Source of the DNA: Candidatus Omnitrophota bacterium | GTDB lineage: Bacteria; Omnitrophota; Gorgyraeia; Gygaellales; Profunditerraquicolaceae | Length of the DNA stretch: 64,000 nucleotides | Direction: 5' to 3' | Assembly (NCBI GenBank): GCA_025453395.1 | Contig: JALOQK010000001.1 | Span: 166,313-230,312 of the forward strand | Part shown: positions 1 to 64,000 of the stretch, in pieces | How the letters are laid out: each line of letters begins with the position of its first letter | Numbering within the stretch: position 1 is the first letter of the stretch | The notes under the pieces: generated by a model | Databases searched by the model: none | The model's input: the letters and a program-made list of their open reading frames with translations, nothing else | What the model was told of the DNA's origin: nothing | Made by a program: the position numbers and the translations under genes

Positions 1-377
1 ATGCGGGTTAACAATTCCAAATCTAAGGGCAGGCTTGTTTTTAAAACCGCATCTACCTCATCCGGATGGGTATAATAAAACCTGACATATTCGGCGATGT
101 CAAGAATCATGCCGATCCTGAACCTCTCAACTAAAAGTTTTAAGAAATTACACATATCTTTTGAAACATAACTTGCGGCGATCTTATCAATAAAATCATG
201 CTTTTGGCCCAAGGCAAGCTGTGGGGCGCGCAATAATTCCAATATATCAGGGTTGTTCCTTAATAATTCGCGCAGTTTCTTAAACTCCTGCACTGCCTGC
301 TCTATGGTGGAACTTTCCTTGGCCTGTTTTAAAAAAGCTTCCGCGTATCTTCTCGCCAAAATTTCATTCTTTATCAT
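1..377 (-). CDS. atpH: F0F1 ATP synthase subunit delta (OSCP), 5' partial; the gene runs off the window start
   Basis: Hand translation of the minus strand from the ATG at 377-375, which overlaps the atpF stop as ATGA, gives MIKNEILARRYAEAFLKQAKESSTIEQAVQEFKKL... This is a classic delta/OSCP N-terminus. It follows atpF in canonical operon order. It is not in the supplied ORF track because it lacks a stop inside the window. Confidence 0.7.
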   Translation of the reverse strand, partial: MIKNEILARRYAEAFLKQAKESSTIEQAVQEFKKLRELLRNNPDILELLRAPQLALGQKHDFIDKIAASYVSKDMCNFLKLLVERFRIGMILDIAEYVRFYYTHPDEVDAVLKTSLPLDLELLTR

Positions 378-868
378 TTTTCATCCAGATTGTCCAGAAA
401 ATTCTCCACGATCTTCTTGTCATCCTGTTCAGTAAGCCGCTCTTGAACAAGGTTTTGCGCGGCCAAAAGCGCCATATTCACGATATCCTCTTTTATTTCC
501 TGCTTTGCCTTGTTAAGCTGGTATTTTACGCTTGCGCGGGCATTAGCAATAATATCTTGCGCGTCCTGATACGCCTTCTTTTTAATTTCCTCGGTAAGCT
601 TATGGCCTTCTTCAATAGACTCCCGGATTTTCTGAAGAGCTAATTCTTCAATTTTATCAACTTTATCCTGATAATCCTGTTTAATTTTAGATACATCCAG
701 CTTAGCCTCTTCTATCTGCTTAAGCTCTGTGGCAATGCGCTGCTTCCTGTCATCAAGAAATTTAAGCACCTTTTTCCACAAGAATATGCGCAAACAAAAA
801 AGAAGCAGCAAAAAACTTATTACCTGTGCTAAGACTTCCTGAATGTTAAACAGTTTCGCGCTTTCCAT
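374..868 (-). CDS. atpF: F0F1 ATP synthase subunit b
   Basis: 164 aa with an N-terminal TM helix followed by a long charged coiled coil (KAYQDAQDIIANARASV...). It sits between atpE and atpH. Confidence 0.85.
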   Translation of the reverse strand: MESAKLFNIQEVLAQVISFLLLLFCLRIFLWKKVLKFLDDRKQRIATELKQIEEAKLDVSKIKQDYQDKVDKIEELALQKIRESIEEGHKLTEEIKKKAYQDAQDIIANARASVKYQLNKAKQEIKEDIVNMALLAAQNLVQERLTEQDDKKIVENFLDNLDEK

Positions 869-877
869 TTTACAAAA

Positions 878-1108
878 TTAAAGTTTTCCTGCCATAATAA
901 AACTAAACACCAAAGCGTAAATGGTGATGGTTTCCACGAAAACGCAGCCGATGACCATGTTAAACATGATCTTTCCTGATGCCTCCGGCTGCCTGCCGAT
1001 TGCCTCCATTGCCGATGAAACAGCCCTTCCTAAACCAATTGCCGAACCAACCGCTGTAATACCCAAGCCCAACGGTAATGCCAATGCCAACATCGCTTTG
1101 TAATCCAT
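878..1108 (-). CDS. atpE: F0F1 ATP synthase subunit c (proteolipid)
   Basis: 76 aa, two TM helices and a conserved GRQPE loop (AIGRQPEASG). Confidence 0.9.
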   Translation of the reverse strand: MDYKAMLALALPLGLGITAVGSAIGLGRAVSSAMEAIGRQPEASGKIMFNMVIGCVFVETITIYALVFSFIMAGKL

Positions 1109-1132
1109 AATTTGTTCCTCCTTTTTTTAGCT

Positions 1133-1885
1133 TTATTCCTCATGCACGATAAATATCGCGAAATATATAGTGCTTAAGATACAAAAAACACAGGCCTGTA
1201 TTACCGCGGTCAACAAGCCTGTGGCCATATTAAGAAATAAAAGCGGTATCCCGGGAAAACCAAACTTTGAAATAACCGCTAACAGCGTATCATCACCCCA
1301 GATCACGCTTCTTAAACGTAACGACAGCGTAACCGGTTTGAATAATTCTGAAATAATATGCGAAACAAACATCATCAAAGGCAAAACAATAGTAAAACCA
1401 AGCGCGCCGCGGGGCTTTCCTGCCAAGTGATCAATATACCCCACAAGCCCTAATTCTTTAATTGCGCTATATTGCACATAGAAAAACACGCAAACAGCTA
1501 AAGCAAAGGTAGTAGATAGGTTTATCGTGGGGGCTTTTAAGAAAGGGATAAACCCGATCAAGTTCATGCCCAGTATATAAATAAAAAGCGTCCCGATAAA
1601 AGGCGTGTAGCGCCTGCCATGTTTCCCCAGTATCCCGCAAACAAAATCATCCACTGCCGAAACAAGCGCCTCAAAAAAAGACTGCAACCTGGTGCCACCA
1701 GAGATTTTCATATTGCGCGTCCCCAAATAGACCAGGATGCCGATCAAAAAAATCGTAAAAAGCGAATAGGCCAGGCTTTCCCAGCCATAAAGCCCTTTTA
1801 AAAATAAATCCTTAGGAAAAGAATCCTTCAGTACTGCAAGAATATCGGGTAATTCAGGAGAAATATTCTGCGCCTGTTCTTGCAT
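1133..1885 (-). CDS. atpB: F0F1 ATP synthase subunit a
   Basis: 250 aa polytopic membrane protein with the LSLRL R-containing helix typical of subunit a. It lies directly upstream of atpE. Confidence 0.85.
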   Translation of the reverse strand: MQEQAQNISPELPDILAVLKDSFPKDLFLKGLYGWESLAYSLFTIFLIGILVYLGTRNMKISGGTRLQSFFEALVSAVDDFVCGILGKHGRRYTPFIGTLFIYILGMNLIGFIPFLKAPTINLSTTFALAVCVFFYVQYSAIKELGLVGYIDHLAGKPRGALGFTIVLPLMMFVSHIISELFKPVTLSLRLRSVIWGDDTLLAVISKFGFPGIPLLFLNMATGLLTAVIQACVFCILSTIYFAIFIVHEE

Positions 1886-1888
1886 CTT

Positions 1889-2206
1889 CTAATCCAATCT
1901 TATTTTTGAAATAATTCTTATGAGCCGAACTGCTTCCACGATACCAGCTAACGCCCCTAATCCGATAATTATATAAAACACATATTCTGGAGCATGAAAT
2001 TCTTTCTTAAAAAATTCTGCGATAAAATATCCGGCAAAAACCCCGCTTGCCAACGATACCGGAATAAATAAAGCTATCCCATAAGCCTTAACCCAGGCGT
2101 AAATATTATGAGGCATTGAGCCCTCCGTGTCTATATATAATATCACGATCGAGACCCCGACTACGAATAAGGTGATTGCGTCGGGAAAAGAAAAAACGTC
2201 CGCCAT
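1889..2206 (-). CDS. Small 4-TM membrane protein, putative ATP synthase protein I (AtpI/AtpZ-like)
   Basis: 105 aa hydrophobic protein that is the first gene of the atp operon, 3 bp upstream of atpB. The assignment rests on position and size only. Confidence 0.4.
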   Translation of the reverse strand: MADVFSFPDAITLFVVGVSIVILYIDTEGSMPHNIYAWVKAYGIALFIPVSLASGVFAGYFIAEFFKKEFHAPEYVFYIIIGLGALAGIVEAVRLIRIISKIRLD

Positions 2207-2259
2207 ATTAAAGCGAACGTCAATGTTTTTATCTACTGCGATGTAGGATCAATAGTTAA

Positions 2260-2287
2260 ATATTAGCACCCATAAGGCTGTTGTCAA
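2260..2287 (-). promoter_or_regulatory. Sigma70-type promoter of the atp operon (TTGACA-16 nt-TGcTAATAT, extended -10)
   Basis: The minus strand reads cttcTTGACAacagccttatgggTGcTAATATttaac. The predicted TSS is ~50 nt upstream of the first atp ORF. Confidence 0.4.
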
Positions 2288-2374
2288 GAAGTTTATATAA
2301 ACTTACACGGATGAATAAAACTTCAATGAATTAATGGAAGAACTTTTGCCTTAAGAAAATATCCTGGCTAATAA

Positions 2375-3094
2375 TTACCTCTTATCCTTGGTCTCTTTGA
2401 CCAGAATAACCGCTTCGGCAATTTGGCGCATGGTCTTTCTGGTATCCATGCTCTGTTTTTGAATCAAACGAAAGGCCTCTTGGGAGGAAATATTGGCATC
2501 CTGCGAAAGAATATCCTTAGCGCGCTCAACAAGCTTACGGGTAGTAAGCGCCTCTTCAGCGCTTCTGGCGCGCAAGTCAAGCTCGGCGTTCTCAATAGCC
2601 ACCGCTGCCTGAGAGGCTACAGCGCTTAATACTGAAAGTTCTTCTTTGGTAAACTCGTGTTTCTTATGGGTATAAACATTTAATACCCCGATAACTCTAC
2701 CCTTTACCGCCATTGGGATACTTGCCAAGGAACAAAGATTTTCCTTCTTGGCAACATCACGGCTTAGATAACGCGCGTCTTCCTGCACATCAAGCACACA
2801 AATAGCTTTATTCTCTTTGGCAACTATCCCGGCTATTCCATGGCCTAATTTGATATTAGGTTTTTTATTATAGGCTTCCGATATAGACTGCGTAGCTTTA
2901 ACCACAAGCTCGTTCTTGGATGGGTCAAGAAGCATCAACGAACAGATCTTAGAATGCATGATCTGGGCGGTAATTTCTACGATAATCCTCAACAACTCTT
3001 CAAGATACAAGCCTGAAGTAATTAGGCTTGCCACTTTGGAAAGAAGCTCAATCTGATTAATCAGAGAATCATAAACCTTGGTTTTCTTAGGCAT
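2375..3094 (-). CDS. GAF-ANTAR RNA-binding antitermination regulator
   Basis: N-terminal GAF-like region followed by a C-terminal ANTAR helix region (SQEAFRLIQKQSMDTRKTMRQIAEAV), the AmiR/NasR family. Confidence 0.7.
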   Translation of the reverse strand: MPKKTKVYDSLINQIELLSKVASLITSGLYLEELLRIIVEITAQIMHSKICSLMLLDPSKNELVVKATQSISEAYNKKPNIKLGHGIAGIVAKENKAICVLDVQEDARYLSRDVAKKENLCSLASIPMAVKGRVIGVLNVYTHKKHEFTKEELSVLSAVASQAAVAIENAELDLRARSAEEALTTRKLVERAKDILSQDANISSQEAFRLIQKQSMDTRKTMRQIAEAVILVKETKDKR

Positions 3095-3096
3095 GT

Positions 3097-4245
3097 TTAT
3101 TGAATAAACCTTTGCATGCGCGAAAGCGCCTCTTTTAAATTCTGATAGCTTGAAGCGTATGAAATACGAATATGATCTTCATACTCTTTTCCAAAGGCGC
3201 ATCCGGGTACAACCGCGACTTTTTCCTTTTCCAAAAGCCCTTTAGCAAAATCCATGGCCTTCATACCGGTACTTTTAATCGAAGGAAAAGCATAAAATGC
3301 CCCTTCGGGATTATGGCAGGATAAACCTATATCATTCAAGCCTTGTATTACAAGCTGTCTTCTTCTTTTATATTCGCGCTTCATTTCTTCCACAGATTTT
3401 CTTCCTGTAATTAAAGCCTCACATGCTGCCATCTGGGAAGTAATCGGAACGCACATAATCGTGTATTGATGGATTTTAGTCATGCCCGCAATAATATCTT
3501 TGGGTCCGCAGGCAAATCCCACCCGCCAACCGGTCATGGCATAGCTTTTGGAGAATCCATCCAGATAAACTGTATTTTCTTTTGCCCCCGGAAGCGTGGC
3601 AAATCTTACATGTTCAGAATCATAGGTTAAGTCGCCGTAAACCTCATCGGTAATGCAAAGTATTTTATGTTTTAACAAAACCTTATTTATCTCTGACAAT
3701 TCCTTACGCGAATATGAAGTGCCTGTTGGATTACAAGGGTAATTAAGGATTATCGCCTTGGTTTTTTTATCAATATGCTTCCTTATCGCACTTGGGGTAA
3801 TCCGGAAATTATCACTTTTTGTATCAATACAAACAGGTATTCCTCCTGCCAAATAAGTCATGGGAGCGTAAGAAACATAACTTGGGGTAGGAATCAATAT
3901 TTTGTCGCCCGGATTAATTATCGTTCTTAACACTAGATCTACAGCTTCGCTTACCCCTACAGTAATAAGCATCTCTTCATCCGGGCAATAATCAAGATCA
4001 TAGTGGTGTTTTAAATAACGATTGATACCCAGACGCAGTTTATACAAGCCCTTATTTGAGGTATAAGAGGTAAAACCTTTTTCAAGCGAATAAATGCCGG
4101 CCTCGCGGATGTTCCAGGGAGTGACAAAATCAGGTTCGCCTACCCCCAAAGAAATAACATCCTTCATTCCTAAGACAAGATCAAAAAATGCCCTGATCCC
4201 CGAAGGCTGCATTGCTTCAACTTTTTTAGAAATAAGATTCTTCAT
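3097..4245 (-). CDS. PLP-dependent aminotransferase class I/II (aspartate/aromatic aminotransferase-like)
   Basis: Contains NPTGT and SKSYAMTGWRVGF (PLP lysine motif). The start is placed at the internal MKNLISKKVEAMQPSGIR, because the 21 upstream codons of the 4308 ORF are encoded by intergenic repeat A. Confidence 0.8.
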   Translation of the reverse strand: MKNLISKKVEAMQPSGIRAFFDLVLGMKDVISLGVGEPDFVTPWNIREAGIYSLEKGFTSYTSNKGLYKLRLGINRYLKHHYDLDYCPDEEMLITVGVSEAVDLVLRTIINPGDKILIPTPSYVSYAPMTYLAGGIPVCIDTKSDNFRITPSAIRKHIDKKTKAIILNYPCNPTGTSYSRKELSEINKVLLKHKILCITDEVYGDLTYDSEHVRFATLPGAKENTVYLDGFSKSYAMTGWRVGFACGPKDIIAGMTKIHQYTIMCVPITSQMAACEALITGRKSVEEMKREYKRRRQLVIQGLNDIGLSCHNPEGAFYAFPSIKSTGMKAMDFAKGLLEKEKVAVVPGCAFGKEYEDHIRISYASSYQNLKEALSRMQRFIQ

Positions 4246-4257
4246 GTTCTGTATAAA

Positions 4258-4348
4258 TTTAGCTAAAAATTCAGAGCGAAAAACTAAAAACCATAATTCA
4301 AAACTCAAGATTTTTAATTTTACGCTATCGTTTTACGCTTTGCGCTAA
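4258..4348. repeat. Copy A of an ~90 bp MITE/REP-like intergenic element
   Basis: It shares ...gcgaaaaaCTAAAAAcc-ATAATTCAAAA-TTTTTAATTtTACGCTaTcGTTTTaCGCTTTgCGCT with the copies at 4851-4985, 7738-7832 and 41424-41527. It ends exactly at the Lrp stop codon. Confidence 0.6.
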
Positions 4349-4830
4349 TATGATATTGCTATCCTCTGATTCTCATCTTTGTGTTTTAGAATAACCCCGT
4401 CTTCCTTGTATTTCTTCAAAAGAAAGTGAGTTGCCGTCCCGCGCACATGTTCCGCGCAGGAAAGTTTTTCCGAGACAAAACGCGCAACTGTCTGTAAATC
4501 TTTGCCTTCAACGATTAAAAGCAGGTCATAAGTTCCGGAGATCAGATAACAGCTTGCCACCTCCGGAAAAGAATAGATGCGTTCCGCTATTTTATCAAAA
4601 CCTAAGTCTTTTTGCGGGACGATATTCACCTCAATTAACGCTCTTACTTGCACTTCAGCATCTTTAACTATCTCGCGATTAATTACTGTTTTGTATTTAA
4701 GAATGACCCCGTCTTTTTCATATTTTTTTATGGTTTTCTTAACCGCATCAGGCTTTTTCTTGAGCATCTTGGCAATATCCTCTACTGAAGCACGCGCGTC
4801 TTTCTCTAGAATTTCTAAAATCTCATCCAT
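4345..4830 (-). CDS. Lrp/AsnC family transcriptional regulator
   Basis: 161 aa with an N-terminal HTH (SVEDIAKMLKKKPDAVKKTIKKYEKDGVI) and a RAM-like C-terminal domain. Confidence 0.7.
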   Translation of the reverse strand: MDEILEILEKDARASVEDIAKMLKKKPDAVKKTIKKYEKDGVILKYKTVINREIVKDAEVQVRALIEVNIVPQKDLGFDKIAERIYSFPEVASCYLISGTYDLLLIVEGKDLQTVARFVSEKLSCAEHVRGTATHFLLKKYKEDGVILKHKDENQRIAISY

Positions 4831-4850
4831 ATAAACCCCCCTTGTTGGAG

Positions 4851-4985
4851 AAAAAAACTAAAAACCAAAATCCCAATAGCATCAGAAGCGAAAAGCTTAA
4901 AGCGAAAAATGCAAAACTATAATTCAAAATTAAAAATTTTTAATTCTACGCTGTAGTTTTACGCTTTGCACTTTAAGTTTTTAGC
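4851..4985. repeat. Copy B of the MITE/REP-like element
   Basis: Same core, with an aagcgaaaag...aaagcgaaaaa left arm and a TACGCTgTaGTTTTACGCTTTGCac right arm. Its right end encodes the last ~10 aa of NadE (KAKNLKCKA). Confidence 0.55.
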
Positions 4986-5702
4986 TTTTAAATAACATAT
5001 TTTCGGCCCTTGCCTCTTATGCAAAGAACAGGCCATCATTTTCTTTACCTTATCTACTTTTTGCTTAGAGGTCTTTGGTTTACTTTTATTCTCCATACAT
5101 TCAAGTATGCCATCAAGTTCATTATAAGTAATCCCCATTTCGCCTTCATCGGTCTGGCCCGGCCAAAGCCCGGCAGTAGGGGCCTTGGTGATAATCTTTT
5201 CGGGAATCCCCATTTCCCAAGAAAGGCGCCTAACATCTTTTTTCAGCAAATCTGCTATGGGCAGGATATCTGTTCCTCCGTCGCCATATTTAGTAAAATA
5301 CCCCACGCTTAATTCTGATTTATTGCCTGTTCCGGAAACTAAATACCCGTAGGTATTGGCAAAATAATACAAAGTCATCATCCTTAAGCGCGGTTTCAAA
5401 TTTCCTAAGGCTAATTTGTTGCCTTTGGGCAAAGCATGAAAAAATAATTTATAAACTTTTGATAAATCTACGATCTTATAAGAGATCCCAAGCGCCTTAG
5501 CAGTAAGAAGCGCGTCTTTTAGATCTTGAGGGTTACTTTGTATGGGCATCATCAATCCTAAGACTTTATTTTTCCCTACCGCCTCTTTTGACAATGCTGC
5601 CACAAGCGCGGAATCTATCCCGCCAGACAAGCCTAGAATGATACCCTTGGCACCAGCCTGTTTAACTTGGCTGCGCATCCAATTTATAATCTTCTTTTTC
5701 AT
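4959..5702 (-). CDS. nadE: NH3-dependent NAD+ synthetase
   Basis: PP-loop motif LGLSGGIDSALVAAL and a KYGDGGTDILPIADL block, with a length typical of NadE. The C-terminus extends into repeat B. Confidence 0.75.
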   Translation of the reverse strand: MKKKIINWMRSQVKQAGAKGIILGLSGGIDSALVAALSKEAVGKNKVLGLMMPIQSNPQDLKDALLTAKALGISYKIVDLSKVYKLFFHALPKGNKLALGNLKPRLRMMTLYYFANTYGYLVSGTGNKSELSVGYFTKYGDGGTDILPIADLLKKDVRRLSWEMGIPEKIITKAPTAGLWPGQTDEGEMGITYNELDGILECMENKSKPKTSKQKVDKVKKMMACSLHKRQGPKICYLKAKNLKCKA

Positions 5703-6193
5703 TTATTTCTCTTATACAATCCCATGATCTCTGCCTTAGCTATAACATGAGGCCCCATGGCCTTGTCTAATTCTTCCTTTGAGCACCCATCCATAAGCCC
5801 AAGCTTGTTATCCAAGGCAAATAATTTAAAAAAATAGCGATGTGTCCCTGACGGCGGGCATGGCCCGTGATATTCTTTTCTGCCAGCGCTATTTATCGCC
5901 TGTTTTCCGGGGACAGACGCCTCTCTAATATTGGCAATTACAGGCATGTCAAAAACCAGCCAATGCACCCAAGTCCCCATGGGCGCGTCCGGGTCATCCA
6001 CGATTAAAACTAAACTTTTTGCTGCAGGCGGAACACCCGTTATAGCTAACGCGGGGCTTATGTTGTCCCCATCGCAGGTATATTTAACAGGAATAGAATC
6101 CTTATCCTTAAACGCTGGGCTTGATATTTCCATAGCGAAAATGTTGCTTAAAGAAAAACCTGAAACTAAAAATGCTAAAATAAATTTCTTAAG
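5699..6193 (-). CDS. YbhB/YbcL family PEBP (Raf-kinase-inhibitor-like) protein, secreted
   Basis: Contains DPDAPMGTWVHWLVFDMP and GTHRYFFKLFALD, the PEBP signature. A likely signal peptide starts at MLKKFILAFLVSGFSLSNIFA. The start codon overlaps the nadE stop (ATGA). Confidence 0.75.
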   Translation of the reverse strand, partial: LKKFILAFLVSGFSLSNIFAMEISSPAFKDKDSIPVKYTCDGDNISPALAITGVPPAAKSLVLIVDDPDAPMGTWVHWLVFDMPVIANIREASVPGKQAINSAGRKEYHGPCPPSGTHRYFFKLFALDNKLGLMDGCSKEELDKAMGPHVIAKAEIMGLYKRNK

Positions 6194-6238
6194 CATAATA
6201 GATATATTACCTCTATATGCGGGATCTGTCAACAAAGC

Positions 6239-6898
6239 CTAGCCCCCTTGATGCTTTACTACCTTTGCCTCTACCATGTAAATAACATCTTCAGCGATGT
6301 TTGTGGCATGGTCGCAAATGCGTTCCAAATGGCGGGCAATTAAAAGTAGCGGCACTGCCCTTGAAGCTGTGGAAGGATCGCGCGCCATATAATCATTAAT
6401 AAGCTCATTTTCAACGCACTGCTTAAGCCGGTCTGCTTCCGGCTCCAATTCAACAGCTTTCTTAGCCTGCTGAACATCCCTGCTTACAAACGCATCAATG
6501 GAATATTTTACCATATTCTGGGCGATTACTGAAAGTTTCGGAATATCAATAAGCGGCTTTAATAAAGGCTTATCTACTAATTCCAAAACCCTTTCCGCGA
6601 TATCTACAGCTAAATCTGCTATCCTTTCAAGTTCCGCGTTTATTTTCATACCCACAGTAATAAAGCGCAAATCCCCTGCCATGGGCTGATAACGCGCGAT
6701 AAGGTCTATACAGCGCTCATCAATTAAAAGCTCCAACTGGTCAACTTTATTATCGCAAGAAATAACTTCCTGGGCCTCTTGCCTGCTTTTGTTCTTAAGC
6801 GCCTCTACAGACTTAAAGATCGCCTCTTGCGCGAATATGCCCATCTTAAGTATTTCCTGATGCAATTCTTTTAACTCATCATCAATATGCCTTTGCAT
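6239..6898 (-). CDS. phoU: Phosphate-specific transport system accessory protein PhoU
   Basis: Two PhoU repeats (DLRFITVGMKINAELERIADLAVDIAERV). It lies downstream of pstB. The start is placed at MQRHIDDELKEL. Confidence 0.85.
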   Translation of the reverse strand: MQRHIDDELKELHQEILKMGIFAQEAIFKSVEALKNKSRQEAQEVISCDNKVDQLELLIDERCIDLIARYQPMAGDLRFITVGMKINAELERIADLAVDIAERVLELVDKPLLKPLIDIPKLSVIAQNMVKYSIDAFVSRDVQQAKKAVELEPEADRLKQCVENELINDYMARDPSTASRAVPLLLIARHLERICDHATNIAEDVIYMVEAKVVKHQGG

Positions 6899-6955
6899 AA
6901 AATACCTCCTTGCCCAGAAAGGGCACACCGGCGTAATTCAAGTAAACGCCGGGTG

Positions 6956-7723
6956 TTATCCATATCTACCGGTAATATATTCTTCAGTGCGCCTTTCTTT
7001 AGGTTTAGTAAAAATATTGTGCGTTGTATCAAACTCTACCAATTCCCCCAAAAGCATAAAACCTGTATCATCAGAAACACGCGCTGCCTGTTGCATGTTA
7101 TGGGTAACAATTACTATTGTATACCTGGCTTTAAGCTCACGCATTAATTCTTCTATGCGGCTAGTTGCCTGAGGATCAAGGGTGGAACAGGGCTCATCCA
7201 TCAACAATACATCTGGCTTTACCGCAATCAAACGCGCGATACACAAACGCTGTTTTTCCTCCAACGATAAAGATAAGGCGCTTTTCTTAAGCTTATCCTT
7301 TAGGTCATCCCACAATAAAACCGCTTCCAAGCTTTCCTGCACAATCTGGTCCAGTTTGTCCTTAGGCGCATCCATGTGCACTCTTTGGCCAAAAACAATA
7401 TTTTCATATATGGAAAGTGGAAATGGATTTGGACGCTGAAAAACCATCCCTACTTTCTTGCGCAAAGAAACCAAGTCGGCTTTTGCGTCAAGAATGTTTT
7501 CTTGATCAACAACAATTCTTCCTTCTGTACGCACGCCTTCAATCAAATCATTCATACGGTTAAACACGCGCAGCATCGTAGATTTCCCGCATCCCGAAGG
7601 CCCGATAATCGCGGTAATCTTGCGCGCGCCAAAAGCGCAATTCACATTCTTTAGCGCCTGGAAATTTCCATACCACAAATTCAGATTATCTACTTCTATC
7701 TTCGGCGCATCTTTCTTATTCAT
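6956..7723 (-). CDS. pstB: Phosphate ABC transporter ATP-binding protein, paralog with a degenerate ABC signature (LSLEEKQ instead of LSGGQQQ)
   Basis: Walker A GPSGCGKST, Walker B LLMDEPCSTLD, H-loop VTHNM and the PstB-type C-terminal tail. The C-loop reads SALSLSLEEKQRLCIAR. Confidence 0.85.
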   Translation of the reverse strand: MNKKDAPKIEVDNLNLWYGNFQALKNVNCAFGARKITAIIGPSGCGKSTMLRVFNRMNDLIEGVRTEGRIVVDQENILDAKADLVSLRKKVGMVFQRPNPFPLSIYENIVFGQRVHMDAPKDKLDQIVQESLEAVLLWDDLKDKLKKSALSLSLEEKQRLCIARLIAVKPDVLLMDEPCSTLDPQATSRIEELMRELKARYTIVIVTHNMQQAARVSDDTGFMLLGELVEFDTTHNIFTKPKERRTEEYITGRYG

Positions 7724-7737
7724 AAATATCCCGTTCT

Positions 7738-7832
7738 CGAAGCTAAAAATTAAAAGCGAAAAAGGTAAAGCTATAATTCAAAATTTAAAATTTTTAATTT
7801 TACGCTATAGTTTTTCGCTTTACGCTTTACGC
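7738..7832. repeat. Copy C of the MITE/REP-like element
   Basis: taAAAGCGAAAAAggtaaagcTATAATTCAAAATTTAAAATTTTTAATTTTACGCTATAGTTTTTCGCTTTACGCTTTACGCT. Its terminal inverted repeats are AAAGCGAAAAA and TTTTTCGCTTT. It lies between the two pstB genes. Confidence 0.6.
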
Positions 7833-7836
7833 TCTC

Positions 7837-8583
7837 CTATCCAAACTTGCCGCTTATATAATCATTAGTCCTTTGATCATGCGGAGTAGTAAACATTTTC
7901 TCTGTTTTATCCAATTCAACCAATTCTCCATTTAAGAAAAACGCGGTCTTGTCTCCCACACGCGCGGCTTGTTTTACATTGTTAGTCACCAAAATTATGG
8001 TGTATTTTTCTTTTAGCTTTAACATCGCCTCTTCTACCTTAGCTGTAGAAATTGGGTCCAAGCCAGAACAAGGCTCATCAAAAAGAATGACTTCCGGAGA
8101 AACCGCCAATGTGCGCGCGATACATAAGCGCTGTTGTTGCCCGCCGGATAATTTAAATGCTGACTCATTCAAGCGATCCTTAACCTCATCCCAAATATAA
8201 GCTTTCTTCAAGGAATCCTGAACAATCCCCTCCAGGCTTTCATGTTTATTAATCCCGTTCATTCTTGCTCCATAGGCAACATTGTCAAAAATAGATAGCG
8301 GTAACGGCAAAGGCATGGCAAAAACCATCCCGATCTTTCTTCGTATTTCTTCCGCGGACAAGGAGGATAAATCCAAACTATTATATTGCACACTCCCAGT
8401 CATCTTAAAGCCCACCTGAAGATGATTAAGTTTATTTAGCATGCGCAAAAATGTAGTCTTCCCGCTATTAGCTGGCCCGATGATAGTTAATATCTCGCGC
8501 GCATTTACGTCAATAGTCAAATCACGTAAAACATGAGATTGGCCAAACCAAATATTAAGCTTCTTGACGGAAATACTTACCAT
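7837..8583 (-). CDS. pstB: Phosphate ABC transporter ATP-binding protein (canonical copy)
   Basis: Walker A GPANSGKTT, canonical signature LSGGQQQRLCIAR, Walker B ILFDEPCSGLD. Confidence 0.85.
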   Translation of the reverse strand: MVSISVKKLNIWFGQSHVLRDLTIDVNAREILTIIGPANSGKTTFLRMLNKLNHLQVGFKMTGSVQYNSLDLSSLSAEEIRRKIGMVFAMPLPLPLSIFDNVAYGARMNGINKHESLEGIVQDSLKKAYIWDEVKDRLNESAFKLSGGQQQRLCIARTLAVSPEVILFDEPCSGLDPISTAKVEEAMLKLKEKYTIILVTNNVKQAARVGDKTAFFLNGELVELDKTEKMFTTPHDQRTNDYISGKFG

Positions 8584-9428
8584 TTCTTTCTCTTTCTGAA
8601 TTTAGAGCGGATAATAATCGCAATCAAGTTCATAAAAAGCACCATTACCAAAAGTACCAACGCTGTTCCATAGCGGATCTTTTCATCAACATTGGGGACT
8701 TGAGTTGAAATAACATACAAATGATACGGCAAAGCCATGGCTTGGCTAAATAAAGAATCGGGTAATCTGGGAAGATAAAACGCAGCCACCGTAAAAAGAA
8801 TGGGCGCTGTCTCACCAGCGGCTCTTCCTACACCCAAAATTGTCCCAGTAATAATTCCAGGGATGGCATTGGGTAAAACAATATTCCGGATCGTCTGCCA
8901 CCTTGTTGCTCCTAATGACCAGCTTACCTCGCGAAAAGAATACGGAACACTCTCCAAGGCCTCGCGGCTGGTTGTAATAATAATCGGCAAAATCATAATT
9001 CCTAAGGTCAAAGACCCGGATAAAATAGAAACTCCGAATTTCAAGAAAACAACAAATAACGCCAATCCGAAAAGCCCATAAACTACCGACGGAACACCTG
9101 CTAGATTGACAATCGCAAGCCTTATAAAACGCGTTAACAAATTATCCTTTGAATACTCACTCAAATATATTGCCGCCAAAAGCCCGATAGGCAAAGCAAA
9201 AATAATCGCCCCTGATACTAAATACAATGTCCCGATTATCGCCGGGAATATTCCGCCAGCGCGCATACCCTGCCGAGGTATATCAGTTAAAAATTGCCAA
9301 GTAACCCCTGCGATACCCTTTTGGATAATAATAAACACGATCATCCCTACCGGCACAACAATTAATAACGTGGCCAAGAAAAGAAAAAAGAAGGCGATTT
9401 TTTGTGTTCTATGAACAGATTTTCTCAT
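8577..9428 (-). CDS. pstA: Phosphate ABC transporter permease PstA
   Basis: 283 aa polytopic permease with an EAA-like loop (GATRWQTIRNIVLPNAIPGIITG). Its position follows pstC. Confidence 0.85.
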   Translation of the reverse strand: MRKSVHRTQKIAFFFLFLATLLIVVPVGMIVFIIIQKGIAGVTWQFLTDIPRQGMRAGGIFPAIIGTLYLVSGAIIFALPIGLLAAIYLSEYSKDNLLTRFIRLAIVNLAGVPSVVYGLFGLALFVVFLKFGVSILSGSLTLGIMILPIIITTSREALESVPYSFREVSWSLGATRWQTIRNIVLPNAIPGIITGTILGVGRAAGETAPILFTVAAFYLPRLPDSLFSQAMALPYHLYVISTQVPNVDEKIRYGTALVLLVMVLFMNLIAIIIRSKFRKRKKW

Positions 9429-10291
9429 TTTTCTCTATGCAAAAATAGGTCAGCGGTTATATTAATAGCAAAACTTATAATAAATAAAACAATGCCGATG
9501 GCAAAAAGCGCAAAGTAATGGTCGCTTCCTACTACTGTCTCGCCCATTTCCGCGGCAACTGTAGCTGTAAGGGTGCGCACCGGCTGTAAAATCGTATGCG
9601 GAATAACCGCGGAATTTCCCGTAATCATCATTACCGCCATAGTTTCTCCGATTACTCTTCCTAACCCCAGCATCACCGCAGCTAAAATCCCGGGGCGCGC
9701 CGCAGGAAGGATCACCCTCCAAATCGTCTGCCAATGCGTAGCCCCTAAAGCAAAGGCGCCCTCTTTATAGCTCTTGGGCACAGAATAAAGCGCATCCTCA
9801 GCAATAGAAACTATTGTCGGGGTAGCCATAAAAGCTAACATGATTGACCCGGAAAGAGCAGTTAGGCCAGTAGGTATGTGAAAAATTTGTTTTACCCACG
9901 GCACTAAAGTTACCATCCCGATAAACCCTAAAACAACACTGGGTATTGCTGCCAAAAGTTCTATGCCGGATTTTAAAACTTCTTTAATCTTTGACGGCGC
10001 TACCTCTGCGATATACACTGCGCAGGCAACCCCAATGGGTATGGAAATAACCGCCGCGCCAAAAGTAACAAGAAGCGACCCCATGATAAGCGGCAATATC
10101 CCTAAACTGGGAGGCTCGGATATGGGATACCAGCTTTTTCCGAATAGAAAGGCAAACGGGGAGTAACCTTTAAAAAGAGCCAAGCCCTCTTTTAAAAGAA
10201 ATAGAAAAATAAGTACTACAAAAACTATGGAAGCTAATCCGCAAATAAGGATTAGTTTCTCAATGACGAACTCTTTAATGGTACGGAACAT
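9425..10291 (-). CDS. pstC: Phosphate ABC transporter permease PstC
   Basis: 288 aa permease (GATHWQTIWRVILPAARPGILAA) located between pstS and pstA. Confidence 0.85.
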   Translation of the reverse strand: MFRTIKEFVIEKLILICGLASIVFVVLIFLFLLKEGLALFKGYSPFAFLFGKSWYPISEPPSLGILPLIMGSLLVTFGAAVISIPIGVACAVYIAEVAPSKIKEVLKSGIELLAAIPSVVLGFIGMVTLVPWVKQIFHIPTGLTALSGSIMLAFMATPTIVSIAEDALYSVPKSYKEGAFALGATHWQTIWRVILPAARPGILAAVMLGLGRVIGETMAVMMITGNSAVIPHTILQPVRTLTATVAAEMGETVVGSDHYFALFAIGIVLFIISFAINITADLFLHREK

Positions 10292-10301
10292 AAAAAACCT
10301 T

Positions 10302-10336
10302 TCAGCTGTCAGCTATCAGCTATCAGCTTTCAGCTA
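10302..10336. repeat. Heptamer minisatellite (TCAGCTN)x5
   Basis: tcagctg tcagcta tcagcta tcagctt tcagcta, followed by aaatacataaaactagaaatcgcaa. A second locus is at 24744-24777. Confidence 0.7.
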
Positions 10337-10359
10337 AATACATAAAACTAGAAATCGCA

Positions 10360-10432
10360 ACCCGACCCCCCTACCCTAAACCCGCAACTCACCCCCACCC
10401 CAGACCCATAACCCGCGCCCCACTACTCACCC
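10360..10432. other. About 73 bp C-rich tract, G-rich on the pst mRNA strand, in the pstS-pstC intergenic region
   Basis: cccgacccccctaccctaaacccgcaactcacccccaccccagacccataacccgcgccccactactcaccc. On the transcribed strand this gives G-tracts of 3-7 G (GGGTAGGGGGGTCGGG etc.), a potential G-quadruplex. Confidence 0.5.
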
Positions 10433-10433
10433 T

Positions 10434-11303
10434 TTACTTTTTGATTGGCACAAAGTCTGTTTCTAAAACAATCTTCTGGCCTTCGGCAGACAAAATAAAA
10501 TCAATAAACTTTTTTACCTCTTCTTTGGGCTGGCCATTGGTATATAAAAATAAGGGCCTAGAAATAGGATAGGCGCCTTTTACCACATTGTCTATTGTAG
10601 GCTCAACGTAAGCAGATTTCTCATCCTTTGCCACAGAAACAGCCTTTTGCTTGGAAGAAATATAGCCCATCCCATAATAACCGATACAGCCGGAGTTATT
10701 TGCTACCTCATCGGCAATAGCCTGCGAAGAAGAAAGCATCAGGGCTTCTGGAGCAAATTCTGATTTATCGTTAGGGTCATTGTTCCTTAAAACATGCTCC
10801 TTTAAATATACATGCGTGCCGGAATTTACCTCACGCGAAAGAATAACGATCTTGGAATCGCTTCCTCCTAATTCTTTCCAGTTCTTGACCCTGCCGGTGA
10901 AAATATCAGCCAGTTGTTTCATGGTTAACCGGCCTACCGGGTTAGAAGGATTTACCACTATTGCCAAGCCGTCAAGGGCGGCCTTTATCTGATTGGGCTC
11001 TACGCCTTTTTGCCGGGCAAGCTGAATTTCTTTTTGTTTGATTTCTCTGGAGCTGGCGGCAATATCACAGCTTGAATTAATTAAGCTTGCGATACCAGTC
11101 CCCGAACCGCCCCCCGTAACCGCGATAAATTCATTGGGATTAGTTTCCATGTATTTCTCCGCCCAACTTTGGGCAAGATTAACCATAGTGTCTGAACCTT
11201 TGATCTGGATAGATTGCTGTTTGCCAAAGACAAACGATAGAACAAAACAAGATAAAACTAAAAACACTCCCAAGCTCACCCTCACCCTATCCCCATAACT
11301 CAT
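10434..11303 (-). CDS. pstS: Phosphate ABC transporter substrate-binding protein PstS
   Basis: 289 aa with a signal peptide and a PBP fold. It contains the PstS-type blocks (GSDTMVNLAQSWAEKY; TGGGSGTGIASL; SREVNSGTH). The RBS gagaggtga precedes the ATG. Confidence 0.85.
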   Translation of the reverse strand: MSYGDRVRVSLGVFLVLSCFVLSFVFGKQQSIQIKGSDTMVNLAQSWAEKYMETNPNEFIAVTGGGSGTGIASLINSSCDIAASSREIKQKEIQLARQKGVEPNQIKAALDGLAIVVNPSNPVGRLTMKQLADIFTGRVKNWKELGGSDSKIVILSREVNSGTHVYLKEHVLRNNDPNDKSEFAPEALMLSSSQAIADEVANNSGCIGYYGMGYISSKQKAVSVAKDEKSAYVEPTIDNVVKGAYPISRPLFLYTNGQPKEEVKKFIDFILSAEGQKIVLETDFVPIKK

Positions 11304-11343
11304 GCCTCACCTCTCATTCTTTAATTTATAATTCTACCTTTAA

Positions 11344-12012
11344 CTAACGTGCCTTAATCGCTAATAATTTAATCAGATCTGCCGCATCTTCTATTTTATC
11401 AGTTACTCCTTCAAGGTATTCCGCCAACTGATAACAAAGCAATAAACTGACCGGATCCAAATCAACGCTTATGATGGATTCTATTAAAAGTTTCTTCTGG
11501 TCATCTGCTGCGTGTTCCAAGCGGTCCACTTCCTCACAATCCTGCAGGGCCTTCTTAAGGTCGTTCTTGGTCAGGCTGTCAATGCCGTCTTTAAACTTAG
11601 TAATAGAATCTAAAATAAGTTTTGTCCCGGCGGAAATATTGTCCAGGATATCTTTGGGAAGCTTTTTCTGGATAAAACCTAAAAGCCGCGCGGCGCCGTT
11701 TGTCCAGTCCGCGATTTTATCCAGCGTCTTGACAAAATGCATCAAGTCTTCTCTGTCTGGAGGCAATAAAAGCCCTTCGGAAAGCTCTTTGACCATCTTG
11801 GACCTTAGGATATCCGCCTGATGCTCGCTTTCCGCTACTTTTTCTATGGCCGACTTCTTCACTTCCGCGTCCTGGCGGATAAAGGCAGCAACGGCTTCGG
11901 AAAAATAGGTAACAGTTTTATAGGTTTCCTGGACGTGTTTCTGGGCGTCAATAAGGATAGACTGCTCTTCAGCCATGCCCAGCCACCCAAGGATATTTCT
12001 GGTTTCTTTCAT
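11344..12012 (-). CDS. DUF47-family phosphate transport regulator (PhoU-like, PitA-associated)
   Basis: Helical protein whose FEEQ-like N-terminus matches the DUF47 family, which pairs with PiT transporters. It overlaps the 3' end of pitA. The start is placed at MKETRNILGWLGMAEEQ; the ORF track extends it to 12039. Confidence 0.65.
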   Translation of the reverse strand: MKETRNILGWLGMAEEQSILIDAQKHVQETYKTVTYFSEAVAAFIRQDAEVKKSAIEKVAESEHQADILRSKMVKELSEGLLLPPDREDLMHFVKTLDKIADWTNGAARLLGFIQKKLPKDILDNISAGTKLILDSITKFKDGIDSLTKNDLKKALQDCEEVDRLEHAADDQKKLLIESIISVDLDPVSLLLCYQLAEYLEGVTDKIEDAADLIKLLAIKAR

Positions 12013-12025
12013 TGTGAACCTCCTT

Positions 12026-13006
12026 CTAGATTTTGACAAAATTAATTATTATTTTCAAAATGATAAAACTCATTACCCCGGAAACAAAAGGTGTTGCCAG
12101 CCAGCAGAAAATTATATCTTTAATGATCCTAAAATTAAGCACCCTTATTCCTTTTACCAGGCCCACTCCAAAAATCGCCCCCACAATGGAGTGGCTGGTA
12201 GAAACAGGAATACCAAAAATTGTATAGATATGCACATTAATAGCGCTTGCTAACTGGGCGGAAAAAGCCATTAGCGGCAATAGCCGGGTAATTTCACTTC
12301 CAATAGTTTCAATGACCTTATAACCCCAGGTCACAATGCCTAAAATTATGGCGACACCCCCAATGACCACACTTACCCCGGGAGTTAAAATCCCGCTTCC
12401 GGCAATAACTCCGGTTGCGTTTGCCACATCATTAGCCCCCCAGGTAAAAGCCACATAACAGCCTCCCATAGTAACAAGGGCCGACATCACCGGCTTCACA
12501 AACCTTCTGGGGACTATCCGGTAGAAGATATTTTTAAACACGCTATAGAAAATATACCCCAATACTACAGCCCCCAAAGGGGTAAATACCCAACAAACAA
12601 AGATATCCTGCAATGCTTTCCATTTTATGGGAGCACCAACCGCTAATCCCGCCCCGGCAACCGCCCCGACGATAGAATGGCTTGTGGAAATAGGCATCTT
12701 CCAGTAAGTAGCAAGCGCCACCCAGCAACAGGCCGCAAAACAGGCCACAAGCGCTATGTATAAGGAAATATTCTTGGGCAATTGATCCAAAGGGACGATC
12801 CCTCGCCCAATGGTTTTCACAACCGCTGAACCCTGCAGAAGAGCGCCTAAAAAGCCGAATATACAAATTAAAATTATTGCCTGGCGAAGCGATAAAACAC
12901 GAGAGCCGACTGCCACGCCTAAAGAATTGGCTGCGTCATTAGCCCCGATAGACCAGCCAACCGCTAGCCCCATAAGAATGGTAAAACCGATAAGAAGTAT
13001 GTTCAT
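12026..13006 (-). CDS. pitA: Inorganic phosphate transporter, PiT family
   Basis: Duplicated GANDAANSLG and GANDVANATG motifs within a 326 aa polytopic protein. Confidence 0.85.
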   Translation of the reverse strand: MNILLIGFTILMGLAVGWSIGANDAANSLGVAVGSRVLSLRQAIILICIFGFLGALLQGSAVVKTIGRGIVPLDQLPKNISLYIALVACFAACCWVALATYWKMPISTSHSIVGAVAGAGLAVGAPIKWKALQDIFVCWVFTPLGAVVLGYIFYSVFKNIFYRIVPRRFVKPVMSALVTMGGCYVAFTWGANDVANATGVIAGSGILTPGVSVVIGGVAIILGIVTWGYKVIETIGSEITRLLPLMAFSAQLASAINVHIYTIFGIPVSTSHSIVGAIFGVGLVKGIRVLNFRIIKDIIFCWLATPFVSGVMSFIILKIIINFVKI

Positions 13007-13009
13007 GAT

Positions 13010-13690
13010 TTATTTTGCTTCTTTTTCACCAGCGCATGACTTAACGCAGACTCCGCATATATATTGATCCACCAATCTTTGTTTCTGGAACTGTTTTAAC
13101 TTCTCAAAACATTTCATATGGTCAAAATCTTCTTTTTTCTCTTTAATTGCCTGCGCGGGGCATATTTTCAGGCAAGAAAAGCATTTCCCGCAGGATTCAC
13201 CAGAGGGCTTATCGGCCTTAAGCGGCATATCAGTAAGAATAGTAATAAGGCGCATTTGGCTGCCATATTTCTTATTCACCAAAAGATTATTTCTGCCTAT
13301 CCAGCCTATCCCCGCAAGGGCCGCTATTTTCTTATGCGATAAATGCGCGGACTGCTTTTGCCAATCCACTATCTGGGAGGCGGGAATGCTTAAAGCGCGG
13401 AAACCTTTTTTCTGAATATGCCTGGCAACACGCAAAGATAGCTGATCCAAAAACATATTCACGCTTCGGTAATGATGAAAATAAAGCCGCGTGGGAGCAT
13501 CCTCTATATCTTCAAGAACAGCGCTTGATAAACACACCCCCAAAGATATAGCAAACTTTAACTTTTCTTTGATTTTATTAGACAGAATTAACTCTTCTTT
13601 AAGATGGCCTATATCGCAAACCCCAAAAACATCCGCGCCTGAATCAAGAGAGAATTTCTTAAGCGAAAGGTAAGCTTTAGCCTTATCCAT
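13010..13690 (-). CDS. QueG-like (epoxyqueuosine reductase family) 4Fe-4S protein, short form
   Basis: DUF1730-like block AALAGIGWIGRNNLLVNKKYGSQMRLITILTD and ferredoxin motifs CGKCFSCLKICP and CGVCVKSC. At 226 aa it is shorter than canonical QueG and lacks the C-terminal HEAT region. Confidence 0.5.
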   Translation of the reverse strand: MDKAKAYLSLKKFSLDSGADVFGVCDIGHLKEELILSNKIKEKLKFAISLGVCLSSAVLEDIEDAPTRLYFHHYRSVNMFLDQLSLRVARHIQKKGFRALSIPASQIVDWQKQSAHLSHKKIAALAGIGWIGRNNLLVNKKYGSQMRLITILTDMPLKADKPSGESCGKCFSCLKICPAQAIKEKKEDFDHMKCFEKLKQFQKQRLVDQYICGVCVKSCAGEKEAK

Positions 13691-15596
13691 GATTTTTCTT
13701 CAGGTGAACCATTAAAATAGAGATTGCAACCGGAGTAACCCCGGAAATACGCGAGGCATGCCCTAAATTCAAAGGCTTCAAATTAATAAGCTTCTCTTTT
13801 ATCTCACGCGAAAGCCCGTTAATTGCTTTATAATTTATTTCTTCCGGAATACGGATTTTTTCAAGGTGCTTGAAACGTTGCACCTGCGCAAGCTGCCGCT
13901 TAATAAAACCGCTATATTTTACCTCAATTTCCACTTCCCGCAAAGCAAAATCGGGAATTTCTGATATCTGCGGGGCAAAACTGCCCAAATCCTTAATCCC
14001 CACTTCCGGGCGCTTCAGGATATCTTCCAAAGACGTTGTTTTTTGCAAGCTTCTGGTGCCTAAACTTTCCAATATTTTGTTTATTTTATCTGCCGGCTTA
14101 ACGCGATGACGATTCAATAAATTTATCCCGCTTATTACAGCCTTCTCTTTGGCTTGTGTTTTATTATACTCTTTTTTGCTAACCAAACCCAAATCAAACC
14201 CATGTTTCCTAAGGCGCAAGTCCGCGTTATCCTCGCGGATAATAAGGCGGTATTCCACGCGCGAGGTAAACATCCGGTATGGCTCCTGGGTGCCCTTGAC
14301 CACCAAATCATCAATCAAAACCCCGATGTAACTGGTGCTTCTATCCAAAATAAACCTTTCTCTTTTTTGACAAGACAAACCGGCATTGATCCCGGCAATT
14401 AACCCAAGACTGGCAGCCTCTTCATAACCGGTAGTGCCGTTGATCTGCCCGGCTAAAAAAAGATTTTTAATGCGTTTGGTTTCAAGCGTAGGAAAAAGCT
14501 GTGTTGGAGAAACCACATCGTGCTCAATGCCATAGCCAAAACGCAATACCTTCGCCTCCTCTAAACCCTCTATCGCATGCAAAAACTTAAGCTGCACATC
14601 TTCAGGAAGGCTGGTAGATAAGCCATTAGGATAAATTTCATTGCCTGCTCTTGCTTGCGGCTCTAAAAATATCTGATGCCTGGCGCGCTCGGGAAAACGC
14701 ACGATCTTATCCTCTATTGACGGGCAATAACGCACGCCGGTAGATTTAATAATGCCGGCGTAAAGAGGAGAACGGTTAAGATTATCGGCAATAATTTTAT
14801 GCGCCTTTTGATTGGTATGGGTAATATGGCAGGCAAGCTGTTTTAGATTTATTTTAGAACTGGAAAATGAAAATGGGGCAGGCGGATTATCGCCTTCCTG
14901 GATGATGGTGCGGGAAAAATCTATTGTGTTTTTATCCAAACGCGGGCAAGTCCCGGTCTTAAAACGCAAAATATCAAATCCCAGGGCCTTAAGGTTGTTT
15001 GATAAATCTATTGCCGCCGGCTCATTGATCCTTCCGGCAGAATGATGCTCTAGGCCAATATGCACTATGCCATTTAAAAATGTGCCCGCAGCGATAACTA
15101 CGCAGGATGAATATAATTCTTCCTTGTCAGTTGTTTTAACCCCGCAAACCTTATCCGCTTGAATAATAAGAGAGGAAACTTGCGCTTCTTTTATTGCCAG
15201 GTTCTTCTGCTCTGATAAAAGCTTGCGCATATATTCATTATACGCGTACATGTCTATCTGGGCGCGGGATGACTGCGCTGCCGGGCCCTTTGAAGAATTC
15301 AATATTCTAAATTGTATCGCGCAAAAATCAGCAGCCTTTCCCATCACCCCGCCAAGCGCGTCTATTTCTTTTACAAGCTGGCCCTTGCCTACTCCTCCGA
15401 TAGCCGGGTTACAACTCATCAAGCCTATGTCCTTGGCGCTTAAAGTAATAATTAAAGTCTGGCATCCCATGCGCGCGCAGGCTATGCTCGCTTCAATGCC
15501 GGCGTGGCCGGCGCCGACGACAATCACATCAAAAAAACATGGGGACGGTTCTGTTTTCTTAAAAACAGAACCGTCCCCTTTATTTTTTTCCTTCAT
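13683..15596 (-). CDS. mnmG: tRNA uridine-5-carboxymethylaminomethyl modification enzyme MnmG (GidA)
   Basis: FAD motif DVIVVGAGHAGIEASIACARMG, MnmG length, and the C-terminal GidA-associated domain. The first ~18 codons are encoded by a palindromic repeat (see findings), so the start is uncertain. Confidence 0.9.
   Translation of the reverse strand: MKEKNKGDGSVFKKTEPSPCFFDVIVVGAGHAGIEASIACARMGCQTLIITLSAKDIGLMSCNPAIGGVGKGQLVKEIDALGGVMGKAADFCAIQFRILNSSKGPAAQSSRAQIDMYAYNEYMRKLLSEQKNLAIKEAQVSSLIIQADKVCGVKTTDKEELYSSCVVIAAGTFLNGIVHIGLEHHSAGRINEPAAIDLSNNLKALGFDILRFKTGTCPRLDKNTIDFSRTIIQEGDNPPAPFSFSSSKINLKQLACHITHTNQKAHKIIADNLNRSPLYAGIIKSTGVRYCPSIEDKIVRFPERARHQIFLEPQARAGNEIYPNGLSTSLPEDVQLKFLHAIEGLEEAKVLRFGYGIEHDVVSPTQLFPTLETKRIKNLFLAGQINGTTGYEEAASLGLIAGINAGLSCQKRERFILDRSTSYIGVLIDDLVVKGTQEPYRMFTSRVEYRLIIREDNADLRLRKHGFDLGLVSKKEYNKTQAKEKAVISGINLLNRHRVKPADKINKILESLGTRSLQKTTSLEDILKRPEVGIKDLGSFAPQISEIPDFALREVEIEVKYSGFIKRQLAQVQRFKHLEKIRIPEEINYKAINGLSREIKEKLINLKPLNLGHASRISGVTPVAISILMVHLKKNHG
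15541..15578. repeat. Palindromic hairpin element, copy 1 (GGGGACGGTTCTGTTTT-ctta-AAAACAGAACCGTCCCC)
   Basis: Perfect 17 bp stem. It is flanked by T7 on the minus strand and by TTTATTTTTTT on the plus strand, giving a terminator-like shape in both directions. It lies inside the 5' end of mnmG, 28 nt after the nrdJ stop. Confidence 0.7.
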
Positions 15597-15605
15597 TTCA
15601 AAAAC

Positions 15606-18600
15606 CTAACACTTAGAATAACCGCAATGGCACTTCACGCATCCTTCTTCATGCCGAAGCGTACCTCCGCAATCCGGACAAACCCCCACAATATCAGCGC
15701 CATTATCACTGACAGACGAAGGTTGATCATCATGCGAATGTTTCATGGCAATCTCAGCCATCTCTTGAACTAGTTTTTGAGTAGGGACATTTACCAGCCG
15801 CTTTTCAATAACCCGGGCAATAGCATCAGCGCAGGAAAAGATTCTTTGCCCCTTTTCCCACGAAGGGCTGGGGCAGCGGATATTGCGCAACTGCTCAATA
15901 ATAGATTTTACCTCTACGCCGGCTCTGAAACTCAAAGAAACAAGCCTGCCAATGGCTTCTAATTGCGAACCTGCGCAGCCGCCGGCTTTGCCCATCTGGG
16001 TAAAAAGCTCAAAAGGCCTGGCCTCCTGATCCACGTTAATGGTCACATACAAATTGCCGCAGCCGGTAGCAACTTTAGTGGTAGTGCCACTTATAACTTC
16101 GGGGCGCGGACGAGGGCTTATTTTGCCTGACTCCACAATATTAACCACCATAGACTCTTGAACTTTTTCTTTATCTTTCCTGGCAATATTTAAAACCTGC
16201 TCCTGACGGCTGTTATCGCGGTAAATAGTCAACCCCTTGCAATTTAATTCATAGGCCATCAAATAGGCCTTTCTCACATCTTCAATAGTAGCATCATTTG
16301 GAAAGTTTATCGTCTTAGAAGTAGCATTATGAACGTATTTCTGAAAGGCAGCCTGCATACGCACGTGCCACTCAGGAGTTATGTCATGGGCAGTGACAAA
16401 CACGCGCTTCACATCAGCAGGGACTTCTTCAATATCTTTTAAAGAAGCATGCTCCGCTATTTTCTCCATCAATTCCCGGCTGTAAAACCCTCTTTCCTTG
16501 GCAACTTCTTCAAATAAAGGCTCTACCTCCACAAGTTTATCATTATCCATAACATTTCTATAATAAGAAATCGCGAACAACGGTTCAATCCCAGAAGAAC
16601 AGGGACCGGCAATAATGCTTATCGTCCCGGTGGGAGCGATAGTAGTCAAGGTGGCATTGCGCAAATAAGATCCGCCATCTTTTTTATCATAGATACTTCC
16701 CTTGAATGCCGGGAAAACGCCTCTGTCTTTGGCAAGCTCCTGGGATTTCTTGGTTGCTTCATCAAGAATAAACGCCATGAGTTTCTCAGCTAATTCCACC
16801 GCTTCTTCAGAATTATAAGGAATGCCTAAACGGATTAAAAGGCTGGCCCAGCCCATCACCCCTAAGCCGATTTTACGGGTGCGCTTAGTAGCTCTTTCTA
16901 TATCGGGAAGCGGGAATTTATTTACATCTATAATATTATCCAAGAAATGCACTGCGGTTTGAGTAACCCTTCCTAATCTCTCCCAGTCTATTTCGATCTT
17001 CGCGCCATTTTTCTTATACATAAGGTCCAAATTAATGGAGCCCAAATCACAGCTTTCATAGGGCAAAAGAGGCTGTTCGCCGCAATCAAGTGAAATAAAT
17101 CCATTTGAAATAAAGGTTAGGGTCTGCGGTTCTGTTAAATCGTATACTGTTTCTTCCCCGCATGAAGTTACGCTTTCAACCGTTTCCTCAAAACTATCTT
17201 TAAAATAATCCTTGCTATAAAACTTTGCTGTCTTTTGAGAATGCCTTTCGCACATAAAACCGACTATTTCTAAAAATTTCATAACGCTTTCTCTGGATAT
17301 TTCTAATTCAAAACAAACACCGTCAGTCTTATAATTTTTTTCCTCGCCAGATTTTGTTAAGTAAGCGAAACAAGTTCTTTCCCCCCTATTTCTATCGTAT
17401 ATTCGTGATTTTATCCCCAAATTCAACAAGATAATTTGAACTCCTTTAAGAAGTTTATCGGATTTCGCAGTAAGCCGGACATATGAAGAATGCTCTTCTT
17501 TATAGTTAACCGTCCCGTCGGCAGTAAATAACCCCTGCAGAAAACCAATAATTGCTTCCTTAGGCGCCGTATAAATTGATTCCGGCACTTCTTTGCCTTG
17601 GGCCTTACAAACTTTTACTCCTAACTGCTTAAAGAAATCTACGAAATATTTACTATGATACGAAAGATGATACACATTATTTTCTCTTAATACCTCCTTG
17701 ATATCCTGCCCATAGAAACCATTGAGAATAGGTTTCATATATTCGAGAACGGTTTTATCATCCTGGCTGAATGTGAAACCTGCGCGGCAATTTTTATCGC
17801 CATCCCTTAGCCAACCATCGCCGACAAGCAGCCCTAACACCTGCCCAAGCTGCTTGGACCATTTTTCGGGCAAATTTAATTTATAGCCTCTGCCATTTTC
17901 TCCTTTGAATTCATTACAAACTTCAAAAGGCAGGCTATTGTCGGAATTAAAAGGTATGCCCTGCGGCTGGATAATAACCTTATCTTTATGCAAAGTTAAA
18001 TCTTGAACCTTTACCCAGCCATGCGTAGTCATAAGCTGATGATCCGCGGTGGCAACTAATTCAAACCCGGATTTTGTCGTAACTTTGAAAACTGGCTTAA
18101 CGCCTGTTTTAAAAGCCGCGGAAATCACATTTTGCGAAAGAGCCAATTTTGCCTCTGTGGCTACAGCTGCGTGCTCTTTGCTTCCATAAAGAATTTCTCC
18201 TACCCTATCGTCGGTAAATATAGCTATGCCGCCGGAACTGTAATTCTTGGCCAAATCCCTCATCCTGACTAACCCTTTTTCAGTAGAAATAAAAGTATCC
18301 CCTGTGACGCATGGGTTGGTGCTTTGAATTTGGCCTAATTTCGGAGTGGGATTGCCTTCGTTCATGCGATCAATAAAAATTATGCCGGGTTCTCCATTTT
18401 TATGCGCCTGCTTAACAATCAGATCAAAGACCTCTCTTGCGGAAATCTTCTTTACCAGCTTATCATTATGCGGCTCGCGCACCTCATACTCCTGCCCGCT
18501 TTGAAGCTTATCCATAAACTCGTCGGTAATAGCCACCGAAATATTAAAATTGGTGATCTGGTGGTTATCTTCTTTGCAGGTAATAAATTCTAAGATATCC

Positions 18601-19130
18601 GGATGGTCAACCCTTAAAATACCCATGTTCGCGCCGCGGCGTGTGCCGCCCTGCTTGACTGCTTCGGTAGCTGAATCATAAACTTTCATAAAAGATACCG
18701 GACCCGATGCCACTCCTCCAGTAGTTTTAACCACAGCATTCTTAGCGCGCAATTTAGAGAAAGAAAATCCTGTGCCGCCGCCTGATTTATGGATCATCGC
18801 GGTTGCCTTAAGCGTTTCAAAAATAGATTCCATAGAATCTTCTATCGGCAAGGTAAAGCAGGCGCTTAATTGCCCCAGTTCCCTGCCAGCGTTCATAAGG
18901 CAGGGGGAATTGGGCATGAACTCCAATGAAGCCATCACCTGATAAAAGTTTTTTTGTGTTAAAGCGACGTCTTCATTGCTTGCGCCGTAAAACCTGTCCG
19001 CGGCGGCAATAGCAGAACAGACCCGCTCAAACATCTCTTGCGGGCTCTCAATAACTTTACCGTTTGCATCCTTCTTAAGGTACCTTCTTTCTAATACTTT
19101 CAGGGCATTATCGGAAAGCCGTGTGTTCAT
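15606..19130 (-). CDS. nrdJ: Class II (adenosylcobalamin-dependent) ribonucleotide reductase, intein-containing precursor
   Basis: The exteins carry class II RNR blocks: the STNP|...|CGEQPLLPYESCDLGSINL active-site region and a C-terminal Cys-rich tail CPDCGGTLRHEEGCVKCHCGYSKC. The 1174 aa length is explained by a ~409 aa insertion. Confidence 0.85.
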   Translation of the reverse strand: MNTRLSDNALKVLERRYLKKDANGKVIESPQEMFERVCSAIAAADRFYGASNEDVALTQKNFYQVMASLEFMPNSPCLMNAGRELGQLSACFTLPIEDSMESIFETLKATAMIHKSGGGTGFSFSKLRAKNAVVKTTGGVASGPVSFMKVYDSATEAVKQGGTRRGANMGILRVDHPDILEFITCKEDNHQITNFNISVAITDEFMDKLQSGQEYEVREPHNDKLVKKISAREVFDLIVKQAHKNGEPGIIFIDRMNEGNPTPKLGQIQSTNPCVTGDTFISTEKGLVRMRDLAKNYSSGGIAIFTDDRVGEILYGSKEHAAVATEAKLALSQNVISAAFKTGVKPVFKVTTKSGFELVATADHQLMTTHGWVKVQDLTLHKDKVIIQPQGIPFNSDNSLPFEVCNEFKGENGRGYKLNLPEKWSKQLGQVLGLLVGDGWLRDGDKNCRAGFTFSQDDKTVLEYMKPILNGFYGQDIKEVLRENNVYHLSYHSKYFVDFFKQLGVKVCKAQGKEVPESIYTAPKEAIIGFLQGLFTADGTVNYKEEHSSYVRLTAKSDKLLKGVQIILLNLGIKSRIYDRNRGERTCFAYLTKSGEEKNYKTDGVCFELEISRESVMKFLEIVGFMCERHSQKTAKFYSKDYFKDSFEETVESVTSCGEETVYDLTEPQTLTFISNGFISLDCGEQPLLPYESCDLGSINLDLMYKKNGAKIEIDWERLGRVTQTAVHFLDNIIDVNKFPLPDIERATKRTRKIGLGVMGWASLLIRLGIPYNSEEAVELAEKLMAFILDEATKKSQELAKDRGVFPAFKGSIYDKKDGGSYLRNATLTTIAPTGTISIIAGPCSSGIEPLFAISYYRNVMDNDKLVEVEPLFEEVAKERGFYSRELMEKIAEHASLKDIEEVPADVKRVFVTAHDITPEWHVRMQAAFQKYVHNATSKTINFPNDATIEDVRKAYLMAYELNCKGLTIYRDNSRQEQVLNIARKDKEKVQESMVVNIVESGKISPRPRPEVISGTTTKVATGCGNLYVTINVDQEARPFELFTQMGKAGGCAGSQLEAIGRLVSLSFRAGVEVKSIIEQLRNIRCPSPSWEKGQRIFSCADAIARVIEKRLVNVPTQKLVQEMAEIAMKHSHDDQPSSVSDNGADIVGVCPDCGGTLRHEEGCVKCHCGYSKC
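17085..18311 (-). mobile_element. Intein with a LAGLIDADG homing endonuclease, inserted before the catalytic Cys of the NPCGE motif of NrdJ (aa 274-682)
   Basis: N-terminal splice block CVTGDTFISTEKG, block B ATADHQLMTTHG, LAGLIDADG motifs LGLLVGDGWL and IIGFLQGLFTADGTV, and C-terminal block FISNGFISLD followed by extein Cys. The terminal residues are Leu-Asp rather than the canonical His-Asn. Confidence 0.75.
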
Positions 19131-19214
19131 CTTGTACTCCGCGGTTAATGGGGTGGATAATATTTATTAAGAGGTTTTAATTATAGCACTTGCGCCAAAA
19201 GCTTGTCAAGCAAA

Positions 19215-19261
19215 ATACTATATATGGGGTATTTTTTATTCTATTATACTATAAATTGTGT
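19215..19261. promoter_or_regulatory. Candidate pair of NrdR boxes upstream of nrdJ
   Basis: ATACTATATATGGGGT at 19215-19230 and ATACTATAAATTGTGT at 19246-19261 match the NrdR consensus acaCwAtATaTwGtgt at 13 and 14 of 16 positions. They are spaced 31 bp start to start, the characteristic tandem spacing. Confidence 0.4.
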
Positions 19262-19279
19262 TTGTTCTCCGACGATAAT

Positions 19280-20311
19280 TTACGAGCTGGACAAAGCCCT
19301 GCAGGATTCGCGAATAATTAATTCTGCCGGCAGGGCAATCCTTCTTACCTTGGAAGGTTTTTCCTGATTCATCACGCGGTGTAATTCTTCAACGCTCATC
19401 TGCGCCATTTTTACCAGTGGCTGCCTTACTGTAGTCAAAGAGACCGGCCCATATAACCCTGAAGGATTGTCATCAAAACCAACTATAGATATATCTCTGG
19501 GGATTTGTTTGCCCAGCTCCTTGGCGACTGCCATAACTTCCAAAGCCATGGAATCCGAAGCCACAAATATCGCTGTCGGAGGATCAGGCAGCTTCAACAT
19601 TTTTTCCGCGGCCTGGCGCGCCTGGCCGCGGGAATAATCAGTTCTTATAATATAATCCGGCCGAAGCGCGATATTGTGTTTTTCCAATGCCTGCTTATAA
19701 CCTTCTAAACGTTGCGCGGCAGCTTGCGTAATTAAGTCTCCTGTGATGTGGCCTATTTTCTTATGTTCCAAACTAATAAGATAATTTACCGCTTGTTCTG
19801 CCCCGCCCTGATTATCTATGACAATACAATTAACATCCAGGTCTGACACATAATTATTGATCACCACACATGGGATCTTATTGGCATAGGCATCTTCCAA
19901 TTGATTACGGTTAGCAATGATATCCGCGAAGATAACTCCCCCTACCCCGTTTAATCCCAAAACAGAATTAGCGTCGGAAAGATGCAAAAGAAGGTCTAAT
20001 TTTAAAACCTCGCAAAGCGTGCCAATGCCGCGGATAAGCTCTAAGGCGTAGAATGAATAAAACATGCCTTCATACCGGGGTATGACCAAGGCTACGGTAT
20101 TACTTTTTCCAGTTGCTAAACGTTGGGCGATAATGGAGGGCTGATAATGCATTTGCTTTACCACCTCAAGCACCTTAAGACGGTTCTTGGCCTTTACTGA
20201 TGGTAATTTATTGACAACGCGGGAAACTGTAGCCGGAGAAACGCCTGCGGCGCGCGCCACATCTTCAATGGAAACTGCCTTTAGGGCATTATCTTTTTTC
20301 TTACGGGTCAT
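19280..20311 (-). CDS. LacI family transcriptional regulator
   Basis: N-terminal HTH VSIEDVARAAGVSPATVSRVVN followed by a periplasmic-binding-protein-like sugar-binding domain. Confidence 0.8.
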   Translation of the reverse strand: MTRKKKDNALKAVSIEDVARAAGVSPATVSRVVNKLPSVKAKNRLKVLEVVKQMHYQPSIIAQRLATGKSNTVALVIPRYEGMFYSFYALELIRGIGTLCEVLKLDLLLHLSDANSVLGLNGVGGVIFADIIANRNQLEDAYANKIPCVVINNYVSDLDVNCIVIDNQGGAEQAVNYLISLEHKKIGHITGDLITQAAAQRLEGYKQALEKHNIALRPDYIIRTDYSRGQARQAAEKMLKLPDPPTAIFVASDSMALEVMAVAKELGKQIPRDISIVGFDDNPSGLYGPVSLTTVRQPLVKMAQMSVEELHRVMNQEKPSKVRRIALPAELIIRESCRALSSS

Positions 20312-21499
20312 TTATCTTCTGATGATATCCCCGACTTGGGGCGTATAAGAGTCGTTTAACATGTCGCAAGCGGCTATCGTTTTACTTAAACGGATCACTT
20401 CCAAGACAGAAACTACCTGGTCGTTTTTATAAATATGCAGTTTATCCCCCACTGCCAAACCAGAATTATCTCCAACATCCACAAGGACAAAATTATTATC
20501 TTTGTTCACCGAGATTATTTTTCCTAAACCACCGGGGCTTATCAGGCCCTTGGAAAAAACGGGGTCTTGCTTGCCAACCGCTTCTGAAGGGCGCACAATA
20601 ATGGGAGGCAGCTCTACATTCTCTTTATTCTCTTTTACTTTCTCCGTGCCGTCAACAGTAAAACCTGCGCCCGCAACATTAGTTGACTGAACTGACTTAT
20701 CTTTTACTAAAATATCCATTTCTTTTACTTTCTTCTCAAGCTCTAAATTAATATCCTGAAGCTTCTTGATCTTCTTTTCAAGATCAATCTTGCGGGTGCT
20801 TAGCTGTTGAAGCTGACGGCGCAAGACTTCATTATCGGTCTTCAAAGACTTTGCCGAATCATTGATCTGCAGTTTATCATTCTTCTCGCCCACCAACTCC
20901 AGAGCGATATTATCAACCACCTTCTTATTATAGATAATCTGTTTTTGCGCGTATTCCAGCTGGCGCGCCAGATCCTGCTTTTCCTGGTTTAAACTGTTGA
21001 TCTCCAGCTCGAGAGCGTTTTTCTCACGCTGTAATTGTTCATTGTTTATCTTTAAGTCACGGGAGTCGCTGCGTAAATTTTCCAGCTGCATGGAAATAGC
21101 ATTCTTATCCCTTAAGACGCCTGCCCAATAATCATCATTTGGCGCCTGCGTCTGTTCTCGAGTAACAGGCGCGCTTGCGCTGCTTTCTTGCAATTCTTTG
21201 ATCTTACTGGTAAGCTTCTCCCTGGCCTGCATTAAATCCTCATAGCGTTTTTTAAGCTCATCGCGCTCATCGGTTATCTTGCTTAATTTTGAATTAATGG
21301 AAGAATACTTTGATTCTAGAGTATCGTAATCCTTTTTAAGAGAATTCACCCTGTCGGTTAAGTCTTTATTTTTTACTGACAGGCCTTCTTTCTCTTGTTC
21401 CAGAAGCTGATTAGCGGTAAAGGTCTGGAAAAGCACAAAACCGCAAACAAGAAGAAGGGCCACCAAACTTAAGATTACTATCTTTACTTTTTGTTCCAT
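20312..21499 (-). CDS. Membrane-anchored coiled-coil protein with a C-terminal beta-rich domain, function unknown
   Basis: N-terminal TM helix, ~250 aa of heptad-rich coiled coil (LKKRYEDLMQAREKLTSKIKELQ...), and a C-terminal ~90 aa globular domain (GKIISVNKDNNFVLVDVGDNSGLAVGDKLHIY). Confidence 0.45.
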   Translation of the reverse strand: MEQKVKIVILSLVALLLVCGFVLFQTFTANQLLEQEKEGLSVKNKDLTDRVNSLKKDYDTLESKYSSINSKLSKITDERDELKKRYEDLMQAREKLTSKIKELQESSASAPVTREQTQAPNDDYWAGVLRDKNAISMQLENLRSDSRDLKINNEQLQREKNALELEINSLNQEKQDLARQLEYAQKQIIYNKKVVDNIALELVGEKNDKLQINDSAKSLKTDNEVLRRQLQQLSTRKIDLEKKIKKLQDINLELEKKVKEMDILVKDKSVQSTNVAGAGFTVDGTEKVKENKENVELPPIIVRPSEAVGKQDPVFSKGLISPGGLGKIISVNKDNNFVLVDVGDNSGLAVGDKLHIYKNDQVVSVLEVIRLSKTIAACDMLNDSYTPQVGDIIRR

Positions 21500-21508
21500 T
21501 ACGCCTCC

Positions 21509-22744
21509 TTATAATAATCTAGCAAAGACCCTGTGCATAACTAAGCTGGCCGCGCCTAAGGCGACAGCATTTTCTCTTAATTGCGAATATATTATTTCCA
21601 AATTCTCAGTCATTTCCCTGAATGCCCATTCACGAACGGTGCTGCTGACCTGATTCAAGAATTTATCCCCCGCCTCTTCTAAGCCGCCGCCTAAGATCAC
21701 CGCCTGCGGATTAAGAAAATTAACCATGCAGGCTATTTTTACCCCCAGCCGATAAGCGGCTTTTTCTAAAGCCAGCGCTGCCATCGGATGGTTGGCGCGG
21801 TTTGCGATAAAAACACTCTTTAAGTCCACGTTATTGATGTTGCTGGAAGTAAGAGAGAAAAATTCATCTGCCTTTTTCTTGTCTTGCGCGAGCATTTCTC
21901 TTATGTCATCGATAATGCCCATATCTATTTCCCAGCGCTTGATAAAACAGCTTTTTCCCGCATCACAATTAAACTGGTCCTGCTTGGCGTAATTATAGAT
22001 GGAAACTTCTCCGGCATACCCTTGGGAACCGGTGTATATTTCACCGTTGATCATGATCCCGCAGCCGACCCCGGAAAACATATAAATAATATTCTTAAAA
22101 TCCCGGGTTAAATCCAGCCACTGCTCTCCAAAACAGGCGGCGGTAGCGTCATTTTCGATAAGCGTGGGAAAATTAAATTCCTTTTCAATTATATCGCGCA
22201 GCGGCAAATCCACAGAGGCATAGGTATAATAATGGTCCATCTTCTGCGGCCAATGGATAAGGCCGGTTTTCTTATTTACCAGCCCCGCAATGCCAATTCC
22301 TATACCTTTAATATTAGGGGTGTATTCTTTGGACCTTCTTAAGATCTCACGGATAAGCTGCACCACACATTCAGTTATTTCCTTGACCGATGGCTTAGGC
22401 CGAGCGATCTGGGTCTTGGTTACGATGTTGCCTTTTAAATCCAGCAACACCCCGACCATATTCATTAAATTCAAGCCGATACCTATTATATAACCGGCCT
22501 GTTGATTCAAATCAAGCAGGGTCGGCCTTCTGCCGCCTTCAGAAACATCAAGTTCCCGCTCGTAAACCAAGCGGCCCCTGATAAAATCATCAATATAATT
22601 GGAAATGGTCACCACATTAACGCCCATAAGCCTGGAGATATCAGGCCTGCTTATCGGGCCCTGGCGCCTTAAGATATCCAATATGGAAATATTACGCCTT
22701 TCCTTCTCGGAAAGTTCTTCTTTCTTAAAGTCTATTGGCAGCAT
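21509..22744 (-). CDS. ROK family transcriptional regulator / sugar kinase (NagC/XylR-like)
   Basis: N-terminal wHTH (RRNISILDILRRQGPISRPDISRLMGVNVVTISN), followed by a ROK sugar-kinase-like domain with IGIGIAGLV and DATAACFGE. Confidence 0.8.
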   Translation of the reverse strand: MLPIDFKKEELSEKERRNISILDILRRQGPISRPDISRLMGVNVVTISNYIDDFIRGRLVYERELDVSEGGRRPTLLDLNQQAGYIIGIGLNLMNMVGVLLDLKGNIVTKTQIARPKPSVKEITECVVQLIREILRRSKEYTPNIKGIGIGIAGLVNKKTGLIHWPQKMDHYYTYASVDLPLRDIIEKEFNFPTLIENDATAACFGEQWLDLTRDFKNIIYMFSGVGCGIMINGEIYTGSQGYAGEVSIYNYAKQDQFNCDAGKSCFIKRWEIDMGIIDDIREMLAQDKKKADEFFSLTSSNINNVDLKSVFIANRANHPMAALALEKAAYRLGVKIACMVNFLNPQAVILGGGLEEAGDKFLNQVSSTVREWAFREMTENLEIIYSQLRENAVALGAASLVMHRVFARLL

Positions 22745-22781
22745 AGTATTTGGGAGATATTTGGTTTGTTTATTTTATACT

Positions 22782-22799
22782 ACTAAAGGAACCTTTAGT
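22782..22799. promoter_or_regulatory. 18 bp perfect palindrome ACTAAAGGaaCCTTTAGT in the divergent ROK / HTH-pilN intergenic region, a candidate operator
   Basis: Perfect 8 bp inverted repeat with a 2 nt spacer, located between divergently transcribed regulator and pilus genes. Confidence 0.3.
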
Positions 22800-22902
22800 C
22801 AAGTATTTTAATTTCATAAAGTTACAGAAATTTTACTTGACAAGAAATTTAAATATAGTAATCTATACTTAAATATACCAAGCTATACCAAAGTATATAA
22901 AA

Positions 22903-23094
22903 ATGAACACAAGATACTACACCACCAAAGACGTATTAAAGAAAGTCGGCATCTCGCGCACCACATTATTTTTGTGGCTGTGGAACAAAAAGGTCCCTGA
23001 TGTCAAAAGAAACCGCAATGGCCACAGGGTGTTTACTGAAATCGATATCCAGCGTATTTTAAATTATAAAAATAAGCTTACTCTTCCAGAATAG
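22903..23094 (+). CDS. Small MerR/AlpA-like (HTH_17, excisionase-type) DNA-binding protein
   Basis: 63 aa: YTTKDVLKKVGISRTTLFLWLWNKKVPDVKRNRNGHRVFTEIDIQRILNY matches the MerR/HTH_17 pattern. It ends 4 nt before pilN. Confidence 0.55.
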   Translation: MNTRYYTTKDVLKKVGISRTTLFLWLWNKKVPDVKRNRNGHRVFTEIDIQRILNYKNKLTLPE

Positions 23095-23098
23095 GCCT

Positions 23099-23767
23099 AT
23101 GCCCTTAATAAACCTTTTGCCCAGTGAATTAAGGAAAGCAAAAACAGCCGCCCAGAAAACAACGAAAGCTGCTTCCGGGATCCCCAAGCCGACTATACAT
23201 ATTAAAGTAGACATTTCTTTCTTAAAACCTGTCCTTTGGGTGATACCGGTATTGCTGGCAGTAACTGGCGCTGTCTATGCCCAAGCCTATTTTAAAGAGC
23301 AAAAACTTAAACACCTTGAAGAAAAACTGGGAAACTCCAAAGCGATCTCCAAGAAAATAGCGCAATTAAAACAGGATATAGAAAAGAACGCGCAGGCCTA
23401 TTCTTTTCTGGGCCGGGCAGTAAACAACACAAAATGGTCAGAAAAACTTGAGCGCCTTACTCAAATAATCCCTCCTCAGATATGGTTATCCAAATTAACT
23501 GTTGATTCTTCGACAATTAAGAATTCTCCCGCGGCTAAAGAAAACAGGGATGCGCCTAAGAAATCTGAAAAGATCGTCCTTGAGGGAAGCGCGACCAGCG
23601 TAATAGAAGCAGAAATTATTTCCGCTATAACAAACTTCATAGAAAAAATTAAAGCAAGCCCTGATTTTAATCAAACATTCGCTGTCTTTAAGATGGGGCA
23701 GCTGCAATCAGTCAAAAAAGGCAATTTAACGGTAATGAATTTCACTATTACCTGCTCGTCAGAATAA
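23099..23767 (+). CDS. pilN: Type IV pilus assembly protein PilN
   Basis: N-terminus MPLINLLPSELRK (the PilN INLLP motif), a single TM helix, then a coiled-coil periplasmic region. Confidence 0.7.
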   Translation: MPLINLLPSELRKAKTAAQKTTKAASGIPKPTIHIKVDISFLKPVLWVIPVLLAVTGAVYAQAYFKEQKLKHLEEKLGNSKAISKKIAQLKQDIEKNAQAYSFLGRAVNNTKWSEKLERLTQIIPPQIWLSKLTVDSSTIKNSPAAKENRDAPKKSEKIVLEGSATSVIEAEIISAITNFIEKIKASPDFNQTFAVFKMGQLQSVKKGNLTVMNFTITCSSE

Positions 23768-23768
23768 T

Positions 23769-24344
23769 ATGCAAAGTATAAACGAAATCTTAAATAATCC
23801 CAAGGTCCAGAAAATAATAATCATTATTGTTGCTGCGATATTAGTGGCTGCATATTACCCATTCGCATTATCATTGTGGAATAAAAACAAGGCCATTGAT
23901 GAAAAGATTTCTCTGTCCTTACAACAAATAAATTTAGGCAGCCACATCAACGTTAACCAGCAAGCCACAGAAGAAGAATTTAAAAAATCGCAAAAACAAA
24001 TCTTGCAGTTGGCGGATAAATTCTTCATAAGCGCCGAAGAAATATTTGTTGTGTTAAATAAGATCGCCGCAGCAACAAAGATAAGCTTTAAAAACATCGA
24101 GCCTTTTGAAAGGCAAAAAATGGAAATCCCCAACAGGGATGATATGTATATTGATAATTTACCGGTTAAAGTGGATATTGTCTGCAATTATCATCAATTA
24201 ATCACGCTGTTGGACAAAATAGAAAAAACCGATAAATTCATAAGCGTTGAAGACATAAGGATCCGGGGGGTGCCTTCTAATATATGGGAACATGAGGTGC
24301 AAATTAACCTAAAAGTCCCCCTATTGGTGGCTAATGCTAAATAA
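23769..24344 (+). CDS. pilO: Type IV pilus assembly protein PilO
   Basis: 191 aa with an N-terminal TM helix, a coiled coil and a C-terminal ferredoxin-like region. It sits between pilN and pilP. Confidence 0.6.
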   Translation: MQSINEILNNPKVQKIIIIIVAAILVAAYYPFALSLWNKNKAIDEKISLSLQQINLGSHINVNQQATEEEFKKSQKQILQLADKFFISAEEIFVVLNKIAAATKISFKNIEPFERQKMEIPNRDDMYIDNLPVKVDIVCNYHQLITLLDKIEKTDKFISVEDIRIRGVPSNIWEHEVQINLKVPLLVANAK

Positions 24345-24741
24345 AATGCGCCATAAAATTCATAACATGAAAGCTTTCTTGGTTTTCTTATCCGCTATAA
24401 ATATATTTATAATTGCATTTGCACAAACAAAAGAAATCAATTATAATAGCGCTGAAGAAAGCCGTGATCCTTTTATCCCTTTAGTGGATAATAACGGGAA
24501 CTTGCGCAAAGAGTTTAAGCGGCCGGTTGATGAAGCAAGCATCCCAAAAGTAAACTTAATGGGGATAAGCGACCTCTCCGGAACATTTTACGCGATAATT
24601 GACGGAGAAATGGTCAAAGAAGCAGACACGATCAAAGAGTTAAAAATCGAGAAAATATATTTTGACCGGGTAATTGTAAGTTACGCCGATAAAATATTTG
24701 AATTAAAGTGGGAACAGGAGAAAAATGCAGGGAAAAAATAG
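24334..24741 (+). CDS. pilP: Type IV pilus assembly lipoprotein PilP
   Basis: 135 aa with a signal peptide, an RDPFIPL motif (the conserved PilP RDPF) and a C-terminal beta domain. It lies directly before the secretin gene. Confidence 0.6.
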   Translation: MLNKMRHKIHNMKAFLVFLSAINIFIIAFAQTKEINYNSAEESRDPFIPLVDNNGNLRKEFKRPVDEASIPKVNLMGISDLSGTFYAIIDGEMVKEADTIKELKIEKIYFDRVIVSYADKIFELKWEQEKNAGKK

Positions 24742-26170
24742 TGTCAGCTATCAGCTTTCAGCTTTCAGCTTTCAGCTAAAAACTAAAAAAACAATCGCTA
24801 TAATTACCCTGATCCTATTCTTTATGGGAATGTGCCCGTCTCTTTTACTTTCCCAAGACCAGCAAGAAACAAAAACCGCATCTAATCTTATAAGCCTGAA
24901 TTTGCGCGATGTGAATATTGAAGACGCGCTTAAAGTGATCGCCCAGGCAAGCGGGATGAATGTCATCTTGGATAAAGACGTCAAAGCGACAGTAAATATC
25001 AACCTTAAAAACGTTACCTGGAATACCGCGCTTGACAATATCCTCAAAACCAACCAATTAACCTATAAAATACAGGAAAACATTATCCGGGTGATGACCT
25101 TAGATTCTTTGAAAAAAGAGGACGACACCCTTCCCCTGTCTTTAAAAATCATTTCGCTTAATTTTGCCAGGGCCGATGAAATACAAAAATCATTAACCAA
25201 AATGCTTTCTCCCCGCGGCAATATTGAAATAAACGCCTCCACAAATTCTCTGATCATAAGCGATTCGCAAGAAACATTCCCCAAGCTTGAAGAAGTAATC
25301 TCCAAGCTTGACACCCGCATCCCGCAGGTCATGGTAGAAACCCTGATCGTCAGTTTTAAAGGCAGCAACACCTACCGACAAGGCGTGGATATGACCCTTA
25401 TGAGCAACAAACACGGCACAGACCGCCAATATTGGCAATATCCTGTGGGCGATCAAAACGGAATGGCCGGAGTTATGGATTTTTCCTATGCCAAGCCTAT
25501 TCTATCAGGATTAGACCTAGCCAGCACCTTAAGGCTTTTTTCCGAAGATGCCCGGGTAAACATCCTGGCCAATCCTAAAGTAATGACCCTGGATAACAAA
25601 GAAGCCTCCATAGAAATTCTTGAACAAGTCCCTTATCAATCTCAATCTACCACAGAACAAGGAACCGTGGTCAGCACCTCATTTAAAGATGCTGGCTTAA
25701 AAATATTGGTTACCCCGCATATTACAAAAGATCAGTTTATCTCTTTAGCGGTAAAAGGCGAACACAGTTATATCGCAGCCTACGTTAATAACCAGCCGCA
25801 GATAGATGCCAGAAAAATAGAAACAAATTTCATGCTAAAAGACGGAGAAGTAGCGGTAATCGGTGGTTTACGTAAAAAAGACAAGACTTACACCGTAACT
25901 AAAGTCCCTGTCTTAGGGGATATCCCTTTTATCGGAAAGATTTTATTCAGTAAAATAGTCAAAACAGACGTAGATAATGAATTAATAATTTTTATCTCCC
26001 CGCACATCATGGAAACCAACCTAGCAAGCTCTTCCGAGCAGATAAATTACAAAGGCGCACATGAAGAATTAGTAGGCCTGACAAACAAGAAAAAAGAAGC
26101 ATTAAGAAATCAGGCTATTGAAAATTATTTTCAAACGCAGCAACCGCCTTCCCCAAGAAAGAAGCAATGA
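24725..26170 (+). CDS. pilQ: Type IV pilus secretin PilQ (short form, no AMIN domains)
   Basis: Secretin N-domain (NINLKNVTWNTALDNILKTNQLTYKIQENIIRV) and C-terminal secretin domain (GEVAVIGGLRKKDKTYTVTKVPVLGDIPFIGKLF). The first ~17 codons are the TCAGCTN heptamer repeat. Confidence 0.8.
   Translation: MQGKNSVSYQLSAFSFQLKTKKTIAIITLILFFMGMCPSLLLSQDQQETKTASNLISLNLRDVNIEDALKVIAQASGMNVILDKDVKATVNINLKNVTWNTALDNILKTNQLTYKIQENIIRVMTLDSLKKEDDTLPLSLKIISLNFARADEIQKSLTKMLSPRGNIEINASTNSLIISDSQETFPKLEEVISKLDTRIPQVMVETLIVSFKGSNTYRQGVDMTLMSNKHGTDRQYWQYPVGDQNGMAGVMDFSYAKPILSGLDLASTLRLFSEDARVNILANPKVMTLDNKEASIEILEQVPYQSQSTTEQGTVVSTSFKDAGLKILVTPHITKDQFISLAVKGEHSYIAAYVNNQPQIDARKIETNFMLKDGEVAVIGGLRKKDKTYTVTKVPVLGDIPFIGKILFSKIVKTDVDNELIIFISPHIMETNLASSSEQINYKGAHEELVGLTNKKKEALRNQAIENYFQTQQPPSPRKKQ
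24744..24777. repeat. Heptamer minisatellite (TCAGCTN)x5, second locus
   Basis: tcagcta tcagctt tcagctt tcagctt tcagcta, followed by aaaactaaaaaaacaatcgcta. The flank is similar to the 10302 locus. It is translated as SYQLSAFSFQL at the pilQ N-terminus. Confidence 0.7.
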
Positions 26171-27189
26171 AAATGAAATTCCCTTTCTTCTCCAAAAAGC
26201 CCAGTAAGTCAATCGGCCTGGATATCGGAAGCTCCCAGCTAAAACTTATTGAGCTTGACGCGACAAAAAACTCGGCACAGGTTACATCCATGGCCATGCA
26301 GGATATCCGCCAGTCTAAAAACATATCCGATGAAATAAAAAAGATCTTTAACGATAATAAGATCTCCTCAAGCAAGGTCAACGTGGCTGTTTCCGGAGAT
26401 GGAGTGATCGCTCGGTATTTATCCATGCCCAAGATGAGTTATGATGAATTAAAAAAAGCCATAAGTTACGAGCTTGAGGAACATATACCCTTTAAGCCGG
26501 AAGAAGTATACACGGATTTCTTTATTACCGGAGAGGACACAACAGCTAAGAATAAAATGCATGTCTTTTTGGTAGCCACAAAAAAAGAGCTGTTGGACAA
26601 GTATATTTCAATGCTGGAAAAAGCGGAATTAACGCCCAAGATAATAACTATGGACGCGTTGTGTTTGATGAATATATTCTGCTTTAACTATCCTGATAAA
26701 ATAAAATCTAACGTTACAGTGCTGAATATAGGCGAGAGAACCACTAATCTTATTATCACCAGGGACAAAACTCCCTATTTTGTGCGCGATACCCGCTTTG
26801 GGGGAGAGACTGTTACCTCCATTATCCAGAATAAACTCAATATCGCTAAGGATGCCGCCGAAGAAATAAAATTAAAATTAAGTTCGCAGGATATAGAATT
26901 GGCCAAAACCATAAAAACCACACTAGCCACGCTTCTAAATGAAATATTTGTCTCTATTGATTTTTACGAAAACTTAACCGAGAAAAAGATTGATGAGATT
27001 TATCTGTCCGGTGGGTCATGCTTACTCTATGGCCTTAAGGAATTCCTAAGCGGATATTTGGGCATCCAAATCAACCCTCTTGACCCCTTCAAAAATATCA
27101 CCTTTGCGCCTTCCATAGCAAAAGAGAAGATCGCTGAACAAGCGCCTTTCATGGCAGTTGCCGCGGGTTTAGCCCTAGAAGAAGCATAA
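26167..27189 (+). CDS. pilM: Type IV pilus assembly ATPase-like protein PilM (actin fold)
   Basis: N-terminus SIGLDIGSSQLKLIELD and an actin-like ATPase fold. It overlaps the pilQ stop by 4 nt and is last in the operon, a non-canonical order. Confidence 0.75.
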   Translation: MKMKFPFFSKKPSKSIGLDIGSSQLKLIELDATKNSAQVTSMAMQDIRQSKNISDEIKKIFNDNKISSSKVNVAVSGDGVIARYLSMPKMSYDELKKAISYELEEHIPFKPEEVYTDFFITGEDTTAKNKMHVFLVATKKELLDKYISMLEKAELTPKIITMDALCLMNIFCFNYPDKIKSNVTVLNIGERTTNLIITRDKTPYFVRDTRFGGETVTSIIQNKLNIAKDAAEEIKLKLSSQDIELAKTIKTTLATLLNEIFVSIDFYENLTEKKIDEIYLSGGSCLLYGLKEFLSGYLGIQINPLDPFKNITFAPSIAKEKIAEQAPFMAVAAGLALEEA

Positions 27190-27216
27190 TCCCAAACTTT
27201 ATAAAACGCAGGTTGA

Positions 27217-28431
27217 TTATTTATTTATAAGGGTGGTTAACTGGAATATCGGCATGAACATCGCCACCACAATAAAACCGATAGTTACCCCAAGAAAGGA
27301 AATTATCAAAGGTTCGATCATAGAGGTCATTTCAGACATAGAATCATTGACTTGCGTCTCGTAATAATCTGAAATCTTAGTAAGCATTCTTTCTAATTCG
27401 CCTGTCTGCTCTCCCACGGCTATCATCTTAACTACAAAAGGCGGGAATTTTCCGGTCTCTTCCATCGGCTCTGAAATATTCTCTCCCGCTCGCATGTTTG
27501 ACCTTATCTGCTCGGTAGCCATTTCAATTATTTTGTTTCCTGAAACCTTACCCGCTATTTCAAATGCCTCTAAAATACTTACCCCGCTTTTTACCAATGT
27601 TGCTAATGTGCGGGTAAAGCGACTAATGCAGATTTTACTTATAATCACCCCGAATATAGGCATTTTAAGCTTAAAACTGTCAAAATTTATCCTGCCTGAA
27701 GCAGAGCTGATATACCTGTTCAAGGCCACAATCCCCACAATTACAAGAATAAATAAAACAGGAAAATACCTAACGGATAGGTCGCTGGCTGTAATTAAAA
27801 ATTGGGTAGGAGCCGGAAGGTTTCCTCCCAGGCTAGTAAAGATATTCTTAAAAGTCGGTACCACCTTGATCATCAAGAAAGCTATAATAATGCCCGCCAT
27901 GCCTACAACCAGGGTAGGATAAGTCATGCTGGATTTTACTTTACGTGAAAGGTTTTCCGAACGCTCCAGATAATCTGCGACCCTCTCCAATATTTCATTA
28001 AGGCTGCCGCTTGATTCGCCGGCCTTGATCATGTTTGTGAATATCCCCGGAAATGCCTTGGGATATTTGGCGAAAGAGGCGGAAAGGCTGTTTCCAGACT
28101 CAATATCATTCTTAATGTTCACAATTATCTCTTTTAACTTAGGATTCTCCACTTGATCATGGAGCACATTTAAAGCTGTGATCAGGGATACTCCGGAATC
28201 AATAAGAGTAGCCAGCTGTCGGGAAAAAACAACCAAATCCATGGATTTTATCTTTGCCCCACCAAATGATAGGGAGCTAAATTTCTTTTGCCCCTCGCCT
28301 TCAAAAAGATCAATAATGGTCAAGCCCCGTTTCTTAAGCTCTTTAACGGCAGAGGATTTTTCTTGAGCTTCAATAACCCCGGTTATGGATTGGGCCTTTT
28401 GGTCGCGCGCAGTATAAGTAAATTTTGCCAT
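27217..28431 (-). CDS. pilC: Type IV pilus inner-membrane platform protein PilC (GspF family)
   Basis: 404 aa with duplicated GspF domains and 3 TM segments. The N-terminus MAKFTYTARD... is typical of PilC. Confidence 0.85.
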   Translation of the reverse strand: MAKFTYTARDQKAQSITGVIEAQEKSSAVKELKKRGLTIIDLFEGEGQKKFSSLSFGGAKIKSMDLVVFSRQLATLIDSGVSLITALNVLHDQVENPKLKEIIVNIKNDIESGNSLSASFAKYPKAFPGIFTNMIKAGESSGSLNEILERVADYLERSENLSRKVKSSMTYPTLVVGMAGIIIAFLMIKVVPTFKNIFTSLGGNLPAPTQFLITASDLSVRYFPVLFILVIVGIVALNRYISSASGRINFDSFKLKMPIFGVIISKICISRFTRTLATLVKSGVSILEAFEIAGKVSGNKIIEMATEQIRSNMRAGENISEPMEETGKFPPFVVKMIAVGEQTGELERMLTKISDYYETQVNDSMSEMTSMIEPLIISFLGVTIGFIVVAMFMPIFQLTTLINK

Positions 28432-28445
28432 ATGCGGTTAAAGCC

Positions 28446-28913
28446 TTATTTGTAATATTCTTTTATCACCTTTAGAATCTGTTCCTTGGTTGCGATCATT
28501 GAAACCACCTTGCATCTTGAGCTTTTCTCAACCTCAATTACGGCTTCTTTATCTAAAGGATTGCCCATAGCAACCACAAGGACATTGCCTATTTTCTCCA
28601 AAGGGACGCAAAAATGTTTAGAAGCTATTTCTTTAGGGATAAGCTTTACCAAGTCTTTGGTTATTTTATATTTTTCAATGGGCATATAGATGATCTCCGA
28701 CTGATTAGCAAGCGCCATGCTTAAGGCCTCCTGTGAAATAAACCCCATCTCCACAAGCACCTCTCCCAACATGCCGCCTTTTTGCCTTTGCGCGATAAGC
28801 GCCTGATCAAGCTTTTCAGAAGATATGACCCCCTTATTAACTAAAAGCTGCCCTAAAAGGCTGGTCTTAGCGACAATGCGCTGGGAATGCTCTTGGCTCT
28901 TCCTTTTATACAT
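28446..28913 (-). CDS. Stand-alone T2SSE_N / MshEN-like domain protein (putative c-di-GMP receptor)
   Basis: 155 aa. LLGQLLVNKGVISSEKLDQALIAQRQKGGMLGEVLVEMGFISQEAL is the MshEN-type N-terminal domain found on GspE/PilB/MshE ATPases. Here it is unfused. Confidence 0.6.
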   Translation of the reverse strand: MYKRKSQEHSQRIVAKTSLLGQLLVNKGVISSEKLDQALIAQRQKGGMLGEVLVEMGFISQEALSMALANQSEIIYMPIEKYKITKDLVKLIPKEIASKHFCVPLEKIGNVLVVAMGNPLDKEAVIEVEKSSRCKVVSMIATKEQILKVIKEYYK

Positions 28914-28986
28914 TATTCATCCCTTAAGATTTTACCTCTATAATATTATCTTATTTTGCCAAATATTGCAACACTATTCAACCGTT

Positions 28987-31900
28987 TCACGGCTTCTGCT
29001 CTTTTAGCAGCTCTGAAAGTACCTGCTTAGCAAAACTATCAGGCCTTTCCTGAAGCACATGGATAGCCTGTGAGCGGATATGTCCGGATTCATCCGAAGA
29101 ACAAGACGCGATAAGCTGGGCGCTTCTTAACCCCCGCATTTTGCTTAAAACAAAAATGGCTTTTCTTTTTATATTAATGTCGCTATGATTTAAAGCTGGG
29201 ACCAAGGCATCTAAGGCCTCCTCTCTATCCATCGCCCCCACAAGCTCAATTAAATTTTTTACTACCGCGATATGCACATCATTAAAACGCTCTGCGGGGA
29301 GAAAACGGCACACCAGGTCCACCGGCATAGATGCCAATATCTTCCCAATGGTATGACGGCGTAAATAAGCCTCAAAATATTTGCCTTCCGGAACACCTTT
29401 TTCACATAATGCTTCGTTAACGAGAAAACCTGCGGTGTAATCCTTAAGAAGCATAACCGGCTCTTGTATATCTTGCCAGTCTTTATTAGCGTCTATTCTT
29501 TCCAAAAGCTGCTGAACAAATCTCTCAGCAATAGGCTGGATGCTTTTCTGGGCGTCTTTTGCCGTTTTTTTATCTTCAGATAATAAAGACAACACCTGCT
29601 CCAGCAGCATCGCGTCTTTTTTATCTATTGCTATCTTAAGCAGCTTATCAAGGATGGGTTTTATTATTTCAACTATGAATTTCTTATTATCCTTAAAGTT
29701 TACATTAACCGCGGCAAAACAATCTTTAAGCAATTCTATTTCTGACCTATCAATTAAAATATCAAGCAGGTCTTTGACAAAGCTTAGGAACAGGCTTTCC
29801 GAAAGCGTCTTTTCATTAAACAGGCTTATTATCTTATCAAGCAGAATCTTAACCTTATCTCCGGATTTACTATCTAACAATTGTTTGACCAACAACGCAA
29901 TATCAAAAAGGCAAAGGATTTTTTTTAATTTACTGCCCGGCCAACTTAAGAAAGTATCCAATTTATCTCTTGGGTCTGTTTTTGCCCATAAAGACGGATC
30001 CAGAAACCAGTCGCATTCTTTTTGATTTGCCCCCAGATTTAAGAGTTTTCCCCTTATTACCGGAAGCAGATTTTCTTTTTGCTCCACAGAATTAATCAAA
30101 CGCTTCACTGTTTCATGGAATTTTCTTATATCTGTTTGCGGATTGGCATACTGCTTAATAAGCGTGTCCGTAATAACATCATCGGGCATTTTAAAACTTA
30201 ATTCCTTAACAATATCAACTCCTGCCGAGAAAGAAGCAGGCTTAGCCGAAGGGCCATTTGCTTCTTGCGTAACGTTTGGCCCGGATAAAATATTGGCCCT
30301 TAATGTCGGCTCCATGGAAAGAAGGGTCTTGGCCAGGCTTTCTTTATACTGCGGCCAATTCTTGTCCTGACCTAAGAATTTTTTGCCCATACGCTGAATG
30401 CTCTCGGACATGATCTGCGCTTTTACCTCTTCCTTGTCCCTGCCGGTCTTTGCGCTAACCTGATCCCCAATCTTATCTAACGCCTGCATGATATCTTGCG
30501 CGTGATTGGTAATCTTACCCTGGGGGTCAGTAGCCAAAGGCATTTTCCCCAAAAGATAGTCAATAAGCATAACTTCTTGCAGATTGTCCCTTTCGTGGAT
30601 ACGCTTGCTGGAAAGGTTATATATGGTTTCATGTATTTGTATATGGGTGAATTTACCCTCCCGCATAAGATGCGCTGCTGTTTCTTCGCCCTCGCGGGAG
30701 CCTTTACTTAATAATTCTATAAATAACGTAACTTCTTCAAGGGAAACTTCCTTAGCAAAAGAGGCATTCTCAATATTGACATCCTTAAAGAATTTCACCA
30801 GAGTATTAACAAAAAGGCCTGACAATTCTTTACCTATTCTGCGGTTATTAACGATAATACTCTGCCCTACGACAGCTATGCTTAAAACCCCCGCCTCATT
30901 AAAGATAACTGCCATCTTTTCAAAAAGGTTTTTTATGGAGCGCTGGACCATTTCATTTTGCGCGGGATACAAAATATAATTTTCAACCGCGATGCAAATA
31001 TTGCGTATAAAAGCGGGGATTTCCTGCCATGCCTTTTTGCTTAAAACAACAAGCATCTTATCCTGCACGGCATCCTTTAACAATGAATGGGCGTAATCTA
31101 TGGTGCGGTCATAAAAGATCCCCTTACCTTCGTCAATAATCTTCGCGTACTGTTTGGCGCGCAGGTCATCTTCAGCTTTCTTAAAGTGATAATACAATTC
31201 TCCGGCTATGCCGTTTATCTTATCGGGGTTTAGCTTTTCGGTAACCTTCCCCAAACGCGAATGCAAATCGCGCTCTTTAGCGCCTCCTAAAGCATCCAGA
31301 ATAACATTTCTTATTTTATTGGTAAAAAAACTAAATTCGTCTTTTCCTTGGACGCCTTTTTCATAAACTAAGCCTATTTTCTTGGCAGCCTCCACAAGAT
31401 CCAAAACATAACCCCTGTCTTCACTGTCGATCTTCTGCAGCAAATCTACCTGGAAATCTTCTCCGATGACAGCCGCCTTGGCAATCATATTGCGGGTGTC
31501 TTCATCCAAATCCTCAATACGGGAAATAATAGCTTTTTCTATAGAGCCTGGCAAATCGGCTTCATTGATATCCTTATAGGCCCAAGCGCCGGCGGAATAA
31601 TATATAAACCCTTTTTCAACCATATACTTAATAGACTCTTCAATAAAAAGCGGATTTCCCGCTGTTTTATTGTATAAAAGATCATAAAAACTATCCGGCA
31701 TGTTAAGGCCTTCAATAATGGACTCTACCATTTCTTGTGTTTTAGCTCTATCTAAACCGCTTAAAGACAATAGTTCAAACTGCCCGCCGGAGGCTTTAGT
31801 TTCCAGCAAGCCCTTAAGCGCGGAATCGCCAATTTGGGGAATAACCAGTTCTTCATTAGAAAACGCCCCGATAATAAGCGCCGGAAACCTTATTTTTTCC

Positions 31901-33009
31901 TGAATCATGGACGTAACAACTTGTAAACTATCCGGATCCATATACTGCATATCATCAAAAATAAAACACATCCTTCTGTCTTTGGAAATATTTATAATGA
32001 ATTTAACTAACGCTTGCGACAATAATTCTTTCTGGCCGGCCTGTTCATCATGTCCGATGTCATTTACAGGATGCGCTTTAATCAGTTCGGATAATCCGGG
32101 TATAAAATTAAATAAATAATCTCTTTCCTGCTGGGTAAGCCCTGCTAATGCGTCCGGGGTGAGAACTTCTATATTTGTCAGAAAACTATCTACGGCCTGA
32201 CCAATGGCGTGGAACGGCTGATGCAGCATCTTTTCTACGAGCCGCGCGCTTAAAATCCCTGGATTTACTGATATTGTTGAGGTGGCAGCTAATTTCTCAA
32301 AATTAGCCAAAAGCCTGCTTTTCCCGATACCAGAAGGGCCCTCTATTAAAAGCATGCGCTGCCCGCTTTGAGGCAGAGTATCCAAGGCGTAAATGAAACT
32401 ATTGGTTTCTTTTTCCCGGTTGATAAAAACAGGCGCGGGAAACCTTTCCATAAGGTTCTTTTTCCAAAAGGCTTCGCCGTCAATATCAGAAACAACCGCC
32501 ATGCAGTTCTTGCCTTTTTCCTTGGCCACATACAAGGCTTGATCCGCTAACTTTATAAGCCCAAGGTGTGTTTTGGCATGCGTTGGGAATCCGGCAATTC
32601 CAACGCTTACGGTAATATGGATATCTCTTCCGGAGGACGGCTCTTTAAACCTGTGTTCCGAGATCTTAGAGATAAGCCGTTGGGCGATGTTTTTAACAAT
32701 CTGCTCTTCAACATTAGGAAGGATCACTGTAAATTCATCGCCAGCGTATCTTATCCTTTTATCTACGGCCTTAGTATTATCTTTGATAATTCGGGAAAGC
32801 TCTTTTAAAAGCTGATCTCCTGTTAAGTGGCCATAGGTATCATTGATCATCTTAAAGCCGTCAACATCCAGCATAAACAGCCATATCTTATATCCTGCGC
32901 CCTCGGCTTCCTGTAAAGCTACCGGAAGATATGAATACAGATAGCGGCGGTTAAAAAATCCGGTAAGATCGTCTATATACGCTAAATTTTCATTGCTTTG
33001 GGAGTGCAT
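28987..33009 (-). CDS. GGDEF diguanylate cyclase fused to an AAA/STAND-type NTPase and C-terminal HEAT repeats
   Basis: N-terminal GGDEF domain (DDLTGFFNRRY ... RYAGDEFTVILP, an AGDEF active-site variant). It is followed by Walker A LLIEGPSGIGKSRLL and Walker B MCFIFDDMQYMD (AAA_16/STAND-like), a long helical region, and HEAT/PBS repeats (ALVPALNHSDINIKRKAIFVLSKM, DESGHIRSQAIHVLQE). Confidence 0.75.
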   Translation of the reverse strand: MHSQSNENLAYIDDLTGFFNRRYLYSYLPVALQEAEGAGYKIWLFMLDVDGFKMINDTYGHLTGDQLLKELSRIIKDNTKAVDKRIRYAGDEFTVILPNVEEQIVKNIAQRLISKISEHRFKEPSSGRDIHITVSVGIAGFPTHAKTHLGLIKLADQALYVAKEKGKNCMAVVSDIDGEAFWKKNLMERFPAPVFINREKETNSFIYALDTLPQSGQRMLLIEGPSGIGKSRLLANFEKLAATSTISVNPGILSARLVEKMLHQPFHAIGQAVDSFLTNIEVLTPDALAGLTQQERDYLFNFIPGLSELIKAHPVNDIGHDEQAGQKELLSQALVKFIINISKDRRMCFIFDDMQYMDPDSLQVVTSMIQEKIRFPALIIGAFSNEELVIPQIGDSALKGLLETKASGGQFELLSLSGLDRAKTQEMVESIIEGLNMPDSFYDLLYNKTAGNPLFIEESIKYMVEKGFIYYSAGAWAYKDINEADLPGSIEKAIISRIEDLDEDTRNMIAKAAVIGEDFQVDLLQKIDSEDRGYVLDLVEAAKKIGLVYEKGVQGKDEFSFFTNKIRNVILDALGGAKERDLHSRLGKVTEKLNPDKINGIAGELYYHFKKAEDDLRAKQYAKIIDEGKGIFYDRTIDYAHSLLKDAVQDKMLVVLSKKAWQEIPAFIRNICIAVENYILYPAQNEMVQRSIKNLFEKMAVIFNEAGVLSIAVVGQSIIVNNRRIGKELSGLFVNTLVKFFKDVNIENASFAKEVSLEEVTLFIELLSKGSREGEETAAHLMREGKFTHIQIHETIYNLSSKRIHERDNLQEVMLIDYLLGKMPLATDPQGKITNHAQDIMQALDKIGDQVSAKTGRDKEEVKAQIMSESIQRMGKKFLGQDKNWPQYKESLAKTLLSMEPTLRANILSGPNVTQEANGPSAKPASFSAGVDIVKELSFKMPDDVITDTLIKQYANPQTDIRKFHETVKRLINSVEQKENLLPVIRGKLLNLGANQKECDWFLDPSLWAKTDPRDKLDTFLSWPGSKLKKILCLFDIALLVKQLLDSKSGDKVKILLDKIISLFNEKTLSESLFLSFVKDLLDILIDRSEIELLKDCFAAVNVNFKDNKKFIVEIIKPILDKLLKIAIDKKDAMLLEQVLSLLSEDKKTAKDAQKSIQPIAERFVQQLLERIDANKDWQDIQEPVMLLKDYTAGFLVNEALCEKGVPEGKYFEAYLRRHTIGKILASMPVDLVCRFLPAERFNDVHIAVVKNLIELVGAMDREEALDALVPALNHSDINIKRKAIFVLSKMRGLRSAQLIASCSSDESGHIRSQAIHVLQERPDSFAKQVLSELLKEQKP

Positions 33010-33015
33010 ATTTTC

Positions 33016-34725
33016 TTAGTCCTTAGCTGTTACCCGATATACCTCTTCAAGGGTAGTAACCCCATTAAACACCTTTTCAAACCCGTCCTGACGCAAGGTA
33101 ATAAGCTTTCCGTTTTTTATCGCCTCATCCCTTACTTGCTCTAAAGGCACCTCTCTTATGACTTGGCTTTTAATATAATCGTCAACATTAAACGCTTCTA
33201 AAAGCGCGATCCTGCCCTTATATCCGGTATTTAAACAAGAATTGCATCCGCGGCCATGATAAAACTTTCCAGAACCTGTAACCTTAAGGCCCAATTCTTT
33301 GATCATAAATTCAGGAGCGTCAGTAAATTCCTCCTTGCAATTATCGCAGATCTTACGGCAGAGCCTCTGGGCGCAAACAAGAATAAGTGAAGACGCCACC
33401 AAATACCTCTCTACCCCCATATCAATAAGCCGGGCAAAGGCGCTTACTGAATCATTGGTATGAAGGGTGCTTAATATAAGTTGACCTATAAGCGAAGCCT
33501 TAATAGCGATATCCGCTGTTTCAGTATCGCGGATTTCTCCGATCATGATAATATCCGGGCTTTGCCTTAATACCCCGCGCAGCGCGGTGGCAAAGGTAAA
33601 ATCTATATCCGATCGTATATGCGTCTGGCCAATACCATCCAACTGATATTCAACCGGGTCCTCAATTGTAACCACATGGCGTTCCATAGTATTTAATTCT
33701 TTTAAAACCGAATAAAGCGTAGTAGATTTACCGCTTCCCGTGGGCCCGGTAATCAGGATCATCCCGTGGTCTTTAGACAAAGCTTCCTGCAAAAGCCTCA
33801 AAGACTGCTCTGAAAATCCCAGATCCGTTAAGCTGACCATTGCCTTAGCTTTATCCAGGATCCTTAAAACGAATTTTTCTCCGTAAATAGTGGGAAGCGA
33901 AGAAACACGGAAATCAATCTGTCTGCCATAGGCCACCAATGGGAACCTTCCGTCTTGAGGAAGATAAAATTTAGTAATATCAAGATTGGAAAGTATTTTT
34001 ATGCGCGCGGCAATGCCGCGTTGCACCTTTTTGGGCAGGCCATAAGCTTTGTGCATTATCCCGTCTATGCGGTAGCGCACAGTCAAATCTTCTTCTGTTG
34101 GTTCAAGATGTATATCTGACGCCCTCTGCTGAATAGCTTCGCCTATAATCCGGTTGACCGCCTCTACTATCGGGCCTTTCTGGCTTTCCTGAATAAGATC
34201 CGCGGAATCGCTATCATCCAATTCTTCAGTCCTTATGATCTGCATAGACTTTTCTTTTTCATCGTAAGCTAAAATTTCCGGAAGGCTTTGCAGCTGAGTG
34301 TAGAAATTATTAATGCAGTCATTGACCGCCTTTTCCTTAGCCAAAACCTGTTTTATTTCACACTTCAAAGAAAGGCGCAGGTTATCCAAAGTAATAATAT
34401 CCATGGGCTCCGCGATAGCCACAAGAAGGGTATCCCCTATCTTGTAAAGCGGCAGAAAAGAATATTTACGCACTATTTCTTCGGGAATAGAAGCTACAAG
34501 CCGCGGGTCAAGCTCATATTTGTAAGGATCAATAAAAGGCACATTCAAATGATACGCCACTAAAGAAAGAAGGTCTTCCTCATTAATAAAACCTTCAGAG
34601 ATAAGCACTTCTTTTATTTCCTTGCCGGTCTTTCTTTGAATAGAAATTGCCTTCTCTATATCTTCGGTGGTTATCTTATTGGCATCGGTTAAGATCTTGA
34701 TAAAATTTAATTTGGTTTTGCCCAT
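33016..34725 (-). CDS. pilB: Type IV pilus assembly ATPase PilB/GspE family
   Basis: T2SSE_N N-terminal domain, Walker A ILITGPTGSGKSTTLYS, a tetracysteine motif (CRKICDNC...GRGCNSC), and a 569 aa length that is PilB-like rather than PilT. Confidence 0.85.
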   Translation of the reverse strand: MGKTKLNFIKILTDANKITTEDIEKAISIQRKTGKEIKEVLISEGFINEEDLLSLVAYHLNVPFIDPYKYELDPRLVASIPEEIVRKYSFLPLYKIGDTLLVAIAEPMDIITLDNLRLSLKCEIKQVLAKEKAVNDCINNFYTQLQSLPEILAYDEKEKSMQIIRTEELDDSDSADLIQESQKGPIVEAVNRIIGEAIQQRASDIHLEPTEEDLTVRYRIDGIMHKAYGLPKKVQRGIAARIKILSNLDITKFYLPQDGRFPLVAYGRQIDFRVSSLPTIYGEKFVLRILDKAKAMVSLTDLGFSEQSLRLLQEALSKDHGMILITGPTGSGKSTTLYSVLKELNTMERHVVTIEDPVEYQLDGIGQTHIRSDIDFTFATALRGVLRQSPDIIMIGEIRDTETADIAIKASLIGQLILSTLHTNDSVSAFARLIDMGVERYLVASSLILVCAQRLCRKICDNCKEEFTDAPEFMIKELGLKVTGSGKFYHGRGCNSCLNTGYKGRIALLEAFNVDDYIKSQVIREVPLEQVRDEAIKNGKLITLRQDGFEKVFNGVTTLEEVYRVTAKD

Positions 34726-34730
34726 ATTTT

Positions 34731-36404
34731 CTAATCCGCAGGGGTTACCCGCAAGACCTCTTCTATAGTTATTATGCCGGCGCGGGCTAATTCCTGCGCC
34801 TCTTCCCTTAAAGTGCGCATGCCTTCCTTGCGGGCTATTTCTTTAATCACCTTCTCTTCAATATTCTTGCCCACGATAGCATCTTTAATCACGGCTGTTA
34901 GATGTAAAACCTCGGCCAATAAAATCCGCCCCTTATATCCTGTACCCATGCATTCTTTACAGCCTTTCCCGCGAAAATACGGCTGCGATGGAACAGGCTC
35001 TTTGCAATGTACGCAGATCCTGCGCGCTAATCTTTGTGAAACAATGGCGATCAATGAAGCGTTAATCAAGAATGACTCCACCCCCATATCCAACAGGCGC
35101 ACTACCGACCCGGCAGCAGTAGTAGTATGAAGCGTGCTTAAAACCAAATGCCCGGTTAACGCCGCTTTAATAGCGATATCTACAGTCTCAAAATCTCGGA
35201 TCTCGCCGATCATGATAATATCTGGGTCTTGCCTTAGAATAGAACGTAGGCAACGGCTAAAGTTCAGCCCAGTTTTGATATTAATAGACACCTGGTTAAT
35301 CCCTTTTAGCTGATATTCAACAGGATCTTCAACGGTAATAATATTTTTTTCTGGGGTATGCACATATTTTAATAAAGAATACAAAGTAGAGGTTTTGCCT
35401 GAACCTGTGGGCCCACAAACCAAAAGCATGCCGTGGGGCAATTGGGCGGCTTTTTTAAGCCCGGATATAACCGCATCTGTTAAGCCTAACTTATTTAAAT
35501 CCAATAACCCTAAAGATTTATCCAATATCCTGATCGCCACTTTCTCGCCCAATATCGTTGGGTATGATGAAACACGAAAATCAACTTCCTTGTCTTTTCT
35601 TCTAATCTTAAACTGGCCATCTTGAGGGAAACGGTGCTCCGCTATATCCAGATCCGATATGACCTTAATGCGCGACACAATAAAAGGATGAAAAGCCCGC
35701 GGCAGGCTTTCTATATGCCGGTATACCCCATCAATACGGAAACGTATCCTAGTTGCCCCTTCCAAAGGCTCAATCAACACATCGCTTGCCTTTGCGTCAA
35801 TAGCTTTATCCATAATAAAATTTGTCGCTTTAACAATGGGCATCTCCTGGGTAATCTGCGCCAGGTCTTGCGCGTCAAACTCACCTCTTGTCTTAATGGA
35901 AATATCCGAAAGGCTATCTCCTAAGATATCTTCCATTTCCATATTTGCTTCTTCGGGCTTATCTCCCAGCTGAACGCCGTAATAATGATGCAATAATTTA
36001 TCCATTTCAGCGCCAGCTATAACAACTGGATTGATTTTATGGCCTGATGCCTCTTGAATATCCTCTAAATCAACAACGGTGCTGAGATTTGCTATAGCTA
36101 AAAGAATCCCGTTTTCAGTCTTTATTAAGGGGAAAATACGGTATTTGCGCGCATTCTGCTCTGATACGAAACTTAATGTTTCGGCTCGGATAGTAAGCTG
36201 GGAAATGTCAAATTCGGGAACGGGGCAATTGGATTTGATAAAACCTTCAAGCTTCTGCTTATTGATCAGAATATCCTCTGTTAAAACCAGGCTTAAAGGC
36301 TTATTATTGGCAGCCTGCAGAGAAAAAACCTCGCCAACCTGGGAGGCCTTTAACAACCCATTCTGGGCGAGAAGCTGGATGATCTGACGCTTGGGATAAA
36401 TCAT
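34731..36404 (-). CDS. Second PilB/GspE family secretion ATPase paralog
   Basis: Walker A LLVCGPTGSGKTSTLYS, a tetracysteine motif (CVHCKEP...GKGCKEC) and an N-terminal T2SSE_N domain, 557 aa. Confidence 0.85.
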   Translation of the reverse strand: MIYPKRQIIQLLAQNGLLKASQVGEVFSLQAANNKPLSLVLTEDILINKQKLEGFIKSNCPVPEFDISQLTIRAETLSFVSEQNARKYRIFPLIKTENGILLAIANLSTVVDLEDIQEASGHKINPVVIAGAEMDKLLHHYYGVQLGDKPEEANMEMEDILGDSLSDISIKTRGEFDAQDLAQITQEMPIVKATNFIMDKAIDAKASDVLIEPLEGATRIRFRIDGVYRHIESLPRAFHPFIVSRIKVISDLDIAEHRFPQDGQFKIRRKDKEVDFRVSSYPTILGEKVAIRILDKSLGLLDLNKLGLTDAVISGLKKAAQLPHGMLLVCGPTGSGKTSTLYSLLKYVHTPEKNIITVEDPVEYQLKGINQVSINIKTGLNFSRCLRSILRQDPDIIMIGEIRDFETVDIAIKAALTGHLVLSTLHTTTAAGSVVRLLDMGVESFLINASLIAIVSQRLARRICVHCKEPVPSQPYFRGKGCKECMGTGYKGRILLAEVLHLTAVIKDAIVGKNIEEKVIKEIARKEGMRTLREEAQELARAGIITIEEVLRVTPAD

Positions 36405-36428
36405 TCAAGATTTATAGGTTAATAAAAA

Positions 36429-36457
36429 ATTATAACCAATCACGAGGGGATAGTCAA
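36429..36457 (-). promoter_or_regulatory. Sigma70 consensus promoter (TTGACT-17 nt-TATAAT) driving the pilB paralogs
   Basis: The minus strand reads cTTGACTatcccctcgtgattggtTATAATttttt, with the -10 ending ~25 nt upstream of the 36404 ATG. There is no obvious Shine-Dalgarno sequence. Confidence 0.5.
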
Positions 36458-36591
36458 GCGGTATTGCTTAGGGCGACTTACCTGCAAATCCGCTTGCGGA
36501 AGAAACCGCTAAATTGACAAGTTTTGTTCCCGGGCTGGTGTGGAAAATATCGCGCCTTAAGATGAAACACAAAGCGCGCCTTTTCATGCAA

Positions 36592-37854
36592 TTACCTCTT
36601 TTTATTGGTCGAACTGGCTTCTTGAGGATTTTTCCAAAATTCCCTGATCACATAATAAGCCTGACGGGGAATCCTTTTATTTAAACCCTGCCCGCCGGCA
36701 GACTGTGCGCCTTCTGTTTCTTCGGACAATCCCACGATCCCAAACCATTCCTCATTCATATTCTTATTCCCGGGCGCCTGGTTATCAAAATAATAACTTC
36801 CGTTAGACCAGTTGGAACCGGTGTCATGAACTTTCCAGCTGCCGGGGTTAGATTCATTATTCTTCCACCATTCATCAGTCCATTCAAACATAAAACCGCC
36901 CAAACAATTTCCTTCTCCTTGGCTGCTGGAATAAAGATTGTTGTAGATCTGCCGCCACTGTGATTCCAAAAAGAATGCCTGCATCTGCTGGTCTTCTTTT
37001 TGGTTGTAGGCGTCATAACAATCTGCGCCAAACTCAGATAAGAATACCGGAAGGTCAAAAGTTGTCTTTAAAGAGCTAAAGAAATTACCGAAACTTTTCC
37101 CTCGGTAAATAATACAAGCAATAATATCAATGTCTTTACAAACCAAAGAAGCAGTATCAAGGCCAAACAATTCACCGTTTCCTAAGGCAACCGGATGGGC
37201 TGTGTCAATTTTCTTTATTTCCCGGGCTATATCATTAACATACGAATAATAAATCTTGGCGCGCATAGATTGCTGGGCACGGGGGTCTTTTTCATTGTCT
37301 ATTTCTTCTGTGGACCACGGGTTAACCCTGCCCAAACAGGAATAATTATTTTCGTTACCCAAGATCCAGCACAACACCCCGGGTTCATCTTTGTAAAGGC
37401 GCACCATTTCCAAGACTTCATTCTTTATTTTTTTCTGGAATTCTTGATTTCCGTAGAATGGACAGGGATAATTCCAAAACCCCAGCCAGCTTCCTAACGC
37501 GGTGCGAATACCAAATTTCTCATAGAGATCTCTTATGACAAGCCTGACTTTCTCCGGGTCTTCGCCTGATTCATACAAGCGCACTGCGTTAATGCCCATA
37601 TCCTGCATTAGTTTGCCGTCTACCAACCACGGCTTATGGGGGTCCTGATACCATTCATATTCATGGCCTTGCCCCACAGAAACAGGATTATAGCAAACCC
37701 CTTTGATAACAAATGGTTTTCCATCTACCATTAATTGATACCGGCTATTCGTTGATTTTTTTATATAAACAGAGGGCTTAGGCGCAGCAAAAGAAACACC
37801 AAAAGATACCGCCAAAAAGAACAGAAACAAGGGGACGGTTCTATTTTTCAGCAT
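36592..37854 (-). CDS. Secreted clan GH-A (TIM-barrel) glycoside hydrolase
   Basis: Signal peptide MLKNRTVPLFLFFLAVSFGVSFAAP. Catalytic blocks GINAVRLY, WILGNENNY (acid/base NE) and FLSEFGADCYD (nucleophile E). The ORF track extends it to 37929 through the hairpin repeat; the start is placed at the ATG in the hairpin loop (37854). Confidence 0.7.
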   Translation of the reverse strand: MLKNRTVPLFLFFLAVSFGVSFAAPKPSVYIKKSTNSRYQLMVDGKPFVIKGVCYNPVSVGQGHEYEWYQDPHKPWLVDGKLMQDMGINAVRLYESGEDPEKVRLVIRDLYEKFGIRTALGSWLGFWNYPCPFYGNQEFQKKIKNEVLEMVRLYKDEPGVLCWILGNENNYSCLGRVNPWSTEEIDNEKDPRAQQSMRAKIYYSYVNDIAREIKKIDTAHPVALGNGELFGLDTASLVCKDIDIIACIIYRGKSFGNFFSSLKTTFDLPVFLSEFGADCYDAYNQKEDQQMQAFFLESQWRQIYNNLYSSSQGEGNCLGGFMFEWTDEWWKNNESNPGSWKVHDTGSNWSNGSYYFDNQAPGNKNMNEEWFGIVGLSEETEGAQSAGGQGLNKRIPRQAYYVIREFWKNPQEASSTNKKR

Positions 37855-37900
37855 AAAAATAGAACCGTCCCCTTTATTCGAACCGTCCCCTTTATTCGAA
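37831..37900. repeat. Palindromic hairpin element, copy 2 (GGGGACGGTTCTATTTTT-cagcat-AAAAATAGAACCGTCCCC), plus a duplicated cgaaccgtcccctttatt tail
   Basis: Perfect 18 bp stem. The loop contains the probable GH start codon (the minus strand reads ...TATTTTTATGCTGAAAAATAGAACCGTCCCC). Confidence 0.7.
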
Positions 37901-37921
37901 TTCCGAATCCTAAATTCTGTT

Positions 37922-39100
37922 TTATTCATACTTTATTTCATCAAGAGAGAATACTACGCCGTCAGGATTAACATCAAGATTAGTCGCCCAGCAAAAACCT
38001 CCAATAATATAAGAAAGATCCTTTCCTTTCAAATCAATTGTGTACTGGGTCCATTCTTTATTTAATATAACTGGACCTATTCCGGAGCTATCAGAATCAG
38101 AGAATTCACCCATAATGCCTCCTAGCTTGAATTCTTCAATTCTTTCTCCGCCTTTTTCACCGCGCGCCCAGAAAGTAACTTTGACAGCTTTAGAAAGATC
38201 ATACCCGGCATCTACGCTTCCCCAGTTATTCGCTGGATTCTGCCAATAAGTCCCTGCCCAGCGCGAACCTTGAGTAGCTTTATTGTTATAGGTAATCTTA
38301 ATACAGGTATCGCCTAAATAGGGATCTTCTTTGCTGTTAGTATCGATCTTGATATCGCTGTAATCGCCCATCCATCCCGCTGGAATAAAATGATTCTTGG
38401 CTGACGAACGGTCTGAAAACACGTAAAAAGGCATAGCTTCCTGTTTTCTTCCCTCTGGCTTCAAAGTCGGGTCCATTTCAAATCTAATATCATCAATATA
38501 AAATGTAGCGCCGTTAGGATTGACATCAGCGTTAGTCACCCAGCCAAAACCTGCGCTTATATAAGAAAGGTCTTTGCCGGCTAAATTAATGCTGTATTCT
38601 TTCCATGCGTCAGTTAATTCCACAGGGCCCATCTCAACAGTAGCAGAATCAGGATATGTTCCTTTAATGCCTCCTAAAATAAACTTCTGGATAACTTCTC
38701 CGCCTTTTTCACCGCGCGCCCAGAAAACAATCTTGTTCATGCCGGTTAAATCAAAGCCGCCTTTTTTAGAACCCCAGTTATTCGCTGGATTCTGCCAATA
38801 AACCCCTACCCAGCCCTGGCCTTGGGATCTTTTCGCAGAATAAATAAATTTCAGGCAGCTTGCGCCAGAATGGGCATTGTTCATTTCCTGATCATTCATG
38901 ATCACATCACCCGTATCTCCCATCCAACCAGAAGGGATATAGTGGTTTTCTGGAGAACGCTTATCCGCATAAACACCAAACACCTTGTCCGTTGAGGCCA
39001 GCGCAGGCGCGGCAGCCGGCGCAGACTCTTCAGCAACAGCCACAGAGACTATCCCTACCAAGCCTAACACGGCAATTGCCATTAATGCCAATTTCTTCAT
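37922..39100 (-). CDS. Secreted protein with two tandem ~170 aa beta-rich domains (putative carbohydrate-binding modules)
   Basis: Signal peptide MKKLALMAIAVLGLVGIVSVAVA. There is an internal duplication: HYIPSGWMGD...YWQNPANNWGSKKGGFDLTGMNKIVFWARGEKGGEVIQKFILGGIKG versus HFIPAGWMGD...YWQNPANNWGSVDAGYDLSKAVKVTFWARGEKGGERIEEFKLGGIMG. Confidence 0.55.
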   Translation of the reverse strand: MKKLALMAIAVLGLVGIVSVAVAEESAPAAAPALASTDKVFGVYADKRSPENHYIPSGWMGDTGDVIMNDQEMNNAHSGASCLKFIYSAKRSQGQGWVGVYWQNPANNWGSKKGGFDLTGMNKIVFWARGEKGGEVIQKFILGGIKGTYPDSATVEMGPVELTDAWKEYSINLAGKDLSYISAGFGWVTNADVNPNGATFYIDDIRFEMDPTLKPEGRKQEAMPFYVFSDRSSAKNHFIPAGWMGDYSDIKIDTNSKEDPYLGDTCIKITYNNKATQGSRWAGTYWQNPANNWGSVDAGYDLSKAVKVTFWARGEKGGERIEEFKLGGIMGEFSDSDSSGIGPVILNKEWTQYTIDLKGKDLSYIIGGFCWATNLDVNPDGVVFSLDEIKYE

Positions 39101-39159
39101 TTTACTTCCTCCTTTTTATTTTTATCTATTTTAAGCACTCTTTTCTGTTTTTATTCTCT

Positions 39160-39200
39160 AATTTTGAATTTTTAGTTTTTAGTTTTGAACTTTTAATCCC
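39160..39200. repeat. Partial, inverted copy (E) of the MITE/REP-like element, left half only
   Basis: The reverse complement ttaaaagttcaaaactaaaaactaaaaattcaaaattagag matches the ctaaaaac...ataattcaaaa half of copies A-D. Confidence 0.4.
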
Positions 39201-39205
39201 CCTTT

Positions 39206-41527
39206 CTACCTCCAAAGCTTTTGATATAAATAATAAGATTTGCGTAAATGCCTCAAGAATGGGCTATCTTTGCCTTGGCCTTGCGAACAAAGGCCAAACC
39301 ATTCTTCATAGTAATATCCGTCCGGAAACGGGCCTATAGCGATACCTTTAGTATCATGCAGGCTTGGCTCATAAGCCTTCCACCATTCATCCACCCACTC
39401 AAAAACTACTGCCCCGATAGAATTACCGGCGCCTTCTTGAAAAGCCATATTCATAGCGATATCTTCCCATGCTGCCTTATGGTAGTTAGCCTGAAGCTGT
39501 TCGCCTTCTTCTGGTAACCTGCCTTGAGAATAAGCAGGACAGCCGTATTCTGTGATAAATACCGGGACATCTGCTGCTTCTTTTACCTGCTTCCACAAAA
39601 ATCCAAAGCCATAATCCCCCCTGTAGGCATTAATGCCGAAAATGTCCACAGCTGGGGCGTTCTTAGAGAAACTATTTAAGTATAGCACATCTCCGTTGCA
39701 AATAGCAACCGGATGGGCTGTGTCAATAGATTTGATCATTTCCGCCGCCTGGTTGACAAAAGAAAAATAAGCGTCCGGCTCTTTGTCCGCGTTGCAAGCA
39801 TAACCATAGACATTTTCATTTCCCAAAAGCCAAAACAAAATATAAGGCTCATTTTTATATTCTTCCACCATTTTTCTCACAGATGCGAGCATATTCTTTT
39901 TATGCTCCGGGTTCTTGTAATCTGTCCCCGGATTCCAGGAGGCCCCTGAACCAATGGCATATTTACCCAAGAAATCCCCCATGATTACTCTTATGCCGTA
40001 TTTCTCATACATCTGGCGCAATATTTGTTTATCCGGCTGAAATGGCTGATGATATATCCTCATGGTATTTACGCCCATCATCTTCATCAGCCTAAAATCC
40101 CCAACTGAAGGCTCATTGGAATCTTGTTTGCCGTTATTATTACGGTCCACATAGGCGTCATACGGCCCATCAATCTTACCGTTTTTATTAAAATCACTCT
40201 TCATCCAATCACTCAATGTTTTGTCATCCGGGGATTCGCCTATCTTTGTGGGGGCATAAGTGATGCCTTTTATAATATAAGGCCTGCCATCAACTATCAT
40301 CTGCCAATCGCCGTTCTTATACTGGATAAGATGCACCTTGCCTTTACCGCGGCGCCTTTTAATGTTCAATAAATCATACGCCGGGCGAGGGGTAATCTTT
40401 TGCAGAAAGGTCACCTTTTCAAACTTGCCCGGGTTGGCAATCACAATGTCATTAGCAACACTATTATCATAACCATTTATTATCTTAATATCCAGGCCTG
40501 TAAGCCGATAGCCGATTTGAGGGTTGCTGCGCAAAAGAGAAATTACTTTACTTGCGGCGGCCTGCCCTATGTACCAAGGCGTATGCCAATAGGTCCAACC
40601 GTAACTGCCCGGAAAATGCACCACAATGGCGTAATAACATTTGATCGCCTGCTTGATTAACCCCGACTTTTCAAACATCAATCCTGTATAAAACAGTTTG
40701 GTGGCCGGCGATTCCGGAGCAGTAGCCCATTTTAAGAAAGCCGCCTCCAGGTCCGGAGAATGCACAAAATCCCAGTGGCTTCCCTCAAGCCGTTTCTCTT
40801 TAAGGGCCTTTTTATACTCCGGGTCCCAGCGCACAGAAGTAGTATTAGGATAAATGCCTTCGCCAACAGCCGCGCTTAATCCCTCTTGATCATTAATCAC
40901 ATATTTATAATCTTTTGTGCCCGCCCCAATAAATTGGCCATATTTAGCATAATCCACAAATTCTTCCCTGCCCGCGTCATAAAGGATTATTTTTGTGACC
41001 AACTGGCTGACTTGAGGTTTTTGCTCTTGCCCAATAACACCTGTATTGATTTTCTCAAGGCTCTTTTTACTGGCGTCAGCAATCTGCCAATACCATCCGC
41101 GCGGATCCCAGCTTTGCGCAAAAGAATATTTATCAATAATAAGCTGAAAGGTTTTCTTGGCATCCTCAATTTTATCCTGGCGCATATAACTTTCAGCCTG
41201 GATAAAATAGGCCACCGCCACATCATTTAGCGCCTGGACGGAAGCGATTTCTTTATCTTTAGGAAGGCTTGTTAATGACGCCTGCTCTTGGGCCGCTTCT
41301 TGCTTATATAACTGGATACACTGATTGGTATATTGGAAAGTCGCCTCTACATCATACTTACCATGCGCTTCCCAAGCTTTAGTAATTAATTCACTGGAAG
41401 ATGGCTTATCTTCTGCAAGCGCAAAATGTAAAGCGAAAAACGCAAAACCAAAACTTAAAACTAAAAGTTTTAAATTTTGAATTATAATTTTACGCTTTGC
41501 GCTTTTCGTTTTTCGCTGAAATTTCAT
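39206..41527 (-). CDS. Secreted multidomain clan GH-A glycoside hydrolase with a helical/TPR-like N-terminal region and a Ca-binding (dockerin/EF-hand-like) loop
   Basis: C-terminal TIM-barrel blocks GVNTMRIYHQ, WLLGNENVYGYACN and FITEYGCPAYS are homologous to the 36592 GH. It also carries DFNKNGKIDGPYDAYVDRNNNGKQDSNE, a DxNxNGxID-type repeat. The N-terminal 40 aa are encoded by repeat D and look like a signal peptide (KRK-LLVLSFGFAFFALHFALA-ED). Confidence 0.7.
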   Translation of the reverse strand: MKFQRKTKSAKRKIIIQNLKLLVLSFGFAFFALHFALAEDKPSSSELITKAWEAHGKYDVEATFQYTNQCIQLYKQEAAQEQASLTSLPKDKEIASVQALNDVAVAYFIQAESYMRQDKIEDAKKTFQLIIDKYSFAQSWDPRGWYWQIADASKKSLEKINTGVIGQEQKPQVSQLVTKIILYDAGREEFVDYAKYGQFIGAGTKDYKYVINDQEGLSAAVGEGIYPNTTSVRWDPEYKKALKEKRLEGSHWDFVHSPDLEAAFLKWATAPESPATKLFYTGLMFEKSGLIKQAIKCYYAIVVHFPGSYGWTYWHTPWYIGQAAASKVISLLRSNPQIGYRLTGLDIKIINGYDNSVANDIVIANPGKFEKVTFLQKITPRPAYDLLNIKRRRGKGKVHLIQYKNGDWQMIVDGRPYIIKGITYAPTKIGESPDDKTLSDWMKSDFNKNGKIDGPYDAYVDRNNNGKQDSNEPSVGDFRLMKMMGVNTMRIYHQPFQPDKQILRQMYEKYGIRVIMGDFLGKYAIGSGASWNPGTDYKNPEHKKNMLASVRKMVEEYKNEPYILFWLLGNENVYGYACNADKEPDAYFSFVNQAAEMIKSIDTAHPVAICNGDVLYLNSFSKNAPAVDIFGINAYRGDYGFGFLWKQVKEAADVPVFITEYGCPAYSQGRLPEEGEQLQANYHKAAWEDIAMNMAFQEGAGNSIGAVVFEWVDEWWKAYEPSLHDTKGIAIGPFPDGYYYEEWFGLCSQGQGKDSPFLRHLRKSYYLYQKLWR
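41424..41527. repeat. Copy D of the MITE/REP-like element
   Basis: gtaAAGCGAAAAAcgcaaaaccaaaacttaaaactaaaagttttaaattttgaATTATAATTTTACGCTTTGCGCTTTTCGTTTTTCGCTg. The terminal inverted repeats are conserved. Confidence 0.55.
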
Positions 41528-41542
41528 TTTACAATCACTCCT

Positions 41543-43036
41543 CTAGTCACGTCTTTCTTTTCTGCGCTTTTCTTCTTCAACTCGCTTTTCTTCGCTTCGT
41601 CTTTCTCCTCTTCGCCTTTCAACCTGCATGCGAACGTCATGGCACTTAGCCTCTGACATGTCAAAAGTCATAATAATAAAAATTGCCGCCAGGGAAGTAA
41701 CAATCGGAATGCCGATATCGCACAGGCGCATATACAATAAAGCCTTGGGCGTCTGGTTGGCGGCTAACGCGATATTAAAGCCGGTTACATTTAAGAGAAC
41801 CCCGGAGAGAACCGAGGCGCCTGCCTGCCCGAGTTTTTGTATCCACCAATAAATACCGCTAAACATACCTTCTCTGCGGGTGCCGGTTTGCAGTTCGTCC
41901 AGATCGCAGACATCAGCAACCATGGAAGGAACCATGGTAAAAAGCGCCCCCAGATGAAATGCCAGAAACGGGACAGCGATCATCAATAAATAGGGATGTT
42001 GAGGATTATACCCTATCCATTTCAAGGCATAACCAAAAATTGCCAGGCACATGGCAATTAAAAAGGTCTTTCTTTTCCCAAGCTTTGTGGAAATCCAGGT
42101 AGTCAAAGAAATTGCAATAAAAGTACAGATGGAACTAGCCGTTCCAAACCAACCCAATAATGTTCCGCCTTTACCCCAATCTCCAGCATAAACATAATAT
42201 ACAATAACATACAGCGTAAAGGCGCTGGCTAACATGAATCCGTTGAAGATCAAGAATGTTACCGCGATAAGCTTAACAAAGGGAATGCACTTTAAAGAAG
42301 TCGCGCAATTGCTCAACAGTCCCTTTATAACATTCCAATATCCCTTTTCTTTCTTAGGCCTGGGCAAATCAGCGAATTGCTCTTTATTAAAAATAGCCGG
42401 AAGAATGCCTCCAACTATGATAAAAACCCCAACCATAATAGATATAGACCGCGCTCCATGGACAATATCCGTAAACATCGCTTTGTTATTCATCAGCTTA
42501 AAAAACCAGGGCGCGACAAGCCAGGCAATTTGAGCGAAAAAATTGCTGAATCCCTGCAAGCGGGTACGCTCATGATAATCAGGCGTCATTTCATACCCTA
42601 GCGCGATCCAGGGGATAGAATAACAGGCAAAAGAAATAACAAAGAAACATTGGATTATTAAAAAGTACCAAAAATAGAAACTTTCAACATGCCCCTTATG
42701 CAGCTGGAACATGAGCGCGAATAAAACACCCGAAGTAACAGCCCCAAAAAATATCCAAGGCTTACGTCGCCCCCAGCGGGTCCGGGTATTGTCTGAACTA
42801 TGGCCGATCAATGGATCTGAAAAGGCATCAATAAGCCGCGGGATGGCCCCAATCAAGCCCACTAAAGCCGGGTTCATGCCTAACCCTAAGTTTAAAACAA
42901 TAACCAGCGATCCAATAGCCGCGGCCTGGAATTGATTAACCAGCGACCCTATGCTATATGCTAATTTCTGAAAAATAGAAATACGGTCTTTGCTAGCTGT
43001 AGTATGGTGTTTTAACTTACCGGCTGATTGTTCCAT
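41543..43036 (-). CDS. GPH-family (MelB-like) glycoside:cation symporter, MFS superfamily
   Basis: 12-TM transporter carrying the GPH family DxxxGxxxD/E-type motif (LIDAFSDPLIGHSSD), plus a highly charged Arg/Glu-rich C-terminal tail. Confidence 0.75.
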   Translation of the reverse strand: MEQSAGKLKHHTTASKDRISIFQKLAYSIGSLVNQFQAAAIGSLVIVLNLGLGMNPALVGLIGAIPRLIDAFSDPLIGHSSDNTRTRWGRRKPWIFFGAVTSGVLFALMFQLHKGHVESFYFWYFLIIQCFFVISFACYSIPWIALGYEMTPDYHERTRLQGFSNFFAQIAWLVAPWFFKLMNNKAMFTDIVHGARSISIMVGVFIIVGGILPAIFNKEQFADLPRPKKEKGYWNVIKGLLSNCATSLKCIPFVKLIAVTFLIFNGFMLASAFTLYVIVYYVYAGDWGKGGTLLGWFGTASSICTFIAISLTTWISTKLGKRKTFLIAMCLAIFGYALKWIGYNPQHPYLLMIAVPFLAFHLGALFTMVPSMVADVCDLDELQTGTRREGMFSGIYWWIQKLGQAGASVLSGVLLNVTGFNIALAANQTPKALLYMRLCDIGIPIVTSLAAIFIIMTFDMSEAKCHDVRMQVERRRGERRSEEKRVEEEKRRKERRD

Positions 43037-43139
43037 TAATTAACCTTTCTGTTTTTGATTAAAACCCCTTTTAACGACAAGTGTTGCATTATAACAAATA
43101 TATCCGCCCTAAGCAATGTTATTGTCCGCCCTTAAAAGC

Positions 43140-43988
43140 TTATTCAAATACGCTGGCTTGGATCACTCCCCTGACAATATGCTTCTGCATTAATAAATAC
43201 ACTATAATTATAGGAAGCGCGGTTATAGTCAATCCCGCCATCAAAAGCGGGTAATTAGTCAAAAATTCCCCCTGAAACAAAACTAATGCCCGCTGAAGCG
43301 GCATCAGGCTTTTATTGTCAAATATCACAAGGGCCAAAACATATTCATTCCAAACATTAAGCGCGTTAAAAACCACCACCACCGCAATCATCGGCCTGGC
43401 AAAAGGCAATGCCACATGCCACCAGATGCCGATTTTGGAACAACCATCAATGCGCGCGGCGTCCTCAAGCTCTTTTGGCATCTTGTCAAAAAAGGTTTTA
43501 AGCAGGAATATGCTGCTTGATAAGCCAACATTGATCATGCATAAAATATAACCGATAGAGGTATCTCTTAATTGTAATTTATTTAAGAGCACGTATAGCG
43601 CCACAAAGCTTCCTGGAATAGGGATCATCATCGCCGCTATAAAAGTTAAAAACATCACATTCTTCCCGGGAAAACGAAAACGGGAAAAAGCATACCCCGC
43701 CAGAGAAGCAATAACCACGATCCCAAGCACAACCGAAACAGTATAGAAAATACTGTTTAAGAAATTCCCCCCGAATCCGCCTTGTTGCCAGGCATTAAAA
43801 TAGTTTTCAAAATGAAATTTACGCGGGATCAGTGAACCGCTTGAAAAAATCGTATCTTGCGTCTTGAAACTTGCGCAAACCATCCACAATAACGGATAAA
43901 GGCAGGTAATAGCCACACTAATAAGAAATAAGTGGATGAAGGAATTTAAAATGGCTTTCTTTATCTTGTAATAAGCGCTGTTTTTCAT
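43140..43988 (-). CDS. Carbohydrate ABC transporter permease (inner-membrane component)
   Basis: EAA loop ELEDAARIDGCSKIGIWWHVALPFARP, 6 TM segments, and the MalG/UgpE-like position. Confidence 0.85.
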   Translation of the reverse strand: MKNSAYYKIKKAILNSFIHLFLISVAITCLYPLLWMVCASFKTQDTIFSSGSLIPRKFHFENYFNAWQQGGFGGNFLNSIFYTVSVVLGIVVIASLAGYAFSRFRFPGKNVMFLTFIAAMMIPIPGSFVALYVLLNKLQLRDTSIGYILCMINVGLSSSIFLLKTFFDKMPKELEDAARIDGCSKIGIWWHVALPFARPMIAVVVVFNALNVWNEYVLALVIFDNKSLMPLQRALVLFQGEFLTNYPLLMAGLTITALPIIIVYLLMQKHIVRGVIQASVFE

Positions 43989-44872
43989 TCTCGTGTTTTT
44001 ACTTTGACAGAAAAACGATACTGGATAAATGAAATAGCCACCAGAACCAACCCAAAGGTAACCCCTTGCGCGCAGGCATAGCCAAAACGCGAGCTGCCGC
44101 GCATTGAAGCTAAAATCCTTAAGACCGGCACTGACGTATGCCCGGCGAATTCTCCTGCTACCAATCCAATGATCAAGGCAAACACCTGCATACTGCCTAA
44201 GACCGTGAGTATCCCCACTAAAACAATAACCGGCAGCATCAAGGGGACTGTAATCTTGCGAAAAGACTGCCAGGCATTTGCTCCGTCAACGCGCGCCGCT
44301 TCATAAAGTTCGCGCGGAATAGTTTGCAACCCCGCCAAGAATATAAGAAACCCCCAACCAAACCCCTTCCAGCAATGCACTATTGCTACGGTAGTAAGCA
44401 CAGTCTTAGGATCAGACAACCAGTTGTGCGCTAAATTAGATAAACCAACCTGAATAAGCATGCGGTTAATAATATTTGCTCCGTCAATATCATTGATAAT
44501 AAAACGCCCCACCATGCCCACTACTATTTCCGATAATATGGGAGGAATGAAAAATATCAAGCGATACCAATTTTTCATCCGGATTTCACGGTCACACGCC
44601 CAGGCCAGCATAAATGCCAATATGTTCTGAAAGGTAAGCGCGATCAAAGTAATATACCCGGCATTGCCCATCGCCTGCCACCAACTCGCATCCTGAAAGA
44701 ATATTTCTTTAAAATTAGCCAGGCCCACAAAAACACGTGTGAGCGATATCCCATCCCATTCATAAAGCCCGAGTTGAAAAACCCAGATAAACGGAATTAT
44801 ATAAAATACAGAAAAAATCGCCACCGCCGGCAGCACAAAGGCATAATTTTCTAAAGTAGATTTTATCCGCAT
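43985..44872 (-). CDS. Carbohydrate ABC transporter permease (MalF/UgpA-like)
   Basis: EAA loop ELYEAARVDGANAWQSFRKITVPLMLP, 6 TM segments. Confidence 0.85.
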   Translation of the reverse strand: MRIKSTLENYAFVLPAVAIFSVFYIIPFIWVFQLGLYEWDGISLTRVFVGLANFKEIFFQDASWWQAMGNAGYITLIALTFQNILAFMLAWACDREIRMKNWYRLIFFIPPILSEIVVGMVGRFIINDIDGANIINRMLIQVGLSNLAHNWLSDPKTVLTTVAIVHCWKGFGWGFLIFLAGLQTIPRELYEAARVDGANAWQSFRKITVPLMLPVIVLVGILTVLGSMQVFALIIGLVAGEFAGHTSVPVLRILASMRGSSRFGYACAQGVTFGLVLVAISFIQYRFSVKVKTRE

Positions 44873-46173
44873 CAGCGTTTCTTTTTCAGTTCGCGTTGCT
44901 TAATCTTCTGCACTTGGCTTGCCACCTGTTCGGGGGTTTTTTCTCCCAGAACAATCGACTGCAATCCCCTGTCCAGATTCTCCAGCACCAAAGGAAATTC
45001 CGAAACATCCCAAACATTAGGATGCGTGGTTAATTCTATATTATTGGCAAACTGCGCTAAATTCGCAGAGATCTTGCCCATCGCCTCTTTATTCGCCGGA
45101 AGATTTAAAGTCATTTCTGCCAAATATGCCTGCTGATCAACATAAGTCAACCACTTTAAGAATTTTACCGCCTCTTCTTTATTTTTTGATTTAGCATTGA
45201 CCATAAATGAGGAGCCCGCGCCTCCCCAGATGCTCATGGGAAATTTGTCTGAAAACTTGGGCGGAAGCATTGCGGCGTAATCTAAAGACGGATTCATTGA
45301 TTTATATACATTCACGCACCACGAACCGTTAAAAGCAAAAACAGCCCTTTGATTAGAAAACAGCTGTTCCGCGGTTTTGTTCTCCATGGTCAAGATCCCG
45401 TCGGAAACAATGCCGGAATCCTTCATCTGTTTAAACAAAGTAAACACCTTTATCCAGTCAGGATCCGTGTAAGCAACCTCTCCCCGGATGGTAGCTAAGA
45501 CTTTATCTTTACCCATGATATTAAAAGCATAATTATTAGCAAAACAATCTATCATCCAGGCATCGCCCCATCCGGAAACCAGGCCCTGTAATTTGGCTTC
45601 TTTGATCCTCTTGCCCATTTCAAGCCATTGCGTAAAGGTTTGAGGCGCCAGCTGCGGGTTAAACCCCAATTGCTTTAATAAAGTTTTATTATAGACCATC
45701 TGGATAGTCATAATATCCAGCGGCACGCCGTAAATCCCCGGCCTGACATCATAAATATTTCCTTCGATAAATTCATTTACTGCCAAGGCCTTGGCAAAAA
45801 ATTTATTTCTCCACGCGCCAAAGCCATCATCCATATAAGCAGTTAGGTCTAAAATATGGCCGGCCTTGATAAAAGAAGCAAAATCCCTCTTCTGGCCCAA
45901 AACGCCAAAAATATCCGGCAGAGTCGCGCCCTGAGCGGCGCCGCGCACTTTCTGCGAATAGGCGTCCGATGGGGCATAAAGCTCAAAGTTAACTTTGATA
46001 CCGGTTTTTTCCTGATAACGTTTAGCTAATTCCTGAAAGGCGGGGTCACGGTCAGTCATCCAATGCCAGACTGTGATAGTGTTGGTTTTATTTTGCGCAG
46101 GGCTGGTGCATCCGGCAAATAATAACAATGCCACTAGCAAAATAAATCTCATCCTAAAAAATAACTGCCTCAT
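44872..46173 (-). CDS. Extracellular solute-binding protein family 1 (sugar ABC substrate-binding lipoprotein)
   Basis: Lipoprotein signal peptide (LLFAGC) and an SBP_bac_1-like sequence. It is first in the ABC operon. Confidence 0.8.
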   Translation of the reverse strand: MRQLFFRMRFILLVALLLFAGCTSPAQNKTNTITVWHWMTDRDPAFQELAKRYQEKTGIKVNFELYAPSDAYSQKVRGAAQGATLPDIFGVLGQKRDFASFIKAGHILDLTAYMDDGFGAWRNKFFAKALAVNEFIEGNIYDVRPGIYGVPLDIMTIQMVYNKTLLKQLGFNPQLAPQTFTQWLEMGKRIKEAKLQGLVSGWGDAWMIDCFANNYAFNIMGKDKVLATIRGEVAYTDPDWIKVFTLFKQMKDSGIVSDGILTMENKTAEQLFSNQRAVFAFNGSWCVNVYKSMNPSLDYAAMLPPKFSDKFPMSIWGGAGSSFMVNAKSKNKEEAVKFLKWLTYVDQQAYLAEMTLNLPANKEAMGKISANLAQFANNIELTTHPNVWDVSEFPLVLENLDRGLQSIVLGEKTPEQVASQVQKIKQRELKKKR

Positions 46174-46344
46174 CTGTCCGTCATTCCTTTGGTTTAAGGT
46201 ATTAGGATTTCGGAAACGAATACGGCTAAATAATGGTTTTTCGCAAGGTTTGTTACCCTACGGGGGGAATATATATATTTAACATATTATTATCAGCTTT
46301 TCAAGAAAAATCTATATATAATTATATCTTAAATGCCCTTTAAG

Positions 46345-47052
46345 TTACGGCCTTAAAAGCCGCGCCAAATTCATAAAATCCGCCTTCTCAAGATTTATGC
46401 CAGAGTGAAAATCATTGTTAATCATCTTTGACCAAGAAACCATGCCGCGGGCATATACCGGCTCTTGGCGCGCTGAGGCATGGATCCATAGCTCCAAAGC
46501 GCTGTTAATTGGGATAAGGGTATTGCTTAAAATCCTTAAGCCTTTAGCGCTTATATCTTGGGTCTTGGCTTCGCCCTCTTGATTAAAATCCGGGCTTAAG
46601 AATTTAACTGTAAAATCCGCCGGGAAACGCGCGAAGACCCTCTGATCCTGGGGAATTTTATCATGCGAGAACTGGTCATCAGCGTTATTAGAAACGTTGT
46701 CCTTCCACCATTTCCTATCCACTTGCTGCGGAAAATCCGCTCTTAAGAATTGGTAGATTTTTTCTTTATCTTGGTCGCTTATCTTAGTAAAATATACGCC
46801 ATAGGTATTCTCACCGTCAATAAGCCTATGCCAAATGATCCAGGCATCAACATTTAGGATAATATCATCGGAAAGGCTAAGCTGCATTTTAAAAAGGCGC
46901 TGATAGGGAAGACGGGCGTCTAAAACAACCTGCATGCCCTTAAGATTCAAGTCTTTAAGCACCCCCTCATAAACACTGGGCGCGGTATTATCCAGCTTGA
47001 TTTTAATATTACGCTTAATCTGCCATCGGGTTAACTGCCGGCCTTCTTGCAT
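46345..47052 (-). CDS. Tandem PilZ-domain protein (putative c-di-GMP effector)
   Basis: The C-terminal domain has canonical RVFAR (RxxxR) followed by DISAKG (DxSxxG). The N-terminal domain has RQLTR and a degenerate DLNLKG. Confidence 0.55.
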   Translation of the reverse strand: MQEGRQLTRWQIKRNIKIKLDNTAPSVYEGVLKDLNLKGMQVVLDARLPYQRLFKMQLSLSDDIILNVDAWIIWHRLIDGENTYGVYFTKISDQDKEKIYQFLRADFPQQVDRKWWKDNVSNNADDQFSHDKIPQDQRVFARFPADFTVKFLSPDFNQEGEAKTQDISAKGLRILSNTLIPINSALELWIHASARQEPVYARGMVSWSKMINNDFHSGINLEKADFMNLARLLRP

Positions 47053-47176
47053 TTTATTTTTCCTCTTAATAAAGGACTCTAAACATATGTGTCTTAAACA
47101 AGTTAAATCTTTCGCGCCTATTTAAAGTATATGGTAAAAATAATCAAATTGCAACCGTTTTCTTTTCCCCATTAGT

Positions 47177-47326
47177 GGTAGACGCTTTAGCTAAAGTATT
47201 GCAATGCAATAACTTATGAAACAATTCCGGGTATGCATAAAAATATTTTTCCCTCATATTTAATTCATCGCACCCGGATTTTAATTGTAACATCATACAC
47301 CGCAGGTATTTAGATAAAGCGTCTAC
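47177..47326. repeat. About 150 bp element bounded by 19 bp imperfect inverted repeats (GGTAGACGCTTTAGCTAAAG ... TTTAGATAAAGCGTCTACC), 3 nt downstream of the giant gene stop
   Basis: A nested second inverted repeat (aattccgggt ... acccggattt) and a near-palindromic ttgcaatgcaa run lie inside it. It could be a structured 3' element or a MITE. Confidence 0.5.
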
Positions 47327-47329
47327 CTT

Positions 47330-50300
47330 TTACAACCAAATCGCTGCCCTGCGCGGATAATTTCTATCTGCGTTGATTAACCAAAAATAATATTTATCAA
47401 AATCCATGTCGTGTTTATCTCTCGCAAAACGCACAAACCCGCCGCGGTTTAAGCCTCGCCTGGATATCAATTTCTGCCCGTCCCCGGGAGCGCCGTCGCG
47501 GTTGGAAAAAGCGTCTTTTTGGAAAACATCCTCATTGCGTGTACCTGTTCTCAACAAAATAAGATTCCTGTAGAATAATTCCTGCAGCAGGCTGACCGGA
47601 TGGGAAAAATACTTTCTTTGCGTAGTATCCGGGAATCCTTTCATAAAATATTCAGTAAGATATTTTATGGCGCTGCGCACTAAATCTTTACTCTGACTAC
47701 TTAGGTCAACCCGCCAAAAACAAACATCTAAAGATACGGTTTCTTCTTTTTCATTTTTCTTCTCAATAAATTCAATCCTGACTAAAAGTTCATTTTTAAG
47801 CCACGCCTCAAATATATTATTATGGAATTCTTTAATTTCTACTTTCGTTCCAGAAAATTCTATAACTTCAACGCGCTTAGGTAAAGTCATGCTATCTGAA
47901 TCTGTGTCGGGAGGCATAGCTCTATTCTTAGAGAAAATTGCCATCAGGCCAAGCGCTACTATAATTGTTAATAATACGGGTAAAAGGTAAGGTGGGAATG
48001 AAACAAATTGAGTATGCTGCACCGGCGCTCCGGTAGGCTGGGCTTGCGCCAGATACGCTCCAGCGGCAAAAAGGTCTTTCGCGCCTAAGGCAATAAACGC
48101 TGCGGTAAAAGGAATAAGCATATTACGGATAACCGGGCTACTGTTTGTCCCAAGCGCGCCGCCGATTTTTTTGTCCTGCGCCGGACTGCCGGATACCTCC
48201 TTAGAATTAAGTATCGTATCCCCGAAATCGAATTTCTTGCCTGTTTTATTCGCCTCAACAACGCTGGTAAAATATGGCCTAAATTGTTCGCACGAAGAAA
48301 AACGATAGCCTATCCTGTCTAAACTGATTATATGAGCAATCCCGGATGAACCCAGCATACGCAACATCGCGTTGGACATACCCATAAACAATGACTGATT
48401 TGCTTTCTGATAAATGTAATATTGATTTTTTGGCCGCGCGTGAAAATAAAAATCCGCGATATGATTAACTGACGGAAAAAGAAGAAATCTTTTTATATCT
48501 TCAAATATAATTTTGAGGCGCTTATCTGTATTCCCAATACTATCCTCAAAGGACCCGGCAATACCTCTTACTTTAGCATCTTTATCTTCGGCATAAACGC
48601 ATCCTTCAAAAAGAGAGTGGTCAAATGTCGGAGGGATATAAATACAATTACCGTCTTTGCCAGTAAGCATAATCCTATTAAGCTCTATAATTCTTTTTTT
48701 AAAGTCTAAAAAGTTAGTTAAGGCGCCGTTGTGTATTTCTTTTAATAACTGCACGAATTCTTCGCGCACCTGTTTTTGATTATGGAAATAATTTTTTTCG
48801 TTTTCTGATGCCGGGCCTGCGGCTTGCGCCTTACGATCGCACACTGCTTCATTCCAGGGAGCCTCTAAGGCGTTCTCCCAATCAAACTGCTTAATATTAT
48901 GTTTTCCTTGAAATAACTTCTGAAGGTAACGGAAGGCTTTTATCGCTAGGACAAATAGAAAAGGCACGGTCATCACCGGATACAGCGAGGCGCGCCCTAA
49001 ATGCGAATCCGGCGGGCCGGTAGACTGAGCTTGCGTCAGGTATGCGCCTGCGACAACCACCGCGCCAAGGCAAACTACACCAAGCATTGTGCAAACTTCT
49101 CCGAGGCCTTTTTTAGCGCCGCCGGGAGCGCCAACAAATTTGATATTCTGTTTTCCTTTTTCTGCCGCCTCATCCAATGCCCTCTTGGCAAAAAGCAAGG
49201 CGCTTTTATCAGTAGTGCCTTCTTTAAGCGCTTGCCGCAATAAATATAAAAGCCACGGCCAATCTTTAATCTTTACGACAAGCCCTATAATGCCAGATAA
49301 GGTTTTACCGTGTAGATCGCTGTGATAAATAATCATTTTCTTAACATATTCTTTACGGTCTAATTTGCCAAAAATCCTCTCCCATTCTTCAATCCTAAAA
49401 TCATCACCGCGGTTGTCTACAGTAACAGGTACAGGTTTTAAGCGTTTGGCAACCTTGAATTCATCCGTCTTCTGAATGGCGATTTGTTTAACCTCAACAA
49501 CTGCCTCATCTTGTTTTGCTTGAATCTTCAACCCAGACGGCGCGCCCACTGGCTCTTGCTGCGCTTTTTTTTCTTTTAATATAGCGTTAAACTCTTTTCT
49601 TAATATTATAAATTCGCCTCCGGTATTTTCTTTGCAGAGCTCAACGAGTAGGTCTCTTACTTTTTCTCTCCCCTGACTTAATTCTTTTCTTGAAGAGAAA
49701 TTACCCGCCTTAAACTTAAGTAAGGCTTCTTTTATCCGGGCGGACAGGCTTTCTATTTCAGGTGAAGTTTTACGCACCCCTGTCTCCGGTAAGGTTGCGA
49801 TTATGCCTTTTTTACGCAGTTCCTCCACAGGGTCAATACCGGCCTTACGCAAGCGCGCTAATATATTGGAAAAAGTAGAGGGGTGTTTTTTCATGTTCAT
49901 TTTATCCCGAATTTCCATAAGCGGGAATTTCTTACTTCCTTTATCTTTTGCTACTTCTTCGGCGGCTTTAATAAACTTAGCCAAAGAAACTTTACTCCCC
50001 CTTTCTGCGCTGCTTACGCCTTCTAAAATAACCCCCTTTTCTTTCTTCCATCGCCACAAGGTGCAATACTTAAAGCCTGCTAACTTAGCTAATTGCGTAA
50101 GCAATATTTTTTCACCGGGATGATTTTTCAGGAAATCTGCCGTAATTTGTTCTAATCGAGCTTTTCTATCTTCCCTGCCTTCTGCCCCGCTTCCATCGGC
50201 AAATAGATAACGAAATTTTCCGCCATAAAAAGGATGCCCGATTAGATTTTTATCTTGCGCCCCCAGATAATTCGGCCCCAGCCTGCCGCCAATTCCTAAA

Positions 50301-53300
50301 TCAGGGCCTGATTGAGAATAATGAGCTTTATCCCCGTTACATCCCTTCTCAATAGGATGGATAACCGCCTTGTAACACATCCTAAGCGGTAAATTTAATT
50401 CTAAATACCAAGATAGCGCCATAGAGTGGCCTTTGGACCTTCTCGGAAAGTATTTACCATAATAAAAAAATCCACTATTTGTTTTTAGCGATGGCATAAA
50501 TCTAAAGGTATTAATTCTGGGAGACATGCCCCATAGGGCATTAACAAAAGAATCCATAAGCTTACTGCCAATGCCATTTCTCTGGAAAGCTGGTAAAATA
50601 GCCAATTCTTGTAAATTGGCTATAGTTTCTTTATAAATAGAAAAACGGATAAACCCTACAATATCACCTTTTTCAACCGCCAAATAAACATAGTTATCTA
50701 ATAAGCGCTTTTTATACTCTTCTACTAAATGCTGCGCAGGATTAACTATTTTGGGTTTAGTCGCGGGATTAGAAAAAACTAATTTTTCTATACAGAGCAT
50801 CGCTCTTGCGGTTTTATCTAAGCGTTCAGGGCCGAGCTTAACGATATCCGCCGCGTTATAAATCCCGTCATCTAAATTAGCCCTTAATATACCGGCTTTT
50901 CTGACGACAGATGATTTATTAAGCAGATACTCGCCATAAGACAATATTGCAATGAATATAAATACGATAAGAAATGGCAATTTGCTTAGCCATGTATCAA
51001 GATGGTTAGCCGCCAAAAGCGCCGCAAGGCCGATGAACACAGGAGATTGTAAAACAACGCCTTCGCCGGAAGAAGGTGTTTGTTTACTCCCGGGCGCACC
51101 GCTGGGAAAATACTGGCGCCGCAACCCTCCTACTTGTTCTTGCGCTAATGTTTTCATTTGGGAATTACTTAAATTTGAAAAAGCGCCTTGCCCGAGAAAA
51201 CCCGCCTTACTATACTCATTAAGGAATCTGTATGTTATATATAATTTCCTTTCCGGGCTTGAGAATAACCAATAGAAAAATGTTAATAACGTACCCGGCC
51301 TGCCCTGATTAATCCTTTCAACAATCCCCTCGCAATACTCATCAGCAAATTTTAATATTCTCTGCGAGTCACTAATAAAACCCAAGAATAGAGGATCCTT
51401 TCTTAATCTGAAAATAATGCTCCCCCATTTTTCCTGAAGCGCGTTGCCGAAAACTAACGGGCTATGATCAACAAGATACATATCGGCAAAACTGACATCG
51501 CCGCGGTAATCAAAAGCTAATGTCGTACCCGGATAATAACGCTTCTTCGTTTCGCTAAGTTCGCATTGCTCAAAAACAGAATCAGGATACACATCTAAAG
51601 CTCTGCCAATCCTGCTTAACTGGCTTATCCTCAGCGCCCTTCTTATTACTTGTTCATTTTTTTCAACAAAACTGTGTTGCATTTGAAAACTAACTCCCAA
51701 ACCACGGCTTGATAGTTCCTGAAAGAAATTCCAAGTCGTCTGGCCAGAGGTTATATTGATTAATGTATTAATGATAATATCCGCTTCGGGGTAATACCGG
51801 ATAACTGCCTCCGCGAGGTTAGCTATCTTGATAAGCGAAATTGCCGGCCTCGCCAAATGGCTATCATCCAAAGAAATTCTAAAGGTAAACTTACTATCAC
51901 TACCTCTTGATTTCTTAATCATGAGCACAAATTCTCGCGCTTTTTCTGGAGTAACCATCAAAGAAGCATTGGTAGTTAACGAACAAACATTACGCTCAGC
52001 GATTATTTCATGGAGGTCTTTGCGTAAAGAAAGCTCTCCTCCGGAAATATACAAAGAGGGGTCCCTTATGCCCATGCCGCTGAAATCTGTCGCGCGGTAG
52101 AAATCCACCAAAACCATTTCTCTTTTCCTCCCGCTGTCGCAGGAAAACATACAGATATCGCAACCACTGTTACAGGTAAGCGAAAGAACACAAAGAATCC
52201 TTTTAGGAACCCAATTTGAATACGGATTAATTCGAATATCAAGGTTGGCGAACTGTTCTCTTCTTAAAAACTCTACCCGCTGTTGAAAACTATAATCTAA
52301 ATCAGAGATGTCTTCAATAACCTGCGACCCAAAAATCTCCCTGACTTTAGACGCCCCGCTCCCATCGGCAAACAGATAACGAAACTTTCCGCCATAAAAA
52401 GGATGCCCGATTAAATTTTTATCGCGCGCCCCCAGAAAATTCGGCCCCAGCCTGCCGCCAAAATCAATATCAATATCGGATAACGACGGCAGATGATGAA
52501 AAAGCGAACTCCCCGTCGCACCCAAACCCCGCCCGCCCGCGCCGCTGGCATTCGCCTTATTTACCGTTTCTAACCTCGTAGGTTGAATCGTTTGCTTCTT
52601 TATCTTTGGCCGCTCCGGGCTGCAGGCCGGCGAAGTGAGAGCGCCGCGATCAATATTACTATCTGCTAGGGACACTTCTGGCGAAAGTTGTTGCGGTGTT
52701 TTAGCTTTAGAGAAAACGGTCTGGTTAATTCGGTAAATTCTCCAGGGTTTAATATAAGATCTCCAATAGCTAAAGCAGGTATTCGGCATTATGTTGGCCG
52801 CCCATTCAATATCACGCGACAGATGAGGCTGTCTGGTCGTCTGTTCGCTGACAATAAGATATCCGCCGCGTAAAACCTGGATTTTGACCTTTTTCCAGAA
52901 ATAACTTTTTTTGGAAATACGCCCGGCCATCCCCGGCCCCTGAACATAAACAATCCCGTATTTGTTTTGATTTTGCATAAAATCATTAATCTGATATAAA
53001 ATCTTTATATTTTGTCTTCCCAAAAGTGCCCGCATCTTATCGTTTAATCCGATATTTATTTCCAATAAAGCAGGATCAATAACCTTAACGGCCATTTCCC
53101 CCAAGGCTTCCCCCACCCAGTTAAAATATTCGCTTAATTGTTTGATAATTCCCTGAATATCCTGCTTATCGGGAATACTCACAGACATTTCCTTCTGAAC
53201 AAAATTATCGTTAAAAATAAAACAGCGCGCCGAAGGAAACAAGTTCACCAAGGCCATAAAACTTACCGCGTCATGACCGGCGCAGGGATAATAAACATCC

Positions 53301-56300
53301 CCTTTATATATCCTAAAGGCATCTCTTAAATCCGCTCCGCCGAGAATTTCAGCTTGTTTGTATTTAGGCGCGATGTATAGCTTGCAAAACCGCGGCATAA
53401 TCTCTTGCTCGATAACCGCATTTTCAGATGAAAGCATTTCTGAAATCTGGCCCGCATGAACAAGGCTTATCCTTTTTTCTAAAAGCAACTGCGGCCTCTC
53501 CTGCAGGAATAAATCCTTTAACGCCTGCTCATAATCAGCGCGGATGATTATTTTGTTTTTATATTCTTGATCAAACTGGCCGTAGGCGCTATCAATAAAA
53601 AACTTTTCATTGCCATCATAGAGAACAATCCAATAGTGATGAGAACCATTTTTAAGCGCGGGGCCGCTGTAAAAACCCGGCATAATTTCCAGATGTGCGC
53701 CCCGATTCTTTCCGATCGGTAAATCAAACTTAGCAGAGAGCATCTTAGCCAAAAGCACATTGCTTGTAATGCATGAAGCGTATGTAAATTCAAGCAATTT
53801 TTTATCCGCAATTACCCCAAAAAACCAATCCTGGATAAGCGCGATAAAATCAGCATGTTGAAATCTCCGAAAGATTCCCTCAAAGCCCCCCATTTTAATC
53901 TCCGGGAGCGTTAGATTAAATCCGTCTGAATAAGCTTGTTGAAATAATTGCCTCTGGCAGCACATATTCGCATATATATTTTTCTGCCTCATATCTTCTG
54001 ATAAATGAATGCCCGCTGGCAACATCCGCCAGCCAAGCATATTTGGCGAAGTGGGCGCGTTGCCGCGGTTCAAAAGGGTGTCCCCTTGGGGAACGTCCCC
54101 ATTTCCATTTCCGGAATTCTCTGATCCCACATAAGCCACGCGAGGATTAGAGATAGCTCCTAAAAGTATCGCACCTTCTGTTTCCGGCTCAACAACATGA
54201 TAAATGTCGCAAAAAGCTCCTTTAATCATTTTTACTTCCTGCCACTTAACGCAAATTTTATCCTGAATATCGCTGGAAACAATCAAGCCTAATTTATTGT
54301 AAACCGCATAAAGATTATAAGCGCTTCTGTCAAATATGATTTCCGCTCTAAGATTATTCTCTATTTTAGAAGCCTCTCGGGCATACCCTAAAGCTTTAAG
54401 CTTTTCAGTAAAACACCCTGCTGGCTGAACACCGAACCAATAATCGCAAATAAGTTTTCTTATTGCCGGCCTAAAGATGTGGAATTTAGCCGTTAATAAA
54501 CACGCCAAGAAGATAAAATATAAGGTAAACCCAAATAGAGGAAATTTCGCGGCAAGTGCCAGCGGAACAAAAGTTACCAGCGCGCAGGATGCGAAAATAT
54601 GCGGAATACTTATGCGCCTCATGCCTAAATAAGGAATAATATCTTTATTGATACCCTCGGAACGGATGATAAAATCTACATTAAGCTTACGGAAGATTTT
54701 TTCTTTTTCAGGATCAGTAACAATTACCGCGGTTAAAGCGCCTGCACTTTTAGCTTCTCTTGCGCCTTGCGCTTGGTCTTCAAACAAAATAATCTCATTA
54801 AGCGCAAGGCCGTATTTCTTCCTTAAAGCAATAATCTGTGTTTTTTTATCGTGCGGTATACCGCTTTTCAGGGGATATGCTCCGTAAATCTGGTCATAGA
54901 AATACTCCATGCCCAAAATCCTGATTGTTTCCTTTAAAGAAACACTTGGCTGGCCGCTTGTCTGAATAATCCTTACTCCCGGAAACTTGCGCCTGATTTC
55001 ACACAAGGCTTTTACTGTTTCCGGAATAACAATATTGTCGCCTCTTCCTATTTTCTCTTTAACACTTTTTAAAATCAAATCGCAGAATTCATCAACATAC
55101 TCCTGATTTGTCCTTAGGTTTCTAACTTTTTTTGTGCGCGCCCTTGCTATGACATCGCCAATTTGAGCATACAAAGAACCTCCGCCACATGCATTAACAT
55201 AATCTATGCCATTCTTAAGGCCTTCTTTTGTGGGGATATAGCTTCGGCTTTCGCCTTTCATGATCCGGTCATACATTGCCCCCCAGACAAAGAAAACACA
55301 ATCCAGGCTGTCCACCACTACCCCATCCCAAACCAAAACAATCACTTTTATTCTTGGCTTAACATCCGTAATTTTAATAACCTTTGCCGGATGTTTTGAA
55401 CGCATCCGCGAGAAAATACTGGATAAATACGGACGCGCGCTAAATAATAGACAAAATAATATTGTCAATGCCCAGAATCCTTTTGGGAGCGAAACAAGCA
55501 TCTCTTGCGGCCAGAAATCAGCCGGCATTAAACTTATTAAAAAGAATGCCGAAAGAATATGGCTGAATGTTTTTATGCCGCGGGGCGTTAATGCTGCCAG
55601 GCCCTTCTGGCTTTCTTTTATTAAAGAAGCGGCGGCGTCCAACTTTTTTTTGGTTGCCGGGTCATCGCCACCTTGCTTATTATTTTTTGCCGTCATCGCC
55701 TGGTCAGCAAATAACGCCAGCCCTTGCGATAGCATCGACAGACGAATCTCAAAAATTCTTTGGATATATTTCGCATGAATAGCTACCGCCAAATCTTCAT
55801 GATTAACAAAACTATTCACAACAATTAACGCATAACCAATACTCTCAACATCACGGCATTTTTCGGCCAAGCCCGAAAGAAAACTAAACGTTTCATATCT
55901 AATAACATTCTGGCTACAAATCACTGAATCTTTTGTTGTTTTTTGTACAGCGGCATCTTTCTGCTGCGCAGGAATAATATCAAATTTCTTTGAACCGTTG
56001 TCCTGGAGCGCTTTAATATTATTTACCGTTTCTAACCTCGTAGGCTGAATCGGTAGCTGGGCTACCGATGCCGGGCTGTTGAATTGCCTTTCACGGTAGA
56101 AGACCGAATATTGTGTTGCCCCTGAGACAAATCCCTTAGATTCCAAAACTCTCTCTATCAAAAGATAAGGGAATTTGATATCTTCTTGCTTTTTAAACCT
56201 TAAATATGGGGCCATACGATATGTCTTTACAATGCTGCTAGTGAATTGTTTAACAAAATATTGGATTGCTGATAAATCATTTATTCTGATACTCAGCGGA

Positions 56301-59300
56301 TAAAGAACGCAATAGACAAAACCGTCTATTCTACATACGCGCAGAGCTTCTTTTAAAGCTGAATACTTGTCTTTGATATACTCCATCACCGCACTGCCAA
56401 AAATGACAACATCAAAACTGTTATCGGCAAAAGGAATGCCCTTTTCCATATCGTAGATAATCTGGCGGGATTTTAGCCTATTGATATATTCTTGGGCTTC
56501 TGAGACAGTAATTGCCATTCCCGTTTCGGAAAAATTATGGAATCTATCTTGCAGGTCTTCAGGATTACTATAAATTAGGTCTTCCTTTGCCAGCGCCGTA
56601 ATATCAACATTATTGCCGCAGGTTGCCATAAGCCCAAAAGCTTCAAATCCTCTCCCGGGACCGATCAATAACACTCTAACAACTCTCTGCCCTATAGAAA
56701 TTTTAATTGTCTGTATGTCCATTGTTATGTCGCCATCAAAAAGCATATTGAGGCCCCAAAAATCCCTATTAATATTTTTCTCGCAATCATATGGGTTCTT
56801 CCTCACCGTATCAACCAATCCATTTTTTTCGCCTTCTATTAACTTTCCTTCTATGCTCCCATCGGCAAAAAACCAGCCGAATTTGTGGCTTTCGTAAAGC
56901 GGATCTCTTACTCCGTCAAACGCCCGTGCCCCCAGATAATTCGGCCCCAGCCTGCCGCCAAAACCAAAACTAAAATCAATATCCGCAGGCGACGGCTGAT
57001 GATGAAAAAGCGGGCTTCCTGCCGCGCCTGTTACCTGCCCCCCGAGCGCGCCGCCGCGGTTCAAAAGGGTGCCTTTTTGGGGAACGTCCCCATTTCCATG
57101 CGCCGGGCTGTTTGCTTTCATTGCTTTAAAACGCCATGCAAACAGACTTAAGATATAATAAATTAAATTGCTGAAAACTGGGATGCGCTCGTTATAAGTA
57201 AAGGATATAAAAGCTATGCTGATAAAAAATATAACGGTATAAGCTAACATTCCAAATGCAGAAATATCCGATAAGCCGTCTGTATCAGCAAACGATCCGT
57301 AAACAATCGCCGCAAGTAAAGAGAAGATATTCAGTAGCGAAAAAATAATTTGTTCAAAATTGACAAAACGCGCTTGCGCTTTCACGGTAGATTTTACAGC
57401 CAATTGTGAAATAAAAGAAAACCGTACTTTTTCCGTATGTTTTCTCATTTGCCCAAAGATAAAATCATTAAGCGCGGGGCTTTCCTGAAAAAATATAAAA
57501 CGCGCCAAAAGCTCCTCAAGCTTATCTATCTGCTGTATTTCTTTGCTGAAAACCTGATCCATATAATAACCGGCCTCAAGCGGCATGCCGCAAGAAGCAA
57601 AATAAACAGCTAATACAAGCCAAGCCAAAGTTCCCTCATCAAAATAATTGAAGCGACGAATAATATTTTCATATCTGCTTTTCAACAGTTTATCCAGAAA
57701 AAGTGAAGCCATAGATTCTTCTGAAACATTCCCGATAACAGAGTTAGAAATAAGATTCTTAAATTCCTTTCTTTCCTGCATAGCCATATAAGCAACATGG
57801 TCACAAATAACAAGATTGCCCTGCGGATCAACAAAAAACATCATTTTGTCAAGGTCGCGCGCATGCTCCTGTATATCGGCAAAACTAAGCCGTAGGCTAT
57901 AGGATTCGTTCTTAACGGCATTACCTTGCCCGATGATACGATTAATAAATGTCTTTGTTTTTCCTAATCCATAAAAGTCTAAAGACCCCAAAGAAACAAC
58001 AAATAATAACAATTTTAATACCAAAGATGGAAAGCTGGGCCTTATCCCTAAACGCCAGGTCATATCATCTACTTCACGGCCTGTTTTATTGGCATAGCGG
58101 ACATTAAACATTAGTTTTATCTTTCCGCGGCGCGCCAGTTTATTCATTGTTTTTATAACCTCGGAAAGCTGCTTGCCTGTTTTTTCGCGCATCTCTTTTT
58201 CATGATATTCGTCCGCAGAAACAAGCCAAACCACATTCTTAGGGAATTGCGCGAAGAATTCTTTTGCTACTTTTATATCTTCGGGAACAAGATAAGCGTT
58301 TGTAACAATGCGCACAACCTCAATCCTTTGGGCGGCATAACGGACCACATCCAGAAAATCCCGGCTTACGCCGCCTTCAAAATATTTGTCCTTGCCATAA
58401 CAAAGCGGCTCTCCGGTGCCAACAATATGCACAAGCTTACATCCTCTTAACTGCTCAAAAAGCGAGTAGAGCGCTTCTTTAGGGACATCCCAAAAACCAC
58501 CTTCCTTACAGGCGCAAGCCGCCAAGCAATCCGCGCAATTAAAACAACATTTATAGGTAACCATAACATTAATATCTTCCGCCACGCGCCCATCCATAAT
58601 TGCATTAAGGATACGCAAAGCTATAGTCGCGGTGCCGATGCCGTTTTTGGACTTAAAAGAAAACGGTATTTTCAATAAAGATTCGTCCGAAGTTCCTACA
58701 GGATCAAGATCAGGTTTATTTCTCAAGGAAGGCCCGTATAGAAAAATTACAGCGATAATTACTAATAAAACAGGAAATAACAAGCATAAATAAAATGGGA
58801 ACGCCTGCCCCGGCGGAGCTGGAATATTCTGGGCAGTTAAAACCTGCCCCGCGCTAACTGCACCAACTAACGAAAGAAATAATGTAGCAATTACCGGCGG
58901 GATAAGATTTGTCATCGGCCTGCCGTGGGATTTCTTTTCATATCTTTGCTGAACCCTTAACAGCCTGCTTTGATACCCACGGACTTCCCCCATTGGTAAT
59001 GATTTCTCAAGTGAGGCCAAGCGAAATAATGCGTCCTTGCATAAACTTATTGCGGTTGCCGGACTTAATTTTTCTGTTTCTAAAGTAAGGATTTGCTCTT
59101 CAAGAATAAGGATACCGCTCTTTTCAACCTCTGCCTTTTTAATCTCTACCTCCGGCTTAATTGGTTGTTGCGCGGTAGGCTTTGGTAAAGGGTTCCTAAA
59201 ATGCTGCGCCTGATAAGGAAAATCTCGTTTTATCCTATCATCCGCGTCAGCCGGCCAATCATCCTGAAAGATCCATTCCGCGTTTTTTTCTAAATAGTTT

Positions 59301-62300
59301 TTTATTACCCGCAACACATTATTCTTTATATTTTCTCGCAACCCTGCTTCTTCGTGGATAGTTGGATTGAGCGCTTTGTAAATCTGGACTAAACTTTTAA
59401 CAGGATTATTAGCTTGTGGGTTGTTTATCTGCGCGCACCATAATAAAAGTTTACCTCTACCGCTATAACCTGGATCTGAAATATTGAGCAAACTTGTGAC
59501 TTTAAGCTTTAAAATAGCCGAAGCAGCCCTGGCCTTTTCTCTTTCCCGCGCCATTTCAATCGCGGCTTGAAGGCTTTGTTTTTTATCTTCCTGCCACTTT
59601 TGATATTGCGCGTATTCTCCCCAAGAACTATCCCGAGCATGAATAAACGCCAGCATTTCCACTGTTTGGGCTAAGGAATTTTTTGCTATTTCTAACTCTG
59701 GGATAAAAGCTTTTTCTAGATTAAGCGCGTCTATGTCCTTACGCGCCTGCGTTAATTCTTTTATCTTAATTTTAACTTCTTTATCAATAGTTGTATACCG
59801 CTGGTCAATAACCGCAATTACCCTATTAATGACACTAGACATTTCAACTTTAGACGCCGCAGACTGAAAAGAATATTCATTGCATAATTTACGGCACATC
59901 CCTGCGGCGCTTTGCATTGCTTTTATCACGCAAAGGTTTAATTCTACCAAAACCTTGCTCTCCATATTAAGCAAACTGCCGCGCAGGTATTTAGCTAACC
60001 AGCAGTCATAAGTAAGATAATTCAGAAGCCTCTCCTCGGGCGGGAGGCTTCTGAATAATCCCGGGATAAAATTGCGCGCTTTTTCTTTTATGTTTCCTTG
60101 CCCGTCTTCACATAAGCTGCCTGCGCCTGCTTGGTCAATTATATCTTTCGGGTTAACTGCCAAGGCATTCTCTACTTTAGAAATCAAAGGATCAAATTCC
60201 GGGAAAAATTCGCCTTCCTGCATTTTTGCTTTAATTTGCTCAAAAGGTAAACCTTCAATAAGCCAAGAGATAAACAAATCAAAGTCCTGCCGCAGTTTAT
60301 ATTCATAAATAAGCTTATCCCGCTCAACAATGATATTTTTCATAAGCCCAAGGCATACTGCGTATTTGTTTTCGCGCAGGCCATTTTCCTCAAGATGTTT
60401 TTTCAAGGTGCTCTCCACCAAATCAAACAAAAGCTTATTTTCTGCATATTTCGCGTTTTCCAAAAATTCCTGCACAATTTTCATTGGCACATGTTTACGC
60501 GGAATAACATTTAAAACCCGCTGACAAATTGCGGATACCCCTTGATTAAGCGCATCAAGAGAAATAAAACTATCCGCGCGCAAGGCGTCCAGCTCTGCGT
60601 ATGCCTTTTTAACGGCATTGACAATTTTTCCATTAATATTCTCTGCGTTCTGTATTTTGGCCCTTGAAGTATCGCTGTCGATTTTCTTGCACGCAAGAAA
60701 CTTGCCTGTATCTTCCCGGAACTTCTCGATCTGCGGAAGCCTTTGGAAATCTTTCGGAAACCTTTTAAGTATGTTCATTAATTGCGCCTCAAATTGCCCC
60801 AATGGTTCTAATCCCGAAAGCCCGGCCTTTAAATTTTCTAACTCTTGAGATAGAGCAGCTTTCTGCTCTTTCCGCAACTGCTGCGCGGGTTTTGATAAAG
60901 CCGCGTCTTGCCTTTGCTGTTCTGTCAACCGTATTGCGCGTAAAATACATTCATTGGTTTGATTTAATAAAGATTCTCTTAACTGCTTTATATCCGGATC
61001 GTCAGTTAAATGCTCCGGAATCTCTTTCTCTAAAACCTGCTGATAGAAAATTATGCTTTCCGGTTTATCAGAATTATGCCTGCGCATCCTTCGCATCGTA
61101 TCCTGTTTTTCCTGAAACGCCTTTTTCTCTGCCATTTGTTTTTCATTTTGCGGCGCCTGAAGTATTCGAAGCAGACTTTTGCCGATACCCAACCGGGATA
61201 ATCTGCCAATCGCGCAATTAATCAAGGCTGAAACATTAAATACCTTTGCGCCAAGGCTCAAAATACCCACAGATAAAACAAAAGCCAGTAATTTAGAAGG
61301 GATAAATATAAAAGCTGCTGTAGCCGCAGATAAGAAAAATATTATAAAACCGAAAGATATAGCCTGCTCTTTTCCTGCGGAACAGGTTTGCTTAAAATCT
61401 TCCCAAAAAGTTTTTAAATCACAGGCGCATACTTGCCAGATTAATAATAGGCTGGCTGCGGCGCCTGTACTGATTAAAATACTTGCGTTATCGCTATACT
61501 CAAAAACGTTTTTAAGGGCTGTTCCTAAAATCACAGTTATTGCTAAAACAAAAAGCACAAAAATTAATTGCCCTTGGGAAAAGGCTTTATCAGAAATATC
61601 CTGACCGGCTTTCCGGTTTAATTTACCATATGCTGCAGCAATATTTATGATTTCCTGCCTGCACGCTAAAGCATGTTTATTGTTCAGCCTTAACAACTCC
61701 CCTAATTTAGATTTTGACAAATCCCTATCTCTCGCATTTTCCCCTTTAGCTAATAATATTAAGATCCTTACTGCTTCATATGTTCCGATAAGAGTTAAAC
61801 ATCTTATAATTGCTGAACGTTCTTCCTCGTTTATCTTCGGCCATAATCCGGCGGTTTTATCCACCCTTAACCTCTGCGCTAAGGCATAAAGGGCAAGAAT
61901 ATAGCTTTTTGATGAAGGCTCAAACCTCTTATCTATTTTTAAAAGCATCGCGTCAACTGCTTTATCAGGTTCTCCCAGCTCAATTATCTTTATTACTCTG
62001 ATGACTTCATCCGGCTTGGCTTTTTCCTCTTCCAATACGGAAATAAGCTGCAACTTTGCCAATTCCGCGATCCTGGGGCTATCAGGATAAGCCTTTAATG
62101 CTTCAAAGGCAGCTTGGCTTGATTCATCCTCTACTGATGCGGCCAATTCTATAACAGAAGCCAACGCCTCTTCTATCCCCATGGCAAGAAGGCCAGAAAT
62201 TAAAAATGATTTTTCCTGCTCTGTATTACAAAGCTTGACGCGAGAAATGAATTTATCTACATAACACAATTTATCCTGCTGGGGCATATTCTTTAAAATA

Positions 62301-64000
62301 TCCACAGCCCAAACGCGTTGCGCCTCCAAACTGGAAATTAATCGCTTCAAGATAACGCAGAAACGCAGATTCCTTAAAATAATATCAACCCCCTGCTCCA
62401 TACGGGCCAATCCACACCTAGGCCCATACTTATGTTCCTGAAGGCCTTGTTTATAATCTTTATCTAAGCAGCCTAAAACTGCGGCTATGGTTTCCCGAAC
62501 ACCTATATCTGCCTCCATTAAAGCCTGCCTAATCATTGCTTCGCCTTGTTCGCCGGAAACTATTTGCTCTTCCATCTCGGCTATCCTTTTTTCAAGCGGT
62601 TCTCCACCCGGCAACTGCGCAAACCCGCGGTATTTCAATCTCTGCCTGAAAGTTAGAATAAAGGAGACGGTTCTATTTTCTAGAAAACGCCAGAGGTAAA
62701 TATAAACGGGGACTGCGATAATAAATAACAGGGGAATAAATAACAGGTATGGCGAGATAGCAGCTGTCTGCATCGCATCTACCGGCGCTCCGGTAGGCTG
62801 GGCAGGAATAAGGTATCTACTTGCGGCAACCGCCGCGCCAAGACAAGCTACGCTCAGCATTATGTAAACTTCTCCGAGGCCTTTTTCTTTTCTGTCCCCG
62901 TCCGCGCCGGAGCTAATAGCATTAGTAGAAACTTCAAGAACAGCCATTTTAATTTTATTCGATATAAAGCTATACTGTTGGCGTATTTCGCTTTTTTCTT
63001 TTTCAATGAATATGACATTATTCAGCTTCGCAATAAGCTGCTTCACGCACCCGGGTATGGAATTTCCCCAAGGATTACGTAAGCTGAAAAAATATTTATT
63101 ATAAATATCGTCCAACTGTTGTGCCGCAAGCTTAAATAAATTAAGCTTTAACAAATCTTCTAGGTTAAAATTTGCCCAAGACTGGGCAAGCGCATGTAGT
63201 ATATCAAAAGGCATTTCGCCGAAATGGCCTTCTTCTAAGAATAATTTTGCCGCGCCTTCTAAGGCATCCTTTACGGATATCTGCCCTTTCTTCAGCCGAC
63301 AGAGAATTTTGGAAAAATCAGCACAAAGGGCATCCACAATTTCCCTTCTTTCTTCTTTAGAAAGCTGGAATAAATAAGTACGATTAGCGCTAATCTTTTC
63401 TACTGCCGCATAAATAGCGCTTCCTTTAAGCAGAATATGACTGTTGAGCGCAAAATCTAATTTTTCTAAATTATGGATTTGGTAGAGGCGGGTAACAGCT
63501 TCAAAAGCCGGCAATTTACGGGAAACAAATATAACTCTAAAGAAATACGCCCAAAGCCGCGGCGAACCGCGCACAAAATTATTTGTAATTGCGAATTCTC
63601 TGTAAACATTAAAAAATACCTCTGTTTTTTCTTTATTTATTCCGTTTAAGCGATTCCTGCGCCACGCTTTAGAGAAAACTTTCCTAAACTCTACCAAATA
63701 ATTAGCATCTTTAGCCTGCCTAAGCATATAGCACAAAATCACATCTAACTCCCGAGTATATTTTGCCTTATTCCGCAGCATTCCCCCAATTTGCCCGAGG
63801 AAGGTATGGAATCCAGTGAATTCCGGCTCCTCCTCTTTAATTGCAGGCTCATTAATCAGGCCTATTTTCTTGGCATAAATACAAACTGAAGTTTTCTTGC
63901 GAATTAATTCCGTTAATTTTTCTTCAATACGTTTATTCCTCTGCCATACCCCGGCGCAACGCATAAGAAACTTTCTATTTTCTGCCCTAAAGATAAAACG
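47330..64000 (-). CDS. Giant ORF (at least 5544 aa, 5' end probably beyond the window) encoding a membrane-anchored multi-enzyme protein with radical SAM x2, SAM-methyltransferase, HAD, GNAT and HEAT-like motifs
   Basis: A single uninterrupted reading frame of 16.6 kb in AT-rich DNA. The motifs found are:
- CxxxCxxC radical-SAM cores at ~58524-58550 (VTYKCCFNCADC) and ~52139-52180 (LTCNSGCDIC).
- Methyltransferase motif I VLLIGPGRGFEA at ~56641-56680, with FDVVIF downstream.
- HAD motif VLVWDGVVVDS at ~55305-55340.
- GNAT motif FQRNGIGSKLM at ~50556-50595.
- Four copies of a 2-TM anchor module, G(L/A)GEV..ML.V.CLGA...A..YL..AQ(P/S)TG(A/P)P + TM, at ~62700-62900, 58790-58915, 48960-49110 and 47960-48110.
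There is no stop codon in the 36 nt upstream of the first in-window ATG (63964). Confidence 0.8.
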   Translation of the reverse strand, partial: RFIFRAENRKFLMRCAGVWQRNKRIEEKLTELIRKKTSVCIYAKKIGLINEPAIKEEEPEFTGFHTFLGQIGGMLRNKAKYTRELDVILCYMLRQAKDANYLVEFRKVFSKAWRRNRLNGINKEKTEVFFNVYREFAITNNFVRGSPRLWAYFFRVIFVSRKLPAFEAVTRLYQIHNLEKLDFALNSHILLKGSAIYAAVEKISANRTYLFQLSKEERREIVDALCADFSKILCRLKKGQISVKDALEGAAKLFLEEGHFGEMPFDILHALAQSWANFNLEDLLKLNLFKLAAQQLDDIYNKYFFSLRNPWGNSIPGCVKQLIAKLNNVIFIEKEKSEIRQQYSFISNKIKMAVLEVSTNAISSGADGDRKEKGLGEVYIMLSVACLGAAVAASRYLIPAQPTGAPVDAMQTAAISPYLLFIPLLFIIAVPVYIYLWRFLENRTVSFILTFRQRLKYRGFAQLPGGEPLEKRIAEMEEQIVSGEQGEAMIRQALMEADIGVRETIAAVLGCLDKDYKQGLQEHKYGPRCGLARMEQGVDIILRNLRFCVILKRLISSLEAQRVWAVDILKNMPQQDKLCYVDKFISRVKLCNTEQEKSFLISGLLAMGIEEALASVIELAASVEDESSQAAFEALKAYPDSPRIAELAKLQLISVLEEEKAKPDEVIRVIKIIELGEPDKAVDAMLLKIDKRFEPSSKSYILALYALAQRLRVDKTAGLWPKINEEERSAIIRCLTLIGTYEAVRILILLAKGENARDRDLSKSKLGELLRLNNKHALACRQEIINIAAAYGKLNRKAGQDISDKAFSQGQLIFVLFVLAITVILGTALKNVFEYSDNASILISTGAAASLLLIWQVCACDLKTFWEDFKQTCSAGKEQAISFGFIIFFLSAATAAFIFIPSKLLAFVLSVGILSLGAKVFNVSALINCAIGRLSRLGIGKSLLRILQAPQNEKQMAEKKAFQEKQDTMRRMRRHNSDKPESIIFYQQVLEKEIPEHLTDDPDIKQLRESLLNQTNECILRAIRLTEQQRQDAALSKPAQQLRKEQKAALSQELENLKAGLSGLEPLGQFEAQLMNILKRFPKDFQRLPQIEKFREDTGKFLACKKIDSDTSRAKIQNAENINGKIVNAVKKAYAELDALRADSFISLDALNQGVSAICQRVLNVIPRKHVPMKIVQEFLENAKYAENKLLFDLVESTLKKHLEENGLRENKYAVCLGLMKNIIVERDKLIYEYKLRQDFDLFISWLIEGLPFEQIKAKMQEGEFFPEFDPLISKVENALAVNPKDIIDQAGAGSLCEDGQGNIKEKARNFIPGLFRSLPPEERLLNYLTYDCWLAKYLRGSLLNMESKVLVELNLCVIKAMQSAAGMCRKLCNEYSFQSAASKVEMSSVINRVIAVIDQRYTTIDKEVKIKIKELTQARKDIDALNLEKAFIPELEIAKNSLAQTVEMLAFIHARDSSWGEYAQYQKWQEDKKQSLQAAIEMAREREKARAASAILKLKVTSLLNISDPGYSGRGKLLLWCAQINNPQANNPVKSLVQIYKALNPTIHEEAGLRENIKNNVLRVIKNYLEKNAEWIFQDDWPADADDRIKRDFPYQAQHFRNPLPKPTAQQPIKPEVEIKKAEVEKSGILILEEQILTLETEKLSPATAISLCKDALFRLASLEKSLPMGEVRGYQSRLLRVQQRYEKKSHGRPMTNLIPPVIATLFLSLVGAVSAGQVLTAQNIPAPPGQAFPFYLCLLFPVLLVIIAVIFLYGPSLRNKPDLDPVGTSDESLLKIPFSFKSKNGIGTATIALRILNAIMDGRVAEDINVMVTYKCCFNCADCLAACACKEGGFWDVPKEALYSLFEQLRGCKLVHIVGTGEPLCYGKDKYFEGGVSRDFLDVVRYAAQRIEVVRIVTNAYLVPEDIKVAKEFFAQFPKNVVWLVSADEYHEKEMREKTGKQLSEVIKTMNKLARRGKIKLMFNVRYANKTGREVDDMTWRLGIRPSFPSLVLKLLLFVVSLGSLDFYGLGKTKTFINRIIGQGNAVKNESYSLRLSFADIQEHARDLDKMMFFVDPQGNLVICDHVAYMAMQERKEFKNLISNSVIGNVSEESMASLFLDKLLKSRYENIIRRFNYFDEGTLAWLVLAVYFASCGMPLEAGYYMDQVFSKEIQQIDKLEELLARFIFFQESPALNDFIFGQMRKHTEKVRFSFISQLAVKSTVKAQARFVNFEQIIFSLLNIFSLLAAIVYGSFADTDGLSDISAFGMLAYTVIFFISIAFISFTYNERIPVFSNLIYYILSLFAWRFKAMKANSPAHGNGDVPQKGTLLNRGGALGGQVTGAAGSPLFHHQPSPADIDFSFGFGGRLGPNYLGARAFDGVRDPLYESHKFGWFFADGSIEGKLIEGEKNGLVDTVRKNPYDCEKNINRDFWGLNMLFDGDITMDIQTIKISIGQRVVRVLLIGPGRGFEAFGLMATCGNNVDITALAKEDLIYSNPEDLQDRFHNFSETGMAITVSEAQEYINRLKSRQIIYDMEKGIPFADNSFDVVIFGSAVMEYIKDKYSALKEALRVCRIDGFVYCVLYPLSIRINDLSAIQYFVKQFTSSIVKTYRMAPYLRFKKQEDIKFPYLLIERVLESKGFVSGATQYSVFYRERQFNSPASVAQLPIQPTRLETVNNIKALQDNGSKKFDIIPAQQKDAAVQKTTKDSVICSQNVIRYETFSFLSGLAEKCRDVESIGYALIVVNSFVNHEDLAVAIHAKYIQRIFEIRLSMLSQGLALFADQAMTAKNNKQGGDDPATKKKLDAAASLIKESQKGLAALTPRGIKTFSHILSAFFLISLMPADFWPQEMLVSLPKGFWALTILFCLLFSARPYLSSIFSRMRSKHPAKVIKITDVKPRIKVIVLVWDGVVVDSLDCVFFVWGAMYDRIMKGESRSYIPTKEGLKNGIDYVNACGGGSLYAQIGDVIARARTKKVRNLRTNQEYVDEFCDLILKSVKEKIGRGDNIVIPETVKALCEIRRKFPGVRIIQTSGQPSVSLKETIRILGMEYFYDQIYGAYPLKSGIPHDKKTQIIALRKKYGLALNEIILFEDQAQGAREAKSAGALTAVIVTDPEKEKIFRKLNVDFIIRSEGINKDIIPYLGMRRISIPHIFASCALVTFVPLALAAKFPLFGFTLYFIFLACLLTAKFHIFRPAIRKLICDYWFGVQPAGCFTEKLKALGYAREASKIENNLRAEIIFDRSAYNLYAVYNKLGLIVSSDIQDKICVKWQEVKMIKGAFCDIYHVVEPETEGAILLGAISNPRVAYVGSENSGNGNGDVPQGDTLLNRGNAPTSPNMLGWRMLPAGIHLSEDMRQKNIYANMCCQRQLFQQAYSDGFNLTLPEIKMGGFEGIFRRFQHADFIALIQDWFFGVIADKKLLEFTYASCITSNVLLAKMLSAKFDLPIGKNRGAHLEIMPGFYSGPALKNGSHHYWIVLYDGNEKFFIDSAYGQFDQEYKNKIIIRADYEQALKDLFLQERPQLLLEKRISLVHAGQISEMLSSENAVIEQEIMPRFCKLYIAPKYKQAEILGGADLRDAFRIYKGDVYYPCAGHDAVSFMALVNLFPSARCFIFNDNFVQKEMSVSIPDKQDIQGIIKQLSEYFNWVGEALGEMAVKVIDPALLEINIGLNDKMRALLGRQNIKILYQINDFMQNQNKYGIVYVQGPGMAGRISKKSYFWKKVKIQVLRGGYLIVSEQTTRQPHLSRDIEWAANIMPNTCFSYWRSYIKPWRIYRINQTVFSKAKTPQQLSPEVSLADSNIDRGALTSPACSPERPKIKKQTIQPTRLETVNKANASGAGGRGLGATGSSLFHHLPSLSDIDIDFGGRLGPNFLGARDKNLIGHPFYGGKFRYLFADGSGASKVREIFGSQVIEDISDLDYSFQQRVEFLRREQFANLDIRINPYSNWVPKRILCVLSLTCNSGCDICMFSCDSGRKREMVLVDFYRATDFSGMGIRDPSLYISGGELSLRKDLHEIIAERNVCSLTTNASLMVTPEKAREFVLMIKKSRGSDSKFTFRISLDDSHLARPAISLIKIANLAEAVIRYYPEADIIINTLINITSGQTTWNFFQELSSRGLGVSFQMQHSFVEKNEQVIRRALRISQLSRIGRALDVYPDSVFEQCELSETKKRYYPGTTLAFDYRGDVSFADMYLVDHSPLVFGNALQEKWGSIIFRLRKDPLFLGFISDSQRILKFADEYCEGIVERINQGRPGTLLTFFYWLFSSPERKLYITYRFLNEYSKAGFLGQGAFSNLSNSQMKTLAQEQVGGLRRQYFPSGAPGSKQTPSSGEGVVLQSPVFIGLAALLAANHLDTWLSKLPFLIVFIFIAILSYGEYLLNKSSVVRKAGILRANLDDGIYNAADIVKLGPERLDKTARAMLCIEKLVFSNPATKPKIVNPAQHLVEEYKKRLLDNYVYLAVEKGDIVGFIRFSIYKETIANLQELAILPAFQRNGIGSKLMDSFVNALWGMSPRINTFRFMPSLKTNSGFFYYGKYFPRRSKGHSMALSWYLELNLPLRMCYKAVIHPIEKGCNGDKAHYSQSGPDLGIGGRLGPNYLGAQDKNLIGHPFYGGKFRYLFADGSGAEGREDRKARLEQITADFLKNHPGEKILLTQLAKLAGFKYCTLWRWKKEKGVILEGVSSAERGSKVSLAKFIKAAEEVAKDKGSKKFPLMEIRDKMNMKKHPSTFSNILARLRKAGIDPVEELRKKGIIATLPETGVRKTSPEIESLSARIKEALLKFKAGNFSSRKELSQGREKVRDLLVELCKENTGGEFIILRKEFNAILKEKKAQQEPVGAPSGLKIQAKQDEAVVEVKQIAIQKTDEFKVAKRLKPVPVTVDNRGDDFRIEEWERIFGKLDRKEYVKKMIIYHSDLHGKTLSGIIGLVVKIKDWPWLLYLLRQALKEGTTDKSALLFAKRALDEAAEKGKQNIKFVGAPGGAKKGLGEVCTMLGVVCLGAVVVAGAYLTQAQSTGPPDSHLGRASLYPVMTVPFLFVLAIKAFRYLQKLFQGKHNIKQFDWENALEAPWNEAVCDRKAQAAGPASENEKNYFHNQKQVREEFVQLLKEIHNGALTNFLDFKKRIIELNRIMLTGKDGNCIYIPPTFDHSLFEGCVYAEDKDAKVRGIAGSFEDSIGNTDKRLKIIFEDIKRFLLFPSVNHIADFYFHARPKNQYYIYQKANQSLFMGMSNAMLRMLGSSGIAHIISLDRIGYRFSSCEQFRPYFTSVVEANKTGKKFDFGDTILNSKEVSGSPAQDKKIGGALGTNSSPVIRNMLIPFTAAFIALGAKDLFAAGAYLAQAQPTGAPVQHTQFVSFPPYLLPVLLTIIVALGLMAIFSKNRAMPPDTDSDSMTLPKRVEVIEFSGTKVEIKEFHNNIFEAWLKNELLVRIEFIEKKNEKEETVSLDVCFWRVDLSSQSKDLVRSAIKYLTEYFMKGFPDTTQRKYFSHPVSLLQELFYRNLILLRTGTRNEDVFQKDAFSNRDGAPGDGQKLISRRGLNRGGFVRFARDKHDMDFDKYYFWLINADRNYPRRAAIWL

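Follow-up and report, generated by a model that had tools for sequence, protein, structure and literature searches.

A GGDEF–STAND protein paired with a free-standing MshEN protein in Omnitrophota pilus clusters: possible split c-di-GMP control of the pilus motor

In MshE of V. cholerae, PilB of M. xanthus and Geobacter and PilF of T. thermophilus, the c-di-GMP-binding MshEN domain is fused N-terminally to the pilus ATPase. In PilF the GSPII-B domain, in which Leu or Lys replaces the motif arginines, binds with a KD of 6 nM (PMC11731258); GSPII-A does not bind even with the consensus restored, so that a perfect motif is no guarantee of binding (PMC12002112). In NfrB no mutation did more harm than that of the G3 position (PMC8669469), and in XpsE the loss of binding has been put down to several changes, G11V and G40L included (PMC5013675). 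As to synthesis of the nucleotide, VCA0965 of V. cholerae, a cyclase with an AGDEF A-site, is active both in vivo and in vitro (PMC3974145).

The locus described here lies in a window of 64 kb (the whole stretch of DNA that was analysed) from the MAG of an uncultured Omnitrophota bacterium and points, with moderate probability, to an arrangement in which the c-di-GMP control of the pilus motor would be split, a STAND-gated local cyclase feeding a dedicated, trans-acting MshEN receptor. Omnitrophota are thought to use pili for host attachment, and the arrangement suggests an undescribed mode of pilus control in this phylum.

The pilus operon and its conserved gene pair

Both ORF and Pfam analysis indicate that PilB2, PilB1, a 1340-aa protein (hereafter the giant), a free-standing MshEN protein and PilC are encoded, in this order, by one tightly spaced minus-strand operon of a type IV pilus cluster, the intergenic gaps being 5, 6, 73 and 14 nt (Table 1); the ORFs and domains that a preliminary description had reported for this region were all recovered, with E-values that chance would not give. 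The best promoter-like match precedes the start of PilB2 by 25 nt; since shuffled sequences would be expected to yield at least as many such sites in total, it is weak evidence. The region has a uniform base composition, and no phosphodiesterase genes were found within the 64-kb window.

Table 1. Features of the pilus locus and of the PilZ gene (positions within the window)
Feature	Extent	Position	Strand	Basis
Sigma-70-like promoter candidate, TTGACT-17-TATAAT	11/12	36429..36457	-	Motif scan, best match of region
PilB2, first operon gene	557 aa	34731..36404	-	Pfam T2SSE and MshEN
PilB1	569 aa	33016..34725	-	Pfam T2SSE and MshEN
Giant, GGDEF-STAND-α/β-ARM/HEAT	1340 aa	28987..33009	-	Pfam, conservation, AF2 model, Foldseek
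GGDEF domain of giant	aa 1-175	32485..33009	-	Pfam GGDEF residues 10-168, E 3.5e-42
STAND NTPase module of giant	aa ~195-640	31090..32427	-	Pfam AAA_16, TIGR03903, AF2 and Foldseek
α/β domain of giant	aa ~650-795	30625..31062	-	Model secondary structure
All-helical ARM/HEAT solenoid of giant	aa ~836-1340	28990..30504	-	HEAT_2, alphaRep hits, Foldseek
Free-standing MshEN protein	155 aa	28446..28913	-	Pfam, NF053729, alignment
Predicted c-di-GMP-binding unit of free MshEN, LLGQLLVNKGVISSEKLDQALIAQ - RQKGG - MLGEVLVEMGFISQEALSMALANQ	aa 19-71 (53 residues)	28701..28859	-	Motif alignment
PilC platform protein, last operon gene	404 aa	27217..28431	-	Pfam T2SSF, E 8.3e-69
PilM		26167-27189	+	ORF
Convergent pilus operon: PilN-like, PilO-like, T2SSB-like small protein, secretin, PilM		23099..27189	+	Pfam
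Tandem PilZ protein	235 aa	46345-47052	-	Pfam PilZ, E 5.9e-19, two stretches

The strongest functional evidence, missed by the preliminary description, is that giant and free MshEN form a conserved unit across Omnitrophota. A 150–160-aa free MshEN gene directly follows the giant in 19 of 20 Omnitrophota-type loci, always inside the pilus cluster and often with a gap of only -8 to +4 nt; these 19 pairs represent 16 distinct loci at 90% identity and the identity between their MshEN proteins falls to 26%. In the remaining locus (L104) the giant is followed by a prepilin gene instead. On the other hand, no pilus or MshEN neighbour accompanies the giant in five loci from NC10, Planctomycetota, Gemmatimonadota and a deltaproteobacterial MAG; since the giants of these other phyla stand alone, the function of the protein is not intrinsically tied to pili.

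Domains of the giant

The GGDEF domain aligns over its full length and without gaps to active cyclases, with RYAGDEF as A-site and KAVD at the I-site position, the I-site Arg being replaced by Lys in the clade to which the giant belongs. Among 30 homologues from several phyla, sharing 19–45% identity, residues D48, N56, D65, R87, A89–F93 and K163 are invariant; these comprise the metal, guanine, phosphate and A-site residues, AGDEF included, so that all catalytic residues beyond the A-for-G change, whose loss would have undermined the local c-di-GMP source envisaged in the preliminary description, are kept. Because D65, at the position where a change to Ser defines the Hypr-GGDEF enzymes, is among the invariant residues, the product is expected to be c-di-GMP rather than cGAMP, and this is what the giant probably makes. 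The DxLT motif begins as early as residue 13, and there is no upstream stalk helix.

The GGDEF domain is followed by a P-loop nucleotide-binding domain, then by helical and winged-helix domains. This region is matched by AAA_16 (residues 195–372, E 1.1e-13) and by the ATPase part of TIGR03903 (NCBIfam, E 2.4e-24), and the residues of its Walker A (GPSGIGKS) and Walker B (FIFDD) motifs are invariant in the 30 homologues. The AF2 model of the module (pLDDT 82.4, pTM 0.75) finds its top PDB matches by Foldseek in the STAND-TPR protein 6mfv, CED-4, Apaf-1, MalT and Avs3, NLRC4 also being matched; judged by this predicted fold, the NTPase is a genuine STAND, the class previously proposed for it. 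The α/β domain that comes next carries an invariant N-x3-YP, is present twice in the NC10 and Planctomycetota homologues and is without a Pfam match up to E 10. The HEAT repeats already recognized at the C-terminus (HEAT_2, residues 1266–1337, E 1.4e-12) belong to an ARM/HEAT solenoid, armadillo and HEAT proteins being its top Foldseek matches, which is presumed to be a sensor or docking domain. A literature search found no published description of a GGDEF–STAND fusion.

The free MshEN protein, the PilB N-termini and the PilZ protein

The 155-aa protein, matched by Pfam MshEN at residues 76–154 (E 3.2e-13), aligns full-length, including both binding motifs, where a failure to align would have told against the preliminary description, with the MshEN domains of PilF, of M. 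xanthus and Geobacter PilB and of V. cholerae MshE (5HTL). The c-di-GMP_motif model NF053729 (NCBIfam), whose cutoff is 38 bits, scores it at 67.5 bits and matches 23/23 free MshEN orthologues at E ≤ 1e-9; the protein also scores against the NfrB model. The columns invariant in the 23 orthologues, G21, L35, G50, L68 and Q71, are exactly motif positions, namely G3 of both motifs, one leucine of each and the Gln with which motif II ends. Both copies of the published relaxed c-di-GMP motif are matched in the 155-aa protein and are intact in all 23 proteins. Position 1 is L and M in the two motifs and L, F, Q, K or I in the orthologues, residues that the published sets, [RKPN] and (R/K/L), mostly do not include. 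The clade of the free MshEN proteins has a bootstrap support of only 54/100. One clade possesses a second free MshEN, adjoining a clearly degenerate GGDEF protein (SDSEF or GYSDF).

Both PilB paralogues are PilB-type pilus assembly ATPases: PilB2 (T2SSE E 1.5e-127; TIGR02538 539.7 bits) possesses Walker A, GEIRD, His box and two CxxC motifs, and the catalytic motifs of PilB1 (E 6.7e-122; 588.9 bits) are intact. Their N-terminal domains, which Pfam MshEN matches (residues 62–146, E 2.9e-10, in PilB2 and 60–144, E 2.8e-14, in PilB1), had been taken as a sign that the ATPases, too, sense the nucleotide. However, only the C-terminal subdomain of MshEN (PilB residues 60–146) falls within PF05157, the 53-residue c-di-GMP-binding four-helix bundle being outside it, so that the T2SSE_N domains kept on both PilBs say nothing about binding. 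Indeed, the relaxed motif is found in neither PilB1 nor PilB2 and in 0/24 PilB N-termini from related loci; in all of these proteins the glycine is missing from each of the two 24-residue motifs, as is the glutamine with which motif II ends. NF053729 does not match PilB2, scores about 38.6–41.9 bits with PilB1 (cutoff 38) and matches 14/24 PilB N-termini at E ≤ 1e-9, so that a reading at the HMM level would call some PilBs binders; PilB1, with its degenerate motifs I (NFI...) and II (EIK...YH), has probably retained the MshEN_N fold but has lost the key ligand residues. In one clade (five loci) PilB has no four-helix bundle at all. Thus, of the three receptor types previously held to read the signal, the free MshEN keeps its credentials and the PilBs do not, which fits better with a sensor that would have moved off the ATPase than with one added to it.

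The third presumed receptor, the tandem PilZ protein, is real as far as ORF and domains are concerned, with canonical RVFAR and DISAKG motifs in domain 2 and RQLTR but DLNLKG (S to N) in domain 1. Its link to the module, on the other hand, is one of proximity only: the gene is 10 kb off, outside the pilus cluster, behind glycosidase and sugar-transport genes and adjoining a 5544-aa ORF.

Proposed mechanism, alternatives and relation to known systems

The source of the signal would be a STAND switch having an N-terminal diguanylate cyclase domain as its effector. c-di-GMP synthesis needs two GTP-loaded GGDEF domains together and, since the GGDEF of the giant lies at the extreme N-terminus with no stalk helix before it, activation via STAND oligomerization can be inferred: a ligand or protein partner engaging the α/β domain or the ARM/HEAT solenoid would trigger nucleotide-dependent oligomerization, whereby two such domains would meet and produce c-di-GMP. 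The free MshEN may bind it through its two intact arginine-free motifs, in the high-affinity manner of PilF GSPII-B, and the liganded protein may act in trans on the pilus machine, its likely targets being the two PilB paralogues or, as the partner on which these dock, PilM or PilC. Pilus assembly would thereby be altered, through either activation or inhibition. Several observations weigh against this model: the residues at position 1 of the motifs, the Lys at the I-site, the NF053729 matches of some PilBs, the failure of PilF GSPII-A to bind, the prepilin gene of L104, the giants of other phyla with neither pilus nor MshEN neighbours, the lack of a phosphodiesterase gene in the window and the low bootstrap value of the free MshEN clade.

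That PilB N-termini, free MshEN and PilZ protein might all read the signal, the free MshEN being an extra receptor or buffer, is suggested by the Pfam MshEN matches of both PilBs, by the NF053729 scores at or above cutoff of PilB1 and of the 14/24 N-termini and by the canonical motifs of PilZ domain 2; this is improbable, given that the Pfam matches concern the non-binding C-subdomain only, that motif glycine and relaxed motif occur in 0/24 PilB N-termini, that PilB2 has no NF053729 match and that five loci lack the PilB bundle. To a similarly low degree it is conceivable that the GGDEF is not a cyclase, the giant being a scaffold that senses GTP or c-di-GMP, or a STAND regulator of some other type, and the MshEN mainly a protein adaptor that competes, nucleotide-bound or not, for the PilM/PilC docking site of the PilB N-domains. 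An adaptor role would suit the MshEN C-subdomain, the equivalent of the GspE N1 domain that docks on GspL. Furthermore, the A-site departs from GG(D/E)EF, the second free MshEN of one clade has a degenerate GGDEF neighbour and many AGDEF domains, such as that of NbdA, are called degenerate (bioRxiv 10.64898/2026.03.20.713172). Yet invariance of all catalytic residues across phyla is unexpected for a degenerate receptor domain, the AGDEF of VCA0965 is active (PMC3974145), and the ligand-contacting positions are the most conserved ones of the free MshEN.

There are two further readings. The giant could be a defence-type STAND, akin to Avs and NLR proteins, in which a phage or foreign protein elicits a c-di-GMP burst that shuts down the pili. 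Pili are a common phage receptor, Avs3 is among the fold matches, and the giant is built like Avs and NLR proteins, with an effector at the N-terminus, then a NOD and a repeat sensor; on rare occasions, NTP-dependent conflict systems do use a GGDEF domain to generate their signal (PMC7159879). This reading is nonetheless quite unlikely: PADLOC families give no match except a weak HEAT-ARM one (E 0.0013), base composition is uniform and the giant has a fixed position in the core pilus operon, with synteny down to 25–30% identity, which argues for vertical inheritance and not for a mobile defence island. Least credible of all is that fission of a PilB gene left the free MshEN behind without a function, as might be imagined from the five loci in which a ~410-aa PilB-like ATPase without N-domain lies 2–71 nt after it; an intact ORF of 150–160 aa, maintained in 16 distinct lineages at identities down to 26% with invariant ligand residues, indicates instead purifying selection on function.

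The proposed division between a local cyclase and a separate receptor shares with MshE, PilB and PilF both MshEN subdomains, the two 24-residue motifs with their 5-residue spacer and a type IV pilus motor as target (PMC5013675), and with PilF GSPII-B, a high-affinity domain, an arginine-free motif (PMC11731258). Unlike in those ATPases, the MshEN with intact motifs is here a separate 155-aa protein and the MshEN_N motifs of the ATPases are degenerate or missing, so that any control must act in trans. A specific cyclase serving as local source for a specific MshEN-containing effector recalls DgcJ–NfrB of E. coli (PMC8669469), but the MshEN of NfrB is fused to a glycosyltransferase and DgcJ is a conventional membrane cyclase, with neither STAND nor a fixed gene pair with its receptor. 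In the FimX–PilZ–PilB system of Xanthomonas, too, a c-di-GMP receptor outside PilB works on PilB via protein contacts (summarized in PMC12943098); that system, however, consists of a degenerate EAL and a PilZ adaptor, without MshEN, STAND or dedicated cyclase. The giant has the NBD–HD–WHD fold and the effector–NOD–repeat order of Apaf-1, CED-4, MalT and Avs, and its ATPase region is matched by that of the AAA_16 kinase/cyclase fusions (TIGR03903). The mycobacterial cyclase–ATPase–TPR proteins are such AAA_16 cyclase fusions. The giant differs from all these proteins in having a GGDEF as effector and, as sensor, an ARM/HEAT solenoid placed after an α/β domain. Finally, like VCA0965, the giant combines an AGDEF A-site with otherwise intact catalytic residues, but in another domain context and in a family in which AGDEF is not sporadic but invariant across phyla.

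Gene order and surroundings of the pilus cluster

The 1340-aa GGDEF-STAND protein (hereafter the giant) and the 155-aa stand-alone MshEN protein (the free MshEN) lie in a minus-strand operon of five genes, arranged PilB2 → PilB1 → giant → MshEN → PilC with successive gaps of 5, 6, 73 and 14 nt; all the domains named in the preliminary description were recovered by Pfam, and the observation is upheld. The giant and the free MshEN have 100% identical counterparts in NCBI and JGI entries labelled Candidatus Omnitrophica bacterium. The top sigma-70-like site of the region (11/12) is located 25 nt upstream of PilB2, and is weak evidence since promoter-like sites are no more numerous than expected by chance. 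Facing this operon is a convergent plus-strand operon with the unusual order pilN-pilO-small protein-secretin-pilM, in which pilM stands at the end, not at the start; the stop codons of this operon and of pilC (27217, -) are 27 nt apart. The 64-kb window yielded no pilin gene (strict prepilin regex, six-frame translation) and no PilT gene.

The a and b subunits of an F-type ATP synthase are encoded at the window edge, ~21 kb from the pilus cluster; in Omnitrophota, a non-respiratory F-type ATPase is reportedly placed near the type IVa pilus genes (PMC10066038). A ROK-family gene and the gene of a LacI-family regulator flank that of a 395-aa coiled-coil protein without a real family, and the same trio adjoins the pilus cluster in one relative's locus (L001). 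The large subunit of ribonucleotide reductase (1174 aa) is interrupted by an intein that carries a LAGLIDADG homing endonuclease domain (Pfam Intein_splicing, LAGLIDADG_3), its L001 homologue, annotated as 762 aa, being probably intein-free. The window also encodes a GAF-ANTAR protein, putatively an RNA-binding antiterminator regulator, and two separate phosphate uptake systems.

The tandem PilZ protein to which attention had been drawn is real: domain 2 displays canonical RxxxR and (D/N)xSxxG motifs (RVFAR and DISAKG), whereas domain 1 combines RQLTR with DLNLKG, in which Ser is replaced by Asn. Its gene is 10 kb off and adjoins a 5544-aa ORF, so that it may serve another output. This ORF, which gives only scattered Pfam matches (HAD hydrolase, GNAT, methyltransferase fragment), comes after genes for GH2-like glycosidases, an MFS transporter and a sugar ABC transporter, which lie upstream of it; in Omnitrophota, a pattern of giant ORFs with pilus/secretion genes and GH2 enzymes as neighbors has been described (bioRxiv 10.64898/2026.06.07.730766).

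Positions of the features discussed, in the window and in related loci (L handles)
Locus	Feature	Position	Strand	Remark
window	PilB2	34731-36404	-	pilus operon gene
window	PilB1	33016-34725	-	pilus operon gene
window	giant, 1340 aa	28987-33009	-	pilus operon gene
window	α/β domain of giant	30625-31062	-	aa ~650-795
window	free MshEN, 155 aa	28446-28913	-	pilus operon gene
window	PilC	27217-28431	-	pilus operon gene
window	PilN-like, PilO-like, small T2SSB-like protein, secretin, PilM	23099-27189	+	convergent operon
window	F-type ATP synthase a and b subunits	374-1885	-	
window	GAF-ANTAR protein	2375-3094	-	
window	Pst and PhoU	6239-11303		phosphate uptake
window	Pit and PhoU-like	11344-13006		phosphate uptake
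window	ribonucleotide reductase large subunit	15606-19130	-	
window	coiled-coil protein, 395 aa	20312-21499	-	
window	tandem PilZ protein	46345-47052		
window	5544-aa ORF	47330-63964	-	
L007	~410-aa PilB-like ATPase	14597-15829		
L103	~410-aa PilB-like ATPase	6702-7940		
L105	~410-aa PilB-like ATPase	4814-6052		
L106	~410-aa PilB-like ATPase	4738-5991		
L107	~410-aa PilB-like ATPase	10047-11288		
L003	site of second free MshEN	4644-6546		
L097	site of second free MshEN	2770-4625		
L100	site of second free MshEN	2665-4567		
L102	site of second free MshEN	2670-4572		

Predicted cyclase, NTPase and solenoid of the giant

The GGDEF domain (Pfam) occupies residues 1-175 of the giant and aligns without gaps with the active cyclases TM1788, DosC, PleD and WspR. 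Conservation was assessed at 19-45% identity on 30 homologues, which come from Omnitrophota, NC10 and Planctomycetota and from contigs without a label. D48, D91, N56, D65 and K163 (the Lys after α4), the metal, guanine and phosphate/transition-state residues, counterparts of PleD D327, E370, N335, D344 and K442, are present and invariant, as is the Arg preceding the signature site (A-site); the catalytic residues beyond the A-for-G change, on which the earlier interpretation hinged, are therefore retained. The A-site itself departs from the strict GG(D/E)EF signature and reads AGDEF in 30/30 homologues; since all other catalytic residues are kept, the fixed Ala looks like a family trait and not like decay. 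This departure does not rule out activity, because VCA0965, an AGDEF enzyme, synthesizes c-di-GMP both in vivo and in vitro (PMC3974145). From its catalytic residues, the giant is probably a competent diguanylate cyclase, this activity being a prediction. Its identity as a Hypr-GGDEF (cGAMP synthase) was rejected, the specificity Asp D65 being invariant.

The RxxD inhibitory site, which is not needed for GGDEF catalysis, reads KAVD in the giant and KxxD throughout the close clade, is RxxD in more distant Omnitrophota and is lost in NC10. Sensory domains usually control cyclases through an upstream stalk helix; the DxLT motif that marks the start of the GGDEF domain is found at residues 13-16 of the giant, which consequently has no such helix, so that control of its cyclase has to come from the C-terminal side.

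On that side, the ATPase region possesses Walker A (GPSGIGKS) and Walker B (FIFDD) motifs, with G227, G229, K230 and D352 invariant in the homologues, matches Pfam AAA_16 (E 1.1e-13) and is linked by NCBIfam to TOMM kinase/cyclase AAA_16 proteins. A PDB profile search with the whole giant matched only GGDEF and alphaRep/HEAT structures and no STAND, so that the STAND assignment required a structure model. Residues 176-700, modelled with AF2 from a 17-sequence alignment (pLDDT 82.4, pTM 0.75), form a nucleotide-binding domain followed by a helical and a winged-helix domain, and the top Foldseek matches in the PDB were the STAND-TPR protein 6mfv (E 5e-10), CED-4, Apaf-1, MalT (8bob), Avs3 and NLRC4, each with a probability of 1.00. 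By its modelled fold the giant is a STAND NTPase, its ligand- and nucleotide-dependent oligomerization being predicted. The AAA_16/STAND class proposed earlier is borne out by the agreement of Pfam, Walker motifs and Foldseek, and the HEAT repeats likewise find their place in the model of residues 650-1340 (pLDDT 78.9), which consists of an α/β domain (~650-795) and a long helical solenoid (~836-1340) matching armadillo and HEAT proteins in Foldseek. With the GGDEF effector first and the repeat solenoid last, the giant shares the effector-NOD-sensor order of other STANDs.

The α/β domain matched no Pfam family even at E 10, and a fold search with the 650-1340 model, whose matches were dominated by solenoids, gave no assignment for it. 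It carries an invariant N-x3-YP signature, also seen in two homologues of the giant (P0088 and P0112), and is duplicated in tandem in the NC10 and Planctomycetota homologues, where NxRLYPxGSQL occurs twice. It is a candidate for the part of the STAND that binds a ligand.

The free MshEN and the PilB N-termini

MshEN domains bind c-di-GMP through two 24-residue motifs with a 5-residue joiner, the third-position Gly (G3) of each motif contacting guanine with its backbone amide, Leu stacking on the base and the last Gln reaching ribose and phosphate (PMC5013675). The consensus used here was (R/K/L)LGxx(L/V/I)(L/V/I)xxG(L/V/I)(L/V/I)xxxxLxxxLxxQ, twice, with 5 residues between; the relaxed motif is the Wang et al. 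version with its first position dropped. The free MshEN contains both motifs (motif I LLGQLLVNKGVISSEKLDQALIAQ, spacer RQKGG, motif II MLGEVLVEMGFISQEALSMALANQ), motif II departing from the consensus at position 1 (Met) and position 11 (Phe). The chief departure is the presence of Leu and Met where two leading Arg stood; PilF GSPII-B, with Lys and Leu at these positions, binds with a KD of 6 nM, and the consensus was widened accordingly to (R/K/L) (PMC11731258). The protein aligns across the full domain to solved MshEN domains, reaching the domain end in the PilF and PilB structures, scores 67.5 bits on the NCBIfam model NF053729 (c-di-GMP_motif, cutoff 38) and has the C-terminal α/β subdomain (Pfam PF05157) at residues 76-154 (E 3.2e-13). 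The expectation that it would align over the binding motifs has thus been verified, both motifs being intact and both relaxed cores matching.

As a word-index homologue search with the free MshEN gave only 2 proteins, 23 orthologues were taken from the giant's loci. In these sequences both G3, one motif Leu in each motif and the Gln that ends motif II never vary; all 23 match NF053729 and contain the relaxed motif at least once, 16 of them twice. They form one clade in the tree, with a weak bootstrap (54/100). Stand-alone MshEN proteins are numerous in the databases: of the 150 top cluster representatives matching the free MshEN, about 35 are single-domain proteins of 144-190 aa, two of which adjoin T2SSE ATPases (contigs of 2-3 kb). 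No characterized stand-alone MshEN protein was found in the literature.

A genome scan with the full-length giant alignment was dominated by generic GGDEF patterns, with five useful non-Omnitrophota loci among the matches listed, and a metagenome-contig scan with a family-specific sub-alignment of the giant (A2) gave 18 loci. Context look-ups and metagenome scan together provided 20 Omnitrophota-type loci whose DNA extends downstream beyond the giant. The co-occurrence analysis suggested earlier shows that the next gene encodes a 150-160-aa MshEN in 19 cases (16 distinct ones at 90% identity), frequently with a gap of -8 to +4 nt and always within a pilus cluster that also encodes PilB-type ATPases and PilC. 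The identity of the paired MshEN proteins falls to 26% (median 41%). In the sole exception (L104, 1-2367) a prepilin-like gene (MKKSFTLIEM...) comes after the giant, and the contig ends soon after. No MshEN or pilus genes were found within reach of the giant in NC10, Planctomycetota, Gemmatimonadota and a deltaproteobacterial MAG.

In one Omnitrophota clade (five loci) the gene right after the free MshEN (gap 2-71 nt) encodes a ~410-aa PilB-like ATPase devoid of an N-terminal domain, which suggests that the free MshEN arose by fission of a third PilB, splitting sensor from motor; the neighboring full-length PilB of this clade has lost its four-helix bundle. A second copy of the free MshEN, its motifs intact, occurs in one clade directly after a membrane HAMP-GAF protein and upstream of the two PilBs. 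This arrangement was rejected as a second cyclase-receptor pair, the GGDEF of the HAMP-GAF protein being degenerate (SDSEF or GYSDF) and having lost its metal and guanine residues.

PilB1 and PilB2, two conserved paralogue lineages within the window's clade (tree), belong to the PilB/GspE type according to Pfam T2SSE, with Walker A, GEIRD, His box and two CxxC motifs retained; they align end to end with TIGR02538 (PilB equivalog) at 588.9 and 539.7 bits, below its cutoff of 675.65. To judge from these motifs they work like PilB, strict equivalog status not being attained. The N-terminal T2SSE_N domain ascribed to them is there, but the Pfam MshEN match covers residues 60-146 only, that is, the non-binding C-subdomain. 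Neither has the two binding motifs: G3 is replaced in both motifs of their four-helix-bundle regions, and motif II no longer has its Gln. Both losses are common to all 24 PilB N-termini of related loci, five of which have no four-helix bundle at all, and the relaxed motif, found in 23/23 free MshEN proteins, matches 0/24. The PilBs would thus probably drop out of the list of c-di-GMP readers in which the preliminary description had placed them.

A proposed relay, its rivals and its precedents

These elements are most likely linked in a relay in which a signal would engage the solenoid or the α/β domain of the giant, the STAND would oligomerize so that the GGDEF domains meet, as catalysis requires, producing c-di-GMP locally, and the co-expressed free MshEN would capture it and act in trans on the pilus motor; the output could be activation, inhibition or the choice between the two PilBs. 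Since the MshEN C-subdomain corresponds to the N1 domain of GspE, which docks on GspL (a PilM/PilN homologue), the free MshEN could complement the sensor-less PilBs or compete for PilM. The parts of the module are small or modular enough for heterologous expression, which makes the hypothesis directly testable.

That the PilB N-termini also bind c-di-GMP is possible on HMM grounds, as 14/24 match NF053729 (E<=1e-9), PilB1 at the cutoff and PilB2 not at all, and unlikely on residues, both G3 and the Gln of motif II being absent from all 24. NF053729 does not sharply discriminate free MshEN proteins from PilB N-termini (23/23 vs 14/24), so that their separation rests on the key residues. Motif conformity is itself insufficient, in that restoring the consensus of PilF GSPII-A did not restore binding (PMC12002112). 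For both reasons, binding by the free MshEN and its loss by the PilBs are well-founded predictions, not facts.

It is less likely that the GGDEF is a non-catalytic sensor and the free MshEN a pure adaptor, which would be in line with the clade whose second free MshEN adjoins a clearly degenerate GGDEF protein, but the giant's own catalytic residues are invariant. A dead fission remnant, at any rate, the free MshEN is not, as ruled out by its conservation. A giant acting as a defense-type STAND is improbable; PADLOC returned no defense family for it apart from a weak HEAT-ARM_XIII match (E 0.0013), its position in a core operon is fixed and base composition is uniform across the region. A PADLOC search with the free MshEN gave no match.

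A bolder form of the relay, to which we assign a low probability, would be an NLR-like deployment of the pilus: the ARM/HEAT solenoid or the α/β domain would sense a host- or prey-derived ligand, the resulting STAND signalosome would switch on the N-terminal cyclase domains through proximity, and a dedicated, arginine-free and high-affinity free MshEN would take up c-di-GMP and select or license one sensor-less PilB. If true, a diguanylate cyclase under STAND control and an MshEN receptor acting in trans would each be the first of its kind.

Omnitrophota are uncultured nanobacteria whose type IV pili are thought to mediate host/prey attachment (PMC10066038), and two genome papers on them treat type IVa pili, glycosidases and giant ORFs as attachment/predation gear with no mention of c-di-GMP; a dedicated switch in the pilus operon therefore offers a concrete handle on attachment decisions.

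It is established that c-di-GMP controls type IV pili by way of MshEN domains that form part of the motor ATPase, and the STAND class is known for all-or-none, oligomerization-based decisions in immunity and cell death. No description of a GGDEF-STAND fusion was found in the literature, the nearest mention concerning vWA-MoxR conflict systems, in which GGDEF domains occur rarely (PMC7159879). As the giant is already labelled "diguanylate cyclase" in databases, it is not the gene but the reading of the module that is new: a cyclase placed under a STAND switch, with its GGDEF at the extreme N-terminus beyond the usual stalk-helix control; a receptor parted from its ATPase, the MshEN standing alone while the ATPases, as read from their motifs, lose the ligand residues; and a fixed giant-MshEN gene pair co-inherited across the whole phylum. 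Local signalling from a cyclase to an MshEN domain has a precedent in DgcJ-NfrB (PMC8669469), and the action on PilB of a receptor other than PilB itself has one in FimX-PilZ.

Follow-up and report, generated by a model that had tools for sequence, protein, structure and literature searches.

Where does translation of a secreted glycoside hydrolase begin when one of its two candidate start codons lies in the loop of a perfect hairpin, and what does this hairpin do? The locus belongs to a 64,000-nt stretch of an Omnitrophota genome, hereafter the window. The hydrolase, a TIM-barrel protein distantly related to GH2 and GH158, is encoded on the minus strand by an ORF (36592..37929) that yields 445 aa when read from position 37929 (MNKTEFRIRNSNKGDGSNKGDGSIFMLKNRTVP...) and 420 aa when read from position 37854. 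The NCBI annotation begins at the latter, the loop ATG (37852..37854, minus strand), which is in the hydrolase frame and opens P0001, a 420-aa database entry (MLKNRTVPLFLFF...) with 100% identity to the window. The upstream in-frame ATG (37927..37929, minus strand) overlaps the stop codon of the preceding gene (ATGAATAA). That gene (37922..39100, minus strand), whose stop precedes the hairpin, encodes a conserved secreted protein that contains two internal repeats and matches nothing in Pfam, NCBIfam or PDB, for which reason a 'CBM' label was dropped. It lies immediately 5′ of the hydrolase gene in 81 of 84 orthologous loci, where the C-terminal 110 aa of its product are mostly 74–87% identical (median about 82%).

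The hairpin proved to be real, including the in-frame ATG in its loop. The palindromic element (37829..37874, minus strand) consists of a G-arm (37874..37855; AAGGGGACGGTTCTATTTTT), the loop ATGCTG (37854..37849) and a C-arm (37848..37829; AAAAATAGAACCGTCCCCTT), with a perfect stem of 20 bp, rather than the 18 bp counted earlier, and a 6-nt loop. Folded alone, it reaches –31.4 kcal/mol (z = –9.95), a value matched by 0 of 200 shuffles and identical on either strand, all pairs being of the Watson-Crick type without G.U. In the hydrolase frame, the element translates to K-G-D-G-S-I-F-M-L-K-N-R-T-V-P-L. The direct duplication noticed beside it is exact: a tandem half-copy with a second G-arm unit (GAATAAAGGGGACGGTTC; 37880..37897, minus strand) repeats the 18 nt of 37862-37879, which amounts to six codons and keeps the reading frame. 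A T-rich tail adjoining the C-arm (37783..37830, minus strand) codes for the part of the signal peptide that comprises its hydrophobic core and cleavage region (LFLFFLAVSFGVSFAA). The designation of the hairpin as a second copy was likewise correct, as copy 1 lies at 15539-15580, and the two copies form the longest hairpins of the whole 64-kb window by a wide margin. A chance origin is ruled out by the shuffles, by the hairpin lengths in the window and by the counts of the core 11-mer GGGGACGGTTC, which occurs five times exactly and seven times within one mismatch (0.25 expected; 0 of 100 shuffles reached seven). Neither the window nor 18 loci from other phyla matched any Rfam family at the gathering threshold.

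To judge whether the junction is coding, 76 distinct orthologous junctions were compared, all of them from other Omnitrophota. Their length equals 1 mod 3 in 68 of the 76, over 31 distinct lengths (p about 4e-24), and the hydrolase accordingly is read in the +1 frame with respect to its upstream neighbor at 68/76 loci. Stop-free junctions in the hydrolase frame number 57 of 76, compared with 7.4 ± 2.5 in shuffles and with 8 and 4 in the other frames. An ATG within the final codons of the upstream gene is retained in 49 of the 54 open-frame loci, and the four loci that have lost that ATG have each acquired an in-frame TTG one codon before it. In 36 of these 54, the stretch ahead of the hydrophobic core offers no further in-frame ATG, GTG or TTG, and the product has its own signal peptide or lipobox straight after the junction. 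Length periodicity, stop depletion, the kept ATG and the lack of an alternative start together indicate that coding sequence normally runs through the junction with its hairpin and that the hydrolase starts upstream of the junction. A separate hydrolase start is present in 22/76 loci, in some cases in other frames; where the hydrolase has its own downstream start, the hairpin sits well 5′ of it and leaves the ribosome-binding site (RBS) and start uncovered. The 3-nt length ladder, combined with stop depletion and start compensation, constitutes unusually clean comparative evidence that an N-terminal REP-like palindrome is decoded.

By this comparison, the hydrolase ORF of the present genome probably starts at ATG 37929. 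The original prediction had taken the loop ATG as the start and dismissed the 25 codons upstream of it as repeat-derived; neither view is supported, given that the orthologous junctions are mostly stop-free with a length of 1 mod 3, and that the 36 open-frame orthologs mentioned above lack any start in or after the hairpin. Translation from 37929, the outcome against which that prediction had been set, is instead favored by the orthologs, with both ATGs being present in this genome. As gene callers and readers alike treat junction palindromes as non-coding, the annotated start of the hydrolase, and probably those of many Omnitrophota genes, are likely wrong.

A strong hairpin occupies the junction in all 76 distinct orthologs (76/76), drawn from differing sequence families. 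The best stem-loops range from –19 to –60 kcal/mol (median –40; z < –2 in 75/76), begin a median of 7 nt after the upstream stop and comprise stems of 25–40 bp, with arms built of short tandem units. The core sequence is exact in 15/81 junctions (13/76 distinct), the proteins being only about 65% identical. In a strand-asymmetry test, for which whole junctions were compared to composition-matched shuffles, the sense strand showed an excess stability of –2.1 kcal/mol overall (p = 6e-5). Among non-core hairpins, the sense strand was favored in 48/63 (p = 3e-6). In a separate count, biased by the choice of hairpins on the sense strand, G.U pairs numbered 245 on the sense vs. 69 on the antisense strand. 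The 13 GGGACGGTTC-type junction hairpins displayed no strand asymmetry. Presence in 76/76 across unrelated families, together with the mRNA-strand bias of the non-core hairpins, renders an RNA-level role in expression plausible and suggests that the hairpin slot is under selection even if its occupant is replaceable. For the core family, where asymmetry is absent, such a role would follow from position only, and a DNA-level or purely selfish nature suits the data equally well. The RNA-level role that had been envisaged for the stem thus stays plausible, with an RNase target still an option, but the sequestration of RBS and start is not supported.

Hairpins behind stop codons are not generally strong in the window (median –10.7 at 39 gene ends vs. 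–13.7 for in-CDS controls). With gene ends no stronger than the controls, the idea that such hairpins are routine terminators of this genome was rejected. Where the hairpin tail is non-coding (22 orthologous junctions), it is not U-rich (median, 3.5 T in 12 positions), a result that weakens a canonical terminator as the conserved junction function. T-rich runs follow both window copies, which score as terminator-like and are the strongest such sites locally, copy 1 on both strands; partial termination may thus occur. Promoter-like matches occurred at shuffle expectation, with none between the hairpin and the hydrolase coding sequence. An efficient terminator would silence the downstream genes, which have no room for promoters of their own, a constraint on any model of the junction.

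Copy 1 (15539..15580, minus strand; GGGGACGGTTCTGTTTTT / AAGA / AAAACAGAACCGTCCCC) starts 27 nt after the nrdJ stop and forms a 17-bp perfect stem (19 bp with one mismatch) with a 4-nt loop (–30.9 kcal/mol). It falls within the 5′ portion of the longest mnmG ORF, with T-runs flanking it on both strands. An ATG 5′ of the element (15594..15596, minus strand), 9 nt after the nrdJ stop, starts a 637-aa mnmG ORF that reads through copy 1 (MKEKNKGDGSVFKKTEPSPCFF-DVIVVGAGHAG), with the Pfam GIDA domain beginning at residue 23. The sole alternative mnmG start is an in-frame GTG (15527..15525). It belongs to an ATG-T7-GAT-GTG stretch adjoining the element (15525..15540, minus strand), whose ATG is out of frame by one T; T6 in place of T7 would give MFFDVIVVG, a typical MnmG N-terminus. 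Loci L232, L233 and L235 likewise carry hairpins after nrdJ or in frame within the mnmG N-terminus. A further copy of the element at another locus (L159, 3761-3815) supplies, in the identical frame, the n-region of a different signal peptide, with Shine-Dalgarno (SD) sequence and ATG both upstream of the hairpin. Both window copies and that of L159 lie inside ORF 5′ ends and appear to be translated.

The repeat core, GGGGACGGTTCY, which pairs with RGAACCGTCCCC, is not confined to this genome: paired arms were found at no fewer than 120 loci in genomes of many phyla. Among the matches listed, the consensus extends to G at –1 (76%) and Y at +10 (93%). In the cross-phylum loci, arms pair over 20–30 bp, with the GACG...CGTC orientation in all palindromes, and each arm is itself a small palindrome of the form [A]-core-[A′] (longest complementary run 5.40 vs. 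3.57 ± 0.11 in permutations). Tandem G-arm half-copies recur in about 10% of family members from other phyla. Members sit 5–25 nt after stops where the neighboring genes are co-directional or convergent, and seldom occur between divergent ones; copy number is 2 in 64 kb here and 3–5 in 6–13 kb elsewhere (L068, L129, L133). On viral contigs, the real core was found at 16 loci in 27 copies, including multi-copy contigs, whereas four decoy cores, composition-matched or near-identical, gave 5, 1, 3 and 2 single-copy loci. With decoys far rarer, and with consensus and palindrome extending past the specified bases, the notion that the cross-phylum matches are random terminator stems was partly rejected.

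When 3,558 ORFs from 136 loci were clustered all against all, no recurrent specific neighbor protein and no transposase or RAYT emerged, the largest clusters being generic families seen at 10–11 of the 136 loci. A MITE with target-site duplication (TSD) was likewise discarded, as the flanks are reverse complements rather than direct repeats and neither TSD, autonomous parent nor transposase was found. A resemblance of GGGGACGGTTCGAAT to the tRNA T-loop and the tmRNA 5′ end was judged coincidental. Literature searches for GGGACGGTTC and GAACCGTCCC yielded unrelated eukaryotic primers only, and one for Omnitrophota combined with palindromic repeats nothing specific.

The explanation that we favor, by a slight balance of probability, is that of a REP-like intercistronic mRNA hairpin which functionally goes with the upstream gene's 3′ end and is overprinted by the 5′ coding region of the hydrolase signal peptide. 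The hairpin would sit between cistrons in the mRNA of a co-transcribed gene array. Ribosomes terminating on the upstream gene would initiate at ATG 37929, which overlaps the upstream stop, and would then unwind the stem, decoding arms and T-rich tail as ...KGDGSIF-ML-KNRTVP + LFLFFLAVSF, i.e. the n- and h-regions of the signal peptide. In the untranslated state, the folded hairpin would mark the end of the upstream message and could block 3′ exonucleases, serve as a site of processing or weakly terminate transcription; each of these would allow the upstream protein to be produced in excess over the enzyme.

Several other readings need to be weighed against this one. Initiation at the loop ATG, with the stem hiding the RBS region and first codons so that the enzyme stays off until the structure is opened in a thermosensor-like, helicase- or RNase-dependent manner, could draw on the in-frame position and annotated status of that codon and on a signal peptide that, counted from it (MLKNRTVPLFLFFLAVSFGVSFA), has canonical length. 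Moreover, ATG 37929 arises from a synonymous TAC-to-TAT change, possibly by chance, and the ATG conserved among the orthologs is closed in the window by a TAA two codons on; elsewhere, the loop of the same element contains an in-frame TTG (L001), and the 3′ arm of copy 1 is directly adjoined by an ATG, albeit one out of frame. We nevertheless regard such a riboregulator as decidedly improbable. Orthologs initiate upstream of the hairpin and code through it, mostly without any start in or after it, and those with a separate downstream start keep the hairpin clear of it. No SD lies at a usable distance (5–9 nt) from the loop ATG, and GGGGACGG, put forward as such, is a weak candidate that ends 13 nt before the ATG and within the stem. 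A perfect stem of –31 kcal/mol far exceeds known thermometers and would block 30S binding nearly completely, and the element follows genes in many phyla regardless of any start codon. Unlikely, though less so, is a translation-gated intrinsic terminator, or attenuator, in which hairpin and U-rich tail would end transcription unless a re-initiated ribosome translates through, coupling hydrolase transcription to its own translation. The terminator-like scores of both copies, their G/C-rich base between a 5′ A-tract and a 3′ T-tract, the start codon upstream of the hairpin in most orthologs and a hairpin start about 7 nt past the stop, a distance that a terminating ribosome's footprint covers, would all fit. 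However, the non-coding ortholog tails are not rich in T, stems of 25–40 bp at –40 kcal/mol are atypical of intrinsic terminators, the window T-tract is explained by the Phe and Leu codons of the signal peptide, and hairpins persist where the hydrolase start lies downstream, so that translation cannot gate them.

Somewhere between these two in probability, and distinctly unlikely, is that the GGGGACGGTTC copy is a functionless MITE- or REP-type insertion, or a template-switch palindrome, tolerated by the signal-peptide n-region and the MnmG N-terminus, which would put up with nearly any sequence free of stops. Perfect Watson-Crick arms without strand asymmetry, tandem half-copies and short tandem arm units suggestive of slippage or template switching, and the dispersed, multi-copy occurrence over phyla are in line with this, as are the in-frame palindromic insertions known elsewhere (RPE and intragenic REPs; PMC3733652). 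Against it stand the strong hairpin in every ortholog across unrelated families, with mRNA-strand selection in the other families, the failure to find a transposase or TSD (136 loci), and the exact core at 15/81 junctions despite the divergence of the proteins. Finally, a hairpin-driven +1 recoding event that fuses the upstream protein to the hydrolase would account for the prevalent +1 frame and a hairpin-stop spacing like that of recoding stimulators. We consider it scarcely credible and rejected it: no slippery or shift-prone site exists at ...TAC GAA TAA, an in-frame ATG or TTG in the overlap is conserved with compensation, the signal peptide or lipobox after the junction is sensible only at an N-terminus, and the separate starts at 22/76 loci include some in other frames.

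Beyond this locus, the preferred reading of a decoded intercistronic hairpin invites a generalization, which we offer tentatively and consider rather unlikely to hold in full: in Omnitrophota, genes located behind another gene would routinely carry very stable mRNA hairpins in roughly their first 35 codons, and these hairpins, the cross-phylum GGGGACGGTTCY palindromes among them, would be decoded. A REP- or terminator-like palindrome would then be a ready-made proto-signal peptide, the hairpin a translation-gated expression divider between cistrons, and the core a third 'tagged' REP super-family with a widely conserved recognizing factor. Since codons with a central T are the reverse complements of codons with a central A, an A-tract, stem and T-tract would, when translated, give a charged n-region and then a hydrophobic h-region. 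The combination of lineage-specific flanks with a core conserved across phyla extends the 'tagged' super-family idea and points to a recognizing factor. Retention of the hairpin in 76/76 loci while its sequence family turns over also makes these junctions a good natural system for studying intercistronic hairpins in the compact genomes of an uncultivated phylum.

Among known systems, RNA thermometers such as ROSE and fourU share with the window hairpin a stem around a potential start codon. Those known, however, have weak and imperfect stems, melting near 37–42 °C, and pair the SD or AUG directly; in contrast, the present stem is perfect over 20 bp, holds the ATG in its loop and lacks a usable SD, and hence does not qualify as a riboregulator of this kind. 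Work by de Smit and van Duin is said to imply that 30S subunits binding de novo can make essentially no use of a start codon held within a –31 kcal/mol stem. A G/C-rich stem base, a 5′ A-tract and a 3′ T-tract recall Rho-independent (bidirectional) terminators, but the stems are much longer and more stable, and non-coding ortholog tails are not U-rich. Nor do the hairpins end a transcription unit, as downstream ORFs overlap or abut them with no promoter space.

Similar in position are the REPs of the malE-malF type, likewise intercistronic hairpins after the stop of a presumably abundant product and ahead of a less needed gene. The malE-malF REP was reportedly shown by Newbury et al. in 1987 to stabilize mRNA, and Liang, Rudd and Deutscher are said to have found in 2015 that a REP ≤15 nt from a stop stalls termination and triggers trans-translation. 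Unlike here, the ORF downstream of such REPs does not read through them.

Rickettsia palindromic elements (RPE-1, RPE-4/6), reportedly described by Ogata et al. in 2000, are in-frame palindromic inserts in protein-coding genes. N-terminal RPE-1 decorations have been reported as expressed, and in-frame palindromes and intragenic REPs are known (PMC3733652). The window element resembles RPEs as a palindrome within an ORF, stop-free and in frame, whose peptide the protein would tolerate. However, RPEs occur throughout ORF bodies of an intracellular alpha-proteobacterium, whereas the present elements sit at gene junctions directly after a stop, and their decoded arms and tail would serve as signal-peptide n- and h-regions.

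The closest likeness is to REPs and their dimers (REPINs or BIMEs), dispersed short palindromes of which inverted pairs form one larger hairpin (Di Nocera et al. 2013, PMC3733652, on GTAG- and CGTC-tagged super-families; Bertels and Rainey 2011, PMC3116915, on REPINs); the window family is built in the same way, of inverted palindromic units that combine into a larger hairpin. REPs lie <20 bp past the preceding ORF, mostly where the flanking genes are unidirectional or convergent, and some are intragenic, notably at N-termini (PMC3733652). Across phyla, the family described here has a post-stop position and is rare at divergent genes, but the window copies and that of L159 lie in ORF 5′ ends. 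REPs and REPINs typically number tens to hundreds per genome and flank the gene of a cognate RAYT, an IS200/IS605-type Y1 transposase; here, the 64 kb contain only two copies, and no RAYT was seen next to the elements at 136 loci. Tagged REPs combine a short conserved sequence with lineage-variable stems in several phyla, and the CGTC type lacks a dedicated transposase (PMC3733652). In line with this type, our family forms head-to-head dimers, has no transposase neighbor and includes intragenic N-terminal copies, and its core contains GACG/CGTC. Yet a REP tag is an unpaired 4-nt sequence (CGTC, TGTC or CCTC in the CGTC family) at the end of an 8–9-bp stem, whereas the core here spans 11–12 nt, and the 8–9-bp stem with AT at its first two positions, the 4–5-nt loop and the 3-nt CCA-like tail of the CGTC family are absent. 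In the window C-arm, CGTC is internal (GAAC-CGTC-CCC) and followed by CCC(C) and lineage-specific sequence. Omnitrophota and most phyla matched here are absent from the taxa of PMC3733652. The decoding of REP-like palindromes at ORF N-termini, usually left open elsewhere and in PMC3733652 as well, is here backed by comparative evidence.

The minus strand at 37874..37829 reads AAGGGGACGGTTCTATTTTT-ATGCTG-AAAAATAGAACCGTCCCCTT, a perfect 20-bp stem with a 6-nt loop that, folded alone, reaches –31.4 kcal/mol (z = –9.95) and is equally stable on both strands. This confirmed the original prediction of a perfect hairpin carrying an ATG in its loop, as well as that of an adjacent direct duplication, since an 18-nt arm (6 codons) is repeated exactly in tandem at 37862–37879 and 37880–37897. 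The hairpin had also been described as the second copy of an element; indeed, another copy (GGGGACGGTTCTGTTTTT-AAGA-AAAACAGAACCGTCCCC, –30.9 kcal/mol) resides at 15539–15580, between the nrdJ stop codon and mnmG, and the two are by far the longest hairpins of the window. The 11-mer GGGGACGGTTC occurs five times exactly in the window and seven times with at most one mismatch, vs. an expectation of 0.25. The junction hairpin is a real and non-random feature; a search of Rfam returned no match to the element.

The ATG in the loop (37854..37852) shares its frame with the glycoside hydrolase ORF, and P0001, a database entry of 420 aa with 100% identity from a MAG of Candidatus Omnitrophica, begins at it. 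The longest hydrolase ORF begins 25 codons earlier, at ATG 37929, overlapping the stop codon of the upstream gene (ATGAATAA), and its product would start with MNKTEFRIRNSNK... By established thermodynamics, a start codon that a –31 kcal/mol stem encloses is very poor for de novo 30S binding.

Many of 120 hydrolase homologs carry ...RDGS...RTVP, the translation of arms GGGACGGTTC and GAACCGTCCC, immediately ahead of the hydrophobic core, and about half start with ...IWM(K/R)LSTNK, a +1-frame reading of the conserved C-terminus of the upstream protein (...LDEIKYE*). At the DNA level, 84 orthologous loci were gathered, 81 of which have the upstream gene adjoining the hydrolase, and these comprised 76 distinct junctions. 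Counted from the upstream stop, the mature hydrolase begins at a distance of 1 mod 3 in 68 of the 76 (chi-square p about 4e-24), these spanning 31 lengths from 88 to 262 nt and 72 sequence clusters. The hydrolase frame was free of stops in 57 of 76 junctions, as compared to 7.4 ± 2.5 after shuffling, and the two remaining frames in 8 and 4. Where the frame is open into the upstream gene (54 junctions), an ATG arises from GAT-GAR in ...L-D-E... in 49 cases, and the four open-frame junctions with GAC all read CTT-GAC, providing an in-frame TTG one codon earlier; the GAT:GAC ratio is 15:7 at loci with a separate hydrolase start further downstream (Fisher p = 0.012). Together, length periodicity, stop depletion and start-codon retention argue that coding sequence normally spans the junction and its hairpin in the hydrolase family, with initiation predicted within the final codons of the upstream gene. 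In the window, the family's conserved ATG is stopped by a TAA two codons on (ATG AAA TAA), and the following in-frame codon, ACG in most relatives, is the ATG at 37929, from which the frame is open across the 18-nt duplication and the hairpin. From this arrangement we infer 37929 to be the probable hydrolase start in this genome, where the loop ATG is also present.

A very stable stem-loop was found in all 76 distinct junctions (best single hairpin –19 to –60 kcal/mol, median –40; median z-score –5.9, below –2 in 75 of 76), beginning at a median of 7 nt past the upstream stop. The GGGACGGTTC/GAACCGTCCC pair itself occurs without change in only 15 of 81 junctions (13 of the 76 distinct ones), the others possessing unrelated arms, e.g. 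CTACAGGTCGCAAG/CTTGCGGCCTGTAG (decoded as TTGRK...LAACS), or tandem-heptamer arms; the junction hairpin is conserved as structure, not sequence. A composition-corrected test of strand stability, designed to avoid selection bias, revealed the sense strand to be more stable than the antisense strand (median excess –2.1 kcal/mol, p = 6e-5). Non-core hairpins account for this excess (48 of 63, p = 3e-6) and contain 245 G·U pairs on the sense vs. 69 on the antisense strand; core-type junction hairpins displayed no strand asymmetry. Tandem short-unit arms were observed in many junction hairpins, at the orthologous junctions L192/L209, L166, L158/L193, L174, L175, L203 and L215, e.g. (GGCTACA)4 paired with (TGTGGCT)4, with two G·U pairs per unit. 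The equal number of units in both arms points to the two having expanded in mirror fashion, by slippage or template switching, along with selection on the mRNA strand.

As the hairpin is found both in the 54 read-through loci and in 22 loci whose hydrolase start lies further downstream, its role appears to be independent of the start codon, and the hairpin itself to go with the 3′ terminus of the upstream gene. A routine intrinsic terminator is argued against by tails that, where non-coding, are not U-rich (median 3.5 T in 12), and by the rarity of strong post-stop hairpins in the window, where 39 gene ends had a median of –10.7 vs. –13.7 kcal/mol for controls within CDSs, the two GGGGACGG junctions alone standing out. 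The upstream gene itself (37922–39100; loci L147–L226 in relatives) encodes a secreted protein of 392 aa with two internal repeats, for which searches of Pfam, NCBIfam and PDB yielded no match; across Omnitrophota, identity is mostly 74–87% (median about 82%) over its C-terminal 110 aa and about 65% for the hydrolase. Directly downstream of the hydrolase cluster, two adjacent genes at 33016–36404 were assigned from sequence motifs as PilB/GspE-type secretion ATPases (569 and 557 aa).

Locus L159 (3761–3815) provides an independent case of apparent translation across the element, which there lies within a different gene, with a GGAAGG Shine-Dalgarno sequence and an ATG 22 nt upstream of the hairpin; its arms, in the frame used at the hydrolase, give GDGSIF...KNRTVP and lead into FILLFMLFVLRFSYA/QD, a signal peptide. 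For the first copy in the window, the longest mnmG ORF begins at ATG 15596, 9 nt past the nrdJ stop, and extends through the hairpin (MKEKNKGDGSVFKKTEPSPCFF-DVIVVGAGHAG). MnmG proteins of Omnitrophota usually begin about 4 residues ahead of DVIVIG. Right after this copy, the minus strand at 15525–15540 reads ATG-TTTTTTT-GAT-GTG. The ATG, which abuts the C-arm of the stem and would give MFFDVIVVG, is out of frame by one T of the T7 run; six T instead of seven would bring it into frame as MFFDVIVVGAGHAG, a typical MnmG N-terminus. The T7 run could reflect a homopolymer error in the assembly or a genuine frameshift that ATG 15596 rescues, or belong to a three-codon mini-ORF (MFF*) ending 1 nt ahead of the in-frame GTG. 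Among relatives, one orthologous nrdJ–mnmG junction (L232) has an unrelated 16-bp hairpin 7 nt past the stop and another (L234) has no hairpin; at L235, where the upstream gene encodes a radical SAM enzyme and not NrdJ, a hairpin encodes a 34-aa extension. The Omnitrophota mnmG of L233 (2501–2600) carries a ~48-nt in-frame hairpin in its N-terminus (MNNFD-[16 aa]-VMVIGAGHAG), an RPE-like in-frame palindrome within a housekeeping enzyme. NrdJ (15606–19130), a B12-dependent ribonucleotide reductase of 1174 aa, contains an intein-like insertion at about residues 270–680, with matches to NCBIfam intein-containing models and a split NrdJ match.

Inspection of the window revealed further repeats and hairpins. 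A 14-bp hairpin with one mismatch and a 3-nt loop (41449–41479) is another junction hairpin within the 5′ end of an ORF, located in the predicted signal-peptide region (..KRKIIIQNLKLLVLSFGF..) of a 773-aa TPR-plus-GH ORF (39206..41527) that starts 16 nt past an MFS transporter gene. A second, unrelated family of AT-rich palindromic repeats of ~91 nt has three copies (4259–4349, 4885–4975 and 7739–7829; 77–86% identical), each built around a AATTCAAAATT...AATTTTTAATT palindrome at its center; all lie at minus-strand gene junctions, and the first overlaps the TTG start of ORF 3097..4308. Minus-strand intergenic tracts rich in G (GGGTTATGGGTCTGGGGTGGGGGTGAGTTGCGGGTTTAGGGTAGGGGGG...; 10300–10430 and 11304–11343), followed by tandem GCTGATA/GCTGACA repeats in this genome of 42% GC, might fold into G-quadruplexes or represent a repeat family. 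One giant ORF of 5544 aa occupies 47330–63964 on the minus strand, nearly to the window end.

A scan of species-representative genomes for the paired arms of the element family (core GGGGACGGTTCY) identified at least 120 loci, the matches listed including Bacillota, Actinomycetota, Bacteroidota, Cyanobacteria, Elusimicrobiota, Atribacterota, Omnitrophota and others. Among these listed matches, palindromes reach 20–30 bp, the core is preceded by G in 76% and followed by T or C in 93%, and about 10% have extra tandem G-arm half-copies like those of the window. Each arm forms a small palindrome of its own, centered on the core and with flanks specific to the lineage (longest complementary run 5.40 vs. 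3.57 ± 0.11 in permutations), and several contigs bear 3–5 copies within 6–13 kb. Length, flanking bases, arm palindromy, half-copies and multi-copy contigs therefore distinguish the matches from random stems. On viral contigs, the real core was found at 16 loci (27 copies), and four decoys at 5, 1, 3 and 2 loci, all single-copy. The listed elements lie 5–25 nt past stop codons in co-directional and convergent contexts, with no recurring neighbor protein family, including transposases, beside them. Long junction variants consist of two short units in tandem (G-arm, about 13 nt, C-arm), able to refold into one nested hairpin. Dense arrays were noted on viral-classed contigs and in a cultured Bacillaceae genome (L129, 5 copies in 6.1 kb; L133, 4 in 13.4 kb; L137, 3 in 8.3 kb; L068, Rossellomorea vietnamensis, 4 in 8 kb), with the same core, lineage-specific flanks (GGAAC.., GAAGCA..) and a copy at nearly every gene junction.

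We favor, with slightly better than even confidence, a REP-like intercistronic mRNA hairpin following the upstream gene and decoded by the downstream ORF. In a co-transcribed array, the palindrome would fold just past the upstream gene, and the downstream ORF would start ahead of the hairpin and read through it; initiation at 37929 would probably occur by termination–reinitiation, as this start overlaps the upstream stop. The A-rich flank, arms and T-rich tail would then encode the charged n-region and hydrophobic h-region of a signal peptide. The folded hairpin may shield the upstream message at its 3′ end or set where that end lies, form a processing site, or act as a weak terminator, and would keep expression high upstream relative to a low level downstream. 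The comparisons establish the structure, conservation, placement and coding status of the hairpin, and from them the start used in this genome and the molecular activity are inferred.

A terminator gated by translation would fit the position of the hairpin shortly past the stop and would have to function with tails that are not U-rich; we consider it unlikely, if worth keeping in mind. A selfish or neutral palindrome that an N-terminus free of constraint tolerates, compatible with the multi-copy contigs, would have to account for a stem-loop at every distinct junction, mostly with unrelated arms, and has a rather small chance of being correct. The original prediction, a riboregulator sequestering the ribosome-binding site and presenting the start codon in its loop, would agree with the loop ATG and the annotated start of P0001. 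It is mostly unsupported by the orthologous junctions, where the hydrolase frame is open through the hairpin, initiation normally lies upstream of it, and other in-frame ATG, GTG or TTG codons ahead of the hydrophobic core are absent in 36 of 54 open-frame cases, leaving this reading improbable. A stimulator of recoding would make use of the same strong stem, in a frame that retains its own start codon, and is very improbable.

The closest framework for the junction hairpin is that of REPs, REP dimers and REPINs, especially the tagged REP super-families, in which stems vary around a short conserved tag across several phyla (Di Nocera et al., PMC3733652). Tagged REPs form head-to-head dimers that fold into larger hairpins and lie <20 bp past upstream ORFs; some are intragenic, many of those N-terminal and of uncertain coding status, and CGTC-type REPs come without a transposase (PMC3733652). 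The element core likewise contains GACG/CGTC, but lacks the CGTC-REP geometry of an unpaired tag, an 8–9-bp AT-initiated stem, a 4–5-nt loop and a CCA tail, and is therefore not placed in that family. Its features also differ from those of MITEs and RNA thermometers. The core string was absent from the searchable literature, and its cross-phylum occurrence is unexplained; the evidence for decoding, drawn from comparison of orthologous loci, is unusually strong. With Rickettsia RPEs as a precedent for translated palindromic repeats, the element is best described as a REP-like palindrome at a gene junction that is probably decoded by the downstream ORF.

Follow-up and report, generated by a model that had tools for sequence, protein, structure and literature searches.

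Does the near-identity of short DNA segments lying kilobases apart in one giant bacterial gene reflect the copying of DNA between positions, or only the conservation of the peptides that they encode? The question is raised by the window analysed here, a 64-kb stretch of DNA from an Omnitrophota MAG, in which a giant open reading frame (ORF) runs along the minus strand. Its stop codon was read at 47330-47332 and the frame is open to base 64000, so that 63964 is not its start. A JGI gene call on a contig identical to the window assigns 24,062 aa to the gene, of which only the final 5,556 codons (23%) fall within the window. The product is a multi-enzyme membrane protein of Omnitrophota: radical SAM, methyltransferase, HAD and GNAT Pfam matches are tiled between TM segments, hydropathy giving 21 hydrophobic segments in the windowed ORF, paired for the most part as hairpins. 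As far as the relevant passages on giant and very long multi-enzyme proteins of Omnitrophota go (West-Roberts et al. 2023, bioRxiv 10.1101/2023.11.21.568195; bioRxiv 10.64898/2026.06.07.730766 for the ‘multi-enzyme metabolic cluster’ class), the gene resembles the described cases in its Omnitrophota MAG host, its called length, its varied enzyme Pfams between TM segments, and the type II secretion / type IV pilus and GH2 genes found in its flanks.

All the repeats reported in the original prediction exist, far beyond chance (table 1). Three copies of a linker module, A, B and C, are present; the full module spans about 90 codons and comprises five sub-segments, an LLNRG-type or IQPTR-type segment being followed by SxLFHH..DID, the GGRLGPNxLGA core and DKNLIGHPFYGGKFRYLFADGSGA. 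Copy A has the GNAT domain on one side and the next conserved domain on the other. Copy B lies directly N-terminal to a second radical-SAM-like domain, and the homology of relatives to this downstream domain starts at aa 3860-3872, level with the module's 3' end or shortly beyond it. Copy C is flanked by a TM hairpin and the methyltransferase domain, and its diverged 3' part ends in FADGS. In a blastn self-comparison, A and B (50184-50292 versus 52353-52461) share 93.6% identity over 109 nt (E 4.5e-42), a separate repeat search giving 120 nt at 90%; the first claim, of some 105 nt at about 90%, corresponds to 98/106 (92.5%). The partly diverged third copy is equally real, C showing 79% identity to B over 104 nt (56925-57028 versus 52425-52522) and 92.9% to A over 42 nt (56928-56969 versus 50259-50300). 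The longest exact matches among the repeats are 34, 28 and 26 nt. Common to the three copies is a 32-nt GC-rich core, GGCGGCAGGCTGGGGCCGAATT[A/T]TCTGGGGGC, with a single variable base, which occurs three times with no mismatch and was never retrieved in 100 shuffles.

Table 1. Coordinates of the giant ORF, the linker module and the other repeats in the window (aa in window numbering).
Feature	Position (nt)	Strand	Remarks
Giant multi-enzyme ORF, C-terminal 5,556 codons	47330..64000	-	ORF reading and gene call on identical JGI contig
Module copy A, aa 4540-4598	50171..50347	-	high-identity part 50184-50303
Module copy B, aa 3785-3876	52337..52612	-	IQPTRLETVN, SSLFHH..DID, GGRLGPNFLGA, DKNLIGHPFYGGKFRYLFADGSGA
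Module copy C, aa 2285-2375	56840..57112	-	GNGDVPQ..LLNRG, SPLFHH..DID, GGRLGPNYLGA, diverged 3' part
32-nt GC-rich core, GGRLGPN[Y/F]LGA	A 50259..50290; B 52428-52459; C 56928-56959	-	mosaic breakpoint
GNGDVPQ..TLLNRG segment, solo copy, aa 3285-3303	54055..54108	-	54 nt, 89% to 57046-57099 in copy C
IQPTRLETVN segment, solo copy, aa 2636-2649	56019..56058	-	40 nt, 92.5% to 52557-52596 in copy B
LLNRG-type segment, diverged third copy near protein C-terminus	47482..47536	-	55 nt, 76% to 57040-57094, E 1.3e-4
TM-hairpin anchor module 1, KGLGEV..CLG..YLIPAQPTGAPV	62782..62886	-	79% (83/105) to anchor 2
TM-hairpin anchor module 2	49009..49113	-	type shared with anchor 1 and with the anchor at the C-terminus of homologue P0019
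TM-hairpin anchor module 3, loop region	48021..48069	-	different anchor type; 23-nt patch shared with anchor 1
Conserved domain, aa 3361-3510	53435..53884	-	His, Trp, Asp invariant; Cys nearly invariant

Sub-segments of the module also occur alone. The solo IQPTRLETVN copy adjoins the methyltransferase domain, immediately after it, and the diverged LLNRG-type copy is the weak part of the set, because its peptide alignment was judged by eye. The anchor pair 1 and 2 stands as a repeat, at a lower identity than first proposed (73/93, or 78.5%, instead of about 85%). Similarly, the 24-nt match announced between anchors 1 and 3 is real, but it is 23 nt exact (AQPTGAPV patch, 48021-48043 and 62781-62803) and the first coordinate given for it was displaced by about 20 nt; outside this patch, the two anchors have only approximately 42% DNA identity.

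All repeat pairs in the blastn self-comparison are direct, and the distance between their starts is in each case a multiple of 3, the module copies being separated by 723, 1,500 and 2,223 codons, in frame. The repeats measure at most 120 nt and are sited between non-homologous enzyme domains, the module edges falling at the start and stop points of Pfam matches and homologue alignments. Tandem repeats and meaningful inverted repeats were looked for and none is present, nor does any repeat copy occur outside the giant gene in the 64-kb window. When the dot-plot was run, no off-diagonal stretch was longer than 120 nt; thus, gene segments or domains were not duplicated. For Omnitrophota giants, the repeats under discussion are those of Pfam domains and those of nucleotides in tandem, the latter having mostly dissolved, according to the pertinent passages of the same two papers (bioRxiv 10.1101/2023.11.21.568195; 10.64898/2026.06.07.730766). 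Unlike these, the present ones are dispersed, non-tandem, short DNA repeats in linkers between non-homologous domains, and the keyword-matched passages of both papers contain no description of dispersed linker repeats.

Such similarity could in principle arise with no exchange of DNA, from an old repeated peptide motif whose identity reflects amino-acid conservation plus codon preference. The coincidence of the short off-diagonal stretches with conserved peptides is consistent with this, and the GC content of the motifs (51-63% versus 41.5% for the gene) means that local codon preference could depart from the gene-wide one. However, A and B use the same codon at 29 of 34 identical residues, where about 13 are expected from gene-wide codon usage (30/37 versus 14.3, z 5.7, in the gene-wide comparison), and this excess persists in a conservative shuffle of the repeat's own codons (29/34 versus 19.9 expected, p<5e-5). 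The same holds for the GNGDVPQ..TLLNRG pair, identical in codon at all 14 shared residues (5.0 expected from gene-wide usage), and for the pooled pairs (77/91 versus 39.6 expected when shuffling within repeat codons). Codons rare in the gene are also common to the copies, namely CTG (10% of Leu codons) and CGT (15% of Arg codons).

The identity is moreover unevenly distributed along the module. Upstream of the core, B and C are 77% identical and A and B 45%; in the core, every pair reaches 94-97%; downstream, A and B are 92% identical and B and C 55%. Copy B is accordingly C-like in its 5' part and A-like in its 3' part, the breakpoint falling inside the core common to all three (max-chi2 26.5, permutation p<5e-5). 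Synonymous divergence follows the same pattern, although the segments are short and each of these statistics rests on just 10-30 synonymous sites: in the core, dS is 0.10 between B and C and 0 between A and B; upstream, it is 0.60 for B-C and saturated for A-B; and downstream, it is saturated for B-C and 0.36 for A-B (Fisher p 0.001 for B-C and 0.009 for A-B). Such sharply unequal dS values in adjacent segments of one pair, at least six-fold apart, indicate that the three copies form a mosaic broken in the GC-rich core, and are at odds with conservation of a peptide alone. For whole pairs, dS is 0.24 (A/B), 0.08 (LLNRG) and 0.13 (IQPTR), while the dN/dS of A/B is approximately 0.2; selection at the peptide level is thinly documented by 3.5 nonsynonymous versus 5.5 synonymous changes (Fisher p 0.04).

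The closest homologue, P0019 (MCU0652608.1), provides a time reference. In the domains flanking module A, dS to this protein is 0.83 and amino-acid identity 0.4-0.87, whereas at the module A linker P0019 has unrelated, unalignable sequence (identity 0.17, dN 0.97) and lacks the module. Judged by dS (0.24 versus 0.83), copies A and B are younger than the split from this homologue. P0019 also uses other codons for the same AQPTGAPV residues, so that the codons of this patch differ between lineages. A close orthologue carrying the module was searched for and not found, and the comparison of within-genome with orthologue clustering relies on a single comparator, distant and possibly paralogous. 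Taken together, the codon excess, the mosaic, the segment-wise dS and the age of A/B relative to the homologue split go beyond a conserved peptide with constrained codons, as the original prediction had it, and imply that DNA-level copying between positions happened; an old motif preserved with no exchange is very improbable. Three other long genes of Omnitrophota (L002, L003 and L004) contain in-frame repeats of their own (61-112 nt, 85-97% identity), with codon excesses of z 5.6, 6.9, 5.2 and 2.6.

Selection on the cores as nucleic acid (as a hotspot of recombination, a binding site for protein or RNA, or a signal for translational pausing), the peptide being secondary, would leave codon identity in excess and dS varying by segment just as observed. 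A 32-nt core nearly invariant in three copies with saturated flanks would be expected in that case, and the cores form islands of high GC content, include several less-used codons and are located at domain boundaries, where translational pauses would be plausible. We nevertheless regard such selection as unlikely, since the RNA folds are no stabler than those of shuffled sequences (z -2.4 to +1.8, inconsistent between copies), no Rfam match was obtained, and promoter- or terminator-like sites are not enriched. Furthermore, no core was detected in the genes of relatives with 6 mismatches allowed, and the repeat sequences of these relatives are wholly different from the module.

Another possibility is that the giant ORF encodes a polyprotein and that the module is its recognition or cleavage site, the DNA similarity being a by-product of site uniformity. 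The protease might then be the embedded Cys-His-Asp domain (53435..53884), for which a transglutaminase/papain-like fold is predicted, and which lies outside the repeats. The location of the modules at domain junctions, the low A/B dN/dS and the presence of a diverged LLNRG-type segment close to the natural C-terminus would all suit such processing, and cleavage is proposed for Omnitrophota giant proteins in the relevant passages of bioRxiv 10.1101/2023.11.21.568195. Yet dozens of relatives possess the same Cys-His-Asp domain and none the module, which at 36-90 residues is far above typical cleavage-site length, and the fold family includes deamidases, transglutaminases and acyltransferases too. 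Cleavage accounts for the conservation of the peptide and not for synonymous identity. We consider it decidedly unlikely, and as a proposal about function it is in any case compatible with a copying mechanism.

The length range of repeats in diversity-generating retroelements (DGRs) takes in about 110 nt, and copy A has adenine at seven of the eight core differences between A and B, as if the two were template and variable repeat. The chances of this are next to nil: no reverse transcriptase was seen in the giant ORF or in the other ORFs scanned across the window, both copies code in frame within one ORF, a third copy exists, five of seven differences are A/G transitions and four are synonymous third positions, and changes occur outside AAY codons.

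Repeats also create branches in k-mer graphs. Indeed, in an independent k=31 assembly (Logan), a contig ends exactly at the 30-nt stretch common to A and C, 30 bases of the 32-nt core forming the k-mer of this contig end, and a mis-join at in-frame repeats would keep the ORF intact. However, the copies are 7-21% diverged, and are hence not assembler duplicates; their exact matches (34 nt at most) are far short of read length; and the JGI contig matches the window at 100% identity for 21.3 kb, the Logan contig for 7.7 kb. The assembly-collapse hazard raised initially thereby reduces to a real assembly effect of another kind, a k-mer graph break and not a collapse. A small in-frame mobile element could be suspected as well, as the genome has a separate palindromic intergenic repeat family, but the present repeats are non-palindromic, keep one orientation and frame, and stay within the giant gene. 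An origin as artefact or mobile element is, overall, highly improbable.

Several known systems offer partial parallels. Rickettsia palindromic elements are small repeats that have entered coding genes in frame; the module is likewise short repeat DNA tolerated in frame, at protein positions where it leaves folding intact, but it is non-palindromic, restricted to one orientation and, within the window, to this gene, and its peptide appears to be under constraint. Short-tract gene conversion between repeated cassettes is a feature of the Neisseria pilE/pilS minicassettes, and concerted evolution one of the repeats of large surface proteins. As in pilE/pilS, we observe short identical islands beside diverged stretches, mosaic copies and junctions in conserved islands; unlike there, one expressed ORF holds all copies without silent donor loci, the intervening sequence consists of whole unrelated enzyme domains instead of variants of one antigen, and programmed or high-frequency switching is not in evidence. 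In assembly-line polyketide synthase (PKS) genes, GRINS are interpreted both as products and as promoters of gene conversion, speeding the diversification of modules; by definition they exceed 500 bp in length, 80% in identity and 0.15 in mean |GC| and |TA| skew, and they are located inside homologous PKS domains (Nivina et al. 2021, PMC8256042). The present repeats share with GRINS their situation inside a very long modular enzyme gene and a composition unlike the rest of it, but they are 23-120 nt long, occupy linkers of unrelated domains, have inconsistent skews and belong to a non-PKS gene.

Episodic segmental copying or gene conversion among private linker modules is thus the probable explanation of these repeats. 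The common DNA ancestry of the copies is younger than the surrounding gene, and their sub-segments differ in partner and age; the module itself is best read, from the sequences compared, as private to this lineage and set at the boundaries of unrelated enzyme domains. Segments of about 25-110 nt would have been copied non-reciprocally from linker to linker, several times, through gene conversion or partial templated duplication, with junctions probably in the 32-nt core and in further short stretches of identity. In turn, purifying selection at the peptide level may have kept the copies alike enough for further exchange. Of the recent duplication or ongoing conversion first envisaged, only the DNA-level copying survives: dS values of 0.08-0.4 mean that the events are old enough for substitutions to have accumulated, and on the time scale of populations, exchanges with dS at 0.1-0.4 do not count as recent. 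As only 23% of the gene lies in the window, the true donor copies may be located upstream.

Our best guess is that the module peptide acts as a connector at the cytoplasmic face, with a structural or a docking role. Since all copies are direct and in frame, whole enzyme modules could be lost or gained in frame through the repeats, and these linker repeats constitute an interesting, though not exceptional, example of intragenic recombination.

All the repeats lie within a single minus-strand ORF, the giant gene, whose stop codon is at 47330. The ATG at 63964, from which residues are numbered here, is not the start of this ORF, and no stop codon is found in the 36 bases 63965–64000; the window holds the last 5,556 codons. 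The same ORF is a 24,062-aa gene call (positions about 170,928–243,116) on contig Ga0392394_0000006 (JGI 3300037461; 243,163 bp), which is 100% identical to window 34872–56152. The ORF of ‘5,544 aa’ is therefore the C-terminal quarter only of the giant protein and, as the JGI call would start approximately 47 nt from the contig end (window 47330–64000; locus L006, 1–8823), the gene may be longer still. Neighbour proteins exactly match Candidatus Omnitrophota/Omnitrophica MAG entries MCU0665651, -666, -673 and -674 (272,391-bp NCBI contig), and every named relative is from Omnitrophota. Type II secretion/type IV pilus genes, GH2-like hydrolases, PilZ and ABC transporters flank the gene.

The gene belongs to a class of Omnitrophota giant proteins already known as ‘multi-enzyme, inner-membrane-anchored’ (bioRxiv 10.1101/2023.11.21.568195; bioRxiv 10.64898/2026.06.07.730766): the genome is from Omnitrophota, the ORF has at least 10,000 aa (JGI call) and varied enzyme domains occur with predicted TM helices. 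No enzyme domain dominates; many distinct ones are present with TM segments in between, and a Kyte–Doolittle hydropathy scan predicts 21 hydrophobic segments between domains, most as paired hairpins. Besides the second CX3CX2C domain (see table), two more domains are common to other Omnitrophota long proteins of 2–7.5 kaa. Ten unannotated stretches gave no reliable Pfam match at E up to 1, and a sequence-profile search of PDB with the Cys-His-Asp domain gave no match.

The repeat feature is real. When the gene was compared with itself (blastn, word size 7), only short off-diagonal matches were returned, the longest exact ones between repeat copies being 34, 28 and 26 nt; a separate repeat finder was concordant. 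All pairs are direct and each spacing is a multiple of 3 (723, 1,500 and 2,223 codons for the direct in-frame repeats); searches for tandem and for inverted repeats found none of relevance. The original prediction of near-identical A and B stretches is confirmed (98/106, or 92.5%, as first delimited). The anchor pair exists, at 73/93 (78.5%) rather than the approximately 85% proposed, and the predicted 24-nt match between anchors 1 and 3 proved to be 23 nt, its first coordinate having been placed approximately 20 nt away.

Repeat pairs, linker module copies and domains of the giant gene (nucleotide positions refer to the window, residues to the count from the ATG at 63964; TM, transmembrane).
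Feature	Segment 1	Segment 2	Residues	Length, identity	Content or source
A/B pair	50184-50292	52353-52461		109 nt, 93.6%, E 4.5e-42	blastn
B/C pair	56925-57028	52425-52522		104 nt, 79%	blastn
A/C pair	56928-56969	50259-50300		42 nt, 92.9%	blastn
LLNRG pair	57046-57099	54055-54108		54 nt, 88.9%	blastn
IQPTR pair	56019-56058	52557-52596		40 nt, 92.5%	blastn
Anchors 1/2 (TM-hairpin modules)	62782-62886	49009-49113		105 nt, 79%	blastn
Anchors 1/3 (TM-hairpin modules)	48021-48043	62781-62803		23 nt, exact	
Diverged LLNRG-type pair	57040-57094	47482-47536		55 nt, 76%	blastn
Linker module copy C	56840-57112		2285-2375		GNGDVPQ.GTLLNRG, then SPLFHH..DID, GGRLGPNYLGA and a diverged stretch, end FADGS
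Linker module copy B	52337-52612		3785-3876		IQPTRLETVN, then SSLFHH..DID, GGRLGPNFLGA and DKNLIGHPFYGGKFRYLFADGSGA
Linker module copy A	50171-50347		4540-4598		core and 3' part only
Solo LLNRG segment			3285		
Solo IQPTR segment			2636		
Diverged LLNRG-type segment			near C-terminus		
Radical SAM			about 1800-1950		Pfam
Methyltransferase (Methyltransf_11)			about 2500-2560		Pfam
HAD			about 2870-3080		Pfam
Second CX3CX2C domain			about 3860-4290		common to other Omnitrophota long proteins (2-7.5 kaa)
GNAT			about 4420-4480		Pfam

The three linker modules share a 32-nt core, GGCGGCAGGCTGGGGCCGAATT[A/T]TCTGGGGGC, present in three mismatch-free copies and in none of 100 shuffles; likewise, two occurrences of a 45-nt pattern for the LLNRG segment contrast with none in shuffled sequence. 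All module copies sit at junctions of non-homologous domains. Copy C has a TM hairpin on one side and the methyltransferase on the other, copy A lies after GNAT and before the next conserved domain, and copy B immediately precedes the second radical-SAM-like domain, to which the homology of relatives begins at aa 3860–3872. AQPTGAP forms the loop of the anchor repeats, which are TM hairpins. A possible copy of the entire module at the C-terminus (..LNRGGFVRFARDK..), noted by eye, was not recovered by the HMM, and only LLNRG-type DNA similarity is reported there. Single-sequence AF2 prediction of module B with its downstream domain was uninformative (pLDDT 34).

Short off-diagonal matches alone had been named beforehand as what a conserved motif with constrained codons would give. 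Only such matches were indeed obtained, yet the DNA identity of the repeats exceeds protein constraint alone, both against gene codon usage and under a within-repeat shuffle. Where A and B have identical residues, the codon is the same at 30 of 37, against 14.3 expected from gene codon usage (z 5.7); by the same measure, the counts are 14/14 for the LLNRG pair (5.0 expected), 9/10 for the IQPTR pair (3.7 expected) and 15/20 for anchors 1 and 2 (7.0 expected). In a stricter test, codons were shuffled, per amino acid, solely among the repeat's own positions: A and B still shared 29 of 34 codons against 19.9 (p<5e-5), and pooled independent pairs 77 of 91 against 39.6. The copies also have in common codons that the gene seldom uses, among them CTG, at 10% of Leu codons, and CGT, at 15% of Arg codons, and they form GC-rich islands (51–63% GC versus 41.5% for the gene).

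The copies are also mosaic. In a three-way codon alignment of A, B and C, pairwise identities upstream of the core are 45% for A–B, 77% for B–C and 41% for A–C; within the core they are 94%, 97% and 97%, and downstream 92%, 55% and 53%, respectively. Informative sites switch at the core from ‘B=C’ to ‘A=B’ (max-chi2 26.5, with 0 of 20,000 permutations as high, p<5e-5). Synonymous divergence (Nei–Gojobori) follows the same segments: B–C dS is 0.60 upstream, 0.10 in the core and saturated downstream (Fisher core versus downstream, p 0.001), and A–B dS is saturated upstream, 0 in the core and 0.36 downstream (Fisher p 0.009). Such a segment-wise pattern could not have arisen if each copy had been duplicated once and its silent sites had then decayed uniformly. 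Segments with different boundaries may have been copied at different times, or the core may be under selection at the nucleotide level. Over whole segments, dS is 0.24 for A/B (dN 0.043), 0.08 for LLNRG, 0.13 for IQPTR and 0.40 for anchors 1 and 2, and the A/B dN/dS is about 0.2 (Fisher p 0.04).

A nucleotide-level function of the cores, for which their low silent divergence could be a sign, is possible. However, folds of seven repeat copies were no better than shuffles, no Rfam family was found in the window, promoters and terminators are not enriched in the gene, and the cores show no cross-lineage conservation: they are absent from the genes of four relatives with 6 mismatches permitted.

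The closest homologue found, P0019 (MCU0652608.1), belongs to a different MAG of Omnitrophota, one with a nearby accession range, and is 51% identical over aa 4329–4944 (GNAT and the following domain). In the flanks, dS is 0.83 and dN 0.28 over 534 codons, the same codon being used at 65% of identical residues. At the position of module A, P0019 is effectively unrelated (dN 0.97), with an amino acid identity of 0.17 against 0.4–0.87 in the domains on either side. Set against the A/B dS of 0.24, these values suggest that the A/B similarity is younger than the split from P0019. This is a single comparator, and since its module order around the conserved domains differs from that of the giant gene, it could be a paralogue. 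The AQPTGAPV loop patch has 23 nt identical in anchors 1 and 3, which are otherwise about 42% identical, and P0019 has other codons for the shared residues. As a separate observation, the giant protein is fast-evolving at the protein level (dN/dS about 0.34 against P0019 over the 534 codons; 49115–50980 versus L005, the P0019 locus), and a domain at aa about 4600–4750, HTH-like by weak Pfam matches, is far better conserved than GNAT, with up to 87% identity.

Taken as a conserved motif only, with no exchange of DNA, the repeats would owe their likeness to the peptide; this reading is disfavoured, as the codon excess, the mosaic with its segment-wise dS and the P0019 dating all run contrary to it. 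The recent intragenic duplication or ongoing gene conversion originally proposed was partly right, in that exchange of DNA among the copies is supported by the codon excess, the mosaic and the segment-wise dS. Episodic non-reciprocal copying among linker modules is the best-supported account of the repeats. Gene conversion or partial templated duplication would copy segments from linker to linker, with exchange junctions falling in short identical islands, and purifying selection on the peptide would preserve the substrate for more exchange. The spaced direct repeats could in turn delete or duplicate whole enzyme modules.

In the aligned A/B stretch, adenine is found in copy A at 7 of 8 base differences (5 A/G transitions, 4 synonymous), and the GC content of copy A is 51% versus 56% for copy B. 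AT-biased decay of a single copy, or chance, is more probable here than mutagenesis by a DGR, because no reverse transcriptase was found in the ORFs scanned. A DGR with a TR/VR pair was considered and rejected: there is no RVT match in the giant ORF or in 40 other ORFs scanned (the 5' side of the gene being outside the window), the A/B differences are mostly synonymous A/G transitions, and A and B both encode the same conserved linker within one ORF, with a third copy present.

The module itself is absent from 82 relatives by regex and by an HMM built from the three copies, so that a polyprotein reading finds no module copy at the junctions of these relatives. Querying proteins with the module B region gave no match; this word-indexed search missed relatives found by HMMER, even where HMMER gave E 1e-116 to 1e-154, and its negatives need caution. 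A degenerate DNA pattern for GGRLGPN[YF]LGA had 0 occurrences in GTDB species genomes and JGI metagenome contigs, the source contig evidently not being among the scanned DNA. Protein-seeded locus searches of the same two collections returned no relatives. All these negatives are weaker than they look.

Short internal peptide repeats, private to each protein, were found in 7 of 25 relatives of 1.5–5 kaa, and DNA was compared for three repeat-bearing relatives. Locus L002 (protein P0003) has repeats of 106 nt at 91.5% and 61 nt at 96.7%, L003 (P0022) one of 112 nt at 86.6%, and L004 (P0035) repeats of 105, 91, 44 and 43 nt at 85–91% in addition to a 951-nt domain duplication. The repeats of these loci, too, are dispersed and in frame save for small indels, and they carry a codon excess (z 5.6, 6.9, 5.2 and 2.6); the signature recurs in four independent genes. 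Judged from these sequences, the Omnitrophota long-gene class seems to be characterised by linker repeats that are short, private and similar in DNA. The nucleotide-repeat scans described in the accessible portion of bioRxiv 10.64898/2026.06.07.730766 are for tandem repeats only. Among single proteins, P0003 has 26 consecutive identical codons in one run, P0001 contains about ten repeats of a TM-hairpin module (LHCSGLLL..PPW..), and P0006 and P0055 likewise have private short dispersed repeats whose DNA is near-identical.

The phenomenon, gene conversion among intragenic repeats in long modular genes, is already known, and the advance is incremental; the synonymous identity excess and the mosaic copies of intragenic gene conversion or concerted evolution are both found here. 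GRINS are defined as regions of >500 bp with >80% DNA identity and mean absolute GC and TA skews >0.15 (PMC8256042). The longest repeat here is only 109–120 nt, whereas identity exceeds 80% in four pairs (93.6%, 92.9%, 92.5% and 88.9%; two others are at 79%). GC/TA skews, unstable in such short segments, are 0.30/0.02 for A, 0.30/0.33 for B and 0.20/0.17 for C; those of LLNRG, equally short and unstable, are GC 0.06–0.12 and TA -0.24 to -0.30, and the whole gene has 0.15/-0.02. It seems rather unlikely that the linker repeats are recombination joints of Omnitrophota giant genes, and not mere scars, in a GRINS-like diversification outside polyketide synthases. Under that reading, exchange between the copies, all of them direct and in frame, could delete, duplicate or swap whole enzyme modules without breaking the ORF; the signature seen in four genes and the different module order of P0019 would be in its favour.

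That the repeats are an artefact or a mobile element is unlikely. They are spanned in contigs of 243 and 272 kb. ORF continuity cannot by itself speak against a mis-join, as the repeats are in frame. A Logan contig from SRR12684589, 100% identical to window 42567–50288, ends at the exact start of a 30-nt stretch common to copies A and C, a break expected from k=31 graph behaviour. The predicted assembly hazard is therefore borne out as fragmentation and not as collapse, exact matches of at most 34 nt being spanned by read-length-aware assemblers, and the repeats account for one route of giant-gene fragmentation in short-read k-mer assemblies.

Other repeats occur elsewhere in the window. A separate AT-rich, palindromic family of about 90–100 nt (4250–4355, 4878–4990, 7728–7838 and 41405–41530) matches itself in both orientations at 74–86% identity, three of its copies occupying short gaps between genes and the other lying at the 5' end of the GH2-like gene. 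The family resembles a REP/MITE-like element or a bidirectional terminator that is shared. Two dispersed pairs lie near gene ends (10302–10347 versus 24742–24788, 46 nt, 89%; 15535–15593 versus 37816–37883, about 55 nt, 79–85%, both orientations). An unannotated 392-aa ORF (37922..39100), adjoining GH2-like genes, contains an internal duplication (37935–38262 versus 38487–38814; 331 nt, 71%), and the ribonucleotide reductase large subunit (15606–19130) contains an intein with a LAGLIDADG homing-endonuclease domain.

The giant genes of Omnitrophota rank with the longest genes known. The linker modules supply candidate boundaries at which their proteins could be cut into units, either to predict structures or to test for proteolytic processing, and exchanged, lineage-private linker repeats offer a testable handle on the gain, loss and shuffling of modules. 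If the repeats were indeed recombination joints, they could explain genes of 10,000–150,000 codons with lineage-specific domain orders.
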